DNA of 64,000 bases from a virus (Duplodnaviria > Heunggongvirae > Uroviricota > Caudoviricetes), in the IMG/VR virus record IMGVR_UViG_3300042339_000806; one strand, written 5' to 3'. This document shows, piece after piece, positions 1 to 64,000 of this stretch (positions within the stretch are counted from its first letter, which is position 1; each line of letters opens with the position of its first letter). The notes beneath the pieces were generated by a model, which saw only the letters and a program-made list of their open reading frames with translations, was not told the origin of the DNA and searched no databases. The position numbers were made by a program, and so were the translations under genes.

Positions 1-114
1 CAGCAACAATTCCAGGGGTAGCAACATTCTTATCAGCTAACATTAACAATACAACAGCAGCCAATTACTATCTTCTAGTATTAGGAGACGCAAACGGAAC
101 AGGACGCAACTAAT

Positions 115-846
115 ATGCTACGCTATATAATCATAGCACTGTTATCAATAAATTCACTCTATTCCCAGGTACAATTTCAAGTGCCTGGGATTACAGTGTC
201 TCCGTCTAATACCATAGATCTACCTGTAGCTATTCTAACAAATGGAAATGCAGTAGGGAGTTTAGAATTTGCTTTAAATTACGATCAAAGCATTTTACAA
301 TTCTCAGAAATAATTTTATCTGAAAAAGCACAAACCTGGTTAACCTATACAATGGATACCGGAAGTGGAAAAGTAAGATGGGGAGGATATGATAGAACAC
401 ATGGACAGCATACTGTAACAGCTCCAACAGAATTATTCATATTAAAATTTACAGTACTTAATCCTAACTGGACTACAACTCCTATAACCGTAGGAAGAAA
501 GACAGCTGGAAATGTACAAGGGTGGGATATCGCTGTAACTAATACAGATGGTTATATCAACTATAATAGGTATGCAGCTCCTTTAGATGAAGATGGAATT
601 CACGGAAAAGTATATCCAGTACCTACAGATGGAATTATAACAATGGAGATGTCTTTACCAGTGAGTGGAGATTATGAAATTGCAGTTTACGACATGGGAG
701 GAAATCAACTAAGTATAAAGAAAGAACGTTTTGCAAAAGGACCGAATACTACTTATGGAGATCTAACTGCTTACCCAAGTGGTAACTATTTATTAAATAT
801 AAGAAGTAAGAACTTCGCAAAAACATTTAAAGTAATAAAAAAATAA
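115..846 (+). CDS. secreted protein with T9SS (Por) C-terminal sorting domain and cohesin-like N-terminal region
   Basis: N-terminal signal-like hydrophobic segment MLRYIIIALLSINSLYSQ. C-terminal ~80 aa (GDYEIAVYDMGGN...YLLNIRSKNFAKTFKVI) resembles the Bacteroidetes type IX secretion CTD. Confidence 0.5.
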   Translation: MLRYIIIALLSINSLYSQVQFQVPGITVSPSNTIDLPVAILTNGNAVGSLEFALNYDQSILQFSEIILSEKAQTWLTYTMDTGSGKVRWGGYDRTHGQHTVTAPTELFILKFTVLNPNWTTTPITVGRKTAGNVQGWDIAVTNTDGYINYNRYAAPLDEDGIHGKVYPVPTDGIITMEMSLPVSGDYEIAVYDMGGNQLSIKKERFAKGPNTTYGDLTAYPSGNYLLNIRSKNFAKTFKVIKK

Positions 847-849
847 GCT

Positions 850-1173
850 ATGTCAGAAGAAACAAACAACGAAGGTGGATTATCAGGATTGAAAAAAACC
901 TTAATCGGAACTCTAACTACAGTAATCGGTGGAGCAGGTATTTGGGTATCAACAACTTTATTCGGAGGTCACTCAGAAGATAAAGAAGAAGTGAAAACAG
1001 AACAAGTAGCACCAGCACCAGCAGCAGCACCTGTCATTAATGTTAATTTGGAGAACAACAACACCAACCAACAAAAACAACAATCAAACAACTCTAATTC
1101 AGCTAAAGCCGCTCCTGCTCCAGTTCAACAAGCAGCACCAGCACCAGCTCCTGCTCAAAAAGAATCTTGGTAA
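850..1173 (+). CDS. hypothetical membrane protein, Ala/Pro/Gln-rich tail
   Basis: One TM helix (TLIGTLTTVIGGAGIWVSTTLFGG) and a low-complexity APAPA tail. Confidence 0.35.
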   Translation: MSEETNNEGGLSGLKKTLIGTLTTVIGGAGIWVSTTLFGGHSEDKEEVKTEQVAPAPAAAPVINVNLENNNTNQQKQQSNNSNSAKAAPAPVQQAAPAPAPAQKESW

Positions 1174-1176
1174 TAG

Positions 1177-1446
1177 ATGGAAGAGACAAAAGGGTTCATG
1201 GATACATTCCTGTCTAAACTAAAGGAACAGTCTTTTACTATAATAGTTATGGTAGGAATAATCTGGTACCAGGGAGTGATGATGGAAGAAAGAGTTGCCT
1301 ATTGGCAAAAACTCTATGAGGCTCAAAAGGCTTATATTGAGGAAACTACTAAAGAAGATAAAGCAATTTTATTAGAAAGAGTAAAAGATTTAACAGATCA
1401 AAGAGAAAAGTATATAGAAGATTTATTAATACAAAAAAATAAATAA
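1177..1446 (+). CDS. hypothetical small membrane protein
   Basis: ORF with one predicted TM segment, tightly packed with neighbours. Confidence 0.35.
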   Translation: MEETKGFMDTFLSKLKEQSFTIIVMVGIIWYQGVMMEERVAYWQKLYEAQKAYIEETTKEDKAILLERVKDLTDQREKYIEDLLIQKNK

Positions 1447-1448
1447 AA

Positions 1449-2432
1449 ATGGCAGACGAAACAATCGGAGTTGTAGTAGGTAACGAACAAGCAGGTGCAT
1501 CAGCAGAAGCACACGCGGGAACAGAAGTAACAGATACATCAGTATCAGCAAATGCCGGAGTATCAGCCGAGGCTCATGCCAATGTAGAAAATACAACCGA
1601 AGTTGTAGAAGGAGTAGATATTAATTCAGAAGCACACGCTACAGCAGAAGCATCAGTAGAAGCACAAGCACAAGCAGGATGGGATGGACATGACGCTTCA
1701 GCATCAGCTGGAGTAACAGCTGAAGTAAAAGTAGAGGTAGAAGCTTCAACAGAAGTAGAAACTGATTACGGAACAGCAGGAGTACATGCCGGAGCATATG
1801 CAGAAGCACATGCAGGAGTAGAAGCAAATGCTTCAATAGGAGAACATGGAGCTGAAGCTAACGCAGGAGCATCAGTGGGAACATCAGTAGGAGTAGAAGC
1901 AGGAGTAACAGCACAATCAGGTGATGTATCAGCAGAAGCAAATGCAGGAGTATCTGTAGGGGTACAAGCAGGAGCAGAAGTTGGAGGTGGAGCTACTTAC
2001 GATGATGGAGCTATCACATTAGGAGTTGAAGGTGAATTAGCACTTTTAGTTGGTGTAGATGTAGACGCATCAGTAACTATAGATGTATCGGATGAAGTAG
2101 AAGCAGCTAAAGCAGCGGCAGAAGAAGCGGCTAAAGCAGCAGCAGATTTATTAGCATCTCAAGAAGCAGCTGAAGCACAACGTGTAGCAGAAGAAACAGC
2201 AGCAGAAACAAAACGTGTAGCAGATGAAGCAGCTAGAGTATTAGCAGAACAAGCTGCAGCAACTGAGAGAAGATTAGCTGAAGAAGCAGCAGCAGCTCAA
2301 AGAGAATTAGAAAGACAAGCAAGAGAAGCTCAAGACGTACTTGATAGAAAAGCAAGAGAAGCTCAAGATGCACTTAATAATGCAGGTAAAGCAATAGAAA
2401 AAAGTAAAGCTAATCCAAGAAATTGGTTCTAA
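1449..2432 (+). CDS. repetitive Ala/Glu/Val/Gly-rich protein with C-terminal coiled coil
   Basis: Degenerate tandem peptide repeats (SAEAHAG/ EANAGVSVG) visible as nucleotide repeats (gcagaagcacacgc...). C-terminal AEEAAKAAADLLASQEAAEAQR coiled-coil-like segment. Confidence 0.4.
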   Translation: MADETIGVVVGNEQAGASAEAHAGTEVTDTSVSANAGVSAEAHANVENTTEVVEGVDINSEAHATAEASVEAQAQAGWDGHDASASAGVTAEVKVEVEASTEVETDYGTAGVHAGAYAEAHAGVEANASIGEHGAEANAGASVGTSVGVEAGVTAQSGDVSAEANAGVSVGVQAGAEVGGGATYDDGAITLGVEGELALLVGVDVDASVTIDVSDEVEAAKAAAEEAAKAAADLLASQEAAEAQRVAEETAAETKRVADEAARVLAEQAAATERRLAEEAAAAQRELERQAREAQDVLDRKAREAQDALNNAGKAIEKSKANPRNWF

Positions 2433-3145
2433 TGGTAAGAAAATTAATATTTATACTATTTTTATTAGCAAGCATAATAGGCTCTGCTCAAAAAGTAGGG
2501 TCTGTTAAAACTGAAGTCTACCAAGCCGATTTTGAAAAGAAGCAATCATTAGAGGTTGTATCTGATTATAGCGGAGACATAGTCATCCCTATTCAGATCC
2601 TTAAGATTGGTATCAATGAGGAATTATATGAAATGTACCCTGAACTAAAAGATAAAAGAGTTGGTTTAGGAGTATCAAATATAGTATTAGAGTATTTAGA
2701 GTCCACAAATAGATTTAAGTTTACAGAAGACAGAGAAGAAATAAAACAAAAAATGATTGCTCAACACATAGCTTCAGCTAAGGGTATATCAGAAAATAAA
2801 ATAGAAGTTAAAGGAAATGTTATATTAGCAAAGTATTTTGTTTATATAGAAGTCTATGATTTCAGCATAGGTGAGGATGAAGAAGTTTCAACCTCTGGAG
2901 CTGAGATAAGACAAAAAACAATATTAGGGTTACAAGTAAGATTTGTGGATGCACAGAGCGGTGAAATAATTACTGGATCAGGATCCGGTGAAGCAGTTAC
3001 AGTGAAGAAGGCAAGCTTATTAGATGGACTCGACGATATTAAATTTAATCAATCAACAATCGGAGTATCTACCAAAAAGTCATTAGAAACTGCCTCTTCA
3101 AGAGTAGTATCAAAAATGATTAAAAAGGGGATATTTCCGAACTAA
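2423..3145 (+). CDS. secreted/lipoprotein-like protein, possible CsgG-like fold
   Basis: Signal peptide MVRKLIFILFLLASIIGSAQ. GLGVSNIVLEYLESTNRFKFTEDRE resembles the CsgG-family motif (GLxDMLTTxLxxSGRFxVxER). Weak, by-eye call. Confidence 0.35.
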   Translation: MVLMVRKLIFILFLLASIIGSAQKVGSVKTEVYQADFEKKQSLEVVSDYSGDIVIPIQILKIGINEELYEMYPELKDKRVGLGVSNIVLEYLESTNRFKFTEDREEIKQKMIAQHIASAKGISENKIEVKGNVILAKYFVYIEVYDFSIGEDEEVSTSGAEIRQKTILGLQVRFVDAQSGEIITGSGSGEAVTVKKASLLDGLDDIKFNQSTIGVSTKKSLETASSRVVSKMIKKGIFPN

Positions 3146-4575
3146 TGAAAAAATGGATTTCTTTATTTATATTCTTTGCTTTCCTACAGGCTTCAGCCCA
3201 GTACAGCTACACCTATACAGATCCGTGTACACTACAATCCAAGAGCGTATTCGTACCTGCTGGGGGAAATGTAATGGTAAACTACTTTGATAACCATAAT
3301 ACATTTTCTGCAAATGACTTCTCCTCAGGAGTCTTCGATAACTGGATAACTCTAGTATCTCAACAAAATTCAAACTCACCTTGTGAATCAGTAACTACAG
3401 CTATTGTAAATAGTATAACCAATGTAACAGTTGCTAACACATTAACTGTTGTTACAAATGTAATATCAGTAACAAACGTAGCTCAATCCATAGCGACCAT
3501 AGGAGGATCTATGGGAAGCTCTATGACAGCTACAGCCGGAGGCGTAACAAACTCTTCACAAAGTGAAGGAGGTAGTACTAACCAAAACTCAAAAGATGAA
3601 AAAAAATCCGATTCAAATACCAATTCAGGAACAAATACAGGAACTACTGGAACAAGCCCAACAGGTAACCAAAGTCAAGGAGGCCAAACCACTTCTAACC
3701 CTTCTGGAGGAACACCTACAGGATCTTCAACAGGAACACCTCAACAAGGAGGAGAAACTACAAGTCCAAATCAACCAGCTTCAACAGGAGGTTCATCGTC
3801 TGAGTCGTCTGTAGAAGGTTCAAGCGGTGGAGGAAGTAATTTAGCTAACTCTTTATCCAACTCTGTAGATGGAGGATCATCTGACGGAGGAAGTTCAGGC
3901 GGTGGAGGAACATCAGGCGGTGGTAAAAAATCTAATAATGCAGCTAAAAGTGTAGGAAGTTTAATTGCCTCAGGAGATATAGTAGCTATTGCCAATACTG
4001 ATCAAACTCAGAACTTTAGATTTGTAGGAAGTATAACTCATGCCAATACTAGAGGAACTAGAATCAAAGGAGTATTATTCAATTATACCTCAGGAGTTAA
4101 TAACTTAAATGTTACTTTTTATAAATCCTGGATTAATAAATCTAAAAAATTAAACACAGTAGGAGCTCAATCCATTATGATGGATTTTGATAAAAATTTC
4201 TTTAGTACAACGACAGTATTAGAATCATATAAAGTAAGTAACAAACTAACAGGAATGTTTGGTGTCAATTTTACAGCAGGTAAAATGGGAGAAAGAGCTT
4301 TATTGAATCTATCAGCTGTAGGTGGAGCACATAGTAGTTTTAAACTAAGCGATAGAGTTAGTACTAGCGTACTTGTATTAGGAGTATACTCTCCATTCAC
4401 TCAGTTCTACGAAGGTAAATGGTGGGATGCTGGCATAATAGTAGTACCATTTAATTCATGGGATTTAAAAATAACTAAGACATTTAAGTTTAATGTAAGT
4501 TTTACAGGAGTATACGAAGCAGGTAAAGAATTTTTAAATTACCAAATATTAACAGGTGGTAAATTGACATTTTAA
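3145..4575 (+). CDS. secreted Ser/Thr/Gly-rich protein with C-terminal beta-rich, OMP-like domain ending in Phe
   Basis: Signal peptide MKKWISLFIFFAFLQASAQ, a long S/T/G/N linker, and a C-terminal alternating hydrophobic pattern with terminal ...LTGGKLTF typical of beta-barrel OMPs. Confidence 0.4.
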   Translation: MKKWISLFIFFAFLQASAQYSYTYTDPCTLQSKSVFVPAGGNVMVNYFDNHNTFSANDFSSGVFDNWITLVSQQNSNSPCESVTTAIVNSITNVTVANTLTVVTNVISVTNVAQSIATIGGSMGSSMTATAGGVTNSSQSEGGSTNQNSKDEKKSDSNTNSGTNTGTTGTSPTGNQSQGGQTTSNPSGGTPTGSSTGTPQQGGETTSPNQPASTGGSSSESSVEGSSGGGSNLANSLSNSVDGGSSDGGSSGGGGTSGGGKKSNNAAKSVGSLIASGDIVAIANTDQTQNFRFVGSITHANTRGTRIKGVLFNYTSGVNNLNVTFYKSWINKSKKLNTVGAQSIMMDFDKNFFSTTTVLESYKVSNKLTGMFGVNFTAGKMGERALLNLSAVGGAHSSFKLSDRVSTSVLVLGVYSPFTQFYEGKWWDAGIIVVPFNSWDLKITKTFKFNVSFTGVYEAGKEFLNYQILTGGKLTF

Positions 4576-4660
4576 TTATGAAAAAATTAAATCAATTATT
4601 TGAAAGGTTTTACGATAAGGTATCAAATTTCCTTTTTGGAAGATAAAACAGTTTAGTATT

Positions 4661-5116
4661 ATGAAAAAATTATTTTTATTATTAGCATTAGTATTTTTAG
4701 TATCAGCTGATACAACTACTAAGGAATGTTATAAAGTAACAAAAGTGTCTTCACAAGTTGAAGCACCTGAAATGAAAAAAGAAAGAGTTGTATTCGGAAT
4801 TAAACAAATGACAGAAGAAATTCTATCTGAAAAGCATGACATATGTGAAGATGGAACTCCAGTAGAAGTAGAAGTACTATCAGTTGAAGCACCTTCCACA
4901 AATACATCTTTAGGTCCATTCTCTAAAACTAAAAAAATTACTATTGTAAAATTAAGACTTATAATAGGAAAAGAGGAATACTGGGGTCAAGGAGAAGCAA
5001 ACGTAACAGTTCAATCAACATTCTTAGATTTGAACGACGATAACTTACCATTTAACAAGACTGCATTCTCAGGAGCAGTTAAAAAAGCTTTAGTAGAAGC
5101 TGTTGGAGAAATGTAA
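4661..5116 (+). CDS. small secreted protein
   Basis: Signal peptide MKKLFLLLALVFLVSA. Confidence 0.35.
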   Translation: MKKLFLLLALVFLVSADTTTKECYKVTKVSSQVEAPEMKKERVVFGIKQMTEEILSEKHDICEDGTPVEVEVLSVEAPSTNTSLGPFSKTKKITIVKLRLIIGKEEYWGQGEANVTVQSTFLDLNDDNLPFNKTAFSGAVKKALVEAVGEM

Positions 5117-5137
5117 AAAATTTCGTATCTTTAAGAT

Positions 5138-5341
5138 ATGGAAGAATTCACTTTTAAATTTAGAGGAAAGACATACCGACTTACAGACAAGTGGGAGGAA
5201 ACCTGTGTGAATGATTCTAAAGTTTTTCAGATACAGCAATTCAAATATGTAGACAAAGTAGGTGATTATGTTACTATGGAAAATAGAATAAATAATCAGA
5301 TAATGCTTGGATACCTGGAAGAAATTTCGTATATTAAATAA
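5138..5341 (+). CDS. hypothetical protein
   Basis: ORF directly downstream of a promoter-like motif (TTG-N20-TATCTTTA). Confidence 0.3.
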   Translation: MEEFTFKFRGKTYRLTDKWEETCVNDSKVFQIQQFKYVDKVGDYVTMENRINNQIMLGYLEEISYIK

Positions 5342-5495
5342 TAATCAAAAATCAAATTTATGTCTAAAAATTCAGCAAAGAGTATCTATACTCAACTAAT
5401 GGAATGGATTCCTACACTGAACCGTCCAAAACAAGCCGTAGAACAATCATCAACTAAATTCAGCAAAGCTGATCACTACAAATCAAAAGGAGCAT

Positions 5496-5762
5496 ATGGC
5501 AAAGCAGGTAATTAAATTTTTCGCCGATTGGTGTGGACCTTGTAAGATCTACGGACCATCTTTTACTCAAGTGAGAGAAGAATTAGAAAGTGATGAGATT
5601 ACTTTCTTAGAAATTAATGTTGAAAATGATCCTGAAAATTTAGCAGGTGAATACGGAGTAAGAGGAATTCCTCATACGGTAGTTGTACAAGAGGGAGTAG
5701 AACCAAAAGCTGCATCCGGAAGACTAGGAGTAGAAGAATTAAAAGAATTTATTTTAAACTAA
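5496..5762 (+). CDS. trxA: thioredoxin
   Basis: WCGPC active-site motif (FFADWCGPCK), 88 aa, thioredoxin fold size. Confidence 0.8.
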   Translation: MAKQVIKFFADWCGPCKIYGPSFTQVREELESDEITFLEINVENDPENLAGEYGVRGIPHTVVVQEGVEPKAASGRLGVEELKEFILN

Positions 5763-5774
5763 AAACTAAAACAA

Positions 5775-6083
5775 ATGTTACGTAATCCAAACACAATACC
5801 AGCAGGTGATACAGTTATCGAGGATCCAATCATGGAGCCATTCTTCATTACGCATTCTTCATCAGGAGGATATACAGTTTACGAAAGAGTAAACAGAGGT
5901 AAAGATGATAAAGCATATCTGAGAACTGTATGCTATCCAGCCACATTCAATTATGCATTGAGAGCTGTTTCAAAAGAGCTATTAAGTTTTAATAGTAACA
6001 AGCACTTTAAGACAATAAAGGAATATATTGAAACTTGGGACTCTATTGAGCAAAGTATGAAGACAATGACTACTATCGGATAA
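5775..6083 (+). CDS. hypothetical protein
   Basis: ORF only. Confidence 0.3.
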   Translation: MLRNPNTIPAGDTVIEDPIMEPFFITHSSSGGYTVYERVNRGKDDKAYLRTVCYPATFNYALRAVSKELLSFNSNKHFKTIKEYIETWDSIEQSMKTMTTIG

Positions 6084-6224
6084 GAAAGAGAATATGGTAG
6101 AGACATTTAGACATGCGATGGGACTATGTGGAGAGCATTGGCACCCTAATTTATTAAATATTTCTGCATTTTCTGTTGCCTTCGGAGGAAGTATTTCATA
6201 TATTAAGTATAAAATAAAATCATT

Positions 6225-6428
6225 ATGGAAGAAGCAGGATTAATATCGTTATACGATTATTTAGGTTATGCAGCCGGGGGTGAATTAGGTAAACAGGTAG
6301 CTACAGCTGCTGCTAAGTCTAAAGAGAAGATTGGCAAAAGAGCAATCAGCAATACTCGATATAAAGGAGAAGTATTGTTATACCGTAGAGAGTTCTTACA
6401 AGAGTATTTTAAAACTCAACAACTATAG
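6225..6428 (+). CDS. hypothetical protein
   Basis: ORF only. Confidence 0.3.
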   Translation: MEEAGLISLYDYLGYAAGGELGKQVATAAAKSKEKIGKRAISNTRYKGEVLLYRREFLQEYFKTQQL

Positions 6429-6476
6429 CGTTTGCCTATACGCTTAAAATACCTGGCTTATTTAAAATTATAAATT

Positions 6477-7367
6477 ATGTCTAAAAAACATGTTGTAGTA
6501 TCCTTAAGTGGAGGAATGGACTCAAGTACATTATTACTTAGATGTCTAAAAGAGTATGATAGTGTAACAGCTATCTCATTTGACTATGGTCAAAAACACA
6601 GAGTAGAGCTAGATAGAGCTCAATCATTGGTGAATTATATAAATTCAAACGATTCTATTGAAGCTAATGGAAGTAATTACATATTTTACCCAAAAGTAAA
6701 CTATCGCCAAATCAAACTAGACGGATTAGTTGACTTACTAGATTCAGCTTTAGTAACTGGAGGTGAAGATGTACCAGAAGGTCACTATGCAGAAGATAAT
6801 ATGAAAGCAACAGTTGTTCCTAACAGAAACAAAATATTTGCTTCTATTACTCAAGCAATAGCTTTATCAGTTGCTCAAAGAACAGGTGAATTTTGTAGTA
6901 TTGCTTTAGGTATTCACGCTGGAGATCATGCAATTTATCCTGATTGTAGACAAGAATTCCGTGATGCTGATGATTATGCATTTAGAATAGGAAATTGGGG
7001 AGCTGAAAATGTAGGGTATTTTACACCTTACTTGAAAGGAGATAAATTTACTATCTTACAAGACGGAGAAGTATTATGTGAAGAATTAGGATTAAATTTT
7101 GATGAAGTTTATAAAAGAACTAACACATCTTATAAACCAATTTGGATACCTGGACCTGAAAGTAACTCAAGAGTAGAAGAAACACTTAGAACTAAATTTG
7201 GAGAATGGTACTCAGATTATAAATCAGCTTCATCAGTTGAAAGAGTAGAAGCATTTATTAAATTAGGAAGAAAAGATCCAGCTCCTTATGCAGACGAAAC
7301 AGGACCAGTAACATGGGAACATGTGGTAGCAGAGGTAACAAAAGTATTAGATAACCATAACAATTAA
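6477..7367 (+). CDS. queC: QueC-like 7-cyano-7-deazaguanine synthase (PP-loop ATPase), atypical C-terminus
   Basis: N-terminus VVVSLSGGMDSSTLL...YDSVTAISFDYGQKHRVELDRA matches QueC SGGxDS PP-loop and DYGQRH. The YPDCRQEF motif is present. The canonical C-terminal Cys4 zinc cluster is not seen; it is replaced by a ~90 aa Cys-poor extension. Confidence 0.65.
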   Translation: MSKKHVVVSLSGGMDSSTLLLRCLKEYDSVTAISFDYGQKHRVELDRAQSLVNYINSNDSIEANGSNYIFYPKVNYRQIKLDGLVDLLDSALVTGGEDVPEGHYAEDNMKATVVPNRNKIFASITQAIALSVAQRTGEFCSIALGIHAGDHAIYPDCRQEFRDADDYAFRIGNWGAENVGYFTPYLKGDKFTILQDGEVLCEELGLNFDEVYKRTNTSYKPIWIPGPESNSRVEETLRTKFGEWYSDYKSASSVERVEAFIKLGRKDPAPYADETGPVTWEHVVAEVTKVLDNHNN

Positions 7368-7371
7368 GATT

Positions 7372-7842
7372 ATGAACGAAACAAACAGCAACTGGCTGAC
7401 AAACAATCCTTGTAATATAACTACAACAGGAATAACAACAGGAACATCCACTATAAACGGATACTCAGGAACAACAATATCCGGAAATTCTACAACACAT
7501 ATAAACGGAACAGTAGGAATGGGATGTATTAATCCTTCAGAAAAACTTACAATATCGGGAACAAACTTTAACCAAGGATTAACCCTACAAGGAAATTCAA
7601 CAATTAATTATTCAACAAATCAAATTCAAAATAACATGGCACCAAGACAAGTACAAGTAGCAGTATTCACAATCACAAGAGATGTAGATACAAATGAAAT
7701 CAATTCAACAACATTTGTAAAAGAATTATGGGTTGAGCAAAAAAACGGAACATCAATCGATTTAATTGTTGCAAAAAAATTAGATAAAGATTTTGATCCT
7801 GAATTTACAATTATTAAAGTACTTTCAACAGTATCTTTTTAA
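7372..7842 (+). CDS. hypothetical Asn/Thr/Gly-rich protein
   Basis: ORF, low-complexity N-terminal half. Confidence 0.3.
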   Translation: MNETNSNWLTNNPCNITTTGITTGTSTINGYSGTTISGNSTTHINGTVGMGCINPSEKLTISGTNFNQGLTLQGNSTINYSTNQIQNNMAPRQVQVAVFTITRDVDTNEINSTTFVKELWVEQKNGTSIDLIVAKKLDKDFDPEFTIIKVLSTVSF

Positions 7843-7910
7843 TAAAAAAGTTGCTCAATTGAATTAAAGTTCGTATCTTTAAGTATTATTAATAACAAAA
7901 GAAAGTAAAA

Positions 7911-8111
7911 ATGAAAAAAGTATTTTTAGTATTAGCATTAGTATCAGCAGTATTAGTGTCTTGTAAAAAAGTAGAAGCACCTGCAAGATTAACAACAGTA
8001 GACTCAACAGCAGTAGTAGTTGATTCAGCATCAGTTGATACAACAGAAGAAGGTGCAATCATTGAAACTGAAAAAGTTCAGGATTCAATCGACGCTGCAA
8101 CCACAAAGTAA
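7911..8111 (+). CDS. small lipoprotein
   Basis: MKKVFLVLALVSAVLVSCKK: signal peptide with a lipobox-like LVSC. Preceded by a promoter motif at 7851-7888. Confidence 0.4.
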   Translation: MKKVFLVLALVSAVLVSCKKVEAPARLTTVDSTAVVVDSASVDTTEEGAIIETEKVQDSIDAATTK

Positions 8112-8324
8112 AACACACCCCAGTAGATAGGTCCGCCAAGAAAGTCTTTAAACAACGTGGGAACTGCGGCTCTCCCAATGTGGCTGGAATGTTTTAAAAT
8201 TACCAATGCTCGCTGTTAATTGAGAAGTAGAGTGTATTAATTTCCGAACAAGGGTTTATAGTAGGAAGGCGTCACTTATTGCACTCAATCAGAAACCCTG
8301 AAAGACCAAGGTTGGTAAAAAAAG

Positions 8325-8409
8325 AATCGGTTAGTGTCAACGGGAAAGTTCCTGCTAGGGTTAACATGGACGATAAGTCTGGATGAGGGTTCGAATCCCT
8401 CACCGATTC
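8325..8409 (+). tRNA. tRNA-like element (class II length, anticodon unresolved)
   Basis: Perfect 7-bp acceptor aatcggt/accgatt, T-arm gaggg-TTCGAAT-ccctc, and a variable-arm hairpin ggac-gataa-gtct. The anticodon stem could not be folded by eye. Confidence 0.35.
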
Positions 8410-8431
8410 CAAATTTTAAGATTACCGTTCT

Positions 8432-8761
8432 TTGAATTTAAAAAACAAAACTATGGAACAAATTTTAGCATTTGTTTTAGGTGTTAGTATAGCTCTTCTT
8501 GTATGGGGAGTTGTGGTAGCGTTTAAGACAGTAAAGAAAGTAAAGCAGATTGAACAAAAGATTGCAGGACATCAAGAGTGGATTCAAAGAAACGATGAGA
8601 TGGTGAATCGTAGAATAGATCAAGAAGTTGATCGAACAAATAATGTCTTCAATGACTGTATCAGACATACAGATTCAAGAGTAGATAAATTAGAACAAAA
8701 ACTTACATCAATTGACAGAAACGGATGTGAGCCAGTTAAAGACAAGTTATTAAAAGGATAA
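8432..8761 (+). CDS. membrane-anchored coiled-coil protein
   Basis: N-terminal TM (ILAFVLGVSIALLVWGVVVAF) followed by a charged helical region. Confidence 0.35.
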   Translation: MNLKNKTMEQILAFVLGVSIALLVWGVVVAFKTVKKVKQIEQKIAGHQEWIQRNDEMVNRRIDQEVDRTNNVFNDCIRHTDSRVDKLEQKLTSIDRNGCEPVKDKLLKG

Positions 8762-8939
8762 ATTAACCCAAAGAACGGTAATTATTAAAAAACTATTATA
8801 CATAATATATTTCATCCCATTACTATGCTATTCTCAGAATATCATAATAGGAGACTCACAAACACCTTACATTGATAAAAATTCAAATAAGGTAGAAAAA
8901 GTAAGCTCTTTATGGAAGGGAGGGATAGGAGTTGATAAA

Positions 8940-9275
8940 TTGACCTCAATGGTTTCAAATTATAAAACATCTCCTAAAGTAAAAAATATAATTTTATGTA
9001 TAGGAACAAATAACAATTTCCGAACAGGAAATATTAAAGAATTATTCAAAGCAGTAAAGAAAACTTTTCCAAATGCTACCATTTATGTAATAAAAGGATC
9101 ATGGGGTTGGGGAGGAAACAAAAGAATAACAGAAGAAAAAGTAAATAATTATTACAAACAATACGAAAAAGAAGGAGGAATCATAATAAATCCAGCAATA
9201 GGAAGAAATGAACCTCACCAGAATTTAACAGTTTATAAAACAATAGGACAACAATTGGATAATATTTTAAAATAA
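8940..9275 (+). CDS. hypothetical protein (possible SGNH-hydrolase-like)
   Basis: IILCIGTNN resembles the SGNH block I. Weak. Confidence 0.25.
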   Translation: MTSMVSNYKTSPKVKNIILCIGTNNNFRTGNIKELFKAVKKTFPNATIYVIKGSWGWGGNKRITEEKVNNYYKQYEKEGGIIINPAIGRNEPHQNLTVYKTIGQQLDNILK

Positions 9276-9510
9276 TTTATTTAATAGTTGGTTTGGAAAG
9301 GAAAAGTTCATATATTTATATATAGAAACAAATAAAATGAAAGCACAACAAAACATACATCAACTTAATCTTACAGCGCAGAGAGCCATTAGTATATGGT
9401 CGGATTCGTTATGTGGAGATGTGATTGTAGGCTTTACGTATAATAACGAACCGAAAAAAGGCAAGACCGGGGTATGATATAATTAACTTATACATATAAA
9501 TTCTAATAAG

Positions 9511-9548
9511 AACCCGGATCAAATAAAAAAGATTCGGGTTTTTTATTT
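9511..9548 (+). terminator. rho-independent terminator
   Basis: 10-bp stem aacccggatc/gattcgggtt (one G-U) followed by TTTTATTT. Confidence 0.6.
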
Positions 9549-9556
9549 AAAAAAAG

Positions 9557-9595
9557 TTGCTAGAAAGAATTAAAGATCGTATCTTTAGGTATATA
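9557..9595 (+). promoter_or_regulatory. Bacteroidetes-type promoter (TTG-N20-TAtcTTTAGGTATA) driving the tRNA array
   Basis: TTG at 9557, box TATCTTTA at 9580, exact 20-nt spacer. Same module seen about 17 times in the window. First tRNA starts 43 nt downstream. Confidence 0.55.
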
Positions 9596-9637
9596 AATAA
9601 AGAATAAGAGTTCATTGACATATTGGATAAAGCATAA

Positions 9638-9721
9638 GGAAGGCGGCCGAATGGACGAGGAGCTTGTCTTGAAAACAAGTAGCGGGTAACACCGTTGTGG
9701 GTTCGATTCCCATGTCTTCCT
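9638..9721 (+). tRNA. tRNA-Ser (anticodon TGA)
   Basis: Acceptor ggaaggc/gtcttcc, D region GGCCGAATGG, anticodon stem cttgt/acaag with loop CTTGAAA, long variable arm, T-arm TTCGATT. Strongly Ser-like overall. Confidence 0.6.
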
Positions 9722-9726
9722 CAATA

Positions 9727-9800
9727 TTGGCTTATAGTGTAACGGTTAGCACAAAACACTTTGACTGTTTTAGTCTAGGTTCGAATCCTAGTAAGCCAAC
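9727..9800 (+). tRNA. tRNA-Gln (anticodon TTG)
   Basis: Acceptor ttggctt/aagccaa perfect. Anticodon stem aaaca/tgttt with loop CTTTGAC. T-arm ctagg-TTCGAAT-cctag. Confidence 0.6.
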
Positions 9801-9808
9801 AATAATTT

Positions 9809-9884
9809 CGGGTAGTAGAGGAGTCTGGTTTATCTCGCTGGCCTTGGACGCTAGAGCACGCAGGTTCGAATCCTGCTTACCCGA
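9809..9884 (+). tRNA. tRNA-Pro (anticodon TGG)
   Basis: C1-G72 start typical of Pro. Anticodon stem ctggc/gctag with loop CTTGGAC. T-arm gcagg-TTCGAAT-cctgc. Discriminator A. Confidence 0.55.
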
Positions 9885-9890
9885 CGAATT

Positions 9891-9962
9891 GCCCCTATAA
9901 CTTAACGGCTAAAGTACTATACTTTTAATATAGGAATCCAAGTTCGATTCTTGGTGGGGGTA
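9891..9962 (+). tRNA. tRNA-Lys (anticodon TTT)
   Basis: D-stem actt/aagt. Anticodon stem ctata/tatag with loop CTTTTAA. T-arm ccaag-TTCGATT-cttgg. Confidence 0.6.
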
Positions 9963-10063
9963 CAAAAGCTACATACACAACCTTACAATCTCTCAGTTAA
10001 AAGCTGTTGTAAGATCAAGTAATAAGCCAATATGCTTGTTAGTTGTGATCAGGTGTAGCACCA

Positions 10064-10134
10064 GCCTCGTTGGCGTAATGGGAGCGTATTTCTTTTACAT
10101 GGAAATGGCAGTAGTTCGATTCTACTACGAGGTA
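10064..10134 (+). tRNA. tRNA-Val (anticodon TAC)
   Basis: Acceptor gcctcgt/acgaggt, anticodon stem tttct/ggaaa with loop TTTACAT, T-arm agtag-TTCGATT-ctact. Compact 71 nt. Confidence 0.5.
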
Positions 10135-10233
10135 CAAAATTCTGGGTAGCAAGTAAAATACCGGCAAGTATTTTCAAGTCTATATGGAGTCTATTATGAG
10201 TTATTAATTTGCCGATGAAAGCTTGTTATAGTT

Positions 10234-10305
10234 TCGTTCTTGGTAGATTGGTGACTACGCTGCCCGCGGAGGGTGGAGAAGCAGGTTCGATTCCTGTAGA
10301 ATGAT
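10234..10305 (+). tRNA. atypical tRNA (anticodon CGG?, Pro-like, G at position 33)
   Basis: Acceptor tcgttct/agaatga, D-stem gtag/ctac, anticodon stem ctgcc/ggtgg (two G-U) with loop CGCGGAG, T-arm gcagg-TTCGATT-cctgt. The loop lacks the conserved U33. Confidence 0.35.
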
Positions 10306-10311
10306 CAAATT

Positions 10312-10392
10312 GGGATGCTTCAGTCACTGGTGTGATAAGCGGTCTGTAAAATCGTTCTGTAAGAAGGTGTGGTTCGATTCCACAGTGTCCCA
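10312..10392 (+). tRNA. tRNA-Tyr (anticodon GTA), class II
   Basis: Acceptor gggatgc/gtgtccc, anticodon stem gcggt/atcgt with loop CTGTAAA, long variable arm, T-arm tgtgg-TTCGATT-ccaca. Confidence 0.5.
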
Positions 10393-10454
10393 CAAATATG
10401 GAATAACATCGCTCCCGTAATGCCATGGCTTGTATACGAGTGACGGGAGACAAT

Positions 10455-10527
10455 GGACCTTTGGTATAGCTGGTGCGTACGCTAGTCTGAAGAACTAGAG
10501 GAGTAGGTTCGATTCCTACAGGGTCCA
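10455..10527 (+). tRNA. tRNA-Phe (anticodon GAA)
   Basis: Acceptor ggacctt/agggtcc, anticodon stem ctagt/actag with loop CTGAAGA, T-arm gtagg-TTCGATT-cctac. Confidence 0.6.
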
Positions 10528-10604
10528 CGAAGTAGAGAGGTATGGGTTCGAGTCCCATCCGGGCCGTTAGCGGCGCGGTAGTATAACGGTAGTAACGCTT
10601 TCTT

Positions 10605-10676
10605 GGGTTTGTCGTATAACGGCTATTACGGATGACTGTTAATCATCTTATGAAGGTTCGATTCCTTCCAGGCCCG
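10605..10676 (+). tRNA. tRNA-Asn (anticodon GTT)
   Basis: Acceptor gggtttg/caggccc (2 G-U), D-stem cgta/tacg, anticodon stem gatga/tcatc with loop CTGTTAA, T-arm gaagg-TTCGATT-ccttc. Confidence 0.55.
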
Positions 10677-10682
10677 CAAAAT

Positions 10683-10756
10683 AGGTAATTAGCTCAATTG
10701 GTTAGAGCACTCGCCTGATACGTGAGAGGTTATAGGTTCGATTCCTATATTACCTA
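10683..10756 (+). tRNA. tRNA-Ile (anticodon GAT)
   Basis: AGGTAAT-TA-GCTCAATTGGTTAGAGC...CTGATAC closely parallels bacterial tRNA-Ile(GAU). T-arm atagg-TTCGATT-cctat. Confidence 0.6.
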
Positions 10757-10761
10757 CAAAG

Positions 10762-10844
10762 GGAAAGTAAATCAACTAGGAGTTGAGACCGCTTGCTAAG
10801 CGTATCGTGCCTTCGGGCATGGGGTTCGATACCTCTGCTTTCCT
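10762..10844 (+). tRNA. class II tRNA, anticodon ambiguous (possibly GCT, Ser)
   Basis: Acceptor ggaaagt/gctttcc, variable-arm hairpin gtgcc-ttcg-ggcat, T-loop TTCGATA. The anticodon region cgcttgctaagcg folds ambiguously. Confidence 0.4.
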
Positions 10845-11161
10845 CAAAAAAACCTCCTCACCGTCCTCACAACGCATCTAAGGAATGCAGGAGAAGGAAG
10901 TACGAACGGGGCCCCGTGGTAAGACACATTAAAATCAGATAGTACAGCGATAGGGTAAGAGGTTCCCTATCAACTACCGACTTGATCTAGGATCGAGAAT
11001 ATCTCATAAGTATTCTCAGACAAGAGCGTAACTTGTAGTCGGTACTAAATTATATGGGTAGGTAGGAAGTTAAGAAACGTTTCTCAAAAAACGACTTAAT
11101 GAGGTAAAGCGTTAGAGTAGTAAAATTGAGTAAGCGTTATTAAAGTAGTATAATTTTATAT

Positions 11162-11233
11162 GGTGTTCGAAGCTTTTTAGTGAAGCGCAAGACTGTGAAT
11201 CTTGAGAAGACGGGGCGGTACCGTCCTTACACC
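11162..11233 (+). tRNA. tRNA-His-like (anticodon GTG), atypical T-loop and acceptor
   Basis: Anticodon arm caaga-CTGTGAA-tcttg perfect, with anticodon at the expected position 34-36. T-arm gacgg-ggcggta-ccgtc has a non-canonical loop. Acceptor pairing is imperfect. Confidence 0.3.
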
Positions 11234-11239
11234 CAACAT

Positions 11240-11319
11240 GCCTCTGTGGTGAAATAGGTAAACACACCAGGCTTAAAACTTGGCGCTCAGGCTTGCTGGT
11301 TCGACTCCAGTCAGGGGTA
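11240..11319 (+). tRNA. tRNA-Leu (anticodon TAA), class II
   Basis: Acceptor gcctctg/caggggt, anticodon stem ccagg/cttgg with loop CTTAAAA, long variable arm, T-arm gctgg-TTCGACT-ccagt. Confidence 0.55.
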
Positions 11320-11408
11320 CAAAAAAATCGCTGATGTCCTCTTTAATTGTTCGACATTGAAGATGTGTAATGATATAAACATCGTAGGTTAAGCGATATC
11401 CTACAACT

Positions 11409-11480
11409 GGTCTTATAGTTTAATTGGAAAAACTTATCGCTACGAACGATAGAACGTAGGTTCGACTCCTACTAAGACCT
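11409..11480 (+). tRNA. tRNA-Arg (anticodon ACG)
   Basis: Acceptor ggtctta/taagacc perfect, anticodon stem tatcg/cgata with loop CTACGAA, T-arm gtagg-TTCGACT-cctac. Confidence 0.6.
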
Positions 11481-11640
11481 CAAAATATAATTACAAAGCG
11501 TAGGTAAGAAGACGTGGAGAGACGTTGCGCAAGGGTACACACTAAGGATAAGTATTTATACTCAACTCTCTAAGGGTGTGTGAAGCACTAAGAAATTAGA
11601 TCCCAGATTCCTGATAAAACTTACTAATTATATTTTAACC

Positions 11641-11712
11641 GCCCTATTAGTTAAACGGATATAACGAATCTCTTCTAAAGATTAATTCTAGGTTCGATTC
11701 CTGGATGGGGTA
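11641..11712 (+). tRNA. tRNA-Arg (anticodon TCT)
   Basis: D-stem gtta/taac, anticodon stem aatct/agatt perfect with loop CTTCTAA, T-arm ctagg-TTCGATT-cctgg. Confidence 0.6.
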
Positions 11713-11718
11713 CAACAA

Positions 11719-11789
11719 GCGGGTCACAGACAAGGTGTCGGTACGGTCTCCAAAACTGCTACGGGTAGGTTCGATTCCTACGGTCTGCG
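11719..11789 (+). tRNA. tRNA-Trp (anticodon CCA)
   Basis: Anticodon loop CTCCAAA identical to the bacterial tRNA-Trp loop. T-arm gtagg-TTCGATT-cctac. Acceptor gcgggtc/ggtctgc with three G-U. Confidence 0.45.
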
Positions 11790-11847
11790 CAAAATTATTA
11801 ATTATGAAAAAGAAATTCGATGCTCATTAGGTTTATTAACCTAAAAT

Positions 11848-12039
11848 TTGAGCAAGATGAGAATCAAAAACTATACTCAGAAAGAGTATAAAAAAGAAAA
11901 AAGAAAACAATCCAAAGATGGTGGAATGTGGTTTGAAGACTATTGGAGTAAATGTAAATCCGGAATATGGGCCTTCAAGTACAGAGAGTACCGTACTTGG
12001 AAGTACAACAGAAAAACACAGTATAAACCTTTAAATTAA
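11848..12039 (+). CDS. small Lys/Arg/Tyr/Trp-rich basic protein
   Basis: 63-aa ORF immediately upstream of the HNH gene within the tRNA island. Confidence 0.3.
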   Translation: MSKMRIKNYTQKEYKKEKRKQSKDGGMWFEDYWSKCKSGIWAFKYREYRTWKYNRKTQYKPLN

Positions 12040-12044
12040 AAATC

Positions 12045-12551
12045 ATGAGTAAGTATCAAAAAGCACTAGTAGTGGATGCAAGCTTTACAGCAAGATCAGT
12101 TATAAGTACCGAACGAGCGTTCGTGATTTTTTATAAGGGTAATGCTGAAGTAGTAGCAGAGCATCCAGAAACATTTAGTTTAATTAATCCTGAACTAACC
12201 ATTTACAAACCTTCTATTATTAGAGTAGCTAAGTATGTAAAACAAAACATTCAAAAAGTACCTCTAACAAGAGAGAATATTTACCGAAGAGATAATTATG
12301 AATGTGTTTATTGTGGTAGTTCAAATCAAAGAATATTAACACTTGACCATGTTATCCCTCAATCAAAAGGAGGAAAAGATGCTTGGGATAATTTAGTAAC
12401 AGCTTGTAGACCATGTAATCATGAGAAAGCAGATTTAACATTAGAGGAATATGGTAAGGAAATTCCAGAACCAAAAAGACCTCATTATTTAATGTTAATG
12501 AGAAGTATGACATACATACCTAAAGAATGGGAAACATTTTTATTCTTTTAA
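12045..12551 (+). CDS. HNH homing endonuclease
   Basis: CVYCGSSNQRILTLDHVIPQSKGGKDAWDNLVTACRPCNHEK is the canonical HNH ββα-Me/zinc motif. It sits inside the tRNA array. Confidence 0.75.
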   Translation: MSKYQKALVVDASFTARSVISTERAFVIFYKGNAEVVAEHPETFSLINPELTIYKPSIIRVAKYVKQNIQKVPLTRENIYRRDNYECVYCGSSNQRILTLDHVIPQSKGGKDAWDNLVTACRPCNHEKADLTLEEYGKEIPEPKRPHYLMLMRSMTYIPKEWETFLFF

Positions 12552-12820
12552 ATAATGGAAGAGTGGAAGCCAGGATATTATGATAAATGGGAGAATTTTA
12601 TTCCTTATGATAAAAAATGGTATTGTAATGAAAATAAAAGAATCCATCAATCAGAAAAGGAAAAAAATAATTGTAAGTATTGCAATAAAGGTTTGGAAAA
12701 CCAGAAATAGTTTCATATATTAAGGTATAAGAAAGTAAAATATATCACCTACTACAAAACGGCGCGCGAAACAATAGAATCCCGACTTGTACTGTCTGGA
12801 AGGTCAGGCTAGGTGAAAAT

Positions 12821-12891
12821 GGGCAGTTGGCCGATTGGTTAGGCACAGGATTGCAAACTCTGTTAGGTTGGTTCGATTCCAACACTGCCCT
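12821..12891 (+). tRNA. tRNA-Cys (anticodon GCA)
   Basis: Acceptor gggcagt/actgccc perfect, anticodon loop TTGCAAA, T-arm gttgg-TTCGATT-ccaac. Confidence 0.55.
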
Positions 12892-12986
12892 CATTTAAGG
12901 TTCGACCCTCTACCAAATGTGTTACACCCACAAATGGACAACGAGAGGGAGCTACCGATTGATAAGTGGCCGCACATGCGGCAAAT

Positions 12987-13060
12987 GCCCGAGTGGTGGA
13001 ATTGGCAGACACGGCGGCCTTAGAAGTCGTAAACTGAGAGTTCGAGTCTCTCCTTGGGTA
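12987..13060 (+). tRNA. tRNA with anticodon TAG (Leu by anticodon) but class I short variable arm
   Basis: Acceptor gcccgag/cttgggt, anticodon stem gcggc/gtcgt with loop CTTAGAA, T-arm gagag-TTCGAGT-ctctc. It is 74 nt with a 5-nt variable loop, unusual for Leu. Confidence 0.4.
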
Positions 13061-13136
13061 CAAATTAGAGTTAGCTTATAGTAAAGCAGCAGGGGCTAAC
13101 CTGCAGAACGGATACGAAAACCGGCTCTAATTATCT

Positions 13137-13210
13137 GCTTCTGACGCACAAATGGTGGTGCACCGGATTTGTAACCCAGAATAGAGTCGGTTCGATCCCG
13201 TCCAGAAGCT
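13137..13210 (+). tRNA. tRNA, probable Thr (anticodon TGT), weak anticodon stem
   Basis: Acceptor gcttctg/cagaagc perfect and D-stem gcac/gtgc. The loop TTTGTAA sits in a poorly paired stem. Confidence 0.4.
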
Positions 13211-13215
13211 CAACT

Positions 13216-13287
13216 GCGACTATCGTATAATGGTCATTACTTCAGACTTCCAATCTGAAGATGAGAGTTCGATTCTCTCTAGTCGCT
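13216..13287 (+). tRNA. tRNA-Gly (anticodon TCC)
   Basis: Acceptor gcgacta/tagtcgc perfect, anticodon stem tcaga/tctga with loop CTTCCAA, T-arm gagag-TTCGATT-ctctc. Confidence 0.6.
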
Positions 13288-13338
13288 CAGGGGTGTGTAG
13301 GAGCCCAAGAGTATGTGATGAGCATACGCCTACAATTT

Positions 13339-13410
13339 GCTGCCATCGTCTAACGGCTAGGACCTATGGTTTTCATCCATAAAATCGGAGTTCGATTCTC
13401 CGTGGCAGTA
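13339..13410 (+). tRNA. tRNA-Glu (anticodon TTC)
   Basis: Anticodon stem tatgg/ccata perfect with loop TTTTCAT, T-arm cggag-TTCGATT-ctccg. Confidence 0.6.
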
Positions 13411-13415
13411 CAAAA

Positions 13416-13487
13416 GGGGCTATAGTGAAATTGGCATCACGATAGATTTGCATTCTGTTATTCCGGGTTCGAATCCCGGTAGCTCCA
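13416..13487 (+). tRNA. tRNA-Ala (anticodon TGC)
   Basis: Acceptor ggggcta/tagctcc with G3-U70, anticodon loop TTTGCAT, T-arm ccggg-TTCGAAT-cccgg. Confidence 0.6.
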
Positions 13488-13492
13488 CAAAA

Positions 13493-13564
13493 GGTCTATT
13501 CGTTCAACGGCTAGGATACTACCCTGTCACGGTAGGGATGAGAGTTCGATTCTCTCATAGACCG
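13493..13564 (+). tRNA. tRNA-Asp (anticodon GTC)
   Basis: Acceptor ggtctat/atagacc perfect, anticodon stem ctacc/ggtag with loop CTGTCAC, T-arm gagag-TTCGATT-ctctc. Confidence 0.6.
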
Positions 13565-13572
13565 CTTATAAA

Positions 13573-13643
13573 CTGCGTTAAAGTGTAAAGGTTGCATCCC
13601 GGTCTCATAAGCCGGGGGGGTGGTTCGAGTCCACGCTACGCTA
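13573..13643 (+). tRNA. tRNA-Met-like (anticodon CAT), possibly initiator-like; acceptor stem poorly paired
   Basis: GC-rich anticodon stem ccggt/gccgg with loop CTCATAA. T-arm gtgg-TTCGAGT-ccac. The 5' and 3' ends do not form a 7-bp acceptor by eye. Confidence 0.35.
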
Positions 13644-13649
13644 CAAATT

Positions 13650-13723
13650 GTCCTTTTAGCTCAGATGGTGAGAGCAGCTCGCTCATAACGAGAAGGTCAC
13701 AGGTTCGAGCCCTGTATAGGACA
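13650..13723 (+). tRNA. tRNA-Met elongator (anticodon CAT)
   Basis: TA-GCTCAGATGGTGAGAGC D-arm, loop CTCATAA, AGGTCACAGGTTCGAGCCCTGT closely resembles bacterial elongator Met. Confidence 0.55.
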
Positions 13724-13787
13724 CTAAATTTTATCCACTATGAGGTCAATTCCTTCGTCTCCAATGTAGGTTAGCTATTGCTAACTT

Positions 13788-14021
13788 ATGACTCAGAAAT
13801 TGAGAATTTGGAGAGTAGTCCCAACCAGCATGACTGGTGTTCAGGCTCCCACGTTTTTTGTAGAAACTACAGAAAATGGTAGAGAAGAAGCAGAAAAATC
13901 TGCAAACCTACAAGCAAGACAAAAATCTCGCTTGGGTAAGTTTAACAATTGGTATTTTGATTTAACAAGAATGAATGTCAGAGTAGACAGACATGGGAGG
14001 TATATCAAACATCACCAATAA
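13788..14021 (+). CDS. hypothetical protein
   Basis: First ORF after the tRNA island. Confidence 0.3.
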   Translation: MTQKLRIWRVVPTSMTGVQAPTFFVETTENGREEAEKSANLQARQKSRLGKFNNWYFDLTRMNVRVDRHGRYIKHHQ

Positions 14022-14088
14022 GAAATATTCGGAGAAAGGTTTGGAAACCTGAACCTTTCTTCTTATATTAAATAAAAATAAAGGTAAT

Positions 14089-14304
14089 ATGGTCTGGTCT
14101 GTATTTAGTATTGAAGTAAAAGAGCAATTAGCATGGACAATACATACTAGACTATTTATGGGCGATCTATCTAATATAGATCTTACAACAGATTGGAGAT
14201 TTTGTGATGTTAAAGGAAAAAGAAGGAATTGTATATTCTTAGGTTTTATTGACAACCCAGAATTTCCATTAAAAGAACCAATAAAAACATATAGAAATAA
14301 TTAA
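14089..14304 (+). CDS. hypothetical small protein
   Basis: ORF fills an otherwise empty 300-nt gap. Confidence 0.25.
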   Translation: MVWSVFSIEVKEQLAWTIHTRLFMGDLSNIDLTTDWRFCDVKGKRRNCIFLGFIDNPEFPLKEPIKTYRNN

Positions 14305-14319
14305 ATAAAAATCATAGTT

Positions 14320-15231
14320 ATGAAAAATTCGTTATCTACAAAAGGGTTATCAATGTCTCAAGCACAATCAATCTCAAACTTGTGCAATCAACGTTCAAAA
14401 GATATTACAGCGAAATTGGCTGATATCAATAACGTTTCTAAAGAACTAGTAATAGGTTCAGAAACCTATGTAGAGACTAATGGGAATCCTATCCCAGTAA
14501 ACGTAGTTGAGCTATTAACTGCTAAGGCAAGATTATCTGCCACTCAAGCTTTCTTGATGGAGAATATCAAAGCAAAGGATGAATTGATTACTAAAATCAA
14601 ATTTGAAAAGTATAACTACGAGGTTGAATCTCCAGAGAGACCAAAACTAATCTCAGAAGTAATTCCAACAGAAGTGGATGAAGATTTTGGTTGGGATACT
14701 TTATCTACAGCCGAATACAACGAATACCTAGAGGCAGAAGCTTATGCTTCACATATCGGACAATTCATCCATAAAGGAGGAAAATTGGATAAGTTGAGAG
14801 GAGAACTTCCTACCATTAAAACTTTAGAGTTTATGGAAATAGAAGTAGGAAAGAAAACTCCTATGAAAGTATCTATTCACCATACAGCAGAACAATTGCT
14901 TTCAGTTCATGAACAATTAGCAGCTCTTCATAGAGGATTTGAACAAAGAGTAAATTACTTTAAATCTAAAGTAAAAAATGCTACTACTTCTGAGAATGCT
15001 AGAATTCAGAAAGAGAGAGGTATCATTCAAGCAAGAGTGAATAACGAGAATGCAGAAGCTGCAAACAATTATAAGTTAGCTTATGATAAGTGGTCTGGAG
15101 AGGAACGTCAAGCACAACACGAGTTTGAAGAAAAACGTCAAGCAAGAATCCAAGAAGCTGTCAATTTAAAAATTGAAGTAGCAGAAAGATTCCAGGACGT
15201 AGTAGATGAATTCTTGAATCAACTAAAATAA
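14320..15231 (+). CDS. hypothetical protein
   Basis: 303-aa ORF with a helical, charged C-terminus. Confidence 0.35.
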   Translation: MKNSLSTKGLSMSQAQSISNLCNQRSKDITAKLADINNVSKELVIGSETYVETNGNPIPVNVVELLTAKARLSATQAFLMENIKAKDELITKIKFEKYNYEVESPERPKLISEVIPTEVDEDFGWDTLSTAEYNEYLEAEAYASHIGQFIHKGGKLDKLRGELPTIKTLEFMEIEVGKKTPMKVSIHHTAEQLLSVHEQLAALHRGFEQRVNYFKSKVKNATTSENARIQKERGIIQARVNNENAEAANNYKLAYDKWSGEERQAQHEFEEKRQARIQEAVNLKIEVAERFQDVVDEFLNQLK

Positions 15232-15572
15232 TTTGGTGCTAAGGAGGTAAGCACAAGCCGATCCTCCAAAGCTTTATGCTGGGATAGTAGAGTTTTAAAT
15301 ATAAACTATATGATATATGTAATCATCTACAGACTAAACGGCCATGGGCCCTTTAAAACTCGCTTCCCTACAACTTAAACCAAACTGAGATAGAACTCAA
15401 CAGCTAGACATGTTACTCTTGAGGGAGACTAAAAGTGGCTAGCGACTCTAAGACTTAGTTTTTGTCCTTGCCCTTGTGGTAGTGGAAGGTTTTTGACTTT
15501 GATTTTGCATTTGACCTAGGCTATATGCTTTACATCCCAGCAACATTTTTTTAAAAATAATTAACAAAAAGC

Positions 15573-15611
15573 TTGCTTAGGCAGGCTTTTATTCGTATAT
15601 TTAGGTATAGA
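15573..15611 (+). promoter_or_regulatory. promoter module (TTG-N20-TATATTTAGGTATAGA) preceded by a weak hairpin
   Basis: Exact 20-nt spacer. Lies inside the computed ORF 15573-15863, arguing the real start is ATG 15621. Confidence 0.5.
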
Positions 15612-15620
15612 AAAAAGATT

Positions 15621-15863
15621 ATGAAAGATGCATTAGGAATAGAGATTCAAATAGGACAGCGATACGGATACTCCAGAAATGAAAATGGATTTACTTATGT
15701 ACGAATAGGTACTATAAGTAAGGTAAATGAAAAGACAGTAACAATGGATGTAGAGATTACAAAGAGAGCATTATACAGTGCAGACTTGGTAATAGATTCT
15801 ACATCAAGTAAAAAAATATCAATAAAAGGAAATATGTTATTCCCAGTTAATACAATAGATTAA
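15621..15863 (+). CDS. hypothetical protein (start trimmed to internal Met downstream of promoter)
   Basis: MKDALGIEIQ... begins 10 nt after the GGTATAGA box. Confidence 0.35.
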   Translation: MKDALGIEIQIGQRYGYSRNENGFTYVRIGTISKVNEKTVTMDVEITKRALYSADLVIDSTSSKKISIKGNMLFPVNTID

Positions 15864-15864
15864 A

Positions 15865-16515
15865 ATGAAACTAGTATTAGAAAAAGGACAGCAATTGTTC
15901 TTTACATCAGACACACATTACTCACACTCAAACATTTGTAGTGCTACTACAAACTGGTCAGTGAATGATGGATATGCTCGTAAGTTTGATTCATTGGAAG
16001 ATATGAACCAAAGACTAGTTGATAACATTAACAACATGGTCGGTGAAGATGATATCTTAATCCATTTAGGTGACTGGTCATTTGGAGGATTTGATAAGAT
16101 TGAAGAATTCAGAAGTCAAATCAACTGTAAAAACATTCACTTGACATTTGGAAACCATGATCATCACATCGAAAGAAACAAAGAGGGAGTACAAAAACTA
16201 TTCTCTTCAGTACAAAACTATTTGAGATTAGAAGTACAAAGACCAATCAATAAAGCAACAACTGAAAAGTTTATTTTCGTTTGTATGCACTATCCAATAG
16301 CGTCATGGCATGATATGAACCAAGGAGTAATTCACTTGCATGGCCACGTTCATTTACCTTCACACCTAAGAATAGCAGAAGGTAAGGCAATGGATGTTGG
16401 AGTAGATGGAAATGGTTTAGAGCCTTTATCATTAGATGAAATAGTAGAATTGATGAAAGATCGTCCAGTTAAAAAATTAGCTTTACCAAAGGATCATCAC
16501 GAAAAGAGAATTTAA
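15865..16515 (+). CDS. calcineurin-like metallophosphoesterase (RNA end-healing phosphatase candidate)
   Basis: SDTHYSH, LGDWSFGG (GDxx), GNHDHH, HGHVH motifs of the metallophosphatase fold. Confidence 0.7.
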   Translation: MKLVLEKGQQLFFTSDTHYSHSNICSATTNWSVNDGYARKFDSLEDMNQRLVDNINNMVGEDDILIHLGDWSFGGFDKIEEFRSQINCKNIHLTFGNHDHHIERNKEGVQKLFSSVQNYLRLEVQRPINKATTEKFIFVCMHYPIASWHDMNQGVIHLHGHVHLPSHLRIAEGKAMDVGVDGNGLEPLSLDEIVELMKDRPVKKLALPKDHHEKRI

Positions 16516-16516
16516 T

Positions 16517-16732
16517 ATGAATATAATATACTCATACAGTCCACAAAAGGTTAAAGAACCTCAATGGTATAAATTTTATAATACTGAAGAGTTTAACATA
16601 ACTACTCAGAGAGATTATACAGCAAGAGCTGCATCTAGGTTAGATCTAATACCAGAACCTAAATGTTTTACTCAAGAGTTTTTACGTAAACATGGAGACC
16701 ATAGTAATATGATGTTAAAAAAGAAAATATGA
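16517..16732 (+). CDS. hypothetical protein
   Basis: ORF, ATGA-overlapped with the next gene. Confidence 0.3.
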   Translation: MNIIYSYSPQKVKEPQWYKFYNTEEFNITTQRDYTARAASRLDLIPEPKCFTQEFLRKHGDHSNMMLKKKI

Positions 16733-17136
16733 AAGAGTTATTTTTATTAAGAGGATTACCTGGATCAGGTAAATCAACATTAGCAGAATCTTTAACAGGA
16801 GGATCTTTTTTTGAAGCAGATCTTTTTTTCTTAGATGAGAAAGGAGAGTATAGATTTGATGCTTCTAAATTAAAAGACGCTCATAAGTGGTGCCAAGATC
16901 GTGTAGAAGCTATTATGAAAGGATTTGGAGCACATATACACCCAGCAAACAGGATTGTAGTGTCGAATACATTCACTCAGGAATGGGAAATGCAACCATA
17001 CTTTGATCTAGCAGAAAAATACAGATACAGAGTTTATTCTTTGATTGTAGAAAATAGACATGGAGGAGTAAACGAGCATGGAGTCCCAGAAGAAAAATTA
17101 GTACAAATGAAAAATAGATTCGAAATAAAATTATAA
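16729..17136 (+). CDS. P-loop kinase, polynucleotide-kinase-like
   Basis: Walker A LRGLPGSGKSTLAESL in a 135-aa protein. Resembles the kinase domain of Pnk/Pnkp-type enzymes. Confidence 0.55.
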   Translation: MKELFLLRGLPGSGKSTLAESLTGGSFFEADLFFLDEKGEYRFDASKLKDAHKWCQDRVEAIMKGFGAHIHPANRIVVSNTFTQEWEMQPYFDLAEKYRYRVYSLIVENRHGGVNEHGVPEEKLVQMKNRFEIKL

Positions 17137-17235
17137 GAAATGGAATTTTGGAAAGTATGGTTAATAGTAGTGTCTTTATGGTACATAGGTTTTAAATTGC
17201 ATGATATTTTAAATGAACTTAAAAAGAAATAAAAA

Positions 17236-18363
17236 ATGGAAAATCAAAATAGTGTTTGCTTTGTAGCAACAATCAAAGAAGTAAAAGCAATCGAAGGAGC
17301 TGACAACATCGAACAAGTAGTTGTTGGAGGATGGAATGCTATTACCAAAAAAGGTGAATTTAAAGAAGGTGACTTAACAGTTATTGCAACTACGGATGCA
17401 GTAATTCCAGAAGCATTTTCTGAAAAAATGGGAGTTACTTCTTATCTAAGAAAAGGAGGTAGAGTAAGAACTGTAAAATTAAGAGGAGTTTATTCTGAAT
17501 GTCTAATCATTCCAACCAAATACATTCCAGGATATGGAGACAGATACCAAGATGGAGATGACATGATGGAAAAATTTGGTATTGTAAAATACGAACCACC
17601 AGTTAAGCAAATTCAACTTGCTTCAGGTAGAAAAATTAAATGGAGAGACAATCAAAACTTCCATATCTACTACAAATTCCCAAACCTTAAAAACGTAGCA
17701 GGAATGTTTACTGAAGAAGATTTAGTAGAAATTACTAGAAAGGTTCACGGTACAAATGCTAGATACGGTATTGTAAAGAAAGGTAAATTATCATTCTGGG
17801 ATAAAGTAAAAAAATTCTTTAGACTAGCTGATGAATGGATTGACTATGAATACATTTATGGATCTCATAACTGTGAAAAAGGAAGTGACTCTCAAGGATT
17901 CTATTCAACTGATGTTTGGAGAACAATCGCTGAAAAGTATAACATCAAAGAAAAACTTTGGAGTTATATTAAAAACAGAAATATTGAAATAGGTGAAGGT
18001 ATTATCCTATACGGAGAGATTTACGGAGCAGGTATTCAGAAAAACTATGACTATGGTTTGACTGATATTGAGTTTGCAGGGTTTGATGTGAAACTTAAAG
18101 GAGAATACGTAAGTACATATGATGCTTGGGTTTTAATTGAAAACCATTTAAAATTACCTTATGTAGAGGTTTTACATTATGGGGATTGGACACAAGAAAT
18201 CCAAGATAAATTTACATTCAACAACTTCATTGAAGGAACTAAAGTACCACATGAAGGAATTGTAATTAAATACTTCACCGGTGAACGTCAAAAGGTAGCA
18301 AAGGTAATCAATCCAGACTATTTGATCTACGGAGAGAAGAATGATGTAGGAGATTCTCACTAA
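17236..18363 (+). CDS. ATP-dependent RNA ligase, Rnl2-like nucleotidyltransferase
   Basis: Motif I KVHGTNARY (KxHGxN as in T4 Rnl2), EGIILYGEIYGAG (motif IV-like), KVAKVINP (motif V K-x-K). An ~120-aa N-terminal extra domain is present. Confidence 0.55.
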   Translation: MENQNSVCFVATIKEVKAIEGADNIEQVVVGGWNAITKKGEFKEGDLTVIATTDAVIPEAFSEKMGVTSYLRKGGRVRTVKLRGVYSECLIIPTKYIPGYGDRYQDGDDMMEKFGIVKYEPPVKQIQLASGRKIKWRDNQNFHIYYKFPNLKNVAGMFTEEDLVEITRKVHGTNARYGIVKKGKLSFWDKVKKFFRLADEWIDYEYIYGSHNCEKGSDSQGFYSTDVWRTIAEKYNIKEKLWSYIKNRNIEIGEGIILYGEIYGAGIQKNYDYGLTDIEFAGFDVKLKGEYVSTYDAWVLIENHLKLPYVEVLHYGDWTQEIQDKFTFNNFIEGTKVPHEGIVIKYFTGERQKVAKVINPDYLIYGEKNDVGDSH

Positions 18364-18375
18364 AATAATTGTTAA

Positions 18376-18401
18376 AAGAGTTGCTAGTTCAACTCTTTTT
18401 T
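18376..18401 (+). terminator. rho-independent terminator
   Basis: Stem agagttg/caactct followed by TTTTTT. Immediately followed by promoter 18381-18417. Confidence 0.55.
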
Positions 18402-18436
18402 CATATATTTAGGTATAATAATTAAACAAAAAGGTT

Positions 18437-18997
18437 ATGTATTACAAATTTAATGAACAGACACTGTTACCAGAAAAAGTTAAATTGACCAACAAGTCAT
18501 TACTAGGATTCGGAGCAGCAGTAGGATTACTATTAGTATTTGGATTTACATCTAATCCAGCTAATGAAGTACAGAATCTTTCTCAGGAAGAGAAATTGAT
18601 TGTAGTTAGAGAATATAACGAGTTTAGTGAGACTAAACTAATTGAAAAGATTACAGAGTTAAATTTTAAGTATCCTTATATTATTTTAGCACAAGCTAAA
18701 TTAGAATCAGGGCATTTTAAATCAACTATCTTTCTAGAGAACAATAACATGTTCGGTATGAAAGAAGCTAAGTTAAGAGCTAATTTAGCAAAAGGAACAA
18801 ATAGAGGTCATGCCTATTATGAAACATGGCAAGAATCAGTTATCGATTATGCTTTATACTATTCATCTTACTTAAGAAGTATTAAAACTGAAGGAGAGTA
18901 TTTTGAATACTTAAGACAGAATTATGCTGAGGATTTAACTTACGTTCAGAGATTAAAAGAGATAATTAAAAAAGAAGAATTAAAAAATAAATTCTAG
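18437..18997 (+). CDS. membrane-anchored peptidoglycan hydrolase, FlgJ-type glucosaminidase domain
   Basis: N-terminal TM (LLGFGAAVGLLLVFGF). YIILAQAKLESGHFKSTIFLENNNMFGMK matches the glucosaminidase (PF01832) signature AQAxLESGWG...NNLFGIK. Confidence 0.6.
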   Translation: MYYKFNEQTLLPEKVKLTNKSLLGFGAAVGLLLVFGFTSNPANEVQNLSQEEKLIVVREYNEFSETKLIEKITELNFKYPYIILAQAKLESGHFKSTIFLENNNMFGMKEAKLRANLAKGTNRGHAYYETWQESVIDYALYYSSYLRSIKTEGEYFEYLRQNYAEDLTYVQRLKEIIKKEELKNKF

Positions 18998-18998
18998 T

Positions 18999-19616
18999 AT
19001 GGAAGATTTTTTTGAAGATTTAAAAAACCAACCAAGACCAAACTTCTTTAGAAGAATATGGCTGTGGTGGGAGCATGACGGAAAGTATTATCACAAATAC
19101 TTCATACAAGGAGTAAAGAACATTGTCTATTGGTTTCCAATCATCTGGAAAGACAGAAATTGGGATGGACATTACATCTATGAAATAATGAAGCATAAAT
19201 TGAAAGCTCAAGCCAATTATATCGGTAGAAGAGATTTTCATACAAGAGCACAACAAGACGCTCGTAGAATGAGACTATGTGTTAAATTAATTAAAGCATG
19301 TCAGGAAGAGCCTTACTCAATGGAGTATATGGATTACCATAAAGACAGAGTTTGGTTTACTGATTGTGAAGACAGACCAGGATCATCTTTATATAATTCA
19401 GAAGAGGTATGGGAAAATTATGATGAGTTCTTTAAAAAGTATCCTTTAGTTTATAAAAGAGTATTAAAAGGTGAAGGGCCATTTACTCTAGATGGTAGAG
19501 ATGAATCTGAAATGAAAAGAATCATTGCAATGAGCATTGCACATATAAATCAAGATAGGGCAAGAAAATTGCTATTTAAAATAATGGAAGAAAATATTGA
19601 AGGATGGTGGGATTAG
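18999..19616 (+). CDS. hypothetical protein
   Basis: ORF only. Confidence 0.35.
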   Translation: MEDFFEDLKNQPRPNFFRRIWLWWEHDGKYYHKYFIQGVKNIVYWFPIIWKDRNWDGHYIYEIMKHKLKAQANYIGRRDFHTRAQQDARRMRLCVKLIKACQEEPYSMEYMDYHKDRVWFTDCEDRPGSSLYNSEEVWENYDEFFKKYPLVYKRVLKGEGPFTLDGRDESEMKRIIAMSIAHINQDRARKLLFKIMEENIEGWWD

Positions 19617-19742
19617 TAATAGTATCAGTAGTAGCAGCAGCTTTTATAATAGCAGTAGGACTGTGGGTAGAAGGAATTGATTACATGAATACAAATCATC
19701 CAGACTACAAAGGAGAAGATTTATTTAACGAAGAAAAAGAAG

Positions 19743-20153
19743 ATGCTAAGACATAGAATATACTTAGACGACGTAAGAACACCAGTTGATCCAACTTGGA
19801 TCGTGGTAAGAAATTACGAAGAGTTTGTACAAAAGGTACAAGACTTAGGACTGGAAAACATTGATATAATTTCATTAGATCACGATTTAGGACCTTCGGC
19901 AATGGCTGAATGGCACTCAAACGTGTATCACAATTATGAATTAAATTATGATAACATTGAAGAGAAAACTGGAATGGATTGCACTAAATGGCTGGTGGAT
20001 AAATGGTTGGACGGAGCTCCTGTTGTTGATGTTGTAATACATTCTGCAAATGCTGTGGGGAGTGCTAACATGATGGGGTACATAAACAACTACAGACATA
20101 TCCACAGATTACCTCAGAATTGTGTAAGAGTACAAATTGAACATACAGTATAA
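19743..20153 (+). CDS. hypothetical protein
   Basis: ORF only. Confidence 0.35.
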   Translation: MLRHRIYLDDVRTPVDPTWIVVRNYEEFVQKVQDLGLENIDIISLDHDLGPSAMAEWHSNVYHNYELNYDNIEEKTGMDCTKWLVDKWLDGAPVVDVVIHSANAVGSANMMGYINNYRHIHRLPQNCVRVQIEHTV

Positions 20154-20156
20154 GTT

Positions 20157-20513
20157 ATGATAGGAGGAGCACAACCAAAAGTATTACTAACTCAAACTGA
20201 GGAAGGTACATTTGATCTAGATGAAGCATTTAAGTCCATATTTGGTAAAGAATTAAAACCAAACTACAAATTAGTAAGAGAAAGAGACGGTCTAACTAAA
20301 ACATCAGTAGGAGTAAAATGGTTAGAGTTTAACGAGGAAGGAAGGTATAAAGCAGACTTTGAAGACATTGCTGTTGGAAGAAGTTTATTAATGTCTCCAT
20401 TCGGACCTTCATTTACTTGGCAAACAACTCTAGTAACAGAGATTGTAGAGCAAAGAGAAGATTATATTAAATTTAATACAGAAAATAGTAACTACGAATT
20501 ATTTAAAATATAG
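20157..20513 (+). CDS. hypothetical protein
   Basis: ORF only. Confidence 0.35.
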   Translation: MIGGAQPKVLLTQTEEGTFDLDEAFKSIFGKELKPNYKLVRERDGLTKTSVGVKWLEFNEEGRYKADFEDIAVGRSLLMSPFGPSFTWQTTLVTEIVEQREDYIKFNTENSNYELFKI

Positions 20514-20516
20514 ATT

Positions 20517-20747
20517 ATGATTTGGATATTATTACTTTACGTTTTACCACTAGTACTTAGTATGTTAGTGGCATATTTCCTAATAAAAAAAGAAGGAGGG
20601 TCAGTAAAAGACTTTTTAGAACCACTTCCTTTTTTATTCATTCCTATAATGAACATTGCAGCCTTAGGAGCAGGGTTAGTTATTTTTATTGAGAAATTTT
20701 TAGAAGAAGATGAATCTTGGCAAAACTTTAAAAACAAAAAACTATAA
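20517..20747 (+). CDS. small membrane protein (2 TM)
   Basis: Two hydrophobic helices. Confidence 0.3.
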   Translation: MIWILLLYVLPLVLSMLVAYFLIKKEGGSVKDFLEPLPFLFIPIMNIAALGAGLVIFIEKFLEEDESWQNFKNKKL

Positions 20748-21463
20748 TGAGAATAACAGTACTATCAGACACACATACAAGACATGGATTGATTCCTATG
20801 GAAGATTTACCTGGAGGTGATCTTCTTATTCATGCTGGAGACATAATGAATTCAGGGTACAACAAGAACGACATCTGGGATTTCTGTCATTGGTTCCAAT
20901 CTCTAAAGCAATACCAAGACAAAGTATTCATAGCAGGTAACCACGATCGAATGTTTGAAAATCATCCTGAGGATGTAAAGGAATGGGTAGACAAGTTTGG
21001 AGATATAATCTATCTTCAAGATGATGACTTAGTACTATACGGAGATGGTCCAAATGGAGATTCTCCTCAAGACAATATTCGCATTTACGGATCACCTTGG
21101 CAACCGGAATTCTATTCTTGGGCATTCAATTTACCAAAAAATGGAATTGAAATAGCAGGTAAGTGGGAAGGTATTCCTGACAACACAGACATCTTGGTTA
21201 CACATGGTCCTTCATTTGGAACTCTAGATACAGTAGCAGGAAGACCTTGGGACGGATTAGGATGCGAATTGTTAGCTCAAAGAATTGAAATTATTAAACC
21301 AAAGATCCATGTATGTGGACATATTCATTCAGGATATGGTTATGAGTTTAAAAATGGTACTCACTTCTTTAATGCATCAGTATTGGATGAGGCTTACGAG
21401 TACACTCAAAAGCCAATGACGTTTGATTGGGACAAGGAAACAAATACAGTAAAATTTATTTAA
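20747..21463 (+). CDS. calcineurin-like metallophosphoesterase (second copy)
   Basis: VLSDTHTRHG, IHAGDIMNSG, AGNHD, THGPSFG, CGHIHSG metallophosphatase motifs. Confidence 0.65.
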   Translation: MRITVLSDTHTRHGLIPMEDLPGGDLLIHAGDIMNSGYNKNDIWDFCHWFQSLKQYQDKVFIAGNHDRMFENHPEDVKEWVDKFGDIIYLQDDDLVLYGDGPNGDSPQDNIRIYGSPWQPEFYSWAFNLPKNGIEIAGKWEGIPDNTDILVTHGPSFGTLDTVAGRPWDGLGCELLAQRIEIIKPKIHVCGHIHSGYGYEFKNGTHFFNASVLDEAYEYTQKPMTFDWDKETNTVKFI

Positions 21464-21471
21464 GAAAAGTT

Positions 21472-21490
21472 GGCTCTTCGGAGCCTTTTT
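21472..21490 (+). terminator. rho-independent terminator
   Basis: ggctc-ttcg-gagcc hairpin plus TTTTT. A promoter box TATCTTTAAGTATA follows at 21493. Confidence 0.55.
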
Positions 21491-21518
21491 CTTATCTTTA
21501 AGTATAATTAAAAAGGTT

Positions 21519-21755
21519 ATGGAAGATCAAGGTACATTATTAGAACAAGCATCATTTATATTCTCACAAGATGCTAATTGTTTATCAGACAGGGATGAGT
21601 ATGAATCTTTAGAGATAGAAGCACGTTCAAGTATAGGAATTGATAGAGACGAGGATTGTTTCTTTATACTAAAAACAGACAAATGGTCAGTAGGTTCAAT
21701 AGAGGAACTAGAAACATTATTTGATAGAATAAAACAAGTAGTAATTAAAAAATAA
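21519..21755 (+). CDS. hypothetical acidic protein
   Basis: ORF only. Confidence 0.3.
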   Translation: MEDQGTLLEQASFIFSQDANCLSDRDEYESLEIEARSSIGIDRDEDCFFILKTDKWSVGSIEELETLFDRIKQVVIKK

Positions 21756-21760
21756 AGGTT

Positions 21761-22108
21761 ATGATATTCAAAAGATTTTTCAAGTACACACCAACACAGC
21801 AAGAGCAACAATTCATAGATATTGTTACTAAATTATTAGCACATCCTAAAACATCTTTAAGGATGACACCTCTAACAGATAAGTATTTTCTTATCAATGA
21901 GCAGAAACATTACTATGTTTTGCTAAAAGAGAATGGAATTCAGATTACTAACTCTAAGTTTTCTTTTGCAAAGTCTTTGCATTCAAAAGCTTATGATATG
22001 ATCATAAAAATAATTCATGCTCACATGGAAGAGAATAGACAAGCCTTAGAAGACAAACTATTTGTAAATGAAACAAATATGCTGGATACAGTATTAACAA
22101 GCTTATAG
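21761..22108 (+). CDS. hypothetical protein
   Basis: ORF only. Confidence 0.3.
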   Translation: MIFKRFFKYTPTQQEQQFIDIVTKLLAHPKTSLRMTPLTDKYFLINEQKHYYVLLKENGIQITNSKFSFAKSLHSKAYDMIIKIIHAHMEENRQALEDKLFVNETNMLDTVLTSL

Positions 22109-22110
22109 TA

Positions 22111-22440
22111 ATGCAAAGACTTGAAAAATATTCTGAGAGATTTGATAATGATAAATCTCCAATAGGCAACTCAGATACTTGGGGTAAGAGGTTAGTTGAA
22201 GATAAAAATCCTTACATAGGATCATTTCTTCTTAAGAATGGATTTTCAAAAGATGTACTTGATAACAATGTATACCATAATCTAGAATGCATTATAACAG
22301 TTCTAGATGAATGCTATCAGATTGACTTTGATCATCCAGAGTATGGAGCTGTTTCAACCTACACAGACTCCTATTCAATTATACATTTAGTAGGAATTTT
22401 AACCTGGAATGATTTAATAGATAGAAATTATATAAAATGA
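22111..22440 (+). CDS. hypothetical protein
   Basis: ORF only. Confidence 0.3.
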   Translation: MQRLEKYSERFDNDKSPIGNSDTWGKRLVEDKNPYIGSFLLKNGFSKDVLDNNVYHNLECIITVLDECYQIDFDHPEYGAVSTYTDSYSIIHLVGILTWNDLIDRNYIK

Positions 22441-22655
22441 AAAAAACATTATTGACAGTGACGGTGAATGGAAATGAAATTGCATTTGTAAAAGATAGAG
22501 AACATTATTTTATTCATTGGGGAGAACAAGGAAAGCCTAGAGCAGTAAAGAAGATAACAACTCCAACTGGAAGAAAGCCTTCACAAAAATCAGCACACAG
22601 ACAGTTCCTAGAAGCAGTAAAAGCGACTAAAGTATTAAAATTCAGCAGACTATAA
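22437..22655 (+). CDS. hypothetical basic protein
   Basis: ATGA overlap with the upstream gene. Confidence 0.3.
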   Translation: MKKTLLTVTVNGNEIAFVKDREHYFIHWGEQGKPRAVKKITTPTGRKPSQKSAHRQFLEAVKATKVLKFSRL

Positions 22656-22849
22656 TGGCAGCACTAACAGATAATAAGTACGATGTATACAATTGGATAG
22701 AAAAAGTAATTGATTCTTGTACTACTTATTTTCATTTTAAGAGTGTAGATGCTCTTATAACAAACTTCGATAGAGTATATGATGATTGGGAATTAACAGG
22801 AAAATTATTAGTTTACTCAAGTCATAAATACTATAAAACAAAAAGATAA
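22655..22849 (+). CDS. hypothetical protein
   Basis: ORF only. Confidence 0.3.
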   Translation: MAALTDNKYDVYNWIEKVIDSCTTYFHFKSVDALITNFDRVYDDWELTGKLLVYSSHKYYKTKR

Positions 22850-23164
22850 ATGAGAGCACAGAAGATAAAAGTAAATAAGATTATCAAGGAGTATAAAGAA
22901 GCAACCAATAGAGAAATTTGGGAAGGAGTTAGAGATAATTTTACTTTTGGATTCATAGGAGCAACTCTAGTAGTATTCATTGCAACAAAGACAGACCTTG
23001 CAGTATTGCTAGGATATCTAGCCTACTACTTCTTTGTAGGTAAAATAGTTAACCGTCCAAAGTACGTAACAGATTTAGGAAAGCTAATAGTATTTCCATT
23101 CCCTTCAGCACTTGGAGCATTTACCGGGTATAAATTAAGTTACATTTTATTACAGTACATATGA
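22850..23164 (+). CDS. membrane protein
   Basis: 2-3 TM helices. Confidence 0.3.
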   Translation: MRAQKIKVNKIIKEYKEATNREIWEGVRDNFTFGFIGATLVVFIATKTDLAVLLGYLAYYFFVGKIVNRPKYVTDLGKLIVFPFPSALGAFTGYKLSYILLQYI

Positions 23165-23499
23165 ATTTTATAATAGGTTTTAGCTTTGGAGTACTAGCAC
23201 AAATACTTACATTTGTTCAACTACAGGGACAATTCAGATGGGAATGGTTCAAGCAACATCCATGGGCAGTTTCATTGATGGGAGTACCAATCTCATTTCT
23301 TTATATTATGTCTGTAAAGTATATGGTATCACATTTTGGAGGAGAGTTATGGCCTTCAAGACTAATGGGATTCTCAATCGGAGCAATAGTATTTAGTTAC
23401 ATGGCACATTTATGGTTTCAAGAACCATTCACCCTTAAGACACTTATATGTCTTGGATTAGCTTTTGCAATAATGATGGTTCAATTATTTTGGAAATGA
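23161..23499 (+). CDS. membrane protein
   Basis: 3 TM helices. Confidence 0.3.
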   Translation: MNFIIGFSFGVLAQILTFVQLQGQFRWEWFKQHPWAVSLMGVPISFLYIMSVKYMVSHFGGELWPSRLMGFSIGAIVFSYMAHLWFQEPFTLKTLICLGLAFAIMMVQLFWK

Positions 23500-23726
23500 T
23501 ACAACTTAAATCTACAGACAGAATACATGGAGTATATGAGGTGTATTTTAGTGAAAAAAGAATAGGTACCTTCCTTATACAGGAGGATGGATACTACGGA
23601 TTCTATACAGAAAGTGACTCTGGATACTGGAGTTCATATGCTTTAAGGCTTATAGCAGATAAGTTAGATGAAATGAATAAAAAGTGGGATGATCAAGTAA
23701 AAAAAGATATAGGTAATGGAAAGTAA
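23496..23726 (+). CDS. hypothetical protein (start trimmed to ATGA-overlap Met)
   Basis: Internal Met gives a classic ATGA junction with the upstream stop. Confidence 0.3.
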   Translation: MIQLKSTDRIHGVYEVYFSEKRIGTFLIQEDGYYGFYTESDSGYWSSYALRLIADKLDEMNKKWDDQVKKDIGNGK

Positions 23727-24165
23727 ATTAGAAACATGTCATCACTGCGGTGAAGAAAAAGAAAATTGCTATCACGGATTTATAACAATGTGTATCCCTA
23801 TTCCTGAAATGGAAGAAAAGATTAATAAGTGGAATCTGATTGATGCTTATAAAAGCTACGAAAAGGAATGGATGTTAGAAAATCCTCCATTTGCTGGTCC
23901 TTATACTGATACTTGCCTAACTCAGGAAGAATTTAATAGTAAAATAAAAACAGACTCAGAATTTTCACTGGAATGGTTTACCAATAAATGGTTTAACAAT
24001 TTAGAAAGAGAAGATCTTACTGAGGAAGAACTAGAAGAACTAGATAAGCTTTCTTTATATGATCAGATGTTAAACAGTATTGGAAGAGGAGTTCAATGTA
24101 ATGACTGCGGAAAGAAAGAATCAGAGCTTTATGAAAAATATTACCCAAAACATTTGGTACCTTAA
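23716..24165 (+). CDS. hypothetical Cys-containing protein (possible zinc ribbon)
   Basis: CHHCGEEKENCYH ... CNDCGKKE Cys pairs at both ends. Confidence 0.3.
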   Translation: MESKLETCHHCGEEKENCYHGFITMCIPIPEMEEKINKWNLIDAYKSYEKEWMLENPPFAGPYTDTCLTQEEFNSKIKTDSEFSLEWFTNKWFNNLEREDLTEEELEELDKLSLYDQMLNSIGRGVQCNDCGKKESELYEKYYPKHLVP

Positions 24166-24189
24166 AATAAATTTACTATATTAAAAACT

Positions 24190-25860
24190 ATGAATAATAA
24201 ATTTACATTCCACGTATTAGGACTTCCTCATACAATCACTAATAGAGAATTTGTAGCATGTGCTTATACACAAAAGGCTTGGAAATTCTGTAAGATGATG
24301 GGGGAAAGAGGGCATACTATCTACCATTACGGACATGAGGAGAGCGACGCTCCATATGCGGAAAACGTAACAGTTATCACCAATAAGGTATGGAAAAAAG
24401 TATACGGTACTCATGACTATAAATCTAAATTCTTTAAATATAATGTAGAGGATGAAGCCTATCAAACCTTCTATAAAAATGCTATAAAGGAAATAGGAAA
24501 GAGAAAACAGAAGAATGATTTCATTTTACCATTCTGGGGGTCAGGAGTAAGGCCGGTATGTGACGGACATCCAGATTTAATAACTGTTGAACCAGGAATA
24601 GGCTATGCAGGAGGGCATTGGGCAAATTGGAAAGTATTTGAATCTTATGCAATCTACCATGCATACTACGGACTGATGGGAGTGAATTATTGCGATATGA
24701 AAAACTACGAAGTAGTAATTCCAAACTACTTCGACCTCTCTGATTTTGAATTTAGCGATAAAAAAGAAGATTACTTTCTTTATTTAGGAAGAGTCTTTGA
24801 CGGAAAAGGAGTTAATATAGCAATCCAGGTTACTGAACACTTAGGGTATAAATTAAAGATAGCAGGACAGATTGACGCCGATGGACCTTATAAGGATGGA
24901 AAGTTTCCTCCTCATGTAGAGTTTGTAGGGTATGCTGGAACCGAAAAGAGAAAAGAACTGATGAAGAGTGCAAAAGGATGCTTCCTACCTTCACAATATG
25001 TTGAACCATTTGGAGGAGTTCAAATAGAAAATTTACTATCAGGAACACCAACAATTACCTCAGACTGGGGAGCCTTTGCAGAGAATAATATAAACGGAGT
25101 AACTGGTTACAGATGTAGAACGTTTGATGATTACTTGCAGGCAACTATAAAAATTAACAACGGAGAAATAGATTACAAGACTTGTAGAGAGTATGGAGAA
25201 AAGTTTTCATTAGAGAATGTAGCTCCTATGTACGAAAAATATTTTAAAGATATTTTAAATGTTTATGAAGGAGAAGGATGGTATCAAACAGATATTCCTA
25301 GAGGGAAGACTGATGCTTTCAATTATACAAATATGGAGGAAGAAGAAAAGCCATTTGCAGATAATCTAGCTAAGTGGATTAAAAAGTATTACAATCCTAA
25401 AAAAGTAGTCGATGTAGGTTGCGGGAGTGGGACTTATGTAAGGTCCTTAAGAAAAGAAAAAATTGATGCTATTGGGTACGATATTAACGATGTAGTAGAA
25501 GATCAGGACTTTCTCTTTAAAAAGAGTATCTTTGACCTAAACCATAAATCAGAACTAATTATCTGCCTGGAAGTAGCCGAGCACATAGAGACAGAACACA
25601 ACGACAGTATTGTTGAAAAGTTATACGAAAACCTTAAACCAGGAGGTACTTTAATCTTCACAGCAGCACATCCAGGACAGCAAGGAATAGGTCATATAAA
25701 CTGTCAAACAAAAGACTACTGGTGGGAGAAGTTTGCAGAAAAAGGATTAGTCCGAGATTTAAAAGCAGAGAAGGATTGGGAAGATTATTTTGATCAAGGA
25801 AGAGAGTACATGGGATGGTTCCGTATGAACAAGCTCTTTTTAACTAGAGTAGGATCATAA
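24190..25860 (+). CDS. bifunctional glycosyltransferase (GT-B/GT4-like) - class I SAM methyltransferase fusion
   Basis: N-terminal/central EPFGGVQIENLLSGTPTITSDWGAF resembles the GT4 E-x7-E/PVI region. C-terminal VVDVGCGSGTYV is SAM-MTase motif I, with DAIGYDIN / LIICLEV motifs II/III. Confidence 0.5.
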   Translation: MNNKFTFHVLGLPHTITNREFVACAYTQKAWKFCKMMGERGHTIYHYGHEESDAPYAENVTVITNKVWKKVYGTHDYKSKFFKYNVEDEAYQTFYKNAIKEIGKRKQKNDFILPFWGSGVRPVCDGHPDLITVEPGIGYAGGHWANWKVFESYAIYHAYYGLMGVNYCDMKNYEVVIPNYFDLSDFEFSDKKEDYFLYLGRVFDGKGVNIAIQVTEHLGYKLKIAGQIDADGPYKDGKFPPHVEFVGYAGTEKRKELMKSAKGCFLPSQYVEPFGGVQIENLLSGTPTITSDWGAFAENNINGVTGYRCRTFDDYLQATIKINNGEIDYKTCREYGEKFSLENVAPMYEKYFKDILNVYEGEGWYQTDIPRGKTDAFNYTNMEEEEKPFADNLAKWIKKYYNPKKVVDVGCGSGTYVRSLRKEKIDAIGYDINDVVEDQDFLFKKSIFDLNHKSELIICLEVAEHIETEHNDSIVEKLYENLKPGGTLIFTAAHPGQQGIGHINCQTKDYWWEKFAEKGLVRDLKAEKDWEDYFDQGREYMGWFRMNKLFLTRVGS

Positions 25861-25927
25861 AAAGATATTTCTTATATTTATTAACATATAACAACAGTGT
25901 CGTAGCACCACTTTAAAAACACACCTT

Positions 25928-26251
25928 ATGGCAACATATTTTAAGAAGCCTTCCATAGAGAAAGCAGAACAATCGGTTATAATGGATAGAGTTCTAGAAC
26001 AAAAAAAGAAAGAACTCTCACCAGGAGATTTCAAAACCTATGCAAACTTTACTACTCAGCAAGAACTGCTTGAAGAAGCAACTAGAAGAAATCTATTAGC
26101 AATTCCAGATCCAAAACTACATCAACAAATTTCATTTATCAAATCCGGTATAAGAATACTTGGATACTTTCTATTACCTTTTAATCTTTTATTAGGAGCT
26201 GGAGTATTAATTTTAAGTGAAATAGTTGGAATTTACGAAGAATTAGTTTAA
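25928..26251 (+). CDS. hypothetical protein with C-terminal TM
   Basis: ORF only. Confidence 0.3.
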   Translation: MATYFKKPSIEKAEQSVIMDRVLEQKKKELSPGDFKTYANFTTQQELLEEATRRNLLAIPDPKLHQQISFIKSGIRILGYFLLPFNLLLGAGVLILSEIVGIYEELV

Positions 26252-26413
26252 ATTAGAGTTATGAGAGAGGTGAACGATCACGTAAAAGAAGCTTTAGGTA
26301 TAAAGCCTAAGAAGAGATTTAAGAAAGACTACACAAAAGCATTTGTATGGATAGGGCTTGCTCTAATCACAATTGCTATATGGACAACAATTTACAATTT
26401 AATATTTTAACAA

Positions 26414-26875
26414 ATGAAATTTCAAGCAACAAAACTATTTGACGGCTACTCAGCATGCTTTCGACAATGGAAAGCAGAGGGTACACATTGCAGATTTCTT
26501 CACGGCTATGCCGTATCATTCCGAGTATGGTTCGAAGGAGAACTAGACGAAAGAAACTGGGTATGGGACTTCGGAGGAATGAAAAGAGCTAAAGGAAACA
26601 TCGAAGGATATTCTCCAAAAGCATTTTTCGATTACCTATTAGATCATACAACTATTGTAGCAGAGGATGATCCTTATATGGATACATTTAAACAAATGCA
26701 TAACGACGGCGTTATACAGTTAAGAATACTTCCTGCTACAGGATGTGAACGATTTGCAGAATACTTACATTTAAAAATCAATACATTTTTACTTGAAGAA
26801 ACAAACAGTAGAGTAAGAGCTACTAAGGTAGAAGTTTACGAACATGAAAGGAACTCAGCATCTTATGGTGAGTAA
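26414..26875 (+). CDS. queD: QueD-like 6-carboxy-5,6,7,8-tetrahydropterin synthase (PTPS fold), divergent metal ligands
   Basis: GTHCRFLHGYAVSFRVWFEGE aligns with QueD CGRLHGHSFMVRLEITGE. The HGH is HGY here and the upstream His is Cys. Confidence 0.55.
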   Translation: MKFQATKLFDGYSACFRQWKAEGTHCRFLHGYAVSFRVWFEGELDERNWVWDFGGMKRAKGNIEGYSPKAFFDYLLDHTTIVAEDDPYMDTFKQMHNDGVIQLRILPATGCERFAEYLHLKINTFLLEETNSRVRATKVEVYEHERNSASYGE

Positions 26876-26992
26876 GCCTAACTTAACAATGGACGAGTTT
26901 CATCAGTACTTACAAAATGTAATAGACTCTAAATTAGATCTAAGACAGAAAGTAGTAGCGGTAGAAAGGTATATAAAACAAATAACAGGAAG

Positions 26993-27187
26993 ATGAAACT
27001 GAGTGAAATAATTTACCTAGCAACAAAAGCATTCGATAAAGGATGGGACTTTGAAACTCTAAAGTACGGAGATGATTTGTATGGAAAGGAAAAATATGCT
27101 TCTGAAGTATGGGAGTATGTAGAAGAGCTGCAAGAAATAGGAAGAACTGAATTTTACATAAAATATTGTCAATACAATTTATATTAA
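26993..27187 (+). CDS. hypothetical small protein
   Basis: ORF between queD and queE. Confidence 0.3.
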   Translation: MKLSEIIYLATKAFDKGWDFETLKYGDDLYGKEKYASEVWEYVEELQEIGRTEFYIKYCQYNLY

Positions 27188-27188
27188 G

Positions 27189-27962
27189 ATGAAAAGAATA
27201 GAAGATTATAACAAAACACTTCCCATTGTAGAGCTTTATACAGCAGTACAATCAGAAGGAAGTAGAGCAGGTTATCCAACCGTAGTAATCAGAACAACAG
27301 GCTGTACTCACAGATGTTGGTTTGGTGATGGTGGATGGTGCGATTCTTGGTACACAAGTATACATCCTGAAAAAGGACATATCAGTTTTCAAGATATTAT
27401 TAACATGTATGATGCCAATCCCCACATCACAGAGATGATGCTAACAGGAGGATCACCAACAATGCATCCAGCATTAGTAAACGAATTAACACATTTTGCA
27501 CATGAAAGAAATATTTTCATTACGATTGAGACCGAAGGAAGTCATTTTCTTGAGACAGATTACCCAATTAATCTATTATCAATCTCCCCTAAGTTCAGTA
27601 ATTCTGTCCCTAAGGTTGGCATTGCAACACCTCAAGGAGACATTACAGATGAGAAAATGATTAAACAGCATAACAAGCTAAGATTAAACTACGATGCAAT
27701 ATCCAAATCAATCTCTTATCATTCAGACTACCATTTAAAACCGGTATGGGATGGAGAGGATCAAGAAGCATTAAAAGAGATTATGAATTGTATTAAAATG
27801 CTAGACATACCAGAAGATAAAGTATGGTTCATGCCAGCAGGAGATTCAAGAGAAGCTTTATTCAAATCATATCCAAAAATGTTTGATTGGGTTAGAGATA
27901 ACGGTTATAGATTGACCTGGAGACCTCACATCATTGCATTTGAAGACCAAAGAGAAGTGTAA
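27189..27962 (+). CDS. queE: QueE-like radical-SAM 7-carboxy-7-deazaguanine synthase
   Basis: Cys triad in TTGCTHRCWFGDGGWCDSW (C-x3-C-x7-C variant of the radical SAM cluster). Size and context fit QueE. Confidence 0.55.
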   Translation: MKRIEDYNKTLPIVELYTAVQSEGSRAGYPTVVIRTTGCTHRCWFGDGGWCDSWYTSIHPEKGHISFQDIINMYDANPHITEMMLTGGSPTMHPALVNELTHFAHERNIFITIETEGSHFLETDYPINLLSISPKFSNSVPKVGIATPQGDITDEKMIKQHNKLRLNYDAISKSISYHSDYHLKPVWDGEDQEALKEIMNCIKMLDIPEDKVWFMPAGDSREALFKSYPKMFDWVRDNGYRLTWRPHIIAFEDQREV

Positions 27963-27963
27963 G

Positions 27964-28155
27964 ATGGCAGTAAAAAGAGCAACAGAGTTTGAAGTACTAA
28001 CAGTATTTCATACACTATGGAAAAGTAGAGGGCTTGAAGCAGCAACAGTAAAAAGACTTTTAAAGGAAGAGTTTGATTTAGAACTAACAGTTCTAGCAAA
28101 CGGAGAAATATCAGCACAATCACCAGACGGAAAAACTAAATATACAATTAAATAA
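27964..28155 (+). CDS. hypothetical protein (start trimmed)
   Basis: Met right after the queE stop. Confidence 0.3.
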   Translation: MAVKRATEFEVLTVFHTLWKSRGLEAATVKRLLKEEFDLELTVLANGEISAQSPDGKTKYTIK

Positions 28156-28167
28156 AAAAACAAAGTT

Positions 28168-28461
28168 ATGACATTAAAAGATCTAATCGATTTAGCAGGG
28201 GATAGAGAACTATCAAAATCATATCCAAAAGCAGATGGCCTTTACATCTGGGATTATAAGTTACAATTCAATCAAGACCTTAATTTAGAGCTAGTATTAA
28301 TACCAAGTGACTCAGGTAAGACAGGATTTAAAGATAAAGTATCTATCGAAGAATTAGTAAATTACGTATTGGAGTCAACAGATCCAGAAGTATCAGGAGA
28401 CGAAGTTATCTCACAACTACAAATTGTAGACGTGGAAGGAATTACAATCGCAAAGGTATAG
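28168..28461 (+). CDS. hypothetical acidic protein
   Basis: ORF only. Confidence 0.3.
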   Translation: MTLKDLIDLAGDRELSKSYPKADGLYIWDYKLQFNQDLNLELVLIPSDSGKTGFKDKVSIEELVNYVLESTDPEVSGDEVISQLQIVDVEGITIAKV

Positions 28462-28462
28462 T

Positions 28463-29047
28463 ATGAAGAAGTTTTTATTATTACTCTTACTTCCGTTATT
28501 AGGGTTTGGACAGTTAAGAGATAGCGTTTATGTAAAGACAGACATATACGAGGTAATGTATTCAGAGACATTAGAGCAACCATTGTGGGTAAAGTACCAA
28601 GTACTGTGCACTGGAGTAGGAGCATCTAGAAAAGGAATGGATTTCTATAAAGATAAAACAATTCATACCTCAGATGAAAAAGACTATGCATTCAATATCT
28701 ACGACAAAGGACATTGTGCACCAGCAGCTGACTTTAACTGTACTAGAGAAATGTTATTTAAAACATTCTCATACCTAAACTGTACTCTTCAAAATGAAAG
28801 ACTAAATAGAGTTCATTGGAGACTATTAGAAGACTATGAAAGACTTTTAGCCTTTTCAGAAGGACCAGTCAACGTTGAAATAAAAATAGTATTTGATAAA
28901 AATCCCAGACGAGTTCCGGCAGGTGCAGCTATTCCTACGGCTTTCTATAAGATTATCAAAACTAAGAGTAAGACAATTGCTTTTTACTTTCTAAATGAAG
29001 CACCAAAGAAAGCAACGTTTGTAGATTATCAAGTAAAAATTAAATAG
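28463..29047 (+). CDS. secreted DNA/RNA non-specific endonuclease (ββα-Me, Serratia-nuclease-like)
   Basis: Signal peptide MKKFLLLLLLPLLGFGQ. YDKGHCAPAADF matches the DRGH[LM]AP active-site motif. Confidence 0.55.
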   Translation: MKKFLLLLLLPLLGFGQLRDSVYVKTDIYEVMYSETLEQPLWVKYQVLCTGVGASRKGMDFYKDKTIHTSDEKDYAFNIYDKGHCAPAADFNCTREMLFKTFSYLNCTLQNERLNRVHWRLLEDYERLLAFSEGPVNVEIKIVFDKNPRRVPAGAAIPTAFYKIIKTKSKTIAFYFLNEAPKKATFVDYQVKIK

Positions 29048-29049
29048 TT

Positions 29050-29445
29050 ATGGCACTAAAAATAGGAAATAAAGTTTATTTAAGCTGGGATGATATCAAC
29101 ATCTTAGTAGAAGATTTAGCAAATACAATAGCAGCATCAGGAGCAGAGATTAAATCGATAACAGGTATTCAAAGAGGAGGATTAATACCAGCAGTAATGA
29201 TCTCCCACAAGCTCCACATACCTTACGTTAGTAGAATAAATAAAGATACTTTGGTAGTAGATGATATTTGTGATACAGGAGAGACGTTAAAAAATACTAT
29301 TGGAATGTATACTGCAACGCTTCATTACAAACCAACAGCAATCTTTACTCCAGACTTCTACTCAAAAGAAGTAGGAACAGAGTGGATTGTATACCCTTGG
29401 GAAAGAAATGACTCAGAAACTATTCAAGATTATTTGAAAAAATAG
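29050..29445 (+). CDS. Gpt-like xanthine/guanine phosphoribosyltransferase
   Basis: SWDDINILVEDLA...ITGIQRGGLIPAVMISHKL...LVVDDICDTGETL aligns along its length with E. coli Gpt, including the PRPP motif VVDDxxDTG. Confidence 0.6.
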   Translation: MALKIGNKVYLSWDDINILVEDLANTIAASGAEIKSITGIQRGGLIPAVMISHKLHIPYVSRINKDTLVVDDICDTGETLKNTIGMYTATLHYKPTAIFTPDFYSKEVGTEWIVYPWERNDSETIQDYLKK

Positions 29446-29516
29446 TTGCAGGATAAAGTAAAAAATGTTATATTAAATAAAACGGAGTCGTAGAACCTCC
29501 ATAAAAACAATCTTAT

Positions 29517-30224
29517 ATGTCAAATAAAAAATTTATCGACGGTACAGAATTAGTACAAGCCGGATTCGCTAATGGTATTTCCTCTCAATTGGCAAAAAAA
29601 CAACTAACAGAAGGTCCAGAAGCAAGATTAACTGAAGTAGAAAAGCAACACATCATTGAAGATGCAGCAGAAGCTTTCGGACAATTCCTTTCAGCTTTAG
29701 GATGTGATTGGCAGAATGATCCAAATTCATCTGATACTCCTAAAAGAGTTGCAAAAGCATACGTAAACGATTTATGGGCAGGTCGATTTGAACCACTAAC
29801 AAGAATTACAGCATTCCCTTCTGATGGTTATGATGGAATAGTACAAGAGAGTAATATACCAGTTACCTCAATGTGCTCACATCACCACCAAACAATTTCA
29901 GGAGAGGTAAGTATAGCTTATGTTCCTTCAGCAGATGGAAAGGTAGTTGGGCTTTCAAAATTAAATCGAATTGTAGAGCAGTTTGCTAGACGTGGAGCTA
30001 TTCAAGAGCAGTTAACAGTTGCAATTCATAATGCAGTAGATAAAATCTGTGAAGGTAATCTAGGAGTAGCAGTAGCAATTTCAGCAACACATAACTGTGT
30101 ATCGTGTAGAGGGATTAAACATCAGGGAGCTTCAATGCAAACAGCAAAGTTAACAGGGTGTTTCTTAGATGAAGCATCAGCAAGAGCAGAATTCTATACA
30201 AATATTAAACTTGGAAAAAAATAA
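29517..30224 (+). CDS. folE: GTP cyclohydrolase I
   Basis: CSHHHQTISGEV (CEHH-type zinc motif), QEQLTVAIHNA (QERLT), ~230 aa. Confidence 0.8.
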   Translation: MSNKKFIDGTELVQAGFANGISSQLAKKQLTEGPEARLTEVEKQHIIEDAAEAFGQFLSALGCDWQNDPNSSDTPKRVAKAYVNDLWAGRFEPLTRITAFPSDGYDGIVQESNIPVTSMCSHHHQTISGEVSIAYVPSADGKVVGLSKLNRIVEQFARRGAIQEQLTVAIHNAVDKICEGNLGVAVAISATHNCVSCRGIKHQGASMQTAKLTGCFLDEASARAEFYTNIKLGKK

Positions 30225-30239
30225 CTAAAACCAAACATT

Positions 30240-30437
30240 ATGAATTATTGGCAAGTAACTGTGCAATTGGAGCACGAAAATGACCGAGGTCGTATTCAAA
30301 GAGTAAAAGAACTTTATTTAGTAGATGCAATTTCAGCAACAGAAGCTGAAGCAAAGATCTATACAGAGTTCGAAGGAGAGTCTAACTTCGCAGTAGTAGG
30401 AGTTAATCAATCTAAAATTATTAAAGTAATTGAATAA
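30240..30437 (+). CDS. hypothetical protein
   Basis: ORF only. Confidence 0.3.
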   Translation: MNYWQVTVQLEHENDRGRIQRVKELYLVDAISATEAEAKIYTEFEGESNFAVVGVNQSKIIKVIE

Positions 30438-30441
30438 TAAG

Positions 30442-30465
30442 TTGGCTCTTCGGAGCCAATTTCTT
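30442..30465 (+). terminator. rho-independent terminator
   Basis: ttggctc-ttcg-gagccaa hairpin plus TTT. A degenerate promoter box follows. Confidence 0.5.
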
Positions 30466-30489
30466 ATATTAATAAAAAAGTAAAAAGTT

Positions 30490-31002
30490 ATGATTACAGA
30501 TCCAAAAGTACCTTTTATTGATGAGGTAGAGGAATTTAATGCCGTAATGGGTAAACCTAATAACTATGAACCAACTATCCCCGAAAGAAAAGAATGGGAA
30601 TTTGTATACAATTTCATCCTTGAGGAATTGGAAGAATATAGAGAAGCTTGCGAAGCAGGAGACATCGTTGAGGTTCTGGATGCTTTGTGCGATATTACTT
30701 ATGTTGCCACTGGGAACGGTACTATGTTACATGGCCTTAAGGATAAGATATGGCCAGCATATCAAGAAGTTCAAGCTTCAAATCTATCAAAAGCTTGCCA
30801 AACAGAAGAAGACGCTAAAGCAACTGTCATTCAGAGATCGAGTGAGCAAGGTGAGGAGTGTCATTACGAAAAAGTTGGAGAGTATTACGTTGTTTATAGA
30901 ACAAGAGATAGAAAAGTAATGAAGAATGTAAATTACTTCCGACCAGATCTTTCTCAGTTTTTTACTCAAGAGCAGTTAAGTAAATTTAATAGAATTAAAT
31001 AA
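30490..31002 (+). CDS. MazG-like nucleoside triphosphate pyrophosphohydrolase
   Basis: EFNAVMG...ILEELEEYREACEAGDIVEVLDALCDITYV carries the MazG/HisE E-x2-E-x12-E-x3-D acidic helix pattern. Confidence 0.5.
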   Translation: MITDPKVPFIDEVEEFNAVMGKPNNYEPTIPERKEWEFVYNFILEELEEYREACEAGDIVEVLDALCDITYVATGNGTMLHGLKDKIWPAYQEVQASNLSKACQTEEDAKATVIQRSSEQGEECHYEKVGEYYVVYRTRDRKVMKNVNYFRPDLSQFFTQEQLSKFNRIK

Positions 31003-31205
31003 TGCAAGCAGCACTAGACCATTTAGAAAAGCATAAAGTGTTTATTGATACTTTAGGTATAGATATGATTCCTTTATCAGAGGCATATAAAGCAGTTGAG
31101 AAGTCTATCGATAGTCAACTGGCAGAAGTTATGGAAACATTACAAGCACAGTTAGGAGGATTAGTAGAAGATTTACAAGATATAACACCAGAAGATAATG
31201 ATTAA
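31002..31205 (+). CDS. hypothetical protein
   Basis: ORF only. Confidence 0.3.
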   Translation: MQAALDHLEKHKVFIDTLGIDMIPLSEAYKAVEKSIDSQLAEVMETLQAQLGGLVEDLQDITPEDND

Positions 31206-31992
31206 GATAGCACACGAATCACCGAAGAGTATCTTTAAAGAAGTACAGAAGTATACTGACTATGATTATGCATTAGTGCATTTATTTGAAGAAGATCCAG
31301 AATACTTAAAACAGTTTCAAGATGCTAAAGAAGCAGGTAGAGAAATTATTTTAGATAATTCTATCTTTGAATTAGAAGAAGCTTTTGATGCAGAGAAGTT
31401 TGCAGGCTGGGTATTAGAATTAAAGCCAGATTGGTATATAGTTCCGGATGCTTTAGAGGATGCAAAGAAGACTGTACAGCAAATGACAGAATGGAATAAC
31501 AAGTATAAAAATCTTCCAGGAAAGAAAATAGGAGTTGTTCAAGGAAAGACTTACAGTCAAATTAAGACTTGTTATGAGTATATGGATAAGATTGCAAATG
31601 TAGATATGATTGCAATTTCATTCGACTACTCGTACTATACAAATACTATTTCACATCCTAACAAGTATGTTAGTTGGATGCTAGGAAGGGTTAAGCTACT
31701 AGGAGATCTATTGAGAGACGGTGTTATAAACGAAGAGAAGAAGCATCACCTATTGGGATGTGGATTACCTCAAGAGTTTTCTTTCTACTCAGACTATAAA
31801 TGGATCTATTCTTTAGATACTTCTAATCCAGTTGTACATGGTATAAAAGGAGTTGAGTATAGAGCAGATGGATTATGGTCAAAAGAGTCTCAAAAGTTAT
31901 TTGAATTAATCAACTACGTACCGGAAGATACGAATATGATTCTTCAGAACATTCATAAATTCAGATGGTTTGCAAATGGACGCAAAGTATAA
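31198..31992 (+). CDS. tRNA-guanine-transglycosylase-family protein, DpdA-like 7-deazaguanine DNA transglycosylase candidate
   Basis: KKIGVVQGKTYSQIK resembles the TGT LFGIVQGG motif. HHLLGCGLPQEF resembles the TGT RYLMGVG(K/T)P motif. No Cys-x-Cys-x2-Cys zinc site is seen. Confidence 0.5.
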   Translation: MIKIAHESPKSIFKEVQKYTDYDYALVHLFEEDPEYLKQFQDAKEAGREIILDNSIFELEEAFDAEKFAGWVLELKPDWYIVPDALEDAKKTVQQMTEWNNKYKNLPGKKIGVVQGKTYSQIKTCYEYMDKIANVDMIAISFDYSYYTNTISHPNKYVSWMLGRVKLLGDLLRDGVINEEKKHHLLGCGLPQEFSFYSDYKWIYSLDTSNPVVHGIKGVEYRADGLWSKESQKLFELINYVPEDTNMILQNIHKFRWFANGRKV

Positions 31993-32158
31993 GATAGGGG
32001 AAATGGTTATTATAAATCTCGATAATGAGATTATAGATGCCGAAGTATTTGGAATAGTAGACAGTAATTCAGGAGGAAAACCTTCGTACAGTTTAAGAGT
32101 GAAAGGAAATTTTATCTTTATGAATGAGGATAGAATAATAAGTATATCACATGAATAG
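31970..32158 (+). CDS. hypothetical small protein
   Basis: ORF only. Confidence 0.3.
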   Translation: MQMDAKYKIGEMVIINLDNEIIDAEVFGIVDSNSGGKPSYSLRVKGNFIFMNEDRIISISHE

Positions 32159-32678
32159 ACCTTGGATAGCATTCTTTAGTCAAACAGGATCAGAGATCGT
32201 AGAAGTATCAAAGCTACTAGGAAGATGGCCTGACCTTATTATTACAAACGAAAGACCAGAACATCTTAGAAAGATTCATCCTGCTTTAGAAAATAAGCAC
32301 TTAATCTTCGTAGACAATAAGCCTTCAGAAGAAGAACTATTTCCTCTATTGGCTCAGTATGATAATGCTTTAGTAACTCTTCATGGATGGTTAAGGATTA
32401 TGCCACCAGGTATTTGTAATCGATTTGAAATCTATAATGGACATCCAGGACTTATAACTCAGTATCCAGAACTAAAAGGAAAAGATCCTCAGCAAAAAGC
32501 TTTTGACTTAGGATTAGAACATTCTGGATGTGTTATTCATAGAGTAACAGAAGGAGTGGATGAAGGAGCTATACTTTTACAGAGACAAGTTTCTATAAAA
32601 GGGTTGGAAATAGGAGAATTATTTCATATCTTACATAGTATATCAGTAAGTCTTTGGGTAGACTTTTTAAAAAATTAG
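32151..32678 (+). CDS. formyltransferase-fold protein (PurN/Fmt N-domain-like); candidate preQ1 N-formyltransferase
   Basis: EIYNGHPGLITQYPELKG resembles the N-x-H-P-S-L-L-P-x-x-R-G formyltransferase loop. HSGCVIHRVTEGVDEGAIL resembles SG(C/A)TVH-x-V-x-x-x-D-x-G-x-I. Confidence 0.55.
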   Translation: MNRPWIAFFSQTGSEIVEVSKLLGRWPDLIITNERPEHLRKIHPALENKHLIFVDNKPSEEELFPLLAQYDNALVTLHGWLRIMPPGICNRFEIYNGHPGLITQYPELKGKDPQQKAFDLGLEHSGCVIHRVTEGVDEGAILLQRQVSIKGLEIGELFHILHSISVSLWVDFLKN

Positions 32679-32680
32679 TT

Positions 32681-33205
32681 ATGAAAAGAATAGCATTAGT
32701 AGGAGCATCATCAGTAGGGAAGACTACAGTATACGAATTACTTAAAAGTAAATTACCTGAGTATGATTTTATAAATGAATCAACAAGAACGGTTGGTAGT
32801 TATGGATTTCCTATTAATGAAGCAGGAACTTCTGAAACACAGCTTGCTATTTCTTCTTTCCATTTAGAGGCATTATTAGCTACTAAAGATGTAATACTTG
32901 ATAGATGTTATTTAGATCTATTAGTTTATTCTACTTATATGGATAATTTATCCGATAGTGCTTATACATACATCTTAGATACTTGGTTAAGAGTTAAAGA
33001 TCAATATACACATTTTATTTATTTCCCTATTGAATTTGCTTCTGTAGATGATGGAGTAAGGAGTGTAAATGAAGGATGGAGAGAAGCAATTGATAAGCAG
33101 TTTGAAATTAACTTAAAGTCAATTAAGTTTGCTGGAGGAGATTACTTAACAGTAACAGGAAGTCCTAATCAAAGAGTTGAACAAATATTAAACTATATAA
33201 AATAA
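32681..33205 (+). CDS. AAA_28/NadR-like P-loop nucleoside kinase
   Basis: IALVGASSVGKTTVYELL...INESTRTV resembles the NadR ribosylnicotinamide-kinase-type P-loop (GxxxxGKTTL...E.aR). Start trimmed to the TAGTTATG junction. Confidence 0.45.
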   Translation: MKRIALVGASSVGKTTVYELLKSKLPEYDFINESTRTVGSYGFPINEAGTSETQLAISSFHLEALLATKDVILDRCYLDLLVYSTYMDNLSDSAYTYILDTWLRVKDQYTHFIYFPIEFASVDDGVRSVNEGWREAIDKQFEINLKSIKFAGGDYLTVTGSPNQRVEQILNYIK

Positions 33206-33206
33206 A

Positions 33207-34133
33207 ATGACACAAGAATTAAATCAAGCAGAAGTTGTAAAGATTGCAGGAAAGCATCTAGGACAAGTAGGTGGAGCAGGATATAGCGATACTTACGATC
33301 CAAGTCTATTGGTAGAAATTCCACGTTACTTGAATAGAGAAGCGTATGGAATTGACGATAATAACCTTCCATTTGTTGGAGGAGATGTTTGGAATGCATA
33401 CGAAGTATCTGCAATCACTACAAAAGGATTACCAGTAGTAGGAATGTTAAAGATTTGGTATCCAGCCGATTCAAAACTTCACGTAGAGTCTAAATCAATT
33501 AAATTGTATTTGAATTCATTCAATATGACTCAATTGGGAGATACAGATCATGAATGTATTAAGTTACTAAAAGAAAGAGTAAAGAAAGACCTATCTGACT
33601 TACTACAGACAAAAGTACAGGTAGAGATGTTTACATCAGAGCATTCTCCAAGCTATGCCTTTAAAGGATATGCACCATTGGATGCTTTGGTTGACTTAAA
33701 CAAAATTGAATTTACTTCTTACCATTCAGACGCTACACAGTTACAGTCAGAAGAAGTATCTGAAGACTTTGAAATTGGAGAAATAAAAATACAGTCTAAT
33801 CTTTTAAGATCAAATTGTAGAGTAACAAACCAACCAGACTGGGGTGATGTATTTATTCATATTAAACCAACAGCAGGAGTTGTTCCTGATTTAGAATCAT
33901 TAGCAAAATATATTGTAAGTCACAGACAAGTAAGTCACTTCCACGAAGAGATTTGTGAAATGATCTACATGCACTTAAAAGAAGCTTACAATCCAGAAGA
34001 ATTAATGGTAGCTTGTCTTTATACTCGTAGAGGAGGATTGGATATTAATCCAATTAGAGCTTCCCATAAGAAATTAATCCCAGGATTCTTTACAGATATT
34101 ACTTGTAGAATGGCTAAAACATTACGTCAGTAA
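33207..34133 (+). CDS. queF: NADPH-dependent 7-cyano-7-deazaguanine reductase QueF (two-domain/type II)
   Basis: QueF motif ESKSIKLYLNSF (E(S/L)K(S/A)hK(L/Y)(Y/F/W)) and catalytic Cys in NCRVTNQPDWGDV (cf. CPVTGQPDW). Confidence 0.8.
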   Translation: MTQELNQAEVVKIAGKHLGQVGGAGYSDTYDPSLLVEIPRYLNREAYGIDDNNLPFVGGDVWNAYEVSAITTKGLPVVGMLKIWYPADSKLHVESKSIKLYLNSFNMTQLGDTDHECIKLLKERVKKDLSDLLQTKVQVEMFTSEHSPSYAFKGYAPLDALVDLNKIEFTSYHSDATQLQSEEVSEDFEIGEIKIQSNLLRSNCRVTNQPDWGDVFIHIKPTAGVVPDLESLAKYIVSHRQVSHFHEEICEMIYMHLKEAYNPEELMVACLYTRRGGLDINPIRASHKKLIPGFFTDITCRMAKTLRQ

Positions 34134-34402
34134 TGGAAGCTAACTCAAGACAAGAAGAAGTATTAGAGCTTATTGCCTTAAGAACACCACCAGGAGATAA
34201 CTGGAAAGGACAATGGCCATCAGCACCCTTACATACAATTGAAGGACTGGTACCAACTCTATCAGCTTATATGAGAGCGACAGAGTTTAAAGGAGCTTAC
34301 AGGTTAGAACCTCTAAAAGGAGAACTATACGCCATAAGAACTCAGACAGTTACCTGGACACCTCCAGAGCCAGAAAAATTTGACCTTTACGGGGAATTTT
34401 AG
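34133..34402 (+). CDS. hypothetical protein
   Basis: ATGA overlap with queF. Confidence 0.3.
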   Translation: MEANSRQEEVLELIALRTPPGDNWKGQWPSAPLHTIEGLVPTLSAYMRATEFKGAYRLEPLKGELYAIRTQTVTWTPPEPEKFDLYGEF

Positions 34403-34408
34403 TATAAA

Positions 34409-34434
34409 AGAGTTGCTTAACCGCAGCTCTTTTC
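34409..34434 (+). terminator. rho-independent terminator
   Basis: agagttgc-ttaacc-gcagctct hairpin plus TTTT. A promoter box TATCTTTA follows at 34436. Confidence 0.5.
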
Positions 34435-34466
34435 TTATCTTTACATAATATAAAAACAAAAAGGTT

Positions 34467-34922
34467 ATGACAGATTTCGAATTACTACTTAAGAAAGGGC
34501 AAGTTGGAGAACAGGTCGCATTAAAATACTTCAGTAAGATAACTGAAGTAAAAGATCGCACAGATTATACTGAGCATAAATTCTACCAGAAGAAAGGATT
34601 TGATTTCGAATTTCTAAATAGAAAAACACAGACTTGGGATAGAGCAGAAGTAAAAACTAATATAAGAGAGAATAATTTAACGTTTTTTGAACTGTATAAT
34701 AAGAAGCAGGAACTAGGATGGTTTAATACCTCTACTGCAGATATATTAGTTCTATTCAGCGTATATAGTAAGAAGCTGTACTACTGCAACTTAAAAGAGA
34801 TGAGAAATTATATCAATAGTAGAATTGAGAGTAAGTCTATAAACTTTAGTACAGTTAAGGACGGAAGTGTTGGAGTATGGATTCCTGTAAATAAGAATAA
34901 TTTAATTATAGAACTTGACTAA
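34467..34922 (+). CDS. hypothetical protein
   Basis: ORF only. Confidence 0.35.
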   Translation: MTDFELLLKKGQVGEQVALKYFSKITEVKDRTDYTEHKFYQKKGFDFEFLNRKTQTWDRAEVKTNIRENNLTFFELYNKKQELGWFNTSTADILVLFSVYSKKLYYCNLKEMRNYINSRIESKSINFSTVKDGSVGVWIPVNKNNLIIELD

Positions 34923-34925
34923 GTT

Positions 34926-37259
34926 ATGCAAATAGAAAAAAAGTATTACCACGTCGATAGTATCGAGACTATCAACCTTCTTATCGAGCATATTAATCAG
35001 TCAGAAGTTCTTGCTTACGATACTGAGACAACTGGACTGAATGTAAGAAGGGATCAAGTTGTAGGATGGTCCGTATCAGGAGAAGAAGGAATAGGATTCT
35101 ATCTTCCAACTCAGAAATGGAATACAGAATTAAATCAATTAGAGGAATGTATCATTGGCGGAAAAGGAGCACATGACATTACTAAAAAGTTACTCCCGCT
35201 GCTTAAGGGTAAGAGACTAGTAATGCACAATGCTTCTTTTGACTGCCGAATTACTAAGAACTATTACGGAGTATCTTTATTAGAAGATCTTTGGGTAGAT
35301 ACAGCTCTCCTTGTTCATACAGTACAGGAAGAAGGAGCTGGTATGGGAGTGTTTGGACTAAAGGCATTAGCTATCTCTATTCAGAAAGAGATCGGACTAA
35401 ATGTAGAAGAAGCAGCTAACAAAGAGCAAGTAGAGCTAAAAGAATCTATTAAAGCAAATGGAGGATCAACTACAAAAGATCTTTACGAGATCTTTAAAGC
35501 AGATATGGCAATTCTTTCCAAATATGCTGCAGCCGATACGGATTTAACCCTTAGAGTTTGTAATCACTTCTTAAAAGTATTAAAGGAAGAAGGACTAGAG
35601 AAATTCTTCTTTGAAGAAGAAGTAATGCCTCTTTACAAAGAAGTAACTGTTCCAATGGAAGAGATAGGAGTAGCATTAAATCTTCCGTTACTAGAAAAGA
35701 CTAGAGATGATATTACAAATGACCTACAATCGAATAAAAAGATAGTAATTGACAGTATACTAAGCATTCCAGAGGCAAAGGAATGGGTAGTTGATACAGC
35801 ACTTTATACTTACCCTCCTTCACACAAAGGTAACTGGGCACAGAATTTAATTATGCTTCACTCTCTTCCTTTAGAGAGAAGCGAAAAGACTGGAAAGTAT
35901 TCTTTAACTAAAAAAGCTATTGACGAATTAGAAGAGAGTAATATAAAACAATTTCTACTAACAGGAGACTTAAACCTACTAGACGAAATGGAAGTTGTTA
36001 GAATTTCTATGTCGATGTGGAAGGAAGAGAATGAAGGAGACTATTTGAATATTCAATCTAAGAAACACTTAGGTGAGATTGCATTCAAGTATATGGGAAT
36101 CAAACCTCTTACTCAGACTAAAAAAGGTCAAGATCAATTTGACATGGATATGTTAGAGGAGTTATCTAAGACTTATGAATGGGCAAATAACCTTAGAACA
36201 TATAATAAGTTACTAAAAATTAAATCAACTTACATCGATAGATTCCTAGACGGTCAAGAGGACGGAAGATACTACTTTTACTACAAGCAGCATGGTACGG
36301 TATCAGGAAGGTATGGATCAGATGCTCAGCAATTACCAAAGCCTAAAGAAGAAGGAGAAGATACCCCGCTACTTGTAAAGTATACAAATGTAGTAAGAGA
36401 GTTCTTAATTGCAGGAGAAGGAAGAAAGTTAATCGATAATGACTATACTTCTCTAGAACCTCACTGCTTTGCTTCTGTAGCAGGTGATATTAATCTTCAA
36501 GAGATTTTTAACAACGGATGGGATTTCTATTCTACTGTTGCTATTAGAACTGAGAAGCTTGATCAAGATAAAGTAAAATATCCAGACGGTGTTTCACCTG
36601 ATACTAAATCTCCTATCTTCTTAAAGAAATTAGATCCAGTAAAAAGAAATCAAGCTAAGGCTTACTCTCTAGGAATTGCATACGGAATGGAAGCATATGC
36701 TCTGGCAAAGACTTTAAATATATCTCAGAAAGAAGCTGATACTCTTGTAGCAGGTTACCTAGATGGTTTTCCTCAATTAAAAGAGTGGAGAGTTAACTCT
36801 AGAGAGCAAGTAAAAAGGCTAGGGTATATCCAAAATAAAGTAGGACGAATCAGACACTTACCAAAAGTGAAATTGATCTTTGAAAAGTTTGGAGATCAAG
36901 TATTGGATTGGAGATTTAGAAAGAGTCTTGAACAGCAGTACGGAAAAGATCCTGTAATGCAGATGTATAGAGATTATCGAAATGGATTAAACAACTGCTT
37001 GAACTACCAGTTACAGTCTTTAGCGGCAGCGGTTGTGAATAGAGCAGCAATTCAGATTAATAGAAAAGCAAAAGAGTTAGGAATAGACGGTAGAGTACAA
37101 GCTCAGATTCATGACCAGTTGATCATAAATGTAAGAGAAGATCAAGCAGAAATGTTTATGCCTTACGTTCAAGAGTTGATGGAATTAACAACACAACTAC
37201 CGGGAGTAACTCTAAAGGCACCACCACAGATAGCAAATAACTTTGCAGAAGGTCATTAG
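34926..37259 (+). CDS. polA: family A DNA polymerase (Pol I-like) with 3'-5' exonuclease domain
   Basis: Exo I LAYDTETTGL. Motif A DYTSLEPHCFA (DYSQIELR-like). Motif B RNQAKAYSLGIAYGM. Motif C QIHDQLI. Confidence 0.9.
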   Translation: MQIEKKYYHVDSIETINLLIEHINQSEVLAYDTETTGLNVRRDQVVGWSVSGEEGIGFYLPTQKWNTELNQLEECIIGGKGAHDITKKLLPLLKGKRLVMHNASFDCRITKNYYGVSLLEDLWVDTALLVHTVQEEGAGMGVFGLKALAISIQKEIGLNVEEAANKEQVELKESIKANGGSTTKDLYEIFKADMAILSKYAAADTDLTLRVCNHFLKVLKEEGLEKFFFEEEVMPLYKEVTVPMEEIGVALNLPLLEKTRDDITNDLQSNKKIVIDSILSIPEAKEWVVDTALYTYPPSHKGNWAQNLIMLHSLPLERSEKTGKYSLTKKAIDELEESNIKQFLLTGDLNLLDEMEVVRISMSMWKEENEGDYLNIQSKKHLGEIAFKYMGIKPLTQTKKGQDQFDMDMLEELSKTYEWANNLRTYNKLLKIKSTYIDRFLDGQEDGRYYFYYKQHGTVSGRYGSDAQQLPKPKEEGEDTPLLVKYTNVVREFLIAGEGRKLIDNDYTSLEPHCFASVAGDINLQEIFNNGWDFYSTVAIRTEKLDQDKVKYPDGVSPDTKSPIFLKKLDPVKRNQAKAYSLGIAYGMEAYALAKTLNISQKEADTLVAGYLDGFPQLKEWRVNSREQVKRLGYIQNKVGRIRHLPKVKLIFEKFGDQVLDWRFRKSLEQQYGKDPVMQMYRDYRNGLNNCLNYQLQSLAAAVVNRAAIQINRKAKELGIDGRVQAQIHDQLIINVREDQAEMFMPYVQELMELTTQLPGVTLKAPPQIANNFAEGH

Positions 37260-37322
37260 AAGTTGTTTCCTTAGATATTTATTCATATATTATTAAAATA
37301 AGTTATTAACCAAATCAAGTTT

Positions 37323-37628
37323 ATGTCACAAGAGTTATCAGCTAACAGCGACAGAGTTATTGTAAAGCCTGTTGAATCAGGAGAAGAAAGATTCGGAAGT
37401 ATTATCATTCCGGATATGGGGAAAGAAAAGCCAGAAATGGGTGAAGTAGTTTCCGTAGGTCCAGGACGCCAGTCTGAATTTGGACAATTTATTAGAGTAG
37501 AAGCCAGTGTAGGAGATGTGGTATTGATTCCTAAGATAGGAACAATCCGTATTGACTTTGAAGGTCAAGAATACTTTATACTTCCAGACAGAGAAATTTT
37601 AGCAACAATCAGAAAATCACAAGAGTAG
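37323..37628 (+). CDS. groS: co-chaperonin GroES
   Basis: 101 aa with IVKPVE...GSIIIPD mobile-loop region; immediately upstream of GroEL. Confidence 0.85.
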   Translation: MSQELSANSDRVIVKPVESGEERFGSIIIPDMGKEKPEMGEVVSVGPGRQSEFGQFIRVEASVGDVVLIPKIGTIRIDFEGQEYFILPDREILATIRKSQE

Positions 37629-37630
37629 TT

Positions 37631-39265
37631 ATGTCAAAACAAATTAGTTTTTCAAAAGAAGCTAGAGAGAAATTACTATCAGGAGTAAACCAACTAGCAG
37701 ACGCAGTAGTATGTACATTGGGACCGTCAGGTAGGAATGTATTTATTCAACAACAAGGAGGTAATCCAACCTCAACAAAGGATGGTGTAACAGTAGCCAA
37801 AGAAGTAGAATTGGAAGATCCAATTGAGAATACTGGAGCACAAGCTGTAAAACAAGTAGCAATCGAATCAGCTAGATTGGCTGGAGATGGTACTACAACA
37901 GCAACATTACTTGCAAGAGAAATTTATAGCCAAGGATTATCTGAGCTACAAAATGCAAATGCAGTAGAAGTAAAAAGAGGAATCGATATTGCCACTAAAG
38001 CAGTAGTCGAATACTTAAGAGAGAAGTACTCTAAAGAAGTTACAGAAGAAGAACAAATCAAACAAGTAGCAACAATCTCAGGTAATAATGACCCAGAAGT
38101 AGGAAATCTTATTGCAACAGCAATGGATAAAGTTGGTAGAGATGGATTAGTAACTATTGAAGAATCTAAAACAGGAGAGACTTATCTCGAAACTGTAGAG
38201 GGTATGCAATTCAACAGAGGATACAAGTCACCTTACTTCGTTACAGATAACAATACTATGACTTCAGTATTGAACAATCCTTTAATCCTTATCACAGATA
38301 AAAGAATCCAGCACGTAAAAGAGATGCTTCCTTTATTGGAATCAGTATCACAACAAAATAAAGACTTACTTATCATTGCAGATGATATTGACGGAGAGGC
38401 TTTATCGACATTGGTTGTAAATAAGATGAGAGGAATTCTTAGAGTAGTAGCAGTTAAAGCTCCTGAATTTGGAGATAAGAAGAAAGCTATGCTTGAAGAC
38501 ATTGCAGCTCTTACTGGGGGTACAGTTGTATCTGAGGAGAAAGGAATGAAGCTAGACAAATTCGATTTACAGTGGTTTGGTAATTCAAGAAAAGTAACAG
38601 TAGGTAAAGATGATACTACCATTGTAGATGGTAAAGGAACTGAAGAAGCTATTGCAGAGAGAATTGAGCAATTAAAAGAACAAATCGAGAATACAGTTTC
38701 ACCTTACGAGATTGAAATCTTACAAGACAGATTAGCAAAACTTATCGGAGGAGTAGCTATGATTCATGTTGGAGGTCATACAGAGGTTGAAATGAGAGAG
38801 AAAAAAGATAGAGTAGATGATGCTCTTCATGCAACTAAAGCAGCTTTACAAGAAGGTATTTTACCTGGAGGAGGAATTGCTTTACTAAATGCTTCTTTCC
38901 ACTTAACAGAGCATCCATTAGTAGCTCAACATCCAGATCAAGAAAAAGGATTTGACATTATAATCAAAGCACTTCAGAAGCCATTCAAACAGATCTTAGC
39001 AAATGCAGGAGAGACTTCAGAAGTAATTGAAGAGAGAGTAAACTACATCTTTGACAATCACAAATGGATTGGATTTAATCCAAGAACAGGGGAGTATGTT
39101 GATATGTTAGAGGAAGGTATTATTGATCCAACTAAAGTAACAAGACTAGCTTTAGAGAATGCAGCATCAGTTGCAGGAACAATGTTAATCACAGAGTGTG
39201 TTATCACAAGTATAAAACCAAAAGATGAACAAGGAGCAGGAATCGATCCTTCTCAGTTCATGTAA
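37631..39265 (+). CDS. groL: chaperonin GroEL
   Basis: 544 aa with [20 protein letters not shown] and GGGIALL motifs. Lacks the GGM C-terminal tail. Confidence 0.95.
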
Positions 39266-39287
39266 TATTAATTAAAAAGAAAAAAAG

Positions 39288-39455
39288 ATGAACAAGCAAG
39301 AATTATTCGAACAAATCGATGAATTGTATCAAAGTTTTGTAGCAAGCCATAACGGAACTACTAAAAAATCGCAAGCACAAGCAAGAAAGTCTATCGGAGA
39401 GGTTAAGAAATTAATCACAGATTATAGAAAAGCTTCAACAGCAGAGAGCAAGTAA
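39288..39455 (+). CDS. small ORF (55 aa) ending immediately before the conserved GC-rich element
   Basis: ATG 39288 to TAA 39453-39455. Below the ORF-track cutoff. Confidence 0.25.
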   Translation: MNKQELFEQIDELYQSFVASHNGTTKKSQAQARKSIGEVKKLITDYRKASTAESK

Positions 39456-39466
39456 GCAAGGACCGA

Positions 39467-39517
39467 GAGGGGAGGGGGCGTCAAAACCTCCTCACCGAAG
39501 GTGTCACGCGCAAATTT
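39467..39517. repeat. conserved GC-rich element copy A (GGGGAGGGGGCG...CACCGAAGGTGTCACGCGCAA)
   Basis: Near-identical to 61418-61465. Contains the hairpin cacc-gaa-ggtg. GC-rich island in an AT-rich genome. Confidence 0.5.
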
Positions 39518-39534
39518 AACAAATAAACAAACAT

Positions 39535-39900
39535 ATGACAATTTTAACATCAATTATTTTAGTGTTAGTTATAGTAGCAGGAACAGCATTCCTTGCATAC
39601 TATATGCAAAGAGGAACAAAGCCCTTAAAAGAATTTAAAATGGACTTTGACAACAACAAAGAAGCTCAAGAGTTAGTAGAGTTATCTAAAGAATTGTACA
39701 ATAAAGACTTACGTCCTATTGTAGCAAAGAAAGCACCTAAGAAAGACAAAGTAACAGAGCAGGTAGAGTCTATGAAAAAAGTAGTAGAAGCACACGATAC
39801 TTTGGTAGAAGAGATTAACAAAATATCTCCAGAAGTAACAGCAGTAGTAGAAGCAGCAAAGCCAAAGAAAAAAAGAAAGTACTACCCTAAGAAAAAATAA
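39535..39900 (+). CDS. membrane-anchored Lys-rich protein
   Basis: N-terminal TM followed by a basic K-rich tail. Confidence 0.35.
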   Translation: MTILTSIILVLVIVAGTAFLAYYMQRGTKPLKEFKMDFDNNKEAQELVELSKELYNKDLRPIVAKKAPKKDKVTEQVESMKKVVEAHDTLVEEINKISPEVTAVVEAAKPKKKRKYYPKKK

Positions 39901-39912
39901 TACGTAAAGTGT

Positions 39913-40191
39913 ATGTCAGACTCAATAAAAAAATATCAAGAGTTACTAGAAGAAGGTAGAACGTTTACCGTTACAGCACATCAGAGAAGTACTATGACCA
40001 TCATAGAGATACTTCGTGCTTCCGATTGTGCCGGTAATATGAAAACACTTCTAGAGAAAGCAACAGACATATGCAAAAAAAGTCCGAACCTTACCCCGGC
40101 CACTGTATTTCAAATTGCAGGTGATGAGGTAAAGGTAGACGAGTTATGTGGTAAAGAAAAACAAGAACAATGGAACAACAACCAAGAATGA
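39913..40191 (+). CDS. hypothetical protein
   Basis: ORF only. Confidence 0.3.
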   Translation: MSDSIKKYQELLEEGRTFTVTAHQRSTMTIIEILRASDCAGNMKTLLEKATDICKKSPNLTPATVFQIAGDEVKVDELCGKEKQEQWNNNQE

Positions 40192-40406
40192 ATCTATCGA
40201 TTGATCAAACACTTCCGGTAGAGTGCGAAAAATGTAACCATACATTTTTTGAAGAAGCTCTTCACATTAGAAAGGCAAGTGGAATCCTTACAGGAACAGG
40301 TCAAACAACCTACATGCCTATTCCGGTATTTGCGTGCAAGGCCTGCGGCCATGTCAATACTGAGTTCCTTCCAAAGGAATTAAAGCACATGAATATAGGA
40401 GAGTAA
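40170..40406 (+). CDS. zinc-ribbon protein
   Basis: CEKCNH ... CKACGH paired CxxC. Confidence 0.35.
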   Translation: MEQQPRMNLSIDQTLPVECEKCNHTFFEEALHIRKASGILTGTGQTTYMPIPVFACKACGHVNTEFLPKELKHMNIGE

Positions 40407-40428
40407 GAGAGACTTTACTTAAACATCA

Positions 40429-40453
40429 AAGAGGCCTTGTGCCTCTTTTTTTT
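40429..40453 (+). terminator. rho-independent terminator
   Basis: aagaggc-cttgt-gcctctt hairpin followed by TTTTTTTT. Confidence 0.6.
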
Positions 40454-40484
40454 GTGCTATTTATTAGAAATTAAACCAGTTACT

Positions 40485-40793
40485 ATGAAAAATTTGTTAT
40501 TACCAATTAGTTACATCTTAACTAAACTAAATAATTATTTTATGGGATTTTTCAGTATCTTTAAAAAATCAAATGATTACAACGAGAAAGTTGTAATTGG
40601 ATTCATGTCGTTCATGGTAATGGTAATTGCAATTGCAGTAGACCTTGTAACAGGTTACCTAGGTAAAGCGTTAGAATTAAACGAGTACATCTTTGATGCA
40701 TTTATGTACATCACATTAGGTTCATTCCTTCCAGATGTATTAGAGAAGTTTGCAGCAATGAAAAACGGAAACAAATCAAATAACGAAGAATAA
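40485..40793 (+). CDS. holin-like small membrane protein (start trimmed)
   Basis: 2 TM helices (FFSIF...; VVIGFMSFMVMVIAIAVDLV). Immediately upstream of the endolysin. The computed ORF start 40437 overlaps the terminator. Confidence 0.4.
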   Translation: MKNLLLPISYILTKLNNYFMGFFSIFKKSNDYNEKVVIGFMSFMVMVIAIAVDLVTGYLGKALELNEYIFDAFMYITLGSFLPDVLEKFAAMKNGNKSNNEE

Positions 40794-40803
40794 AAATTAG
40801 ATT

Positions 40804-41415
40804 ATGAGCTTAAAAAGTTTACAAGAAAAGATCGGAGTAGCTGCAGATGGAGCTTTCGGTCCTGGAACAATGAAAAAAGCAATGGAGTTTTACAAACTAA
40901 CACCAGTTAGAGCGGCTCACTTCTTTGCTCAAACGTCACACGAATCAGGAGGATTTAAAGCATTCTCTGAAAACTTAAACTACTCAGCACAAGGACTTCA
41001 AGGTATCTTTGGAAAATACTTTCCAGGTAACTTAGAAGAGTCTTACGCTAGAAATCCAGAGAAGATTGCCAATAGAGTTTACGCATCTAGAATGGGTAAC
41101 GGTGATGAAAAATCAGGAGATGGTTTCAAATTTAGAGGAAGAGGTGCTCTTCAATTAACTGGTAAAGAAAACTACGCAGCATTTGCTAAGTATTTAAACA
41201 AGCCAGAAATTATGACTAATCCAGACTTAGTAGCAACAACTTATTCATTTGAATCAGCAATGTTCTTCTTTGACAAAAATAAATTGTGGGAGATATGCGA
41301 CAAAGGAATTAATGATGCAGCCATATTAGCTCTTACAAAAAGAATTAACGGGGGTACTCACGGATTAGCAGATCGTTCAGAGAAAACTAAAAAGTATTAC
41401 GAATACGTTAAATAG
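40804..41415 (+). CDS. endolysin, glycoside hydrolase family 19 (chitinase/lysozyme-like)
   Basis: AAHFFAQTSHESGGF matches the GH19 catalytic-region signature FLAQTSHETTGG. Confidence 0.6.
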   Translation: MSLKSLQEKIGVAADGAFGPGTMKKAMEFYKLTPVRAAHFFAQTSHESGGFKAFSENLNYSAQGLQGIFGKYFPGNLEESYARNPEKIANRVYASRMGNGDEKSGDGFKFRGRGALQLTGKENYAAFAKYLNKPEIMTNPDLVATTYSFESAMFFFDKNKLWEICDKGINDAAILALTKRINGGTHGLADRSEKTKKYYEYVK

Positions 41416-41426
41416 GTAAATATAAG

Positions 41427-41852
41427 ATGAAAACTTCACTATTAATTACATTATCATTGACAACAGCATTAGCATTTATTGGTACATATTTTATGCACCT
41501 AACAGCCGATAACATCGAGCAATTCCTAGCAGTAGGATTGGTTGTCTTTGCTGATGGCTTCTTTGGCATATGGGCCGGAGTTAAGAGAGAAGGATTTCAG
41601 ACTTGTAAAGCATTAAGTGTATTAAAGACATTTGGTTTCTGGACAGTAATGCTGGCAGCCATCTTATCAATAGAAAAAGGATTTACTGGAACATCTTGGT
41701 TGAGTGAAACCATTATGGCTCCTTTCTTAGTGTTCCAGTTAGTCTCTATATTGAAAAATGCCTCAATGGTAGGTATAGTTAAAAACGAACTAGTAACACA
41801 AATACTAGACAGATTAGATAAACACAAAGGAGACAGAGATGTTACAAAATAA
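41427..41852 (+). CDS. polytopic membrane protein (4 TM), lysis-cassette member
   Basis: Four hydrophobic helices; adjacent to the endolysin. Confidence 0.35.
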   Translation: MKTSLLITLSLTTALAFIGTYFMHLTADNIEQFLAVGLVVFADGFFGIWAGVKREGFQTCKALSVLKTFGFWTVMLAAILSIEKGFTGTSWLSETIMAPFLVFQLVSILKNASMVGIVKNELVTQILDRLDKHKGDRDVTK

Positions 41853-42192
41853 GCAAAACTTATTATTGGTTATAGTAATTGTATTAATAGGTTATAATAT
41901 ATTTACTACAAACAGTATTAGAACAGACGTTAAAGGATATGAAGCCAGAATAGATTCAGTCCAAACTAAAATTGATTCAGCACAAGTAATCAATAAACAA
42001 ATCGATGTTAAGATCGATTCAGTAAAAGAAAATGTAATTTCTATTACAAAAGAAATACACCACATAGATAATACCATAACAATTGTAAAAAAACAAACAG
42101 ATGAAAAAATTAATACTGTTGATAAGTTTTCTAATGCTGAGCTTGAATTCTTTTTCACAAACAGATACCACCAAGGTAACACTGCCAACTAA
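41839..42192 (+). CDS. i-spanin-like protein (N-terminal TM plus periplasmic coiled coil)
   Basis: LLLVIVIVLIGYNIF TM followed by heptad-like repeats. Overlaps the next ORF out of frame. Confidence 0.3.
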   Translation: MLQNKQNLLLVIVIVLIGYNIFTTNSIRTDVKGYEARIDSVQTKIDSAQVINKQIDVKIDSVKENVISITKEIHHIDNTITIVKKQTDEKINTVDKFSNAELEFFFTNRYHQGNTAN

Positions 42193-42499
42193 GGTAGTAA
42201 GACTAGCAGCAAAAGATTTAGTTCGCTATGATGGATGTAAGGTAGAATTAAAACTTACTCAAGATAAAGTAATTAAATTACAGGAAAGAGAAGTACAAAA
42301 AGATACTATCATCAACTTCTTAACTGTTAAAGATAAGAACAATCAGTTCATCATTGGACAGAAAGATGTTCAAATTGGAGAGTACAAAGGAATGACTGAT
42401 GACTTAAAGAAAGAATTAAAAGGTCAAAGGAATAAAACATTCTGGTATAAAGTGTTAGCTTTTGTAAGCATATCCACAACACTATACTTCGCAAAATAA
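42101..42499 (+). CDS. secreted protein with C-terminal TM, overlapping the previous ORF (o-spanin-like arrangement?)
   Basis: Signal peptide MKKLILLISFLMLSLNSFSQ. Begins 92 nt inside the 41839-42192 ORF in another frame. Confidence 0.3.
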   Translation: MKKLILLISFLMLSLNSFSQTDTTKVTLPTKVVRLAAKDLVRYDGCKVELKLTQDKVIKLQEREVQKDTIINFLTVKDKNNQFIIGQKDVQIGEYKGMTDDLKKELKGQRNKTFWYKVLAFVSISTTLYFAK

Positions 42500-42507
42500 A
42501 TTAAATA

Positions 42508-42532
42508 AGGCTTGTTTTTACAGGCCTTTTTT
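42508..42532 (+). terminator. rho-independent terminator
   Basis: aggcttg-ttttta-caggcct hairpin followed by TTTTTT. Confidence 0.5.
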
Positions 42533-42562
42533 CTTATATTATAGTTATATAAAAATGTTATT

Positions 42563-42832
42563 ATGAACGACAGAGAAGCGATCTTTACTATTGACGAGCC
42601 AAGTCAAAAGAAAGAACTAGTAAACCATCCAAACCATTACGGAGGAAAAGATAATCCCTACGAAGCCATAAAAGTTATTGAAGCCTGGAATTTAGGTTTC
42701 TGTTTAGGAAATACCGTTAAGTATATTGCCAGAGCTGGAAAGAAAGATGCTACAGTTCAAGAGCTTGAAAAAGCTTTATGGTACTTAGAAAGAGAAATCA
42801 AAAAACTAAAGGATGGTAAAAAAAACTCTTAA
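42563..42832 (+). CDS. DUF3310-like phage protein
   Basis: HPNHYGG...AWNLGFCLGNTVKYIARAGKK resembles a conserved phage family of unknown function. Confidence 0.3.
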   Translation: MNDREAIFTIDEPSQKKELVNHPNHYGGKDNPYEAIKVIEAWNLGFCLGNTVKYIARAGKKDATVQELEKALWYLEREIKKLKDGKKNS

Positions 42833-43754
42833 ACAGGTAAGCCTGATAAGAGACTTCTGTAATCCAGTTATAGATTACAATATCAGCAAATCCATATCGT
42901 ATAGTCAGACCTTAGCATACAATACTTGTCCACACCAATGGGCATTGAAATATGTTAAAGGATTGCAAGAGTATAAGCCTTCCATTCATACAGTCTTTGG
43001 CACAGCAGTACATGAAGTAATGCAGGAATGGTTAACAGAACTCTATGAAGGAACAGTAAAGAAGTCAAATGAAATGAATTTGAATGCTCTTCTACTGGAG
43101 AAAATGCACACAATTTATGCTCACGAGAAAGAAAAGTACGGAAAACATTTCTCTACCTCTCAAGAGCTTTCTGAGTTTCATAATGATGGTATTGAAATTC
43201 TAGAGTACGTTCGTAAGAAACGCTCTGTTTACTTCGGTACCAAGTACTATAAGCTGGTTGGAGTAGAAATTCCTCTTATACATAAAATATCTGACAATGT
43301 TTTCTTCAAAGGGTATATCGATATTGTTCTCTACGATGACCAAGACGATAAGTATATCATTTTAGATATCAAAACATCAACTTCAGGATGGAATGACTAC
43401 GCAAAGAAAGATGATAAAAAGCTAGCACAGTTACTTCTTTATAAAGAATTCCTAGCAAGACAATTTGATATAGATGTTGATAAGGTAGATGTAAAATATT
43501 TTATTGTAAAGAGAAAGGTTCCTAAAGATCCAGAATTTGCAGCAATGGGTAGAAGAGTTCAAGAGTTTGTACCTCCATCAGGAAAGATTAAAAGAGGTCA
43601 AGCCACTACAGCACTTACAAAATTTATTAACGATGCTTTTGATAGTCATGGACAGTACATCGATAAAGAGTACGACAAGACTCCTTCAAGATCAAATTGT
43701 ATGTTCTGTGAATTTAAAGGAACAGAGCACTGTCATGCAGGTGTTTTAGGATAA
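42813..43754 (+). CDS. PD-(D/E)xK nuclease, Cas4/RecB-family exonuclease-like
   Basis: GYIDIVLYDD...YIILDIKTS (D...D/ExK core). C-terminal CMFCEFKGTEHCHAG Cys cluster typical of the Cas4/AddB Fe-S module. Confidence 0.5.
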   Translation: MVKKTLKQVSLIRDFCNPVIDYNISKSISYSQTLAYNTCPHQWALKYVKGLQEYKPSIHTVFGTAVHEVMQEWLTELYEGTVKKSNEMNLNALLLEKMHTIYAHEKEKYGKHFSTSQELSEFHNDGIEILEYVRKKRSVYFGTKYYKLVGVEIPLIHKISDNVFFKGYIDIVLYDDQDDKYIILDIKTSTSGWNDYAKKDDKKLAQLLLYKEFLARQFDIDVDKVDVKYFIVKRKVPKDPEFAAMGRRVQEFVPPSGKIKRGQATTALTKFINDAFDSHGQYIDKEYDKTPSRSNCMFCEFKGTEHCHAGVLG

Positions 43755-43789
43755 GGGTATATTTATATATACATATAATTATATAAACA

Positions 43790-43972
43790 ATGAACACTAA
43801 AAAATTAACATCGGTTAAGGTAGAAGAAGATCTTCTACAGGAATTTAAAGAACAGTGCGTAAGGCATAAATTTTCTCTACAAAAGCTTGTAGACAGAGCA
43901 ATTTTTTTATATCTTACAGAAGATAACTTCAAGCAAAAGTTACACACACAAACAAATATTAAATTAAAATAG
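43790..43972 (+). CDS. hypothetical small protein
   Basis: ORF only. Confidence 0.3.
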   Translation: MNTKKLTSVKVEEDLLQEFKEQCVRHKFSLQKLVDRAIFLYLTEDNFKQKLHTQTNIKLK

Positions 43973-43976
43973 TTAC

Positions 43977-45419
43977 ATGAAAGAAAAATTTCGTTATGTT
44001 AAGAAGGAGGATCGTAAAAAGATTCTCTTGTTATGCGATGATATTAGGATGCATTCCGGTATCGCAACTATGGCCAGAGAGATTGTTGTAGGAACATCTC
44101 ACCACTTTAATTGGGTCAATTTAGGAGCAGCTATCAATCATCCAGAAGCAGGTAAAGCATTTAATATCTCAGCTGAGGTAGGAAAGTTAAACGGTATAGA
44201 AGATGCTGATGTAAAGGTAATTCCTAACAATGGTTATGGAGATGCTATGCAAATAAGAAATTTAATTGCTCAAGAAAAACCAGACGCTATTTTTATATTT
44301 ACTGATCCAAGATACTGGACTTGGTTGTTTGAAATAGAAAGAGAGATTAGAAATGAAATTCCTTTAATGTATTTAAACATTTGGGATGACTATCCAGCAC
44401 CTCTGTATAATAAACCTTACTACGAGTCATGTGACTTATTGATGGCAATCTCAAAACAAACTAAAAATATTAATGAAATAGTTTTAGGAGAAGCAGCTAA
44501 GGGTAAGCTACTTAAGTATGTTCCTCATGGAATAAACGATAAGCATTTCTTTCCTATGACTTCAGTAGATGAATTAGAAACACTAGGTAAATTTAAGAAA
44601 GACTTATTCCAAGGAAAAGATATCGAGTTCGTAGCATTCTTCAACTCTAGAAACATTAGAAGAAAATCTCCAGGAGATGTAATTCTTTCTTATAGAATGT
44701 TCTGTGATTTGATCGGAGAAGAGAAAGCTAAGAAATGTGCCCTTGTAATGCATACACAAGCTGTAGATGAAAATGGTACAGATCTTTATGCAGTAAGAGA
44801 AGCAATTTGTGATGACAGTTATGTAAATGTATTCTTCTCACAAGAGAGATTAGATACTCCACATATGAACTTACTGTATAATATAGCAGACGTTGGAATG
44901 CTTATCACTTCAAATGAAGGATGGGGGTTGTCTTTAACTGAAACTATGATGGCTGGTAAGATGATTATTGCCAACGTAACAGGTGGTATGCAAGATCAAA
45001 TGAGATTTACAGATGAGAACGGTAAGTGGATTGACTTCACTTCAGACTTCCCTTCTAATCATAGAGGAACATATAAGGAGTGTGGTGAGTGGGCAGTCCC
45101 TGTATTCCCTTCAAACATTTCAATGGTAGGCTCAGTTCCAACTCCTTATATCTTTGATGATAGATGTCGACCAGAAGATGTAGCTAAAGCTTTAGAAGAA
45201 GTTTACAACATGGGTAAAGAGGAAAGAAACAGAAGAGGAGCACTAGCAAGAGAATGGGTAACATCAGATGAATCAGGAATGTCAGCACGTCAGATGTGTG
45301 AGAATGTACTTGATTCAATGGATGAAACATTTGAGAAGTTTGTTCCTAGAACTAGATTTGATCTTTACAAAATAGAGGACCGACCAAAAAAATATATCAC
45401 ACATAAATTAATATACTAG
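43977..45419 (+). CDS. glycosyltransferase, GT-B fold (GT4-like)
   Basis: DVGMLITSNEGWGLSLTETMMAGKMIIANVTGG matches the GT4 EGFGL...EAMAxGxPVI region. Confidence 0.5.
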   Translation: MKEKFRYVKKEDRKKILLLCDDIRMHSGIATMAREIVVGTSHHFNWVNLGAAINHPEAGKAFNISAEVGKLNGIEDADVKVIPNNGYGDAMQIRNLIAQEKPDAIFIFTDPRYWTWLFEIEREIRNEIPLMYLNIWDDYPAPLYNKPYYESCDLLMAISKQTKNINEIVLGEAAKGKLLKYVPHGINDKHFFPMTSVDELETLGKFKKDLFQGKDIEFVAFFNSRNIRRKSPGDVILSYRMFCDLIGEEKAKKCALVMHTQAVDENGTDLYAVREAICDDSYVNVFFSQERLDTPHMNLLYNIADVGMLITSNEGWGLSLTETMMAGKMIIANVTGGMQDQMRFTDENGKWIDFTSDFPSNHRGTYKECGEWAVPVFPSNISMVGSVPTPYIFDDRCRPEDVAKALEEVYNMGKEERNRRGALAREWVTSDESGMSARQMCENVLDSMDETFEKFVPRTRFDLYKIEDRPKKYITHKLIY

Positions 45420-45421
45420 TT

Positions 45422-46735
45422 ATGAGTAAACCTACATTAGTAGTAAGCTGCCCTATCGATACATATTCAGGATACGGAGCAAGAGCCAGAGACTTTGTAC
45501 AATCGATTATCGATACAGATAAGTATGATGTTAGAATATTATCACAGAGATGGGGTAATACTAGATTTGGATACTTAAAAGATCACGGAAATGAATCTCT
45601 ACACTCTAGAGTTATTACACAACTAACACAACAACCAGACATCTGGATTCAAATTACAGTACCGAATGAATTCCAAAAGGTCGGTAAATATAATATTGGA
45701 GTAACAGCTGGTATTGAGACTACACTTTGTGATCCTTCCTGGGTACAGGGATGTAACAATATGGACTTAGTTATTGTATCAGCACAACATGCTAAGAAAG
45801 TATTTGAAGAAAGTAAATTCAATATACAAGATGAAAAAACAGGTCAAGTAACAGGAGTAGTTGAATTAAAAACTAAAGTTGAAGTAGTATTTGAAGGAGC
45901 TAATATAGAGAAGTATATGCCATTGGCATGGCCAGTAAAACTAGACTTAGATAGTATCGATGAAATGTTTTGCTTTTTAGTAGTAGGACATTGGCTACCG
46001 GGAGTACTTGGAGAGGATAGAAAGAATATTGGATACACTATCAAAGCATTCCTTGAAACATTTAAGAATAAGAAATCAGCACCAGCACTTCTTTTAAAAG
46101 TACAAGCAGGATCAGGAACATCTATTATGGATAGAGAAGCTGTATTGGATAAAATTGATGAAATAAAAAAAACTGTAAAAGGAAAGTTACCAAACATACA
46201 TCTTCTACATGGAGAGCTATCTGATGCTGAGATGAATGAGCTATACAATCACGGTAAAGTAAAAGCAATGATCTCTCTAACAAAAGGAGAAGGATTTGGA
46301 AGACCTTTATTAGAGTTTAGTTTAGTAAACAAACCAATTATAGTATCAGGATGGTCAGGTCATACAGACTTCTTAGATAATAAATTTACAAAACAAATAG
46401 GAGGTCAACTCACAAACGTACATCCTTCAGCTGCAATTGATAAGATGATACTAAGAGAAAGTCAATGGTTTACACCGGATGATATGCTAGTAGGCAAGGC
46501 ATTAAAAGATGTCTTTGAAGATTATAAACCATATAAGGAATTAGCAAAGAGACAGGGTCATAAGAGCAGAACTGAGTTCTCTTATGAGAAGATGAGAGAG
46601 ACGCTAGATAACCTTCTAACACAGTACATTCCTGAGTTCCCTAAGCAAGTACAGTTAAAGCTACCTACGCTTAAGAAAATAGAATTACCACAGGCTAATA
46701 AAGTTGAAATACCAAGGCTTAAAAAAATAGAATAA
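45422..46735 (+). CDS. glycosyltransferase, GT-B fold (GT4-like)
   Basis: ISLTKGEGFGRPLLEFSLVNKPIIVSGWSG matches the GT4 signature. Confidence 0.5.
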   Translation: MSKPTLVVSCPIDTYSGYGARARDFVQSIIDTDKYDVRILSQRWGNTRFGYLKDHGNESLHSRVITQLTQQPDIWIQITVPNEFQKVGKYNIGVTAGIETTLCDPSWVQGCNNMDLVIVSAQHAKKVFEESKFNIQDEKTGQVTGVVELKTKVEVVFEGANIEKYMPLAWPVKLDLDSIDEMFCFLVVGHWLPGVLGEDRKNIGYTIKAFLETFKNKKSAPALLLKVQAGSGTSIMDREAVLDKIDEIKKTVKGKLPNIHLLHGELSDAEMNELYNHGKVKAMISLTKGEGFGRPLLEFSLVNKPIIVSGWSGHTDFLDNKFTKQIGGQLTNVHPSAAIDKMILRESQWFTPDDMLVGKALKDVFEDYKPYKELAKRQGHKSRTEFSYEKMRETLDNLLTQYIPEFPKQVQLKLPTLKKIELPQANKVEIPRLKKIE

Positions 46736-47193
46736 TGGAAGAAAAAATGTCAATCTGTCCACACTGTGGAGGAAATGCTTGCTATGAACAAGCAGTAACA
46801 GAAGAAGTAACAACAAGCTTTTGCTTTGGTTGTGGATATTCAACTTCAACTCTAATGGTTGAAGGAGGAGATCTAGTAGCAAAAACACTAGAAGCATCAC
46901 CAGAACTTTATAAAGATCTTATGTTTATTGACGAAGATAAGAGAGTATGGTTCCCTTCAACAGTTACTCTTCCTGGTAAGGGAATGGTATTCTTAGATGG
47001 TACAGCAAAAGAGAATTGGAAATGGGCTGCAGTAAACTCTATAGAGATTTTAGAAGAAGAGAAATCTAAGTTCCCAAAAGGTCAAACAACTAAAATGGAT
47101 ATGAAAAATATTAAACATTTTGAGAAAGAAGACTTCATGGAAGCATTAGATGCTATAAACTTCTTTGATGTAGAAGTTGCAGAATCAAAATAG
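46735..47193 (+). CDS. zinc-ribbon-containing hypothetical protein
   Basis: CPHCGGNACY ... CFGCGY. Confidence 0.3.
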   Translation: MEEKMSICPHCGGNACYEQAVTEEVTTSFCFGCGYSTSTLMVEGGDLVAKTLEASPELYKDLMFIDEDKRVWFPSTVTLPGKGMVFLDGTAKENWKWAAVNSIEILEEEKSKFPKGQTTKMDMKNIKHFEKEDFMEALDAINFFDVEVAESK

Positions 47194-47211
47194 ATTTCGT
47201 ATATTTACAGT

Positions 47212-47826
47212 ATGAAAATAAGTTATGCAATAACAGTTTGTAATGAATTGGAGGAAGTGAAAAGACTAGTCAACTTCCTCCTTTCACATAAACGAAAAGA
47301 AGACGAGATAGTAATCTTGTTTGATGAGAAGAACGGAACAGATGAAGTATTTGATTATATAGAATCTCAAGTACACGACTGTGAAGTCTTCTGTGAAAAA
47401 TTCGAAGGACACTTTGCCGATTGGAAGAACTTACTGACTTCACATTGTACAGGAAATTATATCTTCCAAATAGATGCTGATGAGATTCCTCATCTCAATT
47501 TAATTCAAAACCTACCTACACTGTTAGAGACTAACGATGTTGATATGCTCAGAATACCTAGAGTAAATACTGTAGAAGGACTAACTCAAGAACATATTCA
47601 GAAGTGGGGATGGAATGTAAATGAAAAAGGATGGGTGAACTGGGCTGATTGGCAAATGAGAATCTATAAGAATGTTCCTTACATTAAATGGGTTAATAAG
47701 GTACATGAAGTACTAGAAGGATTTAAGATCCATGGCATGCTTCCAGTAGAAGAGGAATGGGCTTTGTACCATCCAAAGACAATTGACAGACAAGAGAAAC
47801 AAAACAACTACTACGATACATTATGA
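47212..47826 (+). CDS. glycosyltransferase family 2-like
   Basis: ISYAITVCNELEEV (GT2 N-terminal) and QIDADEIP (DxD). Confidence 0.45.
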   Translation: MKISYAITVCNELEEVKRLVNFLLSHKRKEDEIVILFDEKNGTDEVFDYIESQVHDCEVFCEKFEGHFADWKNLLTSHCTGNYIFQIDADEIPHLNLIQNLPTLLETNDVDMLRIPRVNTVEGLTQEHIQKWGWNVNEKGWVNWADWQMRIYKNVPYIKWVNKVHEVLEGFKIHGMLPVEEEWALYHPKTIDRQEKQNNYYDTL

Positions 47827-49022
47827 AAAAAATAAACAAACAAATTGATCTGTTTAAAGTATTTATGTCACCAACAGCAGCAGCAGAAGTGGGTGAAGTA
47901 CTTAATAGCGGTTTTATCGGACAGGGACCTAAAGTTAATGAGCTTGAAAAGAAATTACAAAACTTCCTTAAAGTAGATAACTCAGAGGTAATTACTTACA
48001 ATTCAGCAACATCAGCAGAACATTTAGCATACCATTTATTAAAAAAGCCTTCTAAAATATCAATAGGATTTGATGGAGCGGCTATGGTAACAGAGAACTG
48101 GCCAGGACTTGAAGAAGGGGATGAAGTATTAACAACAGCGTTGACTTGTACAGCAACCAATTGGCCTATTTTAGCAAATGGATTAAAGATCAAATGGGTA
48201 GATGTGGAACCTACTACAATGAATATTTGCTTAAAGGATTTAGAGAGTAAATTAACAGAGAAGACTAAAATTGTAGCCGTAGTACACTGGGGAGGATATC
48301 CAGTAGACTTAGTAGAACTTCAAGCTATTCAAAAAAGATATAGAGAGAAGTACGGCTTTCCTTTTATGATTATGGATGATGCTGCTCATGCTATGGGAAG
48401 TAAATTAGATGGAAAGAACATCGGCACATTCGAAACTATTACTACATTCTCATTACAAGCAATTAAACATATAACATCTGTAGATGGAGGATTCTGGACA
48501 TCACCTTTCATAGAATTAAACAAAAGAGCAAAACTAACTAGATGGTACGGTATTGATAGAGAAGGTCCTAGATCAGACTTTAGATGTGAATCAGATATTC
48601 CTGAGTGGGGTTTTAAATTCCATATGAATGATATCTGTGCAACAGTAGGACTCTCAAATCTAAATCATGCAGAAGAGATTATATCAAAGCATAAAGCAAA
48701 TGGAGCTTTCTATAATAAAGAATTGCAAGGAGTAAAAGGAGTTACTCTATTGGAGAATGATCCTAGAAAAGAATCAGCTTACTGGCTATATACTATGAGA
48801 GTAGAGAACAGAGATGCTTTTATGAAGTATATGTCTGAGAACGGAGTGGCTACTTCTAGAGTTCATGAAAGAAATGATAAGCATACTTGTACAAGAGAAT
48901 TCTTAGCTCCTCTTCCTAATGTAGATTTAGTATCAAAAGATATGATATGCATACCAGTAGGGTGGTGGGTAACAGAGGAAGAGAGACAGTACATAGTAGA
49001 TTTAATTAAACAAGGATGGTAG
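47823..49022 (+). CDS. DegT/DnrJ/EryC1-family PLP-dependent sugar aminotransferase
   Basis: MDDAAHAMGSKLDGKNIGTF...FSLQAIKHITSVDGG (active-site Lys region). 399 aa. Confidence 0.7.
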   Translation: MKKINKQIDLFKVFMSPTAAAEVGEVLNSGFIGQGPKVNELEKKLQNFLKVDNSEVITYNSATSAEHLAYHLLKKPSKISIGFDGAAMVTENWPGLEEGDEVLTTALTCTATNWPILANGLKIKWVDVEPTTMNICLKDLESKLTEKTKIVAVVHWGGYPVDLVELQAIQKRYREKYGFPFMIMDDAAHAMGSKLDGKNIGTFETITTFSLQAIKHITSVDGGFWTSPFIELNKRAKLTRWYGIDREGPRSDFRCESDIPEWGFKFHMNDICATVGLSNLNHAEEIISKHKANGAFYNKELQGVKGVTLLENDPRKESAYWLYTMRVENRDAFMKYMSENGVATSRVHERNDKHTCTREFLAPLPNVDLVSKDMICIPVGWWVTEEERQYIVDLIKQGW

Positions 49023-49240
49023 ATACTAAAGTAGATTTAAAATCATCAGTTACAGAAGCAGTAGGAGAATTAACAACTCAGATTATACACTTTGTAGGAG
49101 GAGAGAAGAGAACATTTACAGATGTAGTATCTACGTCAATCAGGCAAGGACAGTTCACAAAGTTTAAACAAAAGGACGGTACTTGGATTATGATAAATGA
49201 TAAGAATGTTTTATGTATAGAAGTTTTTAAACAAGAGTAG
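49016..49240 (+). CDS. hypothetical protein
   Basis: ORF only. Confidence 0.3.
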   Translation: MVDTKVDLKSSVTEAVGELTTQIIHFVGGEKRTFTDVVSTSIRQGQFTKFKQKDGTWIMINDKNVLCIEVFKQE

Positions 49241-49246
49241 ACAGAT

Positions 49247-49849
49247 ATGAAATATGCAAATATATTACCGCAACACAAATATCCTTGGCTGGAGACGTTG
49301 TACAGTATGGTACTTGATATAAAGCCTAAGGTAGTCATAGAGTACGGAACAGAGCATGCAGGCACGGCTATAGTAATGGGACTTGCATTGAAAGAGTTGT
49401 ACGAACAGGAACAGCATCAAGGAATTGTATTCACATATGATACTTTTGAAAAACAAAGTAAAGGGGAAATAGGCTCATCACCGAACTATAAAGTAGCAGT
49501 GGATAATATAGCTCACTACGGATTACAAGACTATGTAAAAGTGGACTATGGGGACTTTTTTAAATTTTGTGACGACCCTAGTAAAGAGTTTGATTTACTG
49601 TACTTTGACATAGACAATGATGGAGATAAGGTACTGGAAATGTATAACGGATGCAAGAGTAATATTGAAAAAGGCTCAGTAGTAATCTTTGAAGGAGGTT
49701 CACAAGTAAGAGACGATGTTGAATGGATGAATAATCTAAACAAAGTAAAAATTACAGACATTAAAGAACAAGTAGGGTACCAACTACTCACACCTAATCA
49801 AAAATACTCTTGTAGTATAATCTTTAACACCAAAAAATATAGTTTATGA
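49247..49849 (+). CDS. class I SAM-dependent methyltransferase (TylF/CmcI-like O-MTase?)
   Basis: VVIEYGTEHAGTAIVM (motif I-like) and LLYFDIDNDGD. Confidence 0.4.
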   Translation: MKYANILPQHKYPWLETLYSMVLDIKPKVVIEYGTEHAGTAIVMGLALKELYEQEQHQGIVFTYDTFEKQSKGEIGSSPNYKVAVDNIAHYGLQDYVKVDYGDFFKFCDDPSKEFDLLYFDIDNDGDKVLEMYNGCKSNIEKGSVVIFEGGSQVRDDVEWMNNLNKVKITDIKEQVGYQLLTPNQKYSCSIIFNTKKYSL

Positions 49850-50547
49850 TACAGTTTATAATAGTAGGGTGGCACTTTGACCTATACCCGGAATTAGTAC
49901 AGGAATTAATTGAATTGCAAGAGGCAAATAAAGATTCAATAAACATCTTTTGGTCATGTCATAGAGAGCCTTCAGAGTCAGTTAAAGCTAACTTCGAATA
50001 TAAAGTGTTTCCTAACTTAGGACTAGAGGATGGAGCTTATCAACAAGCATTAGATTACCTAGATATTGCTGACGATACTATTTTGTTCTTAATGCATGAC
50101 GATATCATAGTTAAGGATTGGGGATTCATTAATGAATGCATAGGAAGGTTAGAGCAAGGAGCTGCCTTCGTAGGTAATGGAATGAATTACCCAGACTATA
50201 TGTCTCCAACTAGAATCTACGATGAGGAGTTCTTTCCACGTACAGTACTAGAAGTATCACGTCCGGAGAGTCTTCACTACTTCCAGAAAGAAGGAATGGC
50301 CTATACCTTTAGAGAAAGCTTCCTATGTACAGTAAGAAAATATCTAAGAGATATAAATGACTTTGAAGTAGTATGGGAAGAGCCAGGAGAGAATATGCCA
50401 ATAGGTCCTATGGGTAATATGCAACAATCAATGCTGGGGTGGAAAATTACACAGACATATGGAGTAGAACGTATGAGCTATCTTTCAAATACTTACATGG
50501 ATTCCGATTGGTTATACGAATGTGAAAGAGGTCTAGTTAAAAACTAA
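49846..50547 (+). CDS. hypothetical protein (possible GT-A-like, HDD motif)
   Basis: ILFLMHDDIIV. Weak. Confidence 0.3.
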   Translation: MIQFIIVGWHFDLYPELVQELIELQEANKDSINIFWSCHREPSESVKANFEYKVFPNLGLEDGAYQQALDYLDIADDTILFLMHDDIIVKDWGFINECIGRLEQGAAFVGNGMNYPDYMSPTRIYDEEFFPRTVLEVSRPESLHYFQKEGMAYTFRESFLCTVRKYLRDINDFEVVWEEPGENMPIGPMGNMQQSMLGWKITQTYGVERMSYLSNTYMDSDWLYECERGLVKN

Positions 50548-50563
50548 TATAATAAAACAAGTT

Positions 50564-51556
50564 ATGGATAAAAAAGTATACTACATAAGTGATTGGCATG
50601 TAAGCCCAGGGCATTACAGTTACGAACGTCATCGCTTTCCACAAGCATACATAGAGCTAGCTCCTTGGTATATCTTAAACTGGAGAGATATTCCTAATGT
50701 AATAAAAGGTACTGGAAATATTATCGTAATAAACACTCCTGTTCACGATGAGTTGGCTAAGTTAAAGATTGCCGATAGTCTTACAGAAGGTAATGAAGTG
50801 TATATTGTACAGGAAGGATCCGTATGGGACTGGTTAGATTGGTCAGCTCCAGAACAAGAAATGTATATAAAGATACTGTCTAAAGCAAAAGCATACCTAT
50901 GCTCTAATGAATACGAAAAACGTATGATGAAAGTGTTTATAGAAAATAGTATAAAGGTACCGCCCTGCACTAGGCATTTCGCAGAATCAGCTAGAGAACA
51001 TTTAGGGAACTATGTGTTTATAGTTAATCCCTGTAAGGGATATCAGAGAGGTATGATCTCTCACAAGTTAGTATACGATAGTGTTCCTAAAGAATTAGAA
51101 GTGTATACTATGCATTATGATAGAACTCCTCACATTGGAAGAATGTTACCACTACCAGACTCGTACTCTATGCCAGGTTTTAAAAAATTAAACTATATGC
51201 AGCATGATGAGTTTTTATCCACTGCTTATACTTCAAGATTTGGAGTAGATATTCATAGGGACTTTTCAGCAGGACAAACAGCAGTAGACTTTGGATCACT
51301 CGGAGTACCTATGGTAGGTAATATTCAACTAGATGCTCAGAGAAATATATTTCCAGACACTTCTTTCGAATGGGACGACTACGAAGGATTTAAGAAATGT
51401 ATTAAAACACTTTCTACTGATGATGAATTCTGTAAAGAAGTCGGAAGAAAAGCTTTAGAGAATGTACAGAAAACACATTTAAGTACTATAGTTGTAGAAA
51501 CTTTTAAAAACGAATTTAATACATTAAGAGAATGTCAAACGGAATCTATAAAATAA
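50564..51556 (+). CDS. hypothetical protein
   Basis: 330-aa ORF inside the sugar island. Confidence 0.35.
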   Translation: MDKKVYYISDWHVSPGHYSYERHRFPQAYIELAPWYILNWRDIPNVIKGTGNIIVINTPVHDELAKLKIADSLTEGNEVYIVQEGSVWDWLDWSAPEQEMYIKILSKAKAYLCSNEYEKRMMKVFIENSIKVPPCTRHFAESAREHLGNYVFIVNPCKGYQRGMISHKLVYDSVPKELEVYTMHYDRTPHIGRMLPLPDSYSMPGFKKLNYMQHDEFLSTAYTSRFGVDIHRDFSAGQTAVDFGSLGVPMVGNIQLDAQRNIFPDTSFEWDDYEGFKKCIKTLSTDDEFCKEVGRKALENVQKTHLSTIVVETFKNEFNTLRECQTESIK

Positions 51557-52176
51557 CAGAAGACTTTGAAAAAGCCTTAGGAGATTATACAGGAGCAAAG
51601 TATGTAATTACTTTAGATAATATGAGTAACGGACTTTTCTTAGCACTATATTACGAGAACTATGTAAAAAAGAGCATAACATCTCCTACAATAAAAATAC
51701 CAAACAGAACATACCCTTCAGTACCATGTGAGATTATTCATGCTGGATTAAGAGTAGAGTTTGAAATAGTAGAGGGAAGAACTATTAAAGGAGCTTATAA
51801 TCTAAAAGGAAGTAATGTATGGGACTCTGCTTTATCGTTTACAGCAGACATGTATAAGCAAGGAACTCATATGTGTATATCTTTTACAGGACCTTATAAG
51901 CATTTTAAATTATCTAAAGGAGGAGCAATACTGACAGATAGCGAAGAGGCTTACTTGTGGTTTAAGAGAGCTAGGTATAGTGGAAGAAGAGAATGTTCGT
52001 ACCACGAAGATGATTTGGATATGTTAGGATGGAATTTCTATATGATGCCAGAGTTAGCAGCAAGAGGAATGTTATTAATGAATCAATTCTACACACTAGA
52101 CGGTACTAAGAAACATAATGCTGATTTAGAATTACCTTACCCAGACTTATCTAAGTTCGAGATATACACACGATGA
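51532..52176 (+). CDS. short DegT-like domain protein
   Basis: N-terminus ITEDFEKALGDYTGAKYVITLDNMSNGLFLAL and KLSKGGAILTDSEEAY resemble DegT N- and GEGG regions, but the protein is only 214 aa. Confidence 0.35.
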   Translation: MSNGIYKITEDFEKALGDYTGAKYVITLDNMSNGLFLALYYENYVKKSITSPTIKIPNRTYPSVPCEIIHAGLRVEFEIVEGRTIKGAYNLKGSNVWDSALSFTADMYKQGTHMCISFTGPYKHFKLSKGGAILTDSEEAYLWFKRARYSGRRECSYHEDDLDMLGWNFYMMPELAARGMLLMNQFYTLDGTKKHNADLELPYPDLSKFEIYTR

Positions 52177-52745
52177 AAAAAGCTTTAATAGGATTTGGGG
52201 GACATGCTAGAGAGGTCTTAGCTCAAATGGGAGAAGATCTTATATGCTTTGTAGATAATCAATATGTAGTAGAGGGTACATTACCTATCTCTTCTTTTGA
52301 TCCTACAGAGTATGAAGTAATGGTAGCAGTAGGAGACTCTAAGGACAGGTACGACATAGTTCAGAAGCTTCCAAAAGAGACTAAATACTTTACCTTCATA
52401 CATCCTACAGCTCTTATAATGAATAATGTGGAGATAGGAGAGGGTAGTTTTATTGGTGCTTATTCAATACTTACTACTAATATTAAAATAGGTAAACATG
52501 CATTACTGAATAGAGGTAATCAAATAGGGCATGACTGCATCATCGGAGATTACTTCAGTGCAATGCCAGGAGCTATTGTATCAGGTAATGTAACAATTTA
52601 CAGCTGCGTGTATATGGGAACTAACTCAACAATTAGAGAAAAACTATCAGTACATAGCTTTGCTACAATCGGACTTAATGCCGGAGTTGTAAAATCAACA
52701 GAAGGTCCTTATACTTATATAGGAACACCAGCTAAAATACTATAA
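52173..52745 (+). CDS. NeuD/PglD-family sugar N-acetyltransferase (left-handed beta-helix)
   Basis: N-terminal MKKALIGFGGHAREV Rossmann-like NeuD start plus hexapeptide repeats (IGDYFSAMPGAIVSGNVTIYSCVYMGTNSTI). Confidence 0.65.
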   Translation: MKKALIGFGGHAREVLAQMGEDLICFVDNQYVVEGTLPISSFDPTEYEVMVAVGDSKDRYDIVQKLPKETKYFTFIHPTALIMNNVEIGEGSFIGAYSILTTNIKIGKHALLNRGNQIGHDCIIGDYFSAMPGAIVSGNVTIYSCVYMGTNSTIREKLSVHSFATIGLNAGVVKSTEGPYTYIGTPAKIL

Positions 52746-52755
52746 ACAAAATAGA

Positions 52756-53607
52756 ATGAAAGTACTAGTAACAGGAGGAGCAGGATTTGTAGGAACAAAT
52801 CTAATCAAAAGACTTCTAGAGGAAGGACATGAAGTTGTATCGGTTGATAACTACAACACAGGATTGAAAAGCAATCATCAAGAAGGATGCTTATATGTTG
52901 AACAAGACATAAGAAACATATCTGATTATTCTGCATGGGGTAAATTTGATATTGTATATCATTTAGCAGCAATTGCTAGAATACAGCCATCCTTTATCAA
53001 TCCGGAAGAGTACTTTATAACTAATGCTTATGCTACTATGAAGATAGCTAAGTATTGTTCCGATAAGAACATACCACTTGTATATGCAGGAAGTAGTTCA
53101 CATCATTCAGGTAAGTTTAAAAATCCATATACATTTAGTAAGGATGTAGGAGAAGAAGTAATCCAGTTATTTGAACAACATTACAATTTAAAAGCTACCA
53201 TAGTACGATTTTATAATGTATACGGACCATATCATTTAAAAGAAGGAGGATATACTACTCTAATAGGAGCATGGGAGAAGAGAGTTGAAGAAGGTAAGTC
53301 ACTAATCATTTACGGAGATGGAACAAAGCGTAGAGACTTCACACACGTTGATGATATTATAGAAGGATTAGTATTAGTGAATACTAAACAAGCTTGGGGG
53401 ATTATATTTGAATTAGGAAAAGGACATAACTATTCAGTTAATGAAATAGCAGATGCTTTTGGAATAGAGGTAGAATATAAAGAGAACAAGCCAGGTGAAG
53501 CAGAGATAACTCTATGTACAGATACAGCAGCAAGAGACATCCTAGGTTGGAATCCTGAGAAAGATATCATAGATTACATAAAAGAATACTTATCATGCAA
53601 AAAATAA
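52756..53607 (+). CDS. NAD-dependent epimerase/dehydratase (SDR)
   Basis: VLVTGGAGFVGTNLIKRLLEEGHEVVSVDN Rossmann motif. YxxxK region present. Confidence 0.7.
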   Translation: MKVLVTGGAGFVGTNLIKRLLEEGHEVVSVDNYNTGLKSNHQEGCLYVEQDIRNISDYSAWGKFDIVYHLAAIARIQPSFINPEEYFITNAYATMKIAKYCSDKNIPLVYAGSSSHHSGKFKNPYTFSKDVGEEVIQLFEQHYNLKATIVRFYNVYGPYHLKEGGYTTLIGAWEKRVEEGKSLIIYGDGTKRRDFTHVDDIIEGLVLVNTKQAWGIIFELGKGHNYSVNEIADAFGIEVEYKENKPGEAEITLCTDTAARDILGWNPEKDIIDYIKEYLSCKK

Positions 53608-54785
53608 CATTCGTAATACCTTCCAGAAACAATCTAGAGTTTTTACAATTAGCTTATAAATCAATTCGAAATCTTAGAACCAAGCATGAAGTCTTAGTAC
53701 TTGATGATGCTTCTACAGATGGAACAGCAGAATGGATTACATCTCTTAACGATGAAGATCTTATCACACATGTCAATCCAGGTCCAGAAAGGATAGGAAT
53801 TGTAGGAATGTTTGACAAAGGAATTGAGATGGCAAGAACAGAGATCATATTTGCCTTCCATGCCGATATGATTGCAGGTCCTAATCTAGATAAGAATATA
53901 TTAAAGCATTTAAAAAGAGGAACAGTTGTAAGTGCAACTAGAATAGAACCTTCTCTTCATCCACCAGGACCGGAGAAGATTACTCAAGATTGGGGAATAG
54001 AAGTAGAAGAGATAGACTTCAACGGAGTAATAAATGCTATAGGTCATTTTGAGAATCAAAATAAGGATAAAACAACTGAGGGTATATTTGCTCCTTGGTG
54101 TATGTATAAAGAAGACTTCCAGGCAGTAGGAGGACATGACGAAGTATTTGCACCTCAATCAAAAGAAGACTCAGATCTATTTAACAGATTTGTATTAAAT
54201 GGTTACAAAGTAATTCAATCATGGGATGGATTAGTATATCATTTTACTTCTAGAGGAAGTAGATTTAATAAACATGCCGGAGGAGGAGCTGGAAAGAATA
54301 GTGAGGAGTGGTTATACACAACTACTAAGAATGGTAGAGAGTTTATTCGTAAGTGGGGATCGTTTATAAAGCATGATTCATTAATGAAGCCAATCGTACC
54401 TCCAAAGTATAATGTAGCATTTGTAGTTAACAATTGTAACTCTGAGATGTTAGAAGCATTTGAACCTTGGTGCGATAGAATCTATATTAACGATGAACTG
54501 GGAATATTGTTTGCAGCCTACTATGAAACTGAACATAAAAATACATCATACGATTTAAAGAAACGAGTACTTAATACGAAGTGGAACGATCCTCAAGGAG
54601 AAAATGATATCGTAGTAGAGTTTGATGGAAAGCAGATCACACAACAGTCCTTCAGCGTTATACAACAACTGGCAGAGATTATAAAAGAGAGTGGAGAAGT
54701 AGGAGAGTTTGAATTAGATGTATTTAAAATAACTATTAACTCTCTTATAGAATATCAGAACGATCTAATAGTATGTAAAAATTAA
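53595..54785 (+). CDS. glycosyltransferase family 2
   Basis: ITFVIPSRNNLEFL...VLDDASTDGT (GT2 motifs). Confidence 0.55.
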   Translation: MQKITFVIPSRNNLEFLQLAYKSIRNLRTKHEVLVLDDASTDGTAEWITSLNDEDLITHVNPGPERIGIVGMFDKGIEMARTEIIFAFHADMIAGPNLDKNILKHLKRGTVVSATRIEPSLHPPGPEKITQDWGIEVEEIDFNGVINAIGHFENQNKDKTTEGIFAPWCMYKEDFQAVGGHDEVFAPQSKEDSDLFNRFVLNGYKVIQSWDGLVYHFTSRGSRFNKHAGGGAGKNSEEWLYTTTKNGREFIRKWGSFIKHDSLMKPIVPPKYNVAFVVNNCNSEMLEAFEPWCDRIYINDELGILFAAYYETEHKNTSYDLKKRVLNTKWNDPQGENDIVVEFDGKQITQQSFSVIQQLAEIIKESGEVGEFELDVFKITINSLIEYQNDLIVCKN

Positions 54786-54804
54786 CTATTTATAACAAAA
54801 ACAT

Positions 54805-55158
54805 ATGAGCTTAATCAACGAAATAAAAGAGATGCTATCTGAAGTTACAAAGGTAAACTTCAAAGGAAACAAATTTGTCCTTAAGATAGATGTAAACGAA
54901 GATCCAAATAAGAAAGGAATCAAAGTACAATTCCTTCCAACTACATTTGCAGGTATGTCTAAGCAACAACAAGACGACATCGCTATGGAGTTAGGAGCTA
55001 AATTGAATCAAGGACTATCGGCTCTAGGCTTAACAGTTGAGAGAGACAGAGAATTAAAGGATAAGACGATTGTAGGCTTCTTTATATACATCGAATACCT
55101 AGATAAGATTATTATCAATGCTTTAAATCAAGCAGCACAAGAACCAAGTAACAACTAA
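54805..55158 (+). CDS. hypothetical protein
   Basis: ORF only. Confidence 0.3.
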   Translation: MSLINEIKEMLSEVTKVNFKGNKFVLKIDVNEDPNKKGIKVQFLPTTFAGMSKQQQDDIAMELGAKLNQGLSALGLTVERDRELKDKTIVGFFIYIEYLDKIIINALNQAAQEPSNN

Positions 55159-55168
55159 TTAGAGAGAT

Positions 55169-55381
55169 ATGCCACAGTTTTGTTTTTATTCAAAAAATAA
55201 CCCTACACAAGAACCAGTAGGAGTATTACATGCAGCAAGTAGAGAAGAAGCAATAAAATTCTTCTCATTATCAAAACAGTTACCAGTAAACGATTTTCTA
55301 ACAATTTTTGAAGTAAAGAACTACACGTATGGTACACAAGAAGGACTTAAGGAAAACACTAAACAGCTTCTTAAAGGCTAG
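55169..55381 (+). CDS. hypothetical protein
   Basis: ORF only. Confidence 0.3.
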   Translation: MPQFCFYSKNNPTQEPVGVLHAASREEAIKFFSLSKQLPVNDFLTIFEVKNYTYGTQEGLKENTKQLLKG

Positions 55382-55403
55382 TATTAGTATAAAGGAAAAG
55401 GGT

Positions 55404-55739
55404 ATGGCTAGAGAGGTAATCGAAAAGAAACTCTTCATAGAAAATATTATCCTTTTAAGAGAGATAGAGGATAGGAGAGACTTCATGGAAGAAGAGATCG
55501 GAGTAGATATGTCTATCTACGAAGAGAAGTTCCTACAAATAATAGAAAATCTATTCAAGATACACTTCAGCAAAGAACAATTTGCATTAATACAGTACTA
55601 CCTTTACCAAGTCCCTACAATAGATAATTGGGATGGAAAGATAGATCTCTCAGATGGAAAGAAAATGATTACAGTTGACTTTGAAACACCTGAGCAGGTT
55701 TGGAATGTAATAACTAGCTTAAAAGAAGTAAAGAAATAG
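55404..55739 (+). CDS. hypothetical protein (start trimmed)
   Basis: Internal Met after the upstream stop. Confidence 0.3.
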   Translation: MAREVIEKKLFIENIILLREIEDRRDFMEEEIGVDMSIYEEKFLQIIENLFKIHFSKEQFALIQYYLYQVPTIDNWDGKIDLSDGKKMITVDFETPEQVWNVITSLKEVKK

Positions 55740-55778
55740 TTGCTAGAACGAATCTTTATTCTTATATTTAGGTATAAT
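55740..55778 (+). promoter_or_regulatory. promoter module TTGCTAG-N-TATATTTAGGTATAAT
   Basis: TTG 55740, TATATTTA 55763, 20-nt spacer. Confidence 0.5.
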
Positions 55779-55796
55779 TAATAAACAAAAACGGTT

Positions 55797-56198
55797 ATGA
55801 ATTTAGAAATGATTCCTTGTACAAGATGTGGCAATGATATGCCAAAGCTCCGATTAGACAGTTACGGATACGACTTCTGTGTTAACTGCTCAGATGTAAA
55901 GCCTAAGGTAGGACGTATTAGAGTAGTAGGAGAAGGAGACTATACAGTAACAGAGCTTGATATCTTAGATCAAGACACTGCTAGAAGACTTCAAGAGATG
56001 GAAAATACTTCAAGAGGAGTAAGAAATGTTCCATTAGAGATCTTAAACTATGACGAAGATGAAGTAACAGATGATGCTAAAGCATTAGATGCTGTTATTG
56101 AAAAGGCCTTAGATGATGATTTAGAAATCGAAGAGGTAGAAGAAGACTTAGAAGATCTAGAAGATATAGATGATCTAGAAGACGAAGATGAAGACTAA
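55797..56198 (+). CDS. zinc-ribbon protein with highly acidic C-terminal tail
   Basis: CTRCGN...CVNCSD. Tail DDLEIEEVEEDLEDLEDIDDLEDEDED. Confidence 0.35.
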   Translation: MNLEMIPCTRCGNDMPKLRLDSYGYDFCVNCSDVKPKVGRIRVVGEGDYTVTELDILDQDTARRLQEMENTSRGVRNVPLEILNYDEDEVTDDAKALDAVIEKALDDDLEIEEVEEDLEDLEDIDDLEDEDED

Positions 56199-56852
56199 AT
56201 GCCAGCAGCTAAATTTATATCTAAAGATGATTGCCTCAGAGCAATGGACAATACTAAGAGTAATAGAGGAGCAGCTCGATTTCTTCGTTGCAGCTTTGTC
56301 CATTATAAGAAGTATGCCAGAACTTATGTAAACGAAGAAGGAATAACTCTATGGGAGGTTCATAAGAATCCAGCCGGAATAGGTATTCCTAAATATCTTC
56401 CTAACAAAGGCAAACAAGCACCCCTTAAGGAATTAATAGAAGGAAAGATATCAGTAGCTTCTTTTGAGCCGGCTAAGATCAAACAGAGACTAATCTTTGA
56501 AGGGTACTTGAAAGAGGAATGCAATCGATGTGGCTTTCATGAAGAGAGAGTAACAGATCATAAAATACCTTTGATACTTCAATTCAAGGATAAGAATAAA
56601 GTCAACTATGAGCTTACTAATATAGAGCTTATGTGTTACAATTGTTCTTTCCTGTACTCGGTATCACCTATTACCGACAAGCAAGTAGCAGCAGCAGAAG
56701 ATTCTGTAGACAGACAAGTAAGAGATTTTGATTGGGAGGTAGATGATGCAATGAAAGAGCATCTAGAATCATTAGGACTTTGGAATGAAGTACCAACAGA
56801 TGGTTCACAATACATCTCAGAAAACTTTAAGAGGAATGAAAAAGAAGACTAA
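56199..56852 (+). CDS. HNH-like nuclease domain protein
   Basis: ECNRCGFHEERVTDHKIPLI ... CYNCSF (C..C..DH..P..C..C pattern). Confidence 0.35.
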   Translation: MPAAKFISKDDCLRAMDNTKSNRGAARFLRCSFVHYKKYARTYVNEEGITLWEVHKNPAGIGIPKYLPNKGKQAPLKELIEGKISVASFEPAKIKQRLIFEGYLKEECNRCGFHEERVTDHKIPLILQFKDKNKVNYELTNIELMCYNCSFLYSVSPITDKQVAAAEDSVDRQVRDFDWEVDDAMKEHLESLGLWNEVPTDGSQYISENFKRNEKED

Positions 56853-56964
56853 ACCTACCAGAGAAAGAATTGTAGCCAACAAGCTTGTAAAGCAATCAGA
56901 GCAGAATGAAAAGCTGAGAGAGAAAACAATCAGTAATTCTTTTTGGAAATTGTTTGGAAAATAG

Positions 56965-57004
56965 TTGCTAGTACGAATCTTTGTTCGTATATTTAGGTAT
57001 AGAA
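56965..57004 (+). promoter_or_regulatory. promoter module
   Basis: TTG 56965, TATATTTAGGTATAGA from 56988, 20-nt spacer. Confidence 0.5.
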
Positions 57005-57018
57005 ATTAAAAAAAGGTT

Positions 57019-57348
57019 ATGGCAGAAAAGACAGGCGCTACAGTCAAAAAGATTCACGATTTTAATACCTCAGGTGTATTAGAAGTATGTATCAAAGGAA
57101 ATTGGTATAGAACTACTTGTAATGAATTCAGATCATTCGATGGTAAGAGAAGAATAACTGAGCCTTTAAAGCAGCCAGGTATTGGAGATAGCTTTAATGA
57201 TATAGAATTTAGAACGTATGACTATAACGGCCCAGTTTATATCCTTCAGACTAATCTAGAGGTAATTAGAATGGATACAGAGACTATTGTAACTAATCCA
57301 AAAATGCCAGTCAATCAAAAATCAGAAGCAAATAGTAATCGTATATGA
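57019..57348 (+). CDS. hypothetical protein
   Basis: ORF only. Confidence 0.3.
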   Translation: MAEKTGATVKKIHDFNTSGVLEVCIKGNWYRTTCNEFRSFDGKRRITEPLKQPGIGDSFNDIEFRTYDYNGPVYILQTNLEVIRMDTETIVTNPKMPVNQKSEANSNRI

Positions 57349-57638
57349 GAAAATTAGAAATAGAATCTCTAGAAGAATTAGAATCTATCTTCAGAGAAAG
57401 ATCAGTCGATATGACAAACAATATCAGAGAAGGTATTGAAGAAGCTATGAAGAGTAAGAAGAGGACAGCTATCTTATTTGAAATATTTATGGATGGAATG
57501 GAGACTTCTTTTGAAATATCACTTTCAAAAAGAGAATGGATTACAGCTCTAGAGAATTGCTTGAAGCATTACAGCGAGTGGGAGATGGGAGATGAAGCAA
57601 TTGATACTTATTTACTAATCAAAGAACTGAAAGCATGA
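57345..57638 (+). CDS. hypothetical protein
   Basis: ATGA overlap. Confidence 0.3.
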   Translation: MRKLEIESLEELESIFRERSVDMTNNIREGIEEAMKSKKRTAILFEIFMDGMETSFEISLSKREWITALENCLKHYSEWEMGDEAIDTYLLIKELKA

Positions 57639-57889
57639 TAAAGCCTTATGTGAAAGTATTTGTATGTGAGAAGACTGGAATTAAGTCAACTTATACATAT
57701 AACGGTGCAAGTATTGTAAATGGAATGATAAAAGCTGAGTTCGAATATCCTAAAGAATACTTAGATGAGTTCAATAAAAAGGAAAAAATTAAGAATAATC
57801 TTCCGAAAACAAAACAAATGTTCTTAAATCCTGCAACAGGAAAAGAAGTAGGATATTACAGAGCTAAGAATTTAGGCCTTGTAAAATAA
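57635..57889 (+). CDS. hypothetical protein
   Basis: ATGA overlap. Confidence 0.3.
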   Translation: MIKPYVKVFVCEKTGIKSTYTYNGASIVNGMIKAEFEYPKEYLDEFNKKEKIKNNLPKTKQMFLNPATGKEVGYYRAKNLGLVK

Positions 57890-57912
57890 ATTAAAAAAAG
57901 TTTGTGAATTAG

Positions 57913-57951
57913 TTGCTAGTTACGAAGTTAGTTCGTATATTTAGGTATAGA
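57913..57951 (+). promoter_or_regulatory. promoter module
   Basis: TTG 57913, TATATTTAGGTATAGA from 57936, 20-nt spacer. Confidence 0.5.
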
Positions 57952-57973
57952 AATCAATTAAAAACAAAAAGTT

Positions 57974-58798
57974 ATGTTATCAAAATTCACTACAGGTTTA
58001 GATTCTTACCTTACAAAAGATCAAGTAAAAGCTTTAGCACCAGTAGCATTTGCTACAGAGCCAACAAGCGATAAAGTAAGTAGTAAATACTTACATGTTA
58101 ATACTGAGACTATCATCGATGACTTAGAAAAGTTAGGATGGCTTCCAGTAACAGCCTCTCAAAGAAAGGCTAGAAAGTCTGATAAGACTACAATCTTCTC
58201 AAAGCACATGGTATCATTTCAGAATCCAGACCTTATGATTAAAGGTAAGAATGGTGATGATGCTTTTCCAAGAATCATTTTAACGAACTCTCATGATGGA
58301 TTTAATTCTTTTCAGTTTAGAATTGGAATCTACAGATTGGTATGTTCAAATGGATTGGTAGTAGCTGATGAGGAATTCTCAGCATTCAGAATACGTCACA
58401 CAGGATATACCTTCGAAGAATTAAGAGGAGTAGTAGCACAAGCAGTAGCTGATCTTCCTAATAAGGTAATGATTTTAAATCAAATGCAGTTGAGAGAATT
58501 GTCTCCGGTAGAGCAAAGACAATTGGCTATCGATGCAATGCAATTGAGAACAAATAGAATCGATGCTGAATGGGATGAAGAGACTATCCAGGACGTTTTA
58601 ACTCCTACAAGAGATGCTGATAAAGGAAATGACCTTTGGAAAGTATTTAATGTAATCCAAGAGAAGATTACTCAAGGAGGATATTCAGCAGCATTGAATG
58701 GTGCTAAAGTAAGAAAGGTTAGAAAGATTAAATCATTCGAGAAAGATCTAGAGGTTAATCAAAAGCTATTCAAATTAGCTACAGCATTGATCAACTAA
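57974..58798 (+). CDS. hypothetical protein
   Basis: 274-aa ORF. Confidence 0.35.
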   Translation: MLSKFTTGLDSYLTKDQVKALAPVAFATEPTSDKVSSKYLHVNTETIIDDLEKLGWLPVTASQRKARKSDKTTIFSKHMVSFQNPDLMIKGKNGDDAFPRIILTNSHDGFNSFQFRIGIYRLVCSNGLVVADEEFSAFRIRHTGYTFEELRGVVAQAVADLPNKVMILNQMQLRELSPVEQRQLAIDAMQLRTNRIDAEWDEETIQDVLTPTRDADKGNDLWKVFNVIQEKITQGGYSAALNGAKVRKVRKIKSFEKDLEVNQKLFKLATALIN

Positions 58799-59037
58799 TG
58801 GATAGAGAGAAATATCTACAGATGAGAAGAACTGGCCAATATGACCTTGGCTGGTTCTATCAATACTACCTAGAGCATAAGGATAAGGATAGAATGACTC
58901 CTCCCTTTGAAGCTTTTCATCAGGCCTTTAATATGTACTTCCAAATGCATGGAGGTTTTATTCTAGACTATATGGATAAGAAAATGGAAGTAACTAAAAT
59001 AGAAAACGAACAAGGAAATTTAATTTATATAAACTAA
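58798..59037 (+). CDS. hypothetical protein
   Basis: ORF only. Confidence 0.3.
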   Translation: MDREKYLQMRRTGQYDLGWFYQYYLEHKDKDRMTPPFEAFHQAFNMYFQMHGGFILDYMDKKMEVTKIENEQGNLIYIN

Positions 59038-59038
59038 A

Positions 59039-59281
59039 ATGGCAGAAGGCAAAGTAAAAACACCAAAGGAATTGATGGCAGACTTAAAAGGAAATTACAT
59101 TCAAGTAATTAAAAAGAACGGAAAGACTCATGATAAGCTCTATAAAGATCCTCAGAGAGCGATTAGAGGAGTAGGAGGAGTTGATAATGTAAAATACCTT
59201 AGAGAGGTTCTTAAAGAGCAAGTCAATTCAAGATACGTAGAAGTAGATTCATTAACCGGAACACCAGAAAACGAATTATAG
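59039..59281 (+). CDS. hypothetical protein
   Basis: ORF only. Confidence 0.3.
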   Translation: MAEGKVKTPKELMADLKGNYIQVIKKNGKTHDKLYKDPQRAIRGVGGVDNVKYLREVLKEQVNSRYVEVDSLTGTPENEL

Positions 59282-59283
59282 TT

Positions 59284-59487
59284 ATGGAAAAATTAGGAAT
59301 AGTATTAGCAGCATTTGGAATGCTAGTTGTAGTAGCGATTTTATTAGCATGGCCAACACAATGGCTTTGGAATAACGCTTTAGTAGGAGCAGCAGATGGA
59401 TTTAATCCAATTGGCTTTTGGCAAGCATTAGGAATTAATATCCTATGTGGAATTTTATTTAGAAATAATAACTCAAGTTCAAAGTAA
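59284..59487 (+). CDS. small membrane protein
   Basis: 2 TM. Confidence 0.3.
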   Translation: MEKLGIVLAAFGMLVVVAILLAWPTQWLWNNALVGAADGFNPIGFWQALGINILCGILFRNNNSSSK

Positions 59488-59720
59488 TGAAGACAGTTAT
59501 TAAAGTTTTAGTAGGATTTTTCCTAGGATTAGGATTAGTTCAGTTAGTAGATCTAGGAATGTATCTGCTGAATAGGCCAGATAGTTATCTATTCAACTTA
59601 GGAGTATTGATACTTGGAATAGTATTTGTAGCATTTGGATTCTTAGGATTGTATATAATGAAAATAATCAAGCCTGAGGAAGAAGTAAAAGAAGAGGTTA
59701 AACAGGAAAAAGAAGAATAG
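59487..59720 (+). CDS. small membrane protein
   Basis: 2 TM with a KEE-rich tail. Confidence 0.3.
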   Translation: MKTVIKVLVGFFLGLGLVQLVDLGMYLLNRPDSYLFNLGVLILGIVFVAFGFLGLYIMKIIKPEEEVKEEVKQEKEE

Positions 59721-59722
59721 TT

Positions 59723-60112
59723 ATGGTAGTATTATTAGTAATATTAATTGTAGGCTTATTAGTTTTAGGAATTATAGAAACTGTTACAGCATTTGATTTA
59801 GGATCTCCAATCTCAGACAAAGACATCTCAGATTATTTAGATAGAATTGAAAATGAAAATCTTATAAATGGAATAACTTTAAGATGGAATGACAAATATG
59901 TTCTTAATGTAAAAGGGTATACAATTAGACATCATAGTAATCCTTCCATTTATCAAACACAGTACTCTATTATATTTCCATATTATATCACTGATGTAGG
60001 AGTAATTCCAATATGGAGTAAATCTTATAGTAGAGTTAAGAAGTTATTTAAAGATAACATTGAAAATTCTAGTTATAGAACAGATAAAAGAAAAAAATTA
60101 GGGCTAGAATAG
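59723..60112 (+). CDS. membrane-anchored hypothetical protein
   Basis: N-terminal TM. Confidence 0.3.
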   Translation: MVVLLVILIVGLLVLGIIETVTAFDLGSPISDKDISDYLDRIENENLINGITLRWNDKYVLNVKGYTIRHHSNPSIYQTQYSIIFPYYITDVGVIPIWSKSYSRVKKLFKDNIENSSYRTDKRKKLGLE

Positions 60113-60151
60113 TTGCCTCCTAAGAATATATTTCATATATTTAGGTATAAT
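60113..60151 (+). promoter_or_regulatory. promoter module
   Basis: TTG 60113, TATATTTAGGTATAAT from 60136, 20-nt spacer. Confidence 0.5.
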
Positions 60152-60192
60152 AATAAACAATTAATTATAAATCAAATTTAAACAAAGAAGTT

Positions 60193-61029
60193 ATGAACAG
60201 AATTTTAGTAGCAGTAGGATTAATCCTAGTAGTTTTTGCAGTAACCATGTCATGTGAGAACATTGACTCAGGTAACATTGGTATCAAAGTAAACAAGTTT
60301 GGTACAGGAAGAGGGGTAAGTGGAGTAACAGAGTGTACAGGTACAGTCTTTTATAATCCAATCACAACAAACATCTTTGAATTTCCAATCAATATTCGTC
60401 ATAAAGAGTATACTGACGAAGGATCATTTGTAGTGAATAGTAAAGATGGATCAGAGTTTCATGTTAGTCCAATTGTCAACTATAGAATTAATCCAGATAA
60501 AGCCACACAGATCTTTGCAAAATATAGAAAAGACTTAGATGGTATTGAGAATGGATTCCTTAAGACAGCAGTAACAGAAGCATTTAGAATCGTTACCAAT
60601 GGCTATACAGCTGATCAATTAATCTCAAGTAGAGAAGCATTTGATAATAAAGTAAAAGCTACATTAAGAAAACAATTAGAGCCAGAAGGATTTGTATTGG
60701 ATCAATTTACAACTAATCTAGAATATCCTACATCATTCAAGAATGCTATTAATGCTAAGAATAATGCAGTACAGAAGGCTTTAATGGCTGAGAATAGAGT
60801 TAAACAAGCAGAGGCTGAAGCAAAGATTAAAGTAGCAGAAGCAGAAGGAGATGCTCAATCAACACTTACAAGAGCAAGAGCTGAATCAGAAGCAAATACT
60901 TTAAAGCAGAGAACATTAACTCCAATGCTATTGCAACAACAATGGATTGAAGCATGGAGAAAAGGTGGATCTAAAGTACCTCAGTATATTACAAGCGGTG
61001 GAGGAAACTTCATGATGACTATAAAATAG
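60193..61029 (+). CDS. SPFH/band-7 (stomatin/prohibitin/HflK-like) membrane protein
   Basis: N-terminal TM, central band-7-like region, C-terminal AEAEAKIKVAEAEGDAQ...RARAESEA coiled coil typical of HflK/C and YqiK proteins. Confidence 0.45.
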   Translation: MNRILVAVGLILVVFAVTMSCENIDSGNIGIKVNKFGTGRGVSGVTECTGTVFYNPITTNIFEFPINIRHKEYTDEGSFVVNSKDGSEFHVSPIVNYRINPDKATQIFAKYRKDLDGIENGFLKTAVTEAFRIVTNGYTADQLISSREAFDNKVKATLRKQLEPEGFVLDQFTTNLEYPTSFKNAINAKNNAVQKALMAENRVKQAEAEAKIKVAEAEGDAQSTLTRARAESEANTLKQRTLTPMLLQQQWIEAWRKGGSKVPQYITSGGGNFMMTIK

Positions 61030-61056
61030 TAAAATATATTAAAAATAATTGATAAA

Positions 61057-61082
61057 AGAGTTGCTAGCGCAGCTCTTTTTTC
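61057..61082 (+). terminator. rho-independent terminator
   Basis: agagttgc-tagc-gcagctct hairpin plus TTTTTT, followed by promoter 61061-61100. Confidence 0.55.
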
Positions 61083-61117
61083 GTATATTTAGGTATAGAA
61101 ATCAATTAAAAATAAAG

Positions 61118-61297
61118 GTTATGAAAGTACAAGATTTAAAAGCAGGTGATAAGTTTAAGATGAATGGACTATCAGTAAGCGGTAAGCAGACTAAGGTTAA
61201 ATGTGAAATGATCCGATACAATGGAATGGATAAGTACGTTGTAGTATGCCAGGGTATTAGTATACTGGTAGATGGTACTGATGAAGTATTTGTATAA
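61118..61297 (+). CDS. hypothetical protein (start trimmed downstream of promoter)
   Basis: MKVQDLKAGDKF... The computed ORF start 61049 spans the terminator and promoter. Confidence 0.3.
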   Translation, partial: VMKVQDLKAGDKFKMNGLSVSGKQTKVKCEMIRYNGMDKYVVVCQGISILVDGTDEVFV

Positions 61298-61417
61298 CTA
61301 GAGGATAAGAGCTATGACAGAAGAAGAATTACAAGTACTGCTTGATGAGGAAGAGACTTACATCAACGAATGGAGAGATAGTTTAACGCAAGAGCAGATT
61401 GATTCGATTTAAGAACG

Positions 61418-61491
61418 AAGGGGAGGGGGCGCAAGACTACTCACCGAAGGTGTCACGCGCAATTTCTCCCAACCCTCCAGGTTGTTGGAGG
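61418..61491. repeat. conserved GC-rich element copy B plus adjacent hairpin cctcca/tggagg
   Basis: GGGGAGGGGGCG...CTCACCGAAGGTGTCACGCGCAATTT is nearly identical to 39467-39517. Confidence 0.5.
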
Positions 61492-61512
61492 TAAAATCTA
61501 AATAAAAACTAT

Positions 61513-61767
61513 ATGAAAACAATTTACAAGTACGAATTAAGATCACAAGATGCTAGTATGAAGCTTCCAAAAGGGGCAGAGATACTTACAGTACAGATTC
61601 AAGATGGGAGACCAATGCTATGGGCTTTAGTAGATCCAGAGAATGTATTAGAGGATAGATTTATATCCACTGTTGGTACAGGATGGGAAGTGGAAGACAA
61701 TATGAAATACATTTGTACATACATGGAAGGATATTTTGTGTGGCATGTATTTGAAATGATACAATAG
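61513..61767 (+). CDS. hypothetical protein
   Basis: ORF only. Confidence 0.3.
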   Translation: MKTIYKYELRSQDASMKLPKGAEILTVQIQDGRPMLWALVDPENVLEDRFISTVGTGWEVEDNMKYICTYMEGYFVWHVFEMIQ

Positions 61768-61904
61768 TATGAAAGTAATATACATGGAACAGACCATTGC
61801 TCTTATGTCTCATGGAAGAGCCAGAGAGGTAGAGGAATTAATAGCCTCAGGAGAGGTTAAGAAATCAGAACAAGGAGTTAATTACTTACTAACAATTATA
61901 GAGG

Positions 61905-62099
61905 ATGAAGATACAGGAAGTTGAATTGTATAAGAAAAAGTATAAGGGAGTTAAAATAGCTTTCAACTCTAGAAAAGGTGTAGGAAGGATTATAGAAGGA
62001 ATAGCCGTACAGGTGGTAGAATCTCAGGGCCTTGTTATACTCAGAGACTATGATAACTTCCCTCATTGTATATCAATAATGACATTGGAAGAGATATGA
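61905..62099 (+). CDS. hypothetical protein
   Basis: ORF only. Confidence 0.3.
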   Translation: MKIQEVELYKKKYKGVKIAFNSRKGVGRIIEGIAVQVVESQGLVILRDYDNFPHCISIMTLEEI

Positions 62100-62284
62100 A
62101 AAAGTTTTTAGAAATTTATTTAGGGTTCTTTATAGCCTTGCCATTAGCACTTTGTATAGTATTATATGCAATAGGATGTTTTATGACATGGAGTATTCTT
62201 GAACCAAATATTGAATGGGCCTATGTTAGGTTGTATATGGTAATGGCTCTTATAGTATCAATATTTTTAGCAGCGGATGAATAA
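62096..62284 (+). CDS. small membrane protein (start trimmed to ATGA overlap)
   Basis: 2 TM. Confidence 0.3.
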   Translation: MKKFLEIYLGFFIALPLALCIVLYAIGCFMTWSILEPNIEWAYVRLYMVMALIVSIFLAADE

Positions 62285-62492
62285 TATGAAAAAGCTAATA
62301 GGAAATCTTTATTGGAGAATATGTAGAAGGATAGGTTATATTATTACCCTTAGAGACTATTATGATCCAAAGACATTCACTCTAGTAAAAAAGAATAGTC
62401 ATATGGCCTTATTAAAACATATAGGTAAGGTAGATGAACATGGACATATAAAGGTAAAAGAAGTTTGGCAAATACAAATTAAAAAGATATGA
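62277..62492 (+). CDS. hypothetical basic protein
   Basis: ORF only. Confidence 0.3.
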   Translation: MNNMKKLIGNLYWRICRRIGYIITLRDYYDPKTFTLVKKNSHMALLKHIGKVDEHGHIKVKEVWQIQIKKI

Positions 62493-62740
62493 CCGTAAAA
62501 GAACTAATTGAAAGTCTAAGTAAGATAGAAGACCAAGACATAAAGGTAATGACAAAAGGATATGAAGGAGGAGTAAATGATATGGTAATAGGAAATGGTA
62601 TAGATAATAATACTCCAGCAATCATACATGTAGCCTTAGATGTAAATACAGAATGGTATTACGGTACACATGAAAGAGTAGATGATATGTACGGCAGTAC
62701 TAATAGTGATTATCATATAGTAAAGGCAATTATTCTATAG
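62489..62740 (+). CDS. hypothetical protein
   Basis: ATGA overlap. Confidence 0.3.
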   Translation: MTVKELIESLSKIEDQDIKVMTKGYEGGVNDMVIGNGIDNNTPAIIHVALDVNTEWYYGTHERVDDMYGSTNSDYHIVKAIIL

Positions 62741-62741
62741 T

Positions 62742-62933
62742 ATGGAAGTATGGGGAATAAATAAGTTAAAGGATCCTAATTCAAATCATATAATACGAAA
62801 GGTAGTAAAGAGGAGAGAACAATTAAAGGAAAGAGAACAGACACCTAAGGTAATAAAGGAATTAAAGGGCCTAGAAGACAGGATGAAGATAGGAGAAATG
62901 CTATTGGAAAGATGGCGAGAGACCCATTCATAG
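62742..62933 (+). CDS. hypothetical charged protein
   Basis: ORF only. Confidence 0.3.
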   Translation: MEVWGINKLKDPNSNHIIRKVVKRREQLKEREQTPKVIKELKGLEDRMKIGEMLLERWRETHS

Positions 62934-62985
62934 ACCCATTCCATACCCGTTTCTCTACCCGTTCGATACCCGTTTATACATACGT
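62921..62985. repeat. iteron array, left cluster (GACCCATT/TACCCGTT x5 at 11-12 bp spacing)
   Basis: Octamer starts at 62921, 62933, 62944, 62956 and 62967. Confidence 0.6.
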
Positions 62986-63248
62986 ATCACGTACGGGAGA
63001 TATAAGGAGAGACATAGAGAGAACTACTGAGATACATAGTAAAAGGTGAAGGACTTTGATTAAACATAAAGGGTAGAAAAACCATACAAAGAGTATAAAG
63101 ACATAGAGTACTAGGTAAGAAAAGGTACTGTACAGTATATACGATGTGTAAGAAAGAGGATAAGGCTAGGTAAAATAAGGATAGGAAAAATGTGGCGGGT
63201 GTGTCTCCTTAATAGTTTTTTTCTATAATAAGGAAAACCTATAGTAGA

Positions 63249-63384
63249 TACCCGTTCTATAGCCCCGTTTCACTCTCTAGTAACCCGATTGGTTACCCGT
63301 TACAAACCCGTTCTAGCTACCCGTTTTGTTACCCGTCTAGTGACCCAATTGAGACCCGTTCTCTTTACCTGTTTGGAACCCGTT
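63249..63384. repeat. iteron array, right cluster (about 11 copies of (T/A/G)ACCCGTT at 10-14 bp spacing)
   Basis: Octamer starts at 63249, 63262, 63283, 63295, 63305, 63319, 63330, 63342, 63353, 63366 and 63377. A ccccttcggggg hairpin follows at 63408-63425. Confidence 0.6.
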
Positions 63385-63444
63385 TCTTTCCCCGGTAGAA
63401 ACCAGGTACTTATCCCCTTCGGGGGTAAAAAGCCTATAAAAGAG

Positions 63445-63481
63445 TTGCTTATATGGCCTATGGTTCTTATCTTTAGGTATA
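63445..63481 (+). promoter_or_regulatory. promoter module
   Basis: TTG 63445, TATCTTTAGGTATATA from 63468, 20-nt spacer. Confidence 0.5.
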
Positions 63482-63498
63482 TAAAAACAAATAATCAT

Positions 63499-63708
63499 AT
63501 GGTAAAGGAATTAAATAAGGTAATAGGAAAGGATTGTTCATGTAATAATTCTCCTACACTGAGGGCTAAATTGCTTACGGTAACTTCTCTTTGGTGCTTA
63601 CTTGAAGTAACTCCTACTATGTATAATAGGAACCAATGGAGTAATATCTCAGTGGGTAAGAAATTTAAGCTTCCTATTCAGACGGTTCACAATATGTATT
63701 TTTATTAA
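63499..63708 (+). CDS. hypothetical protein (start trimmed; upstream part of the computed ORF runs through the iterons)
   Basis: MVKELNKVIGKD... begins 17 nt after the promoter box. Confidence 0.35.
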   Translation: MVKELNKVIGKDCSCNNSPTLRAKLLTVTSLWCLLEVTPTMYNRNQWSNISVGKKFKLPIQTVHNMYFY

Positions 63709-64000
63709 ACCTATACCTATGAAACAGATTCAGATTACAATGCAAGAGCGATGGGCAGCCTCACGGCATACCATTCAGAAGTCTAAGAAGACCTACACCA
63801 GGAAGGAGAAGCACTCCTCTTCCAAGCAGGGGCCTCACAAGGGCCCTTTCCTTTTATCTAAAGCTTTCCTTTAAGTAAAATATTCAGTTAAAGCATCACT
63901 TTAAGTTAAAGTAACAGTTTAAGTTAAAGCTTTGCTTTAAGTAACGAACATGGCGTACCGGCCCGTCTACTCTTCCGACTCTCTTTCAAAGCCAGGCCCC

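Follow-up and report, generated by a model that had tools for sequence, protein, structure and literature searches.

Gene content of the locus

Thirteen tightly packed open reading frames, all on the + strand and with intergenic gaps of 19 nt or less, occupy positions 43977-54785 of the 64,000-nucleotide viral sequence analyzed here (the window). The window is related to a cultured Flavobacterium phage, vB_FspM_immuto (Immutovirus immuto; NC_055915, MW353175-7), and the block is colinear along its whole length (100%) with the three complete immuto genomes, at 88.8% nucleotide identity. In immuto these 13 genes are gp181-gp169, arranged in the same order and already annotated in the GenBank record as glycosyltransferases, an aminotransferase, a methyltransferase, a 'pilin glycosylation protein' and an epimerase. 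A preliminary description had taken the block to be phage-encoded, which is confirmed; the immuto colinearity and independent metagenome contigs with the same arrangement speak against a host-derived or chimeric region. The two phages also share a 7-deazaguanine pathway, but they are different phages: 39% of the first 25 kb of the window aligns, at about 83% identity, and the window lacks the ThyA of immuto, while its additional genes include a GT4-methyltransferase fusion and an RNA-ligase module. No paper treating this glycosylation block in either phage was found in the literature searched.

The structural modules are at least 20 kb away from the locus, which has the DNA-modification and lysis genes on one side and a small-gene block on the other; a 7-deazaguanine gene cluster is found within 10 kb of the locus. 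At 42507..42528 (+ strand), a hairpin resembling a terminator, with a run of T after it, marks the end of the upstream unit; no other good + strand terminator occurs in the 41-58 kb region. The first gene of the block (43790..43972, +) encodes a 60-aa Arc-like ribbon-helix-helix protein (phrog_3180 Arc-like repressor, 1.6e-5) conserved in all relatives. It is followed by two GT-B glycosyltransferases. The first, GT4-like and 480 aa long (43977..45419, +; PF00534, 29.5 bits), has an E-x7-E motif (E314...E322) invariant in the alignment, is 54-100% identical across 80 loci and has chlorovirus B736L as its best PDB match (2.9e-9). The second (437 aa; 45422..46735, +; phrog_2170; B736L, 5.8e-4), with an invariant E290...E298, is a paralogue of the first (hhalign probability 93.7%). 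These weak GT1/GT4 matches agree with the two GT4-like enzymes described before. Next comes a 152-aa protein (46735..47193, +) with weak Lar-like matches; an alignment of 17 relatives reveals a zinc ribbon rich in Cys at the N-terminus (C8, C16, C30, C33) and conservation of the C-terminal domain. That it serves as an acceptor adaptor is speculation.

The 204-aa GT2 at 47212..47826 (+), with a DADE motif, was compared with known structures both as a profile and as a model. Its profile aligned over the full length of the glycosyltransferase domain of Listeria GmaR (1.2e-9), followed by SunS (2e-6) and ThuS (9.5e-5). The top six Foldseek matches of its AF2 model (pLDDT 93.6) were the glycocin S-glycosyltransferases SunS/ThuS (rmsd 3.1-4.0), and the terminal GT2 of the block, used as a control, did not give the GmaR, SunS and ThuS matches. 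The GT-A similarity is modest (41 bits, TM 0.65, 18-21% identity), and the TPR domain by which GmaR and SunS bind their substrates is missing. By profile and predicted fold, this enzyme most resembles the direct polypeptide glycosylators GmaR, SunS and ThuS. The N-terminal domain of GmaR glycosylates flagellin (PMC9638930).

The remaining genes, all on the + strand, begin with a 399-aa DegT-type PLP sugar 4-aminotransferase (47823..49022; PF01041, 1.2e-67), as previously described. Its closest solved relatives are AtmS13/CalS13 (1e-98 to 1e-92), with ArnB at 1e-27, and its bacterial homologues adjoin RmlC and an RmlA-like gene. The 74-aa protein encoded at 49016..49240 accompanies the aminotransferase in other cassette types, with 59-62% identical copies beside it in three related loci (L052, L056, L057). 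The candidate class I SAM methyltransferase at 49247..49849 is CmcI/Methyltransf_24-like but borderline (25.9 bits vs a cut-off of 26.3), and it has no match in the PDB. A 233-aa protein with an HDD motif (49846..50547) has a homologue only in immuto and no hits in Pfam, NCBIfam or PHROG; hhalign against GT2 profiles was also negative. The 330-aa protein at 50564..51556 likewise has no match in these three databases. However, its AF2 model (pLDDT 66, pTM 0.68) has a predicted GT-B fold matched by Foldseek to TarM, Gtf3/GtfC and BshA, and its family comprises 1367 homologues without a Pfam domain and occurs in 9 of 23 cassettes. On the basis of this model, the block has three GT-B and two GT2 enzymes; the earlier count of three GT2-like enzymes is correct for 47212-47826 and 53595-54785 but not for a third.

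A second, short DegT-like protein had also been noted, and it stands: this 214-aa 'mini-DegT' (51532..52176) still has the PLP lysine K123 but lacks about 60 large-domain residues and the entire C-terminal domain; L026 and L072 carry relatives of 196-197 aa. The N-acetyltransferase at 52173..52745 is, as proposed before, of the NeuD/PglD type, a PglD/VioB-type left-handed beta-helix protein with PglD_N plus hexapeptide matches. It scores 154.5 bits against TIGR03570 (NeuD/PglB/VioB; cut-off 160.8) and matches VioB (3.8e-29), PglD (7e-18) and PerB (5e-13) in the PDB. The 283-aa protein at 52756..53607, previously called an SDR epimerase/dehydratase, is indeed a GalE-like extended SDR (PF01370, 6e-44) with 4-epimerases as its PDB matches (about 3e-29). 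The dehydratase part of that name is not supported, as no TDE, TSE or TDK motif was found and the sequence reads GSSSHH...YTFSK; its NCBIfam scores (GalE 106, RmlB 99, LegB 93 bits) are each far under the respective cut-off. The block ends with a 396-aa GT2 (53595..54785; PF00535, 6.6e-16) having a GT-A domain and a C-terminal extension, with a PDB match to chondroitin synthase (6.8e-13). This terminal enzyme is semi-conserved (47-56% identical in L052, L057 and L071). Outside the block, the 556-aa fusion of a GT4 glycosyltransferase and a class I methyltransferase (24190..25860, +), which is not present in immuto, lies just upstream of QueD and may belong to the same glycan pathway.

Conserved core and hypervariable cassette

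The main structural fact about the locus, missed in the preliminary description, is that a conserved core is joined to a hypervariable cassette. The core, i.e., the Arc-like regulator, the two GT-B enzymes, the zinc ribbon and the 204-aa GT2, is kept in 44 of 44 related loci, these being all IMG/VR loci with enough sequence. The cassette of about 6 kb is different in 41 of 42 loci and is matched in one, immuto itself; 22 cassette types occur among 24 loci. The left breakpoint is sharp and coincides with the stop codon of the gene at 47212-47826, and on the right side nucleotide homology to the relatives returns at about 53859, inside the terminal GT2 gene. A Pfam census of 150 cassette proteins found sugar chemistry only: GDP-mannose dehydratases, RmlD-like reductases, DegT, GT2, GT10 and GT11 proteins, NeuB, C-methyltransferases and nucleotidyltransferases.

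A hydrophobic 19-mer was found in none of the 13 island proteins, and at most one in each of the 170 cassette proteins of 24 loci, versus four in a holin used as a control; polytopic membrane proteins are thus absent from these cassettes. Neither a flippase, polymerase, ligase, GtrA, GtrC nor an initiating phosphoglycosyltransferase was found in the 24 cassettes, and there is no oligosaccharyltransferase at the locus. The preliminary description considered the pathway rare for a phage, but the core genes are not rare, since searches for two of them returned at least 8000 matches each. The relatives carrying the locus are an abundant group of aquatic Flavobacterium phages.

Sugar pathway and expression

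A complete sugar-activation and transfer pathway with the dehydratase, aminotransferase and acetyltransferase logic of bacillosamine/diNAc sugars had been suggested. We found no nucleotidyltransferase, kinase or mutase within 43977-54785, and no PglF/PseB-type UDP-GlcNAc 4,6-dehydratase (32 bits to PseB, TIGR03589, vs a cut-off of 408). Because both a nucleotidyltransferase and a recognizable 4,6-dehydratase are lacking, the activation pathway is incomplete. The SDR at 52756 has no dehydratase signature, so that the suggested three-enzyme logic is not shown, and the closeness of the aminotransferase to CalS13/AtmS13 also departs from the bacillosamine scheme. Most likely, a host dTDP-4-keto-6-deoxyhexose is the substrate from which the aminotransferase and the N-acetyltransferase make a 4-acetamido sugar. 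One related locus (L057) has the same aminotransferase (56% identity) and a GNAT protein without an SDR; this set and the Rml-adjoining bacterial homologues suggest that an aminotransferase and an acetyltransferase can function together with no dehydratase from the phage. What holds of the earlier proposal is a phage-encoded glycosylation locus in which nucleotide-sugar tailoring enzymes are paired with several glycosyltransferases.

The motif TATTTATA lies 22 nt upstream of the Arc-like gene (43760..43767, +), where most relatives keep it, and again at 54787..54794 (+), 10 nt upstream of 54805 at the start of the conserved right flank. These are the only two positioned copies in the window, one on each side of the island. 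In immuto, 26 of 30 + strand copies are intergenic (the intergenic share of the genome being 6.1%), mostly 1-33 nt upstream of start codons. They precede the genes of the terminase, portal, sheath, tube, hub, tape measure and spike, the endolysin and holin operon, and also the Arc-like gene of the block. In the structural half, 18 of 79 genes have the motif in front of them, vs 8 of 146 elsewhere (p = 2.8e-4), and a second promoter class, TTGCTA-N17-TATATTTAGGTA, is restricted to the small-gene block. Going by gene positions only, TATTTATA appears to be a late-type motif and the block is probably expressed late.

Proposed mechanism and alternative acceptors

We propose, with about an even chance of being right, that the locus directs late, cytoplasmic glycosylation of a phage protein, probably a virion protein. 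Of the three targets named in the preliminary description (virion proteins, modified DNA bases and host surface glycans), this is the best-supported one. For the donor sugar, the order of the steps, the timing and the acceptor, we infer the following scheme. The locus would be autonomous, cytoplasmic and probably late, with two modules. Module 1 (43790-47826) is fixed throughout the phage lineage; its GT2, the proposed priming transferase, would attach the first sugar directly to a phage protein, folded or nascent, at Ser, Thr or Cys. The retaining-type GT-B pair would then lengthen an inner glycan that is conserved. The replaceable module 2 (47827 to about 53860) would supply lineage-specific nucleotide sugars and the transferases using them. 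Starting from a host NDP-4-keto sugar, most likely dTDP-4-keto-6-deoxy-D-glucose made by host RmlA/RmlB, the aminotransferase would aminate C4 and the acetyltransferase would N-acetylate the product; the resulting sugar would be a 4-acetamido-4,6-dideoxyhexose such as N-acetylviosamine or Fuc4NAc. A second donor is probably epimerized by the SDR, the probable methyltransferase may O-methylate a sugar, and the GT-B enzyme at 50564 and the terminal GT2 would complete the chain. The acceptor would most probably be a virion surface protein. Against this reading stands the distance of the locus from the structural modules, and no conspicuous Ser/Thr-rich tail was seen in the capsid and tail-tube proteins of immuto.

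Several known systems resemble parts of this scheme. In giant viruses (Mimivirus with its R141/L136/L142 viosamine cluster, the Megavirinae, and chloroviruses with B736L/A546L), too, a sugar 4-aminotransferase and a PglB/PglD-type N-acetyltransferase occur together with methylation and some five soluble glycosyltransferases, and B736L is the best solved relative of both core GT-B enzymes. Mimivirus fibril glycans involve R141, L136, N-L142, five glycosyltransferases and O-2 methylation; cluster content is clade-specific, and the glycans are carried on virion fibrils or the capsid (PMC9614988). However, giant viruses infect eukaryotes, Mimivirus has its own 4,6-dehydratase (R141), and their variation is by clade, whereas the Flavobacterium phage lineage swaps its cassette at one fixed site behind the core at a near-strain level. 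GmaR (flagellin O-GlcNAc), SunS/ThuS and Gtf3/GtfC, which glycosylate serine-rich repeat adhesins, belong to wholly cytoplasmic systems. Flagellin glycosylation islands are strain-variable, often with viosamine-type aminotransferase/acetyltransferase pairs. Unlike these bacterial systems, the window locus is phage-encoded, has neither a TPR substrate-binding domain nor a flagellin or glycocin precursor gene, and shares 18-22% identity with them. To our knowledge, mycobacteriophage glycosylation operons have no aminotransferase/acetyltransferase tailoring genes and no replaceable cassette; Freeman et al. 2023 (Cell Host Microbe) are said to have found cytoplasmic decoration of capsid and tail-tube subunits by phage glycosyltransferases together with methyltransferases. 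Glycosylation of mycobacteriophage capsid and tail-tube proteins is also summarized in PMC12619734. In mycobacteriophages, with hosts of another phylum, it is demonstrated, whereas for the window locus it is predicted from the genes.

A less likely but live alternative is that the soluble phage enzymes feed undecaprenyl-linked assembly lines of the host (those for O-antigen or capsule, or the general pathway of O-glycosylation in Bacteroidota), altering surface glycans or exported phage proteins, with superinfection exclusion or fewer progeny lost on cell debris as possible benefits. The absence of membrane proteins is compatible with host export machinery, because soluble glycosyltransferases also use undecaprenyl-linked intermediates, and bacterial surface-glycan transferases are mostly soluble or peripheral too. 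The PHROG category of the glycosyltransferases is 'moron/host takeover', and the terminal GT2 matches a GtrB-like family. The phage also exports proteins, namely a cohesin protein that carries a T9SS sorting domain (115-846) and signal-peptide proteins, one with a Ser/Thr-rich, mucin-like segment (3145-4575), so it does act on the host envelope. O-antigen and capsule loci, like the sugar islands of marine T4-like cyanophages, for which we know of no function, typically have hypervariable nucleotide-sugar and glycosyltransferase cassettes between conserved genes. However, Wzx, Wzy, an ABC transporter, an initiating transferase and a ligase are absent from 24 of 24 cassette variants here, as are GtrA and GtrC. 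Moreover, the conserved GT2 is GmaR/SunS-like rather than polyprenol-phosphate transferase-like, since dolichol-/undecaprenyl-phosphate transferase matches were obtained for the terminal GT2 only. Superinfection exclusion should act early and fits poorly with a late-type motif. Seroconversion of lysogens is inapplicable because the immuto phages, which have annotated lysis genes, have no annotated integrase or lysogeny gene.

It is unlikely that the glycosylated proteins are host or non-virion phage proteins modified for takeover or anti-defence, for which EF-P rhamnosylation and toxin-type glycosyltransferases are comparable cases. The likeness of the core GT2 to cytoplasmic polypeptide transferases and the position of the locus among non-structural genes would suit this reading. 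However, to regulate or inactivate a protein one sugar is enough; five or more transferases are not needed, nor are 22 cassettes in 24 relatives with fucosyltransferases and NeuB among them. Takeover is also difficult to reconcile with the late-type motif.

Sugars on a modified phage DNA base, such as the preQ1 amine or a hydroxylated pyrimidine, are very improbable, although the nearby 7-deazaguanine cluster and, in the window but not in immuto, the fusion beside QueD point that way. Phage DNA glycosyltransferases are likewise GT-B or GT-A enzymes, and T4 alpha-gt, T4 beta-gt and RB69 ORF003c also match B736L (PMC6024577). The T4 alpha/beta-gt, RB69/DLP3 arabinosyl-5hoC and 5hmC clusters (Pyle et al.), which vary between phages, set a precedent for DNA glycans of two or three sugars built by at least two sequential glycosyltransferases with a partner epimerase. 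These systems, however, depend on a hydroxylated base, for which they use either a ThyA homologue or a methyltransferase together with TET; a ThyA homologue is missing from the window, and the window-specific open reading frames scanned contain neither a TET-type dioxygenase nor a C5-methyltransferase. In addition, homologues of the fusion in unrelated phages are not beside Que genes. Cassettes of relatives include GT10/GT11 fucosyltransferases and NeuB, for which we know of no precedent in DNA modification. Most directly, virion DNA of immuto_2-6A, which has the same cassette as the window, contained by LC-UV-MS/MS only dA, dC, dT and fdPreQ1, the last fully replacing dG (PMC10516641). This contradicts the suggested preQ1 decoration for the closest cultured relative, and for immuto the reading is largely refuted. 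The DpdN formyltransferase, proposed to cap the preQ1 amine by formylation, is conserved in the window (87% identity).

A glycosylated, secondary-metabolite-like small molecule is barely credible: the aminotransferase has its closest structures in the calicheamicin and AT2433 aminopentose pathways, but aglycone biosynthesis genes are absent, the aminotransferase is cassette-specific and the core conserved, and its bacterial homologues lie in Rml/glycosyltransferase surface-glycan contexts.

If the acceptor is a virion surface protein, as we favor, the turnover of cassettes would reflect diversifying selection on an exposed glycan coat. The phage would then clothe its protein in a strain-specific glycan, with the sugar-making slot swapped between relatives.

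Conserved core and replaceable cassette

The same 13 genes that make up the island (43977-54785) were already annotated in the GenBank record of vB_FspM_immuto (immuto), a 160-kb Baltic Sea myovirus of the genus Immutovirus that infects Flavobacterium sp. LMO8. An identical first glycosyltransferase and the gene order of the window recur on a JGI metagenome contig of 61.5 kb. Because immuto and this independent contig share the gene set and order, the comparison indicates that the island is genuine phage DNA rather than a host-derived region or a chimeric assembly, the alternatives that the preliminary description had raised. The GC content across the island is flat (0.34-0.36), and the large ORFs of the window all lie on the + strand. 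The remainder of the window resembles immuto less than the island does, and of the first 25 kb only 39% aligns, at ~83% identity. The first glycosyltransferase protein was indexed in 83 blocks of the protein collection.

Several features elsewhere in the window were also noted. A window-specific module at 16729-18363 and 19743-20153 (+), missing from immuto, encodes an AAA_33 kinase-like protein, a 375-aa RNA ligase with a PHA02142 OB domain, and a cREC_REC ("cyclic-phosphate processing receiver") protein. It adjoins a region matching tRNA-Glu and resembles a cassette for RNA or tRNA repair. The tRNA match (13338-13412, 75 nt) is 92% identical to the tRNA-Glu gene of Cellulophaga phages phi4:1 and phi17:2, and an HNH endonuclease gene (12045-12551) lies in the same poorly coding 9-14 kb region. 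An SPFH/Band 7 protein (60193-61029, +; PF01145, 4e-24), likewise missing from immuto, is encoded in the presumed early small-gene block.

The island opens with two proteins with weak GT1 matches (43977-45419 and 45422-46735, +), which are paralogues (hhalign probability 93.7%) with an invariant E-x7-E motif in both. The best solved relative of both is the chlorovirus NY-2A enzyme B736L. We considered this match as a sign of a protein rather than a DNA target and rejected it, because the DNA transferases of T4 and RB69 also match B736L and the likeness cannot tell the targets apart. Two GT2 enzymes were identified by family match (47212-47826 and 53595-54785, +). The 330-aa protein at 50564-51556 had no family hit, its family profile matched only GT4 enzymes in the PDB at E = 0.25, and hhalign against both core GT-B families was negative. 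However, its model of moderate quality (pLDDT 66, pTM 0.68) matches the GT-B enzymes TarM, Gtf3/GtfC and BshA, which indicates a GT-B fold of about Gtf3/GtfC size for this ~326-aa family. The five glycosyltransferases of the preliminary description are thus retained, but as three GT-B and two GT2 enzymes rather than two GT4-like and three GT2-like ones. Within the protein collection, the ~326-aa family counts 1367 proteins, and no Pfam domain is assigned to any of them; where source names are given among the listed members, these read "hypothetical protein" or, twice, "uncharacterized membrane protein YfbV".

The DegT aminotransferase (47823-49022, +; 1.2e-67), the NeuD/PglD-type acetyltransferase (52173-52745, +; PglD_N plus hexapeptide, TIGR03570 154.5 bits against a cut-off of 160.8) and the short DegT-like protein (51532-52176, +) were confirmed by family matches. 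The class I methyltransferase (49247-49849, +) matched Methyltransf_24, but at 25.9 bits fell just below the cut-off of 26.3, and a PDB search with it gave nothing useful. The 233-aa protein at 49846-50547 had no family hit, and hhalign matched it to neither GT2 profile. Hydrophobic segments are absent from all 13 island proteins. Short DegT-like proteins of 196-214 aa recur in at least three different cassette types (also L026:19429-20022 and L072:16759-17349, in two related IMG/VR loci). They keep the PLP-lysine motif SF..xKH..L..GG.ILTD, and they lack ~60 large-domain residues and the entire C-terminal domain of sugar aminotransferases. Because they are conserved, they are not pseudogene fragments. 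The 74-aa protein at 49016-49240 (+), without a family match, accompanies the aminotransferase in three related loci (L052, L056 and L057; 59-62% identity), where the gene order of the two is reversed relative to the window; it may be a small partner subunit.

An IMG/VR scan with the first glycosyltransferase as query revealed 80 loci (54-100% identity), which were compared in a tblastn matrix. In every relative, a PD-(D/E)XK nuclease, a 60-aa Arc-like ORF, both GT-B enzymes, a zinc-ribbon gene and the 204-aa GT2 (47212-47826) are kept, and the full core was found in 44 of 44 loci with enough sequence. From 47823 onward, the genes are common to the window and immuto only, until the right flank, which is conserved again from 54805 on. 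The window's cassette occurs in one of 42 loci, namely immuto itself; 22 cassette types were found among 24 loci, and 170 proteins (159 cassette proteins plus those of the window) fell into ~80 clusters. In five independent comparisons, homology breaks off on the left at the stop codon of the 47212-47826 gene; on the right it returns at ~53859, within the terminal GT2 (53595-54785). The variation arises by cassette replacement at a fixed site, with near-strain resolution. A Pfam census of 150 cassette proteins found sugar chemistry only: GDP-mannose 4,6-dehydratases (best E 4e-134), RmlD-like reductases, DegT, GT2, GT10/GT11 fucosyltransferases, NeuB, C-methyltransferases, TPP enzymes and nucleotidyltransferases. 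Each of the 170 proteins has at most one hydrophobic segment (a holin used as control has four), and by this measure they include no polytopic initiating transferase, flippase, polymerase or GtrA/GtrC, the membrane components of a Wzx/Wzy, ABC-transporter or GtrABC locus for surface polysaccharide or seroconversion. Two core proteins have at least 8000 homologues each in public genome and metagenome protein collections, the matches listed being dominated by close relatives. The gene set itself was already in GenBank; the core/cassette architecture, the primer-like GT2 and the proposed timing are new here.

Sugar chemistry encoded by the cassette

The island had been proposed to encode a complete sugar-activation pathway with the logic of bacillosamine/diNAc-sugar synthesis. 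Its only SDR (52756-53607, +; 6e-44) is an extended, GalE-like enzyme without the dehydratase signature. The NCBIfam scores of this protein are bunched far below the cut-offs (GalE 106, heptose epimerase 102, RmlB 99 and LegB 93 bits, the last against a cut-off of 475), and PseB TIGR03589 reaches 32 bits against 408. UDP-GlcNAc 4,6-dehydratases of the PglF/PseB/FlaA1 type are Polysacc_synt_2 proteins with an S-T-D-K active site, and UXS/ArnA decarboxylases have an S-E consensus motif. The active-site stretch of the SDR, GSSSHH...YTFSK, lacks the acid/base residues of both groups, as judged by these generally known consensus motifs. No PglF/PseB/FlaA1-type dehydratase was found among the island proteins, and none of them has an NTP_transferase match for a sugar-1-phosphate nucleotidyltransferase, a function found in three of 150 cassette proteins of the relatives. 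With an SDR lacking the dehydratase residues and no nucleotidyltransferase, both the complete-pathway and the bacillosamine readings fail.

The acetyltransferase is of the expected type but is not specific for bacillosamine, because the viosamine and perosamine pathways also have an enzyme of the PglD/NeuD type; its PDB matches were, in order, VioB, PglD and PerB. Among solved structures, the aminotransferase is closest to AtmS13 and CalS13 (1e-98 to 1e-92) and then to ArnB, rather than to PglE or PseC (192 bits against the PseC model, cut-off 423). TDP-4-keto sugars are the substrates of both AtmS13 and CalS13 (PMC10951976). In L052 and L057, the same aminotransferase (53-56% identity) occurs together with a GNAT acetyltransferase, and L057 lacks any SDR. 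Bacterial homologues of the aminotransferase, at most 52% identical and none from Flavobacterium, neighbour RmlC and an RmlA-like gene. Because of the SDR-free L057 and these bacterial neighbours, we suggest that the donor keto-sugar is apparently supplied by the host, and that the aminotransferase and acetyltransferase would convert host dTDP-4-keto-6-deoxyglucose into a 4-acetamido-4,6-dideoxyhexose. WecE/WecD, VioA/VioB and Mimivirus L136/N-L142 provide parallels for this step. The CalS13, AtmS13 and ArnB matches would also suit a pentose route, in which a UDP-GlcA decarboxylase is followed by an ArnB-like aminotransferase and acetylation. We consider this route less likely than the 6-deoxyhexose route, because the SDR lacks the S-E motif, in the consensus form generally known, and the bacterial neighbours are Rml genes.

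Predicted expression timing and proposed acceptor of the glycan

The genes from 43790 to 55739 are separated by gaps of at most 19 nt and contain no internal terminator. Scanning 41-58 kb for sigma-70 promoters produced 62 matches, against 67.9 expected from shuffled sequence, and thus no excess; the T4-type late promoter TATAAATA showed no coding-strand enrichment. In place of the sigma-70 scan, motif discovery on the immuto intergenic regions yielded two classes. The motif TATTTATA has 30 copies on the + strand of immuto versus 15 on the - strand; 26 of the 30 + copies lie within the intergenic 6.1% of the genome, most of them 1-33 nt upstream of a start codon. It is found upstream of the terminase, portal, sheath, tube, hub, tape-measure and spike genes and of the endolysin/holin operon; of the 79 genes in the structural half, 18 have it upstream, versus eight of the 146 in the other half (p = 2.8e-4). 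The second class, TTGCTA-N17-TATATTTAGGTA, has 16 copies in immuto, 15 of them inside the small-gene block at 60.9-76.2 kb. In the window, the sigma-70-like TTGCTA-N17-TATATTTAGGTATA occurs at 15598, 18406, 55765, 56990, 57938, 60138 and 61086 (+); it is repeated before the small-gene block directly downstream of the island, a distribution that shows no overlap with that of TATTTATA. TTGCTA-N17-TATATTTAGGTATA and TATTTATA are probably early and late promoters, respectively. The only correctly positioned copies of TATTTATA in the window, at 43760 and 54787, flank the island, and the motif precedes the Arc-like opening gene in immuto and most relatives, which suggests that the island is expressed together with the virion and lysis genes.

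The core GT2 bears on the nature of the acceptor. Searched against the PDB, a profile built from 17 of its sequences had the glycosyltransferase domain of Listeria GmaR as best match (1.2e-9, full length), followed by SunS (2e-6) and ThuS. The N-terminal domain of GmaR moves GlcNAc onto flagellin (PMC9638930). The predicted structure of the core GT2 (pLDDT 93.6) had SunS and ThuS as its six best Foldseek PDB matches, with the lowest rmsd (3.1-4.0) within the ten best hits; the terminal GT2, used as a control, matched chondroitin synthase, dolichol-phosphate mannose synthase and SpsA instead. A Foldseek search of viral models gave generic phage and giant-virus GT2 matches only. The core GT2 has a GT-A catalytic domain with a DxD motif, the sequence DADE being invariant. 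However, its likeness to GmaR, SunS and ThuS is modest (18-22% identity), and the protein ends at 204 aa, its model comprising the GT-A domain without a C-terminal TPR/helical substrate-recognition domain. For these two reasons, we treat it as the closest relative of GmaR/SunS-type enzymes and not as a member of the family. Both profile and model point to direct glycosylation of a polypeptide. Our favoured interpretation, which we give about an even chance, is late cytoplasmic glycosylation of a phage protein, probably a virion protein. A search of the immuto proteins for Ser/Thr-rich tails, the acceptor type of mycobacteriophages, found nothing convincing on the capsid or tail tube; Ser/Thr-rich stretches are present in the tail spikes and one exported protein.

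The soluble phage transferases could alternatively remodel the host envelope, one of the targets considered in the preliminary description. We keep this possibility because soluble transferases can work on lipid-linked intermediates, and the phage does export proteins to the envelope. However, no cassette contains an export or initiation gene, the priming GT2 resembles GmaR and SunS, and the motif upstream of the locus is of the late type, so that we consider envelope remodelling rather unlikely. The exported proteins include a cohesin-domain protein with a type IX secretion C-terminal sorting domain (115-846, +; Por_Secre_tail, 1.4e-9) and a 476-aa protein (3145-4575, +) with a signal peptide, a mucin-like Ser/Thr/Gly/Asn-rich segment of ~150 aa and a C-terminal region ending in ...KLTF. 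The products of 2423-3145 and 4661-5116 (+) begin with signal-peptide-like sequences. If the glycan reaches the host envelope, such exported proteins are possible acceptors or partners.

Decoration of a phage DNA base is highly improbable. In the LC-UV-MS/MS analysis by Cui et al. (PMC10516641), virion DNA of immuto_2-6A, an isolate with the same cassette, consisted of only dA, dC, dT and fdPreQ1, with dG fully replaced. The window keeps the 7-deazaguanine genes of immuto, including DpdN (87% identity; DpdA 96%, QueF 82%, QueE 95%, FolE 89%). DNA glycan systems require a hydroxylated base, created by a ThyA-like hydroxymethylase or 5hoC synthase or by a C5-methyltransferase plus TET/5mYOX. The window-specific ORFs scanned include no TET-type dioxygenase or C5-methyltransferase, and the 423-aa ThyA of immuto has no tblastn match in the window. 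What favours a DNA target is that the window, unlike immuto, encodes a 556-aa fusion of a GT4 (PF00534, 3.6e-16) to a class I SAM methyltransferase (24190-25860, +), which sits just upstream of the adjoining QueD, between the positions equivalent to 29852 and 29843 of immuto. However, homologues of this fusion in unrelated phages show no linkage to Que genes. Its glycosyltransferase domain is also found on contigs of unrelated phages at 60-72% identity, in many cases with an SDR gene a few kb away.

Relation to known systems and biological meaning

Under glycosylation of a phage protein, an inner glycan would be the work of the conserved GmaR/SunS-like priming transferase together with both core GT-B enzymes, and more than 20 alternative cassettes would add an outer glycan from units such as fucose, nonulosonic acids, branched sugars and 4-acetamido sugars. 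An abundant aquatic myovirus lineage may wear a coat of glycans that changes in composition as cassettes replace one another at a single fixed locus, a picture that we put forward tentatively, with somewhat less confidence than protein glycosylation itself. The resulting phage "glycotypes" would parallel bacterial O-serotypes. If true, this would mean strong diversifying selection on the surface of the free virion, for which host lectin-like defences, decoy binding, grazers, enzymes, and adhesion to particles and mucus are candidate agents.

The closest systems in function are the Mimivirus viosamine cluster, the clade-specific clusters of Megavirinae and mycobacteriophage virion glycosylation; in enzymology, they are bacterial flagellin and glycocin glycosylation. 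The island supplies its own transferases and sugar-tailoring enzymes, as expected of autonomous virion glycosylation of the Mimivirus, chlorovirus and mycobacteriophage kind. The island differs from the Mimivirus, Megavirinae, mycobacteriophage, flagellin and glycocin systems in the apparently host-derived donor keto-sugar and in the cassette swaps at a fixed site at near-strain level.

Marine and freshwater phages often carry islands of sugar genes whose role is largely a matter of guesswork. The present locus is tractable, because cultured immuto isolates growing on Flavobacterium sp. LMO8 carry the same cassette, the DNA chemistry of immuto is already known, two core proteins have at least 8000 homologues each, and the core/cassette layout sharply predicts that the inner glycan is conserved, that the outer one varies, that expression is late and that the acceptor is a polypeptide. 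The cassettes further hold a stock of enzymes yet to be characterised, such as the short DegT-like family and the large GT-B family without a Pfam model. If the host envelope were the target, the locus would give a phage without annotated lysogeny genes a new means of remodelling the surface. If virions are glycosylated, virion glycosylation would reach beyond actinobacteriophages and giant viruses to abundant environmental phages, and the phage surface glycan would be a fast-evolving trait that bears on host range, defence evasion, particle stickiness and carbon flux.

Follow-up and report, generated by a model that had tools for sequence, protein, structure and literature searches.

What is the function of the non-coding element of about 560 bp that lies close to the right end of the window analyzed here (64,000 nucleotides of a Caudoviricetes genome, IMG/VR record IMGVR_UViG_3300042339_000806), in which two arrays of short direct repeats flank a purine-rich segment? 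A first-pass annotation, made from the letters of the sequence, had proposed either an iteron-type replication origin or a ParB-like partition site. Sequence comparison suggests that the element is most likely a conserved, single-copy, cis-acting site for the assembly of a multimeric DNA-binding protein. An iteron-type replication origin appears to be its best-fitting role, a tentative assignment that we hold at somewhat below even confidence. We infer protein binding, and any part played in replication, from the anatomy of the element, the phasing of its repeats, its conservation, its presence in a single copy and its early-type position, all of which are observed directly.

The 2.5 kb flanking the element match Flavobacterium phage vB_FspM_immuto (MW353175) in patches, at about 89% identity; by this comparison, the window genome is a relative of immuto, a 160-kb myovirus. 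All immuto genes lie on one strand and are co-oriented, and the annotation of that genome includes a DnaB helicase, a DnaG primase, a family A polymerase and an SSB. The phage appears to be virulent, with genes for the maintenance of a plasmid or prophage missing from the immuto annotation. A cluster of 20 tRNA genes occupies positions 9638–13724 (+) of the window, and a run of dense AGCAGC/AAGCAG-type hexamers at 1581–2381, reaching up to 10 per 200 bp, is probably a low-complexity coding repeat. The immuto record contains at 18.6–37 kb (L002 18607–37015) a full annotated set of 7-deazaguanine DNA-modification genes (QueC, QueD, QueE, QueF, FolE and DpdA). Modification of G in virion DNA, if present, could alter the recognition by proteins of a G-containing repeat motif. 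Further relatives were found by scanning IMG/VR and a metagenome collection with patterns describing the conserved core and the arrays (L008/L006, L009, L019, L099 and L129–L140), and through homologues of a neighboring protein (L263, a 162-kb contig; L267, 39 kb; L269, 35 kb).

The repeats are built on the heptamer ACCCGTT, which occurs nine times in the 64-kb window against 1.88 expected occurrences; all nine are on the plus strand at 62945–63384, and none of 100 shuffled sequences reached this number. Copies were counted on the plus strand at no more than one mismatch to ACCCGTT, and the copy at 63343 (ACCCAAT, two mismatches) was added, bringing the right array to 11. The left array (62921–62975, +) comprises five copies of a 12-bp unit with the core ACCCGTT or ACCCATT, starting at 62922, 62934, 62945, 62957 and 62968. 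The right array (63245–63408, +), which has the same orientation, contains 11 clear copies within 63250–63378, starting at 63250, 63263, 63283, 63295, 63306, 63319, 63331, 63343, 63354, 63367 and 63378, and two degenerate ones at approximately 63391 and 63402. This recovers the roughly 16 octamers, five to the left and 11 to the right, listed in the first-pass annotation. Start-to-start spacings are 12, 11, 12 and 11 bp on the left, 282 bp across the gap, and 13, 20, 12, 11, 13, 12, 23, 13 and 11 bp on the right, that is, 11–13 bp and about double this wherever a weak copy intervenes, in agreement with the earlier description of helical-turn spacing interrupted by a few wider gaps. Pooling 100 sites from six relatives gave a full repeat unit of 12 nucleotides, roughly cTaGaTACCCGTTt, in which most of the information resides in ACCCGTT, accompanied by a weaker T at −5 and G at −3. 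The string CTAGTTAC was considered as a feature common to the promoter box and the array unit and was rejected, being present in one array copy only, among diverse spacers.

The arrays are separated by 275 bp, of which 269 bp (62976–63244) constitute a non-coding, single-copy conserved core that is devoid of ACCCGTT and purine-rich on the top strand. Its purine content of 66.5% falls within the top 1.4% of 269-bp windows, and its G+C content of 34.2% is average; the purine-rich spacer reported previously is real, although longer than the 250 bp assigned to it. The same spacer had been called ORF-free, which is true in substance: the open reading frames touching the element (62742–62933, 62912–63049 and 62786–62944) are conserved in no relative. 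At its right-hand edge, some 10 bp short of the right array, the core has an AT-rich, easily melted patch CTTAATAGTTTTTTTCTATAATAAGGAAAA (63208–63237), which ranks among the least stable 2.2% of 30-bp windows, is unremarkable at the 60–100 bp scale, and represents a candidate unwinding element. A perfect DnaA box (TTWTNCACA) was found in the cores of only 4 of 11 members, with none in the window, and was rejected as a core feature for this lack of conservation. A promoter inside the core was likewise rejected, as reading of the sequence yielded only a poor match to the phage box. A 12-nt inverted repeat within the core is invariant in close members and lost in the divergent L099 and L263. In immuto (L001 8990–9034) and L269 (approximately 2430–2475), a 45-bp insertion containing a hairpin with an 8-bp stem (ACAGAGTA...TACTCTGT) falls precisely where the left array meets the core, altering the distance between the arrays and leaving the core intact.

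Beyond the right array, a GC hairpin ccccttcggggg (63414–63425; CCCC-TTCG-GGGG) is followed by an A-run and then by a phage promoter box, TTGC-N19-TATCTTTAGG (63445–63477, +), confirming the hairpin and promoter noted earlier. The hairpin is present in all relatives with a varying stem length and is not a canonical terminator on either strand. The promoter box stands ahead of the downstream small genes and is predicted to drive them. Its general form is TTGC-N19-TAnnTTTAGG, of which the window has 10 copies (0.07 expected) and immuto 20; a fuller form is TTGCtagttac-N8-TTCgTATATTTAGG, with a fixed span of 33 nt. We take the box to resemble the −33/−7 promoter type of Bacteroidota. Plus-strand boxes of the window are located at 9557, 15573, 18381, 55740, 56965, 57913, 60113, 61061 and 63445, and 17 of the 20 immuto boxes are concentrated at 60.9–76.2 kb, on both sides of the element. 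The position of the box after the hairpin is the same in all relatives, with the right array ending about 60 bp upstream. The element therefore sits inside, and not at the edge of, a stretch of small genes dense in promoters, which has the look of an early region.

The whole arrangement is conserved. The immuto counterpart, at 66.3–66.95 kb of its record, has an identical layout, and the order left array, core, right array, GC hairpin, promoter box is common to immuto and at least 15 metagenomic relatives; the repeats, whose absence from related phages would have spoken against the first-pass proposal, are present in every relative found. Copy number across 17 distinct members ranges from 4 to 8 in the left array and from 10 to 18 in the right one, and 227 of the 282 intervals between adjacent copies in these members measure 11–13 bp (mean 11.9). 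The core is the best conserved segment, with a mean pairwise identity of 85%, compared with 77–78% for the arrays, 79% for the hairpin and promoter and 57–59% for the flanking ORFs, and its length is 268–269 nt in 12 of 13 complete members. Within the arrays, conservation is higher at motif positions (92%) than in spacers (79%), and members differ by insertions or deletions of whole 12-bp units, both as expected of a multimeric protein-binding array. Genes on both sides have been swapped between members, while the element itself was kept.

The element occurs once per genome. No second copy of the core was found in the window or in immuto by short-word BLAST, nor any other dense non-coding array elsewhere in the genome, and the octamer search that the first-pass annotation had suggested returned scattered singletons only, with seven ACCCGTT copies outside the element in immuto, on both strands. 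A cluster of ATAAAC motifs near the terminase genes was rejected as a second array, since it is ordinary AT-rich intergenic DNA. A search of IMG/VR and bacterial genomes for three copies of ACCCGT produced, besides the true relatives, perfect coding or tandem repeats among the matches listed. No comparable array was found in bacterial genomes, where the three-copy pattern matches inspected, among at least 120 listed, were all perfect tandem repeats.

Could one of the adjacent hypothetical proteins be the initiator, as had been supposed? The flanking genes differ between relatives, and the two small genes downstream offer little encouragement. A single gene accompanies the element in every member; it encodes p51 (63719–63874, +), a basic protein of 51 aa belonging to the wider Pfam family DUF7230, whose AlphaFold model is of low confidence and consists of one helix. 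An invariant block of p51, KSKKTYTRKEKH, can be aligned with the tail by which ArfA binds the ribosome, without statistical significance (PDB 5u4i, E = 0.23), and no arrays stand upstream of the distant homologues of p51. We considered p51 as an RHH-type array binder and rejected this on account of the one-helix, low-confidence model, the DUF7230 membership with an ArfA-like basic tail and the array-less distant homologues. The second protein, p69 (63499–63708, +; 69 aa), carries a conserved DCSCN motif, occurs in one subgroup and is absent from half of the family. It is predicted to fold into a small SH3/KOW-like beta-barrel (pLDDT 80) without a significant PDB match; an HTH protein was rejected given this beta-rich small fold and the partial distribution.

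Further observations concern this downstream region. An intrinsic terminator hairpin (63828–63848) lies inside the p51 ORF, before the stop codon, and termination there would yield a non-stop mRNA. Regulation of bacterial arfA works via non-stop mRNA, and p51 may be a phage-encoded ribosome-rescue-like factor. The slot between the promoter and the p51 gene behaves as a swappable cassette, occupied by p69 in one subgroup and by small membrane proteins in others. Further on, a stretch at approximately 63850–64000 (−), cut by the end of the window and complete in L001 at 9895–10100 (−), is nearly identical between the window and immuto. It is bounded by a leftward phage promoter box (immuto 67523, minus strand) and a bidirectional terminator, has a GC-rich 5′ part and four ACUUAAA(G)-type repeats, and folds with a z-score of −2.8; a search of Rfam gave only a sub-threshold ctRNA match, on the terminator hairpin. 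We regard it as a candidate small RNA of about 200 nt.

In the reading that we favor, many copies of one sequence-specific DNA-binding protein would assemble on the two arrays, each 12-bp unit taking up one protein or one dimer, and would fill some 16–25 units in total that bracket the 269-bp core. If the element is an origin, the arrays would act as iterons, and the complex might open the core or load the DnaB-type helicase there, the opening taking place either at the AT-rich patch beside the right array or via an R-loop formed by a purine-rich read-through transcript. Several observations favor such a role: the heptamers are clustered far beyond chance and strictly co-oriented, the arrays are phased, there is one copy per genome, conservation persists despite swapped neighbors, and a low-stability patch of 30 bp abuts the right array. 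With DnaB, DnaG, SSB and a family A polymerase of its own, the phage requires a site for loading, and phage origins are commonly placed within the early region, as in lambda, SPP1, T7 and lactococcal phages. The iteron-type architecture recognized in the first-pass annotation is real, single-copy and present in every relative found, but it comes with no recognizable initiator, with a DnaA box that is not conserved and with a core whose G+C is average and whose stability over 60–100 bp is ordinary. Pfam and PHROGs searches of the neighbors, the proteins within about 12 kb and two ORFs by DnaB revealed no initiator, helicase loader or DNA-binding domain; an initiator, if there is one, may belong to a novel protein family. 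The skew analysis proposed earlier as a check was uninformative in the complete immuto genome. Whole-sequence purine excess peaks at 66,286, but the GC-skew extreme lies at 74.3 kb and the signal is dominated by gene class, and third-codon-position skews, calculated on genes that are all co-oriented, have their extremes at 80–82 and 151–154 kb and do not mark the element. A stronger version, in which the site would be a new type of phage origin with about 20 iterons of 12 bp, a novel family of binding proteins and an R-loop in the core priming the leading strand, so that iteron and R-loop initiation are combined, appears rather unlikely.

The main architectural rival of an origin is a genome-end junction: the core could be a short direct terminal repeat, collapsed in assemblies and bordered by T7-style arrays, or the arrays could be small-terminase sites around pac, as in P1 or SPP1. 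This explanation, absent from the first-pass annotation, has a nearly identical layout to recommend it, as the T7 junction (NC_001604) consists of five CCTAAAG-type heptamers, a 160-bp terminal repeat, about 13 heptamers at 12–13 bp and early promoters, closely matching the order of five copies, core, 11 copies and promoter found here; a terminus or packaging site would also suit a single-copy, strongly conserved element. However, the large terminase is of the T4 gp17 lineage (Pfam Terminase_6N; PDB 3ezk, E = 2.5e-38), with T4-like cyanophages as its nearest relatives. Terminases of this lineage package DNA by the headful mechanism, producing no unique ends, and the gp17-type enzyme speaks strongly against this rival; on sequence grounds, assignment of the core to the terminal repeats fails on terminase type. 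Early-type promoters, moreover, lie on both sides of the element and not downstream only. Contig ends tell the same story in an analysis that leaves out IMG/VR locus boundaries, which are storage chunks and not contig ends: 9 of 12 whole metagenome contigs span the element, and the four ends found in or near it are at differing positions, with about 2.6 expected by chance; in three long contigs, of 162, 39 and 35 kb, the element is likewise internal. Contig ends being neither enriched nor fixed at the element, physical termini there are unlikely, and we consider a terminus or packaging site improbable as a whole. An alternative that also involves a DNA-binding protein, and that we judge unlikely, is a coat formed on both repeat blocks by a small phage protein of ParR-, omega- or TubR-like type, which would not initiate replication but control the promoter at 63445 and/or organize or tether phage DNA. 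Two co-oriented blocks of short repeats at about one helical turn reproduce the layout of R1 parC and of split tubC (PMC2241845, PMC6009700), and the distance from the end of the right array down to the conserved promoter is always about 60 bp, with the conserved GC hairpin and A-run in between. Against this, the immuto annotation has no NTPase of the ParA, ParM, TubZ or PhuZ type, and the genes after the promoter do not encode centromere-binding proteins, p69 being a variable beta-barrel and p51 a DUF7230 protein with an ArfA-like tail. The ParB-like partition site proposed in the first-pass annotation falls with the same finding, neither a partition NTPase nor a centromere-binding operon being annotated in immuto. 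The promoter is also located outside the arrays and not between them, about 20 sites far exceed the need of one promoter, the other 19 or so promoter boxes lack ACCCGTT, and the length-invariant 269-bp core is left without an explanation.

Two further possibilities dispense with a phage protein bound to phage DNA. In one of them, the region is an untranslated RNA of about 500 nt, in which ACCCGUU repeats sequester an RNA-binding protein or the core acts as a functional non-coding RNA. All motifs do lie on one strand, a stable hairpin with a UUCG loop closes the element, the length of the core is fixed, and in most members only a few bases separate the array from the stop codon before it, with no terminator between. 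In immuto and L263, however, the left array is immediately preceded by a canonical intrinsic terminator that no promoter follows, an indication that the arrays work at the level of DNA rather than RNA, and neither strand has a promoter box ahead of the core. There is no Rfam match on either strand, the fold z-scores are −1.8 on the plus strand and −0.45 on the minus strand, the alignment fold gains a covariation term of −0.6 kcal/mol with compensatory changes in 1 of 38 pairs, and the long inverted repeat of the core disappears in the divergent L099 and L263. An RNA role for the element is unlikely, a structured RNA is not supported, and as a full account this possibility strikes us as quite improbable. 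In the other, the arrays serve as a decoy that, early in infection, titrates a DNA-binding protein of the host, such as a nucleoid protein, a regulator or a defense sensor. One motif concentrated in high copy at one place, in a region that enters or is expressed early, would suit this purpose, as would the fact that no cognate phage protein was identified. Nevertheless, a comparable array was not found in bacterial genomes among the matches listed (at least 120), and a decoy accounts for the arrays without explaining the conserved core; we consider it very improbable.

The element is the most conserved non-coding feature of its region and outlasts the exchange of genes on both sides, in a group of Flavobacterium phages that is abundant and aquatic. 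A full-text search of a collection of papers found no cis-acting replication, packaging or segregation site for these phages. If the element is an origin, replicons and genetic tools could be built around it, both for these phages and for the bacteria they infect; it would also point to an unrecognized protein whose DNA target is a 12-bp unit arrayed in about 20 copies. Isolates of immuto and its host are in culture.

Comparison with known systems does not make the element a demonstrated member of any known family, and the resemblances are partial in each case. R1 parC consists of two sets of five 11-bp repeats (PMC2241845), and split tubC sites are known, one of them in a prophage (PMC6009700). 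Both R1 parC and Type III tubC resemble our element in having short direct repeats, roughly a helical turn apart, grouped in two blocks beside a promoter, and theirs are bound cooperatively (PMC2241845, PMC6009700). The gap, however, is 39 bp as opposed to 275 bp here, the promoter here is outside the blocks, and, unlike in those loci, no centromere-binding protein or motor operon is found downstream. Assignment to the centromeres fails on gene context, the immuto annotation containing neither a partition NTPase nor an operon for centromere binding. The T7 concatemer junction (SRR – terminal repeat – SRL) is similar in having co-oriented heptamers at 12–13 bp, a few ahead of a central segment (160–270 bp across the two systems) and about a dozen after it, followed by early promoters. 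It differs in that copies of the T7 repeat are found within the terminal repeat as well, the core here being free of ACCCGTT, and in that the present phage has a T4 gp17-type and not a T7-type terminase, with promoters on both sides.

T4 oriE, described as containing "evenly spaced 12-nt iterons", was considered as a precedent and rejected as weak. The repeats form an array with a 24-nt period inside gene 5 (L266 7427–7558; T4 approximately 79.4–79.6 kb), at 70–200 bp from the annotated oriE point, and their link to origin activity is not established; they lie in coding sequence, whereas the arrays described here are non-coding and flank a conserved core. A further likeness is offered by iteron origins (lambda ori, P1 oriR with incC/incA, RK2 oriV and R6K gamma), which also have co-oriented direct repeats in helical register, sometimes arranged in two clusters, and a cis site that is single-copy and lies in the early or replication region; to the AT-rich DNA adjoining their repeats, the 30-bp patch of the present element may correspond. 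Classical iterons are 17–22 bp long and fewer, with 3–9 copies in the origins compared, against about 16–25 copies of a 12-bp unit with a 7-bp core here. Unlike those origins, the present element has no adjacent or recognizable gene for a Rep/O-type initiator, its clusters flank a non-coding, length-invariant core of 269 bp and not a rep gene, and the DnaA box is not conserved. As judged from its anatomy, what appears to set this element apart is an iteron-like array of unusually short and numerous units, split around a conserved core of invariant length.
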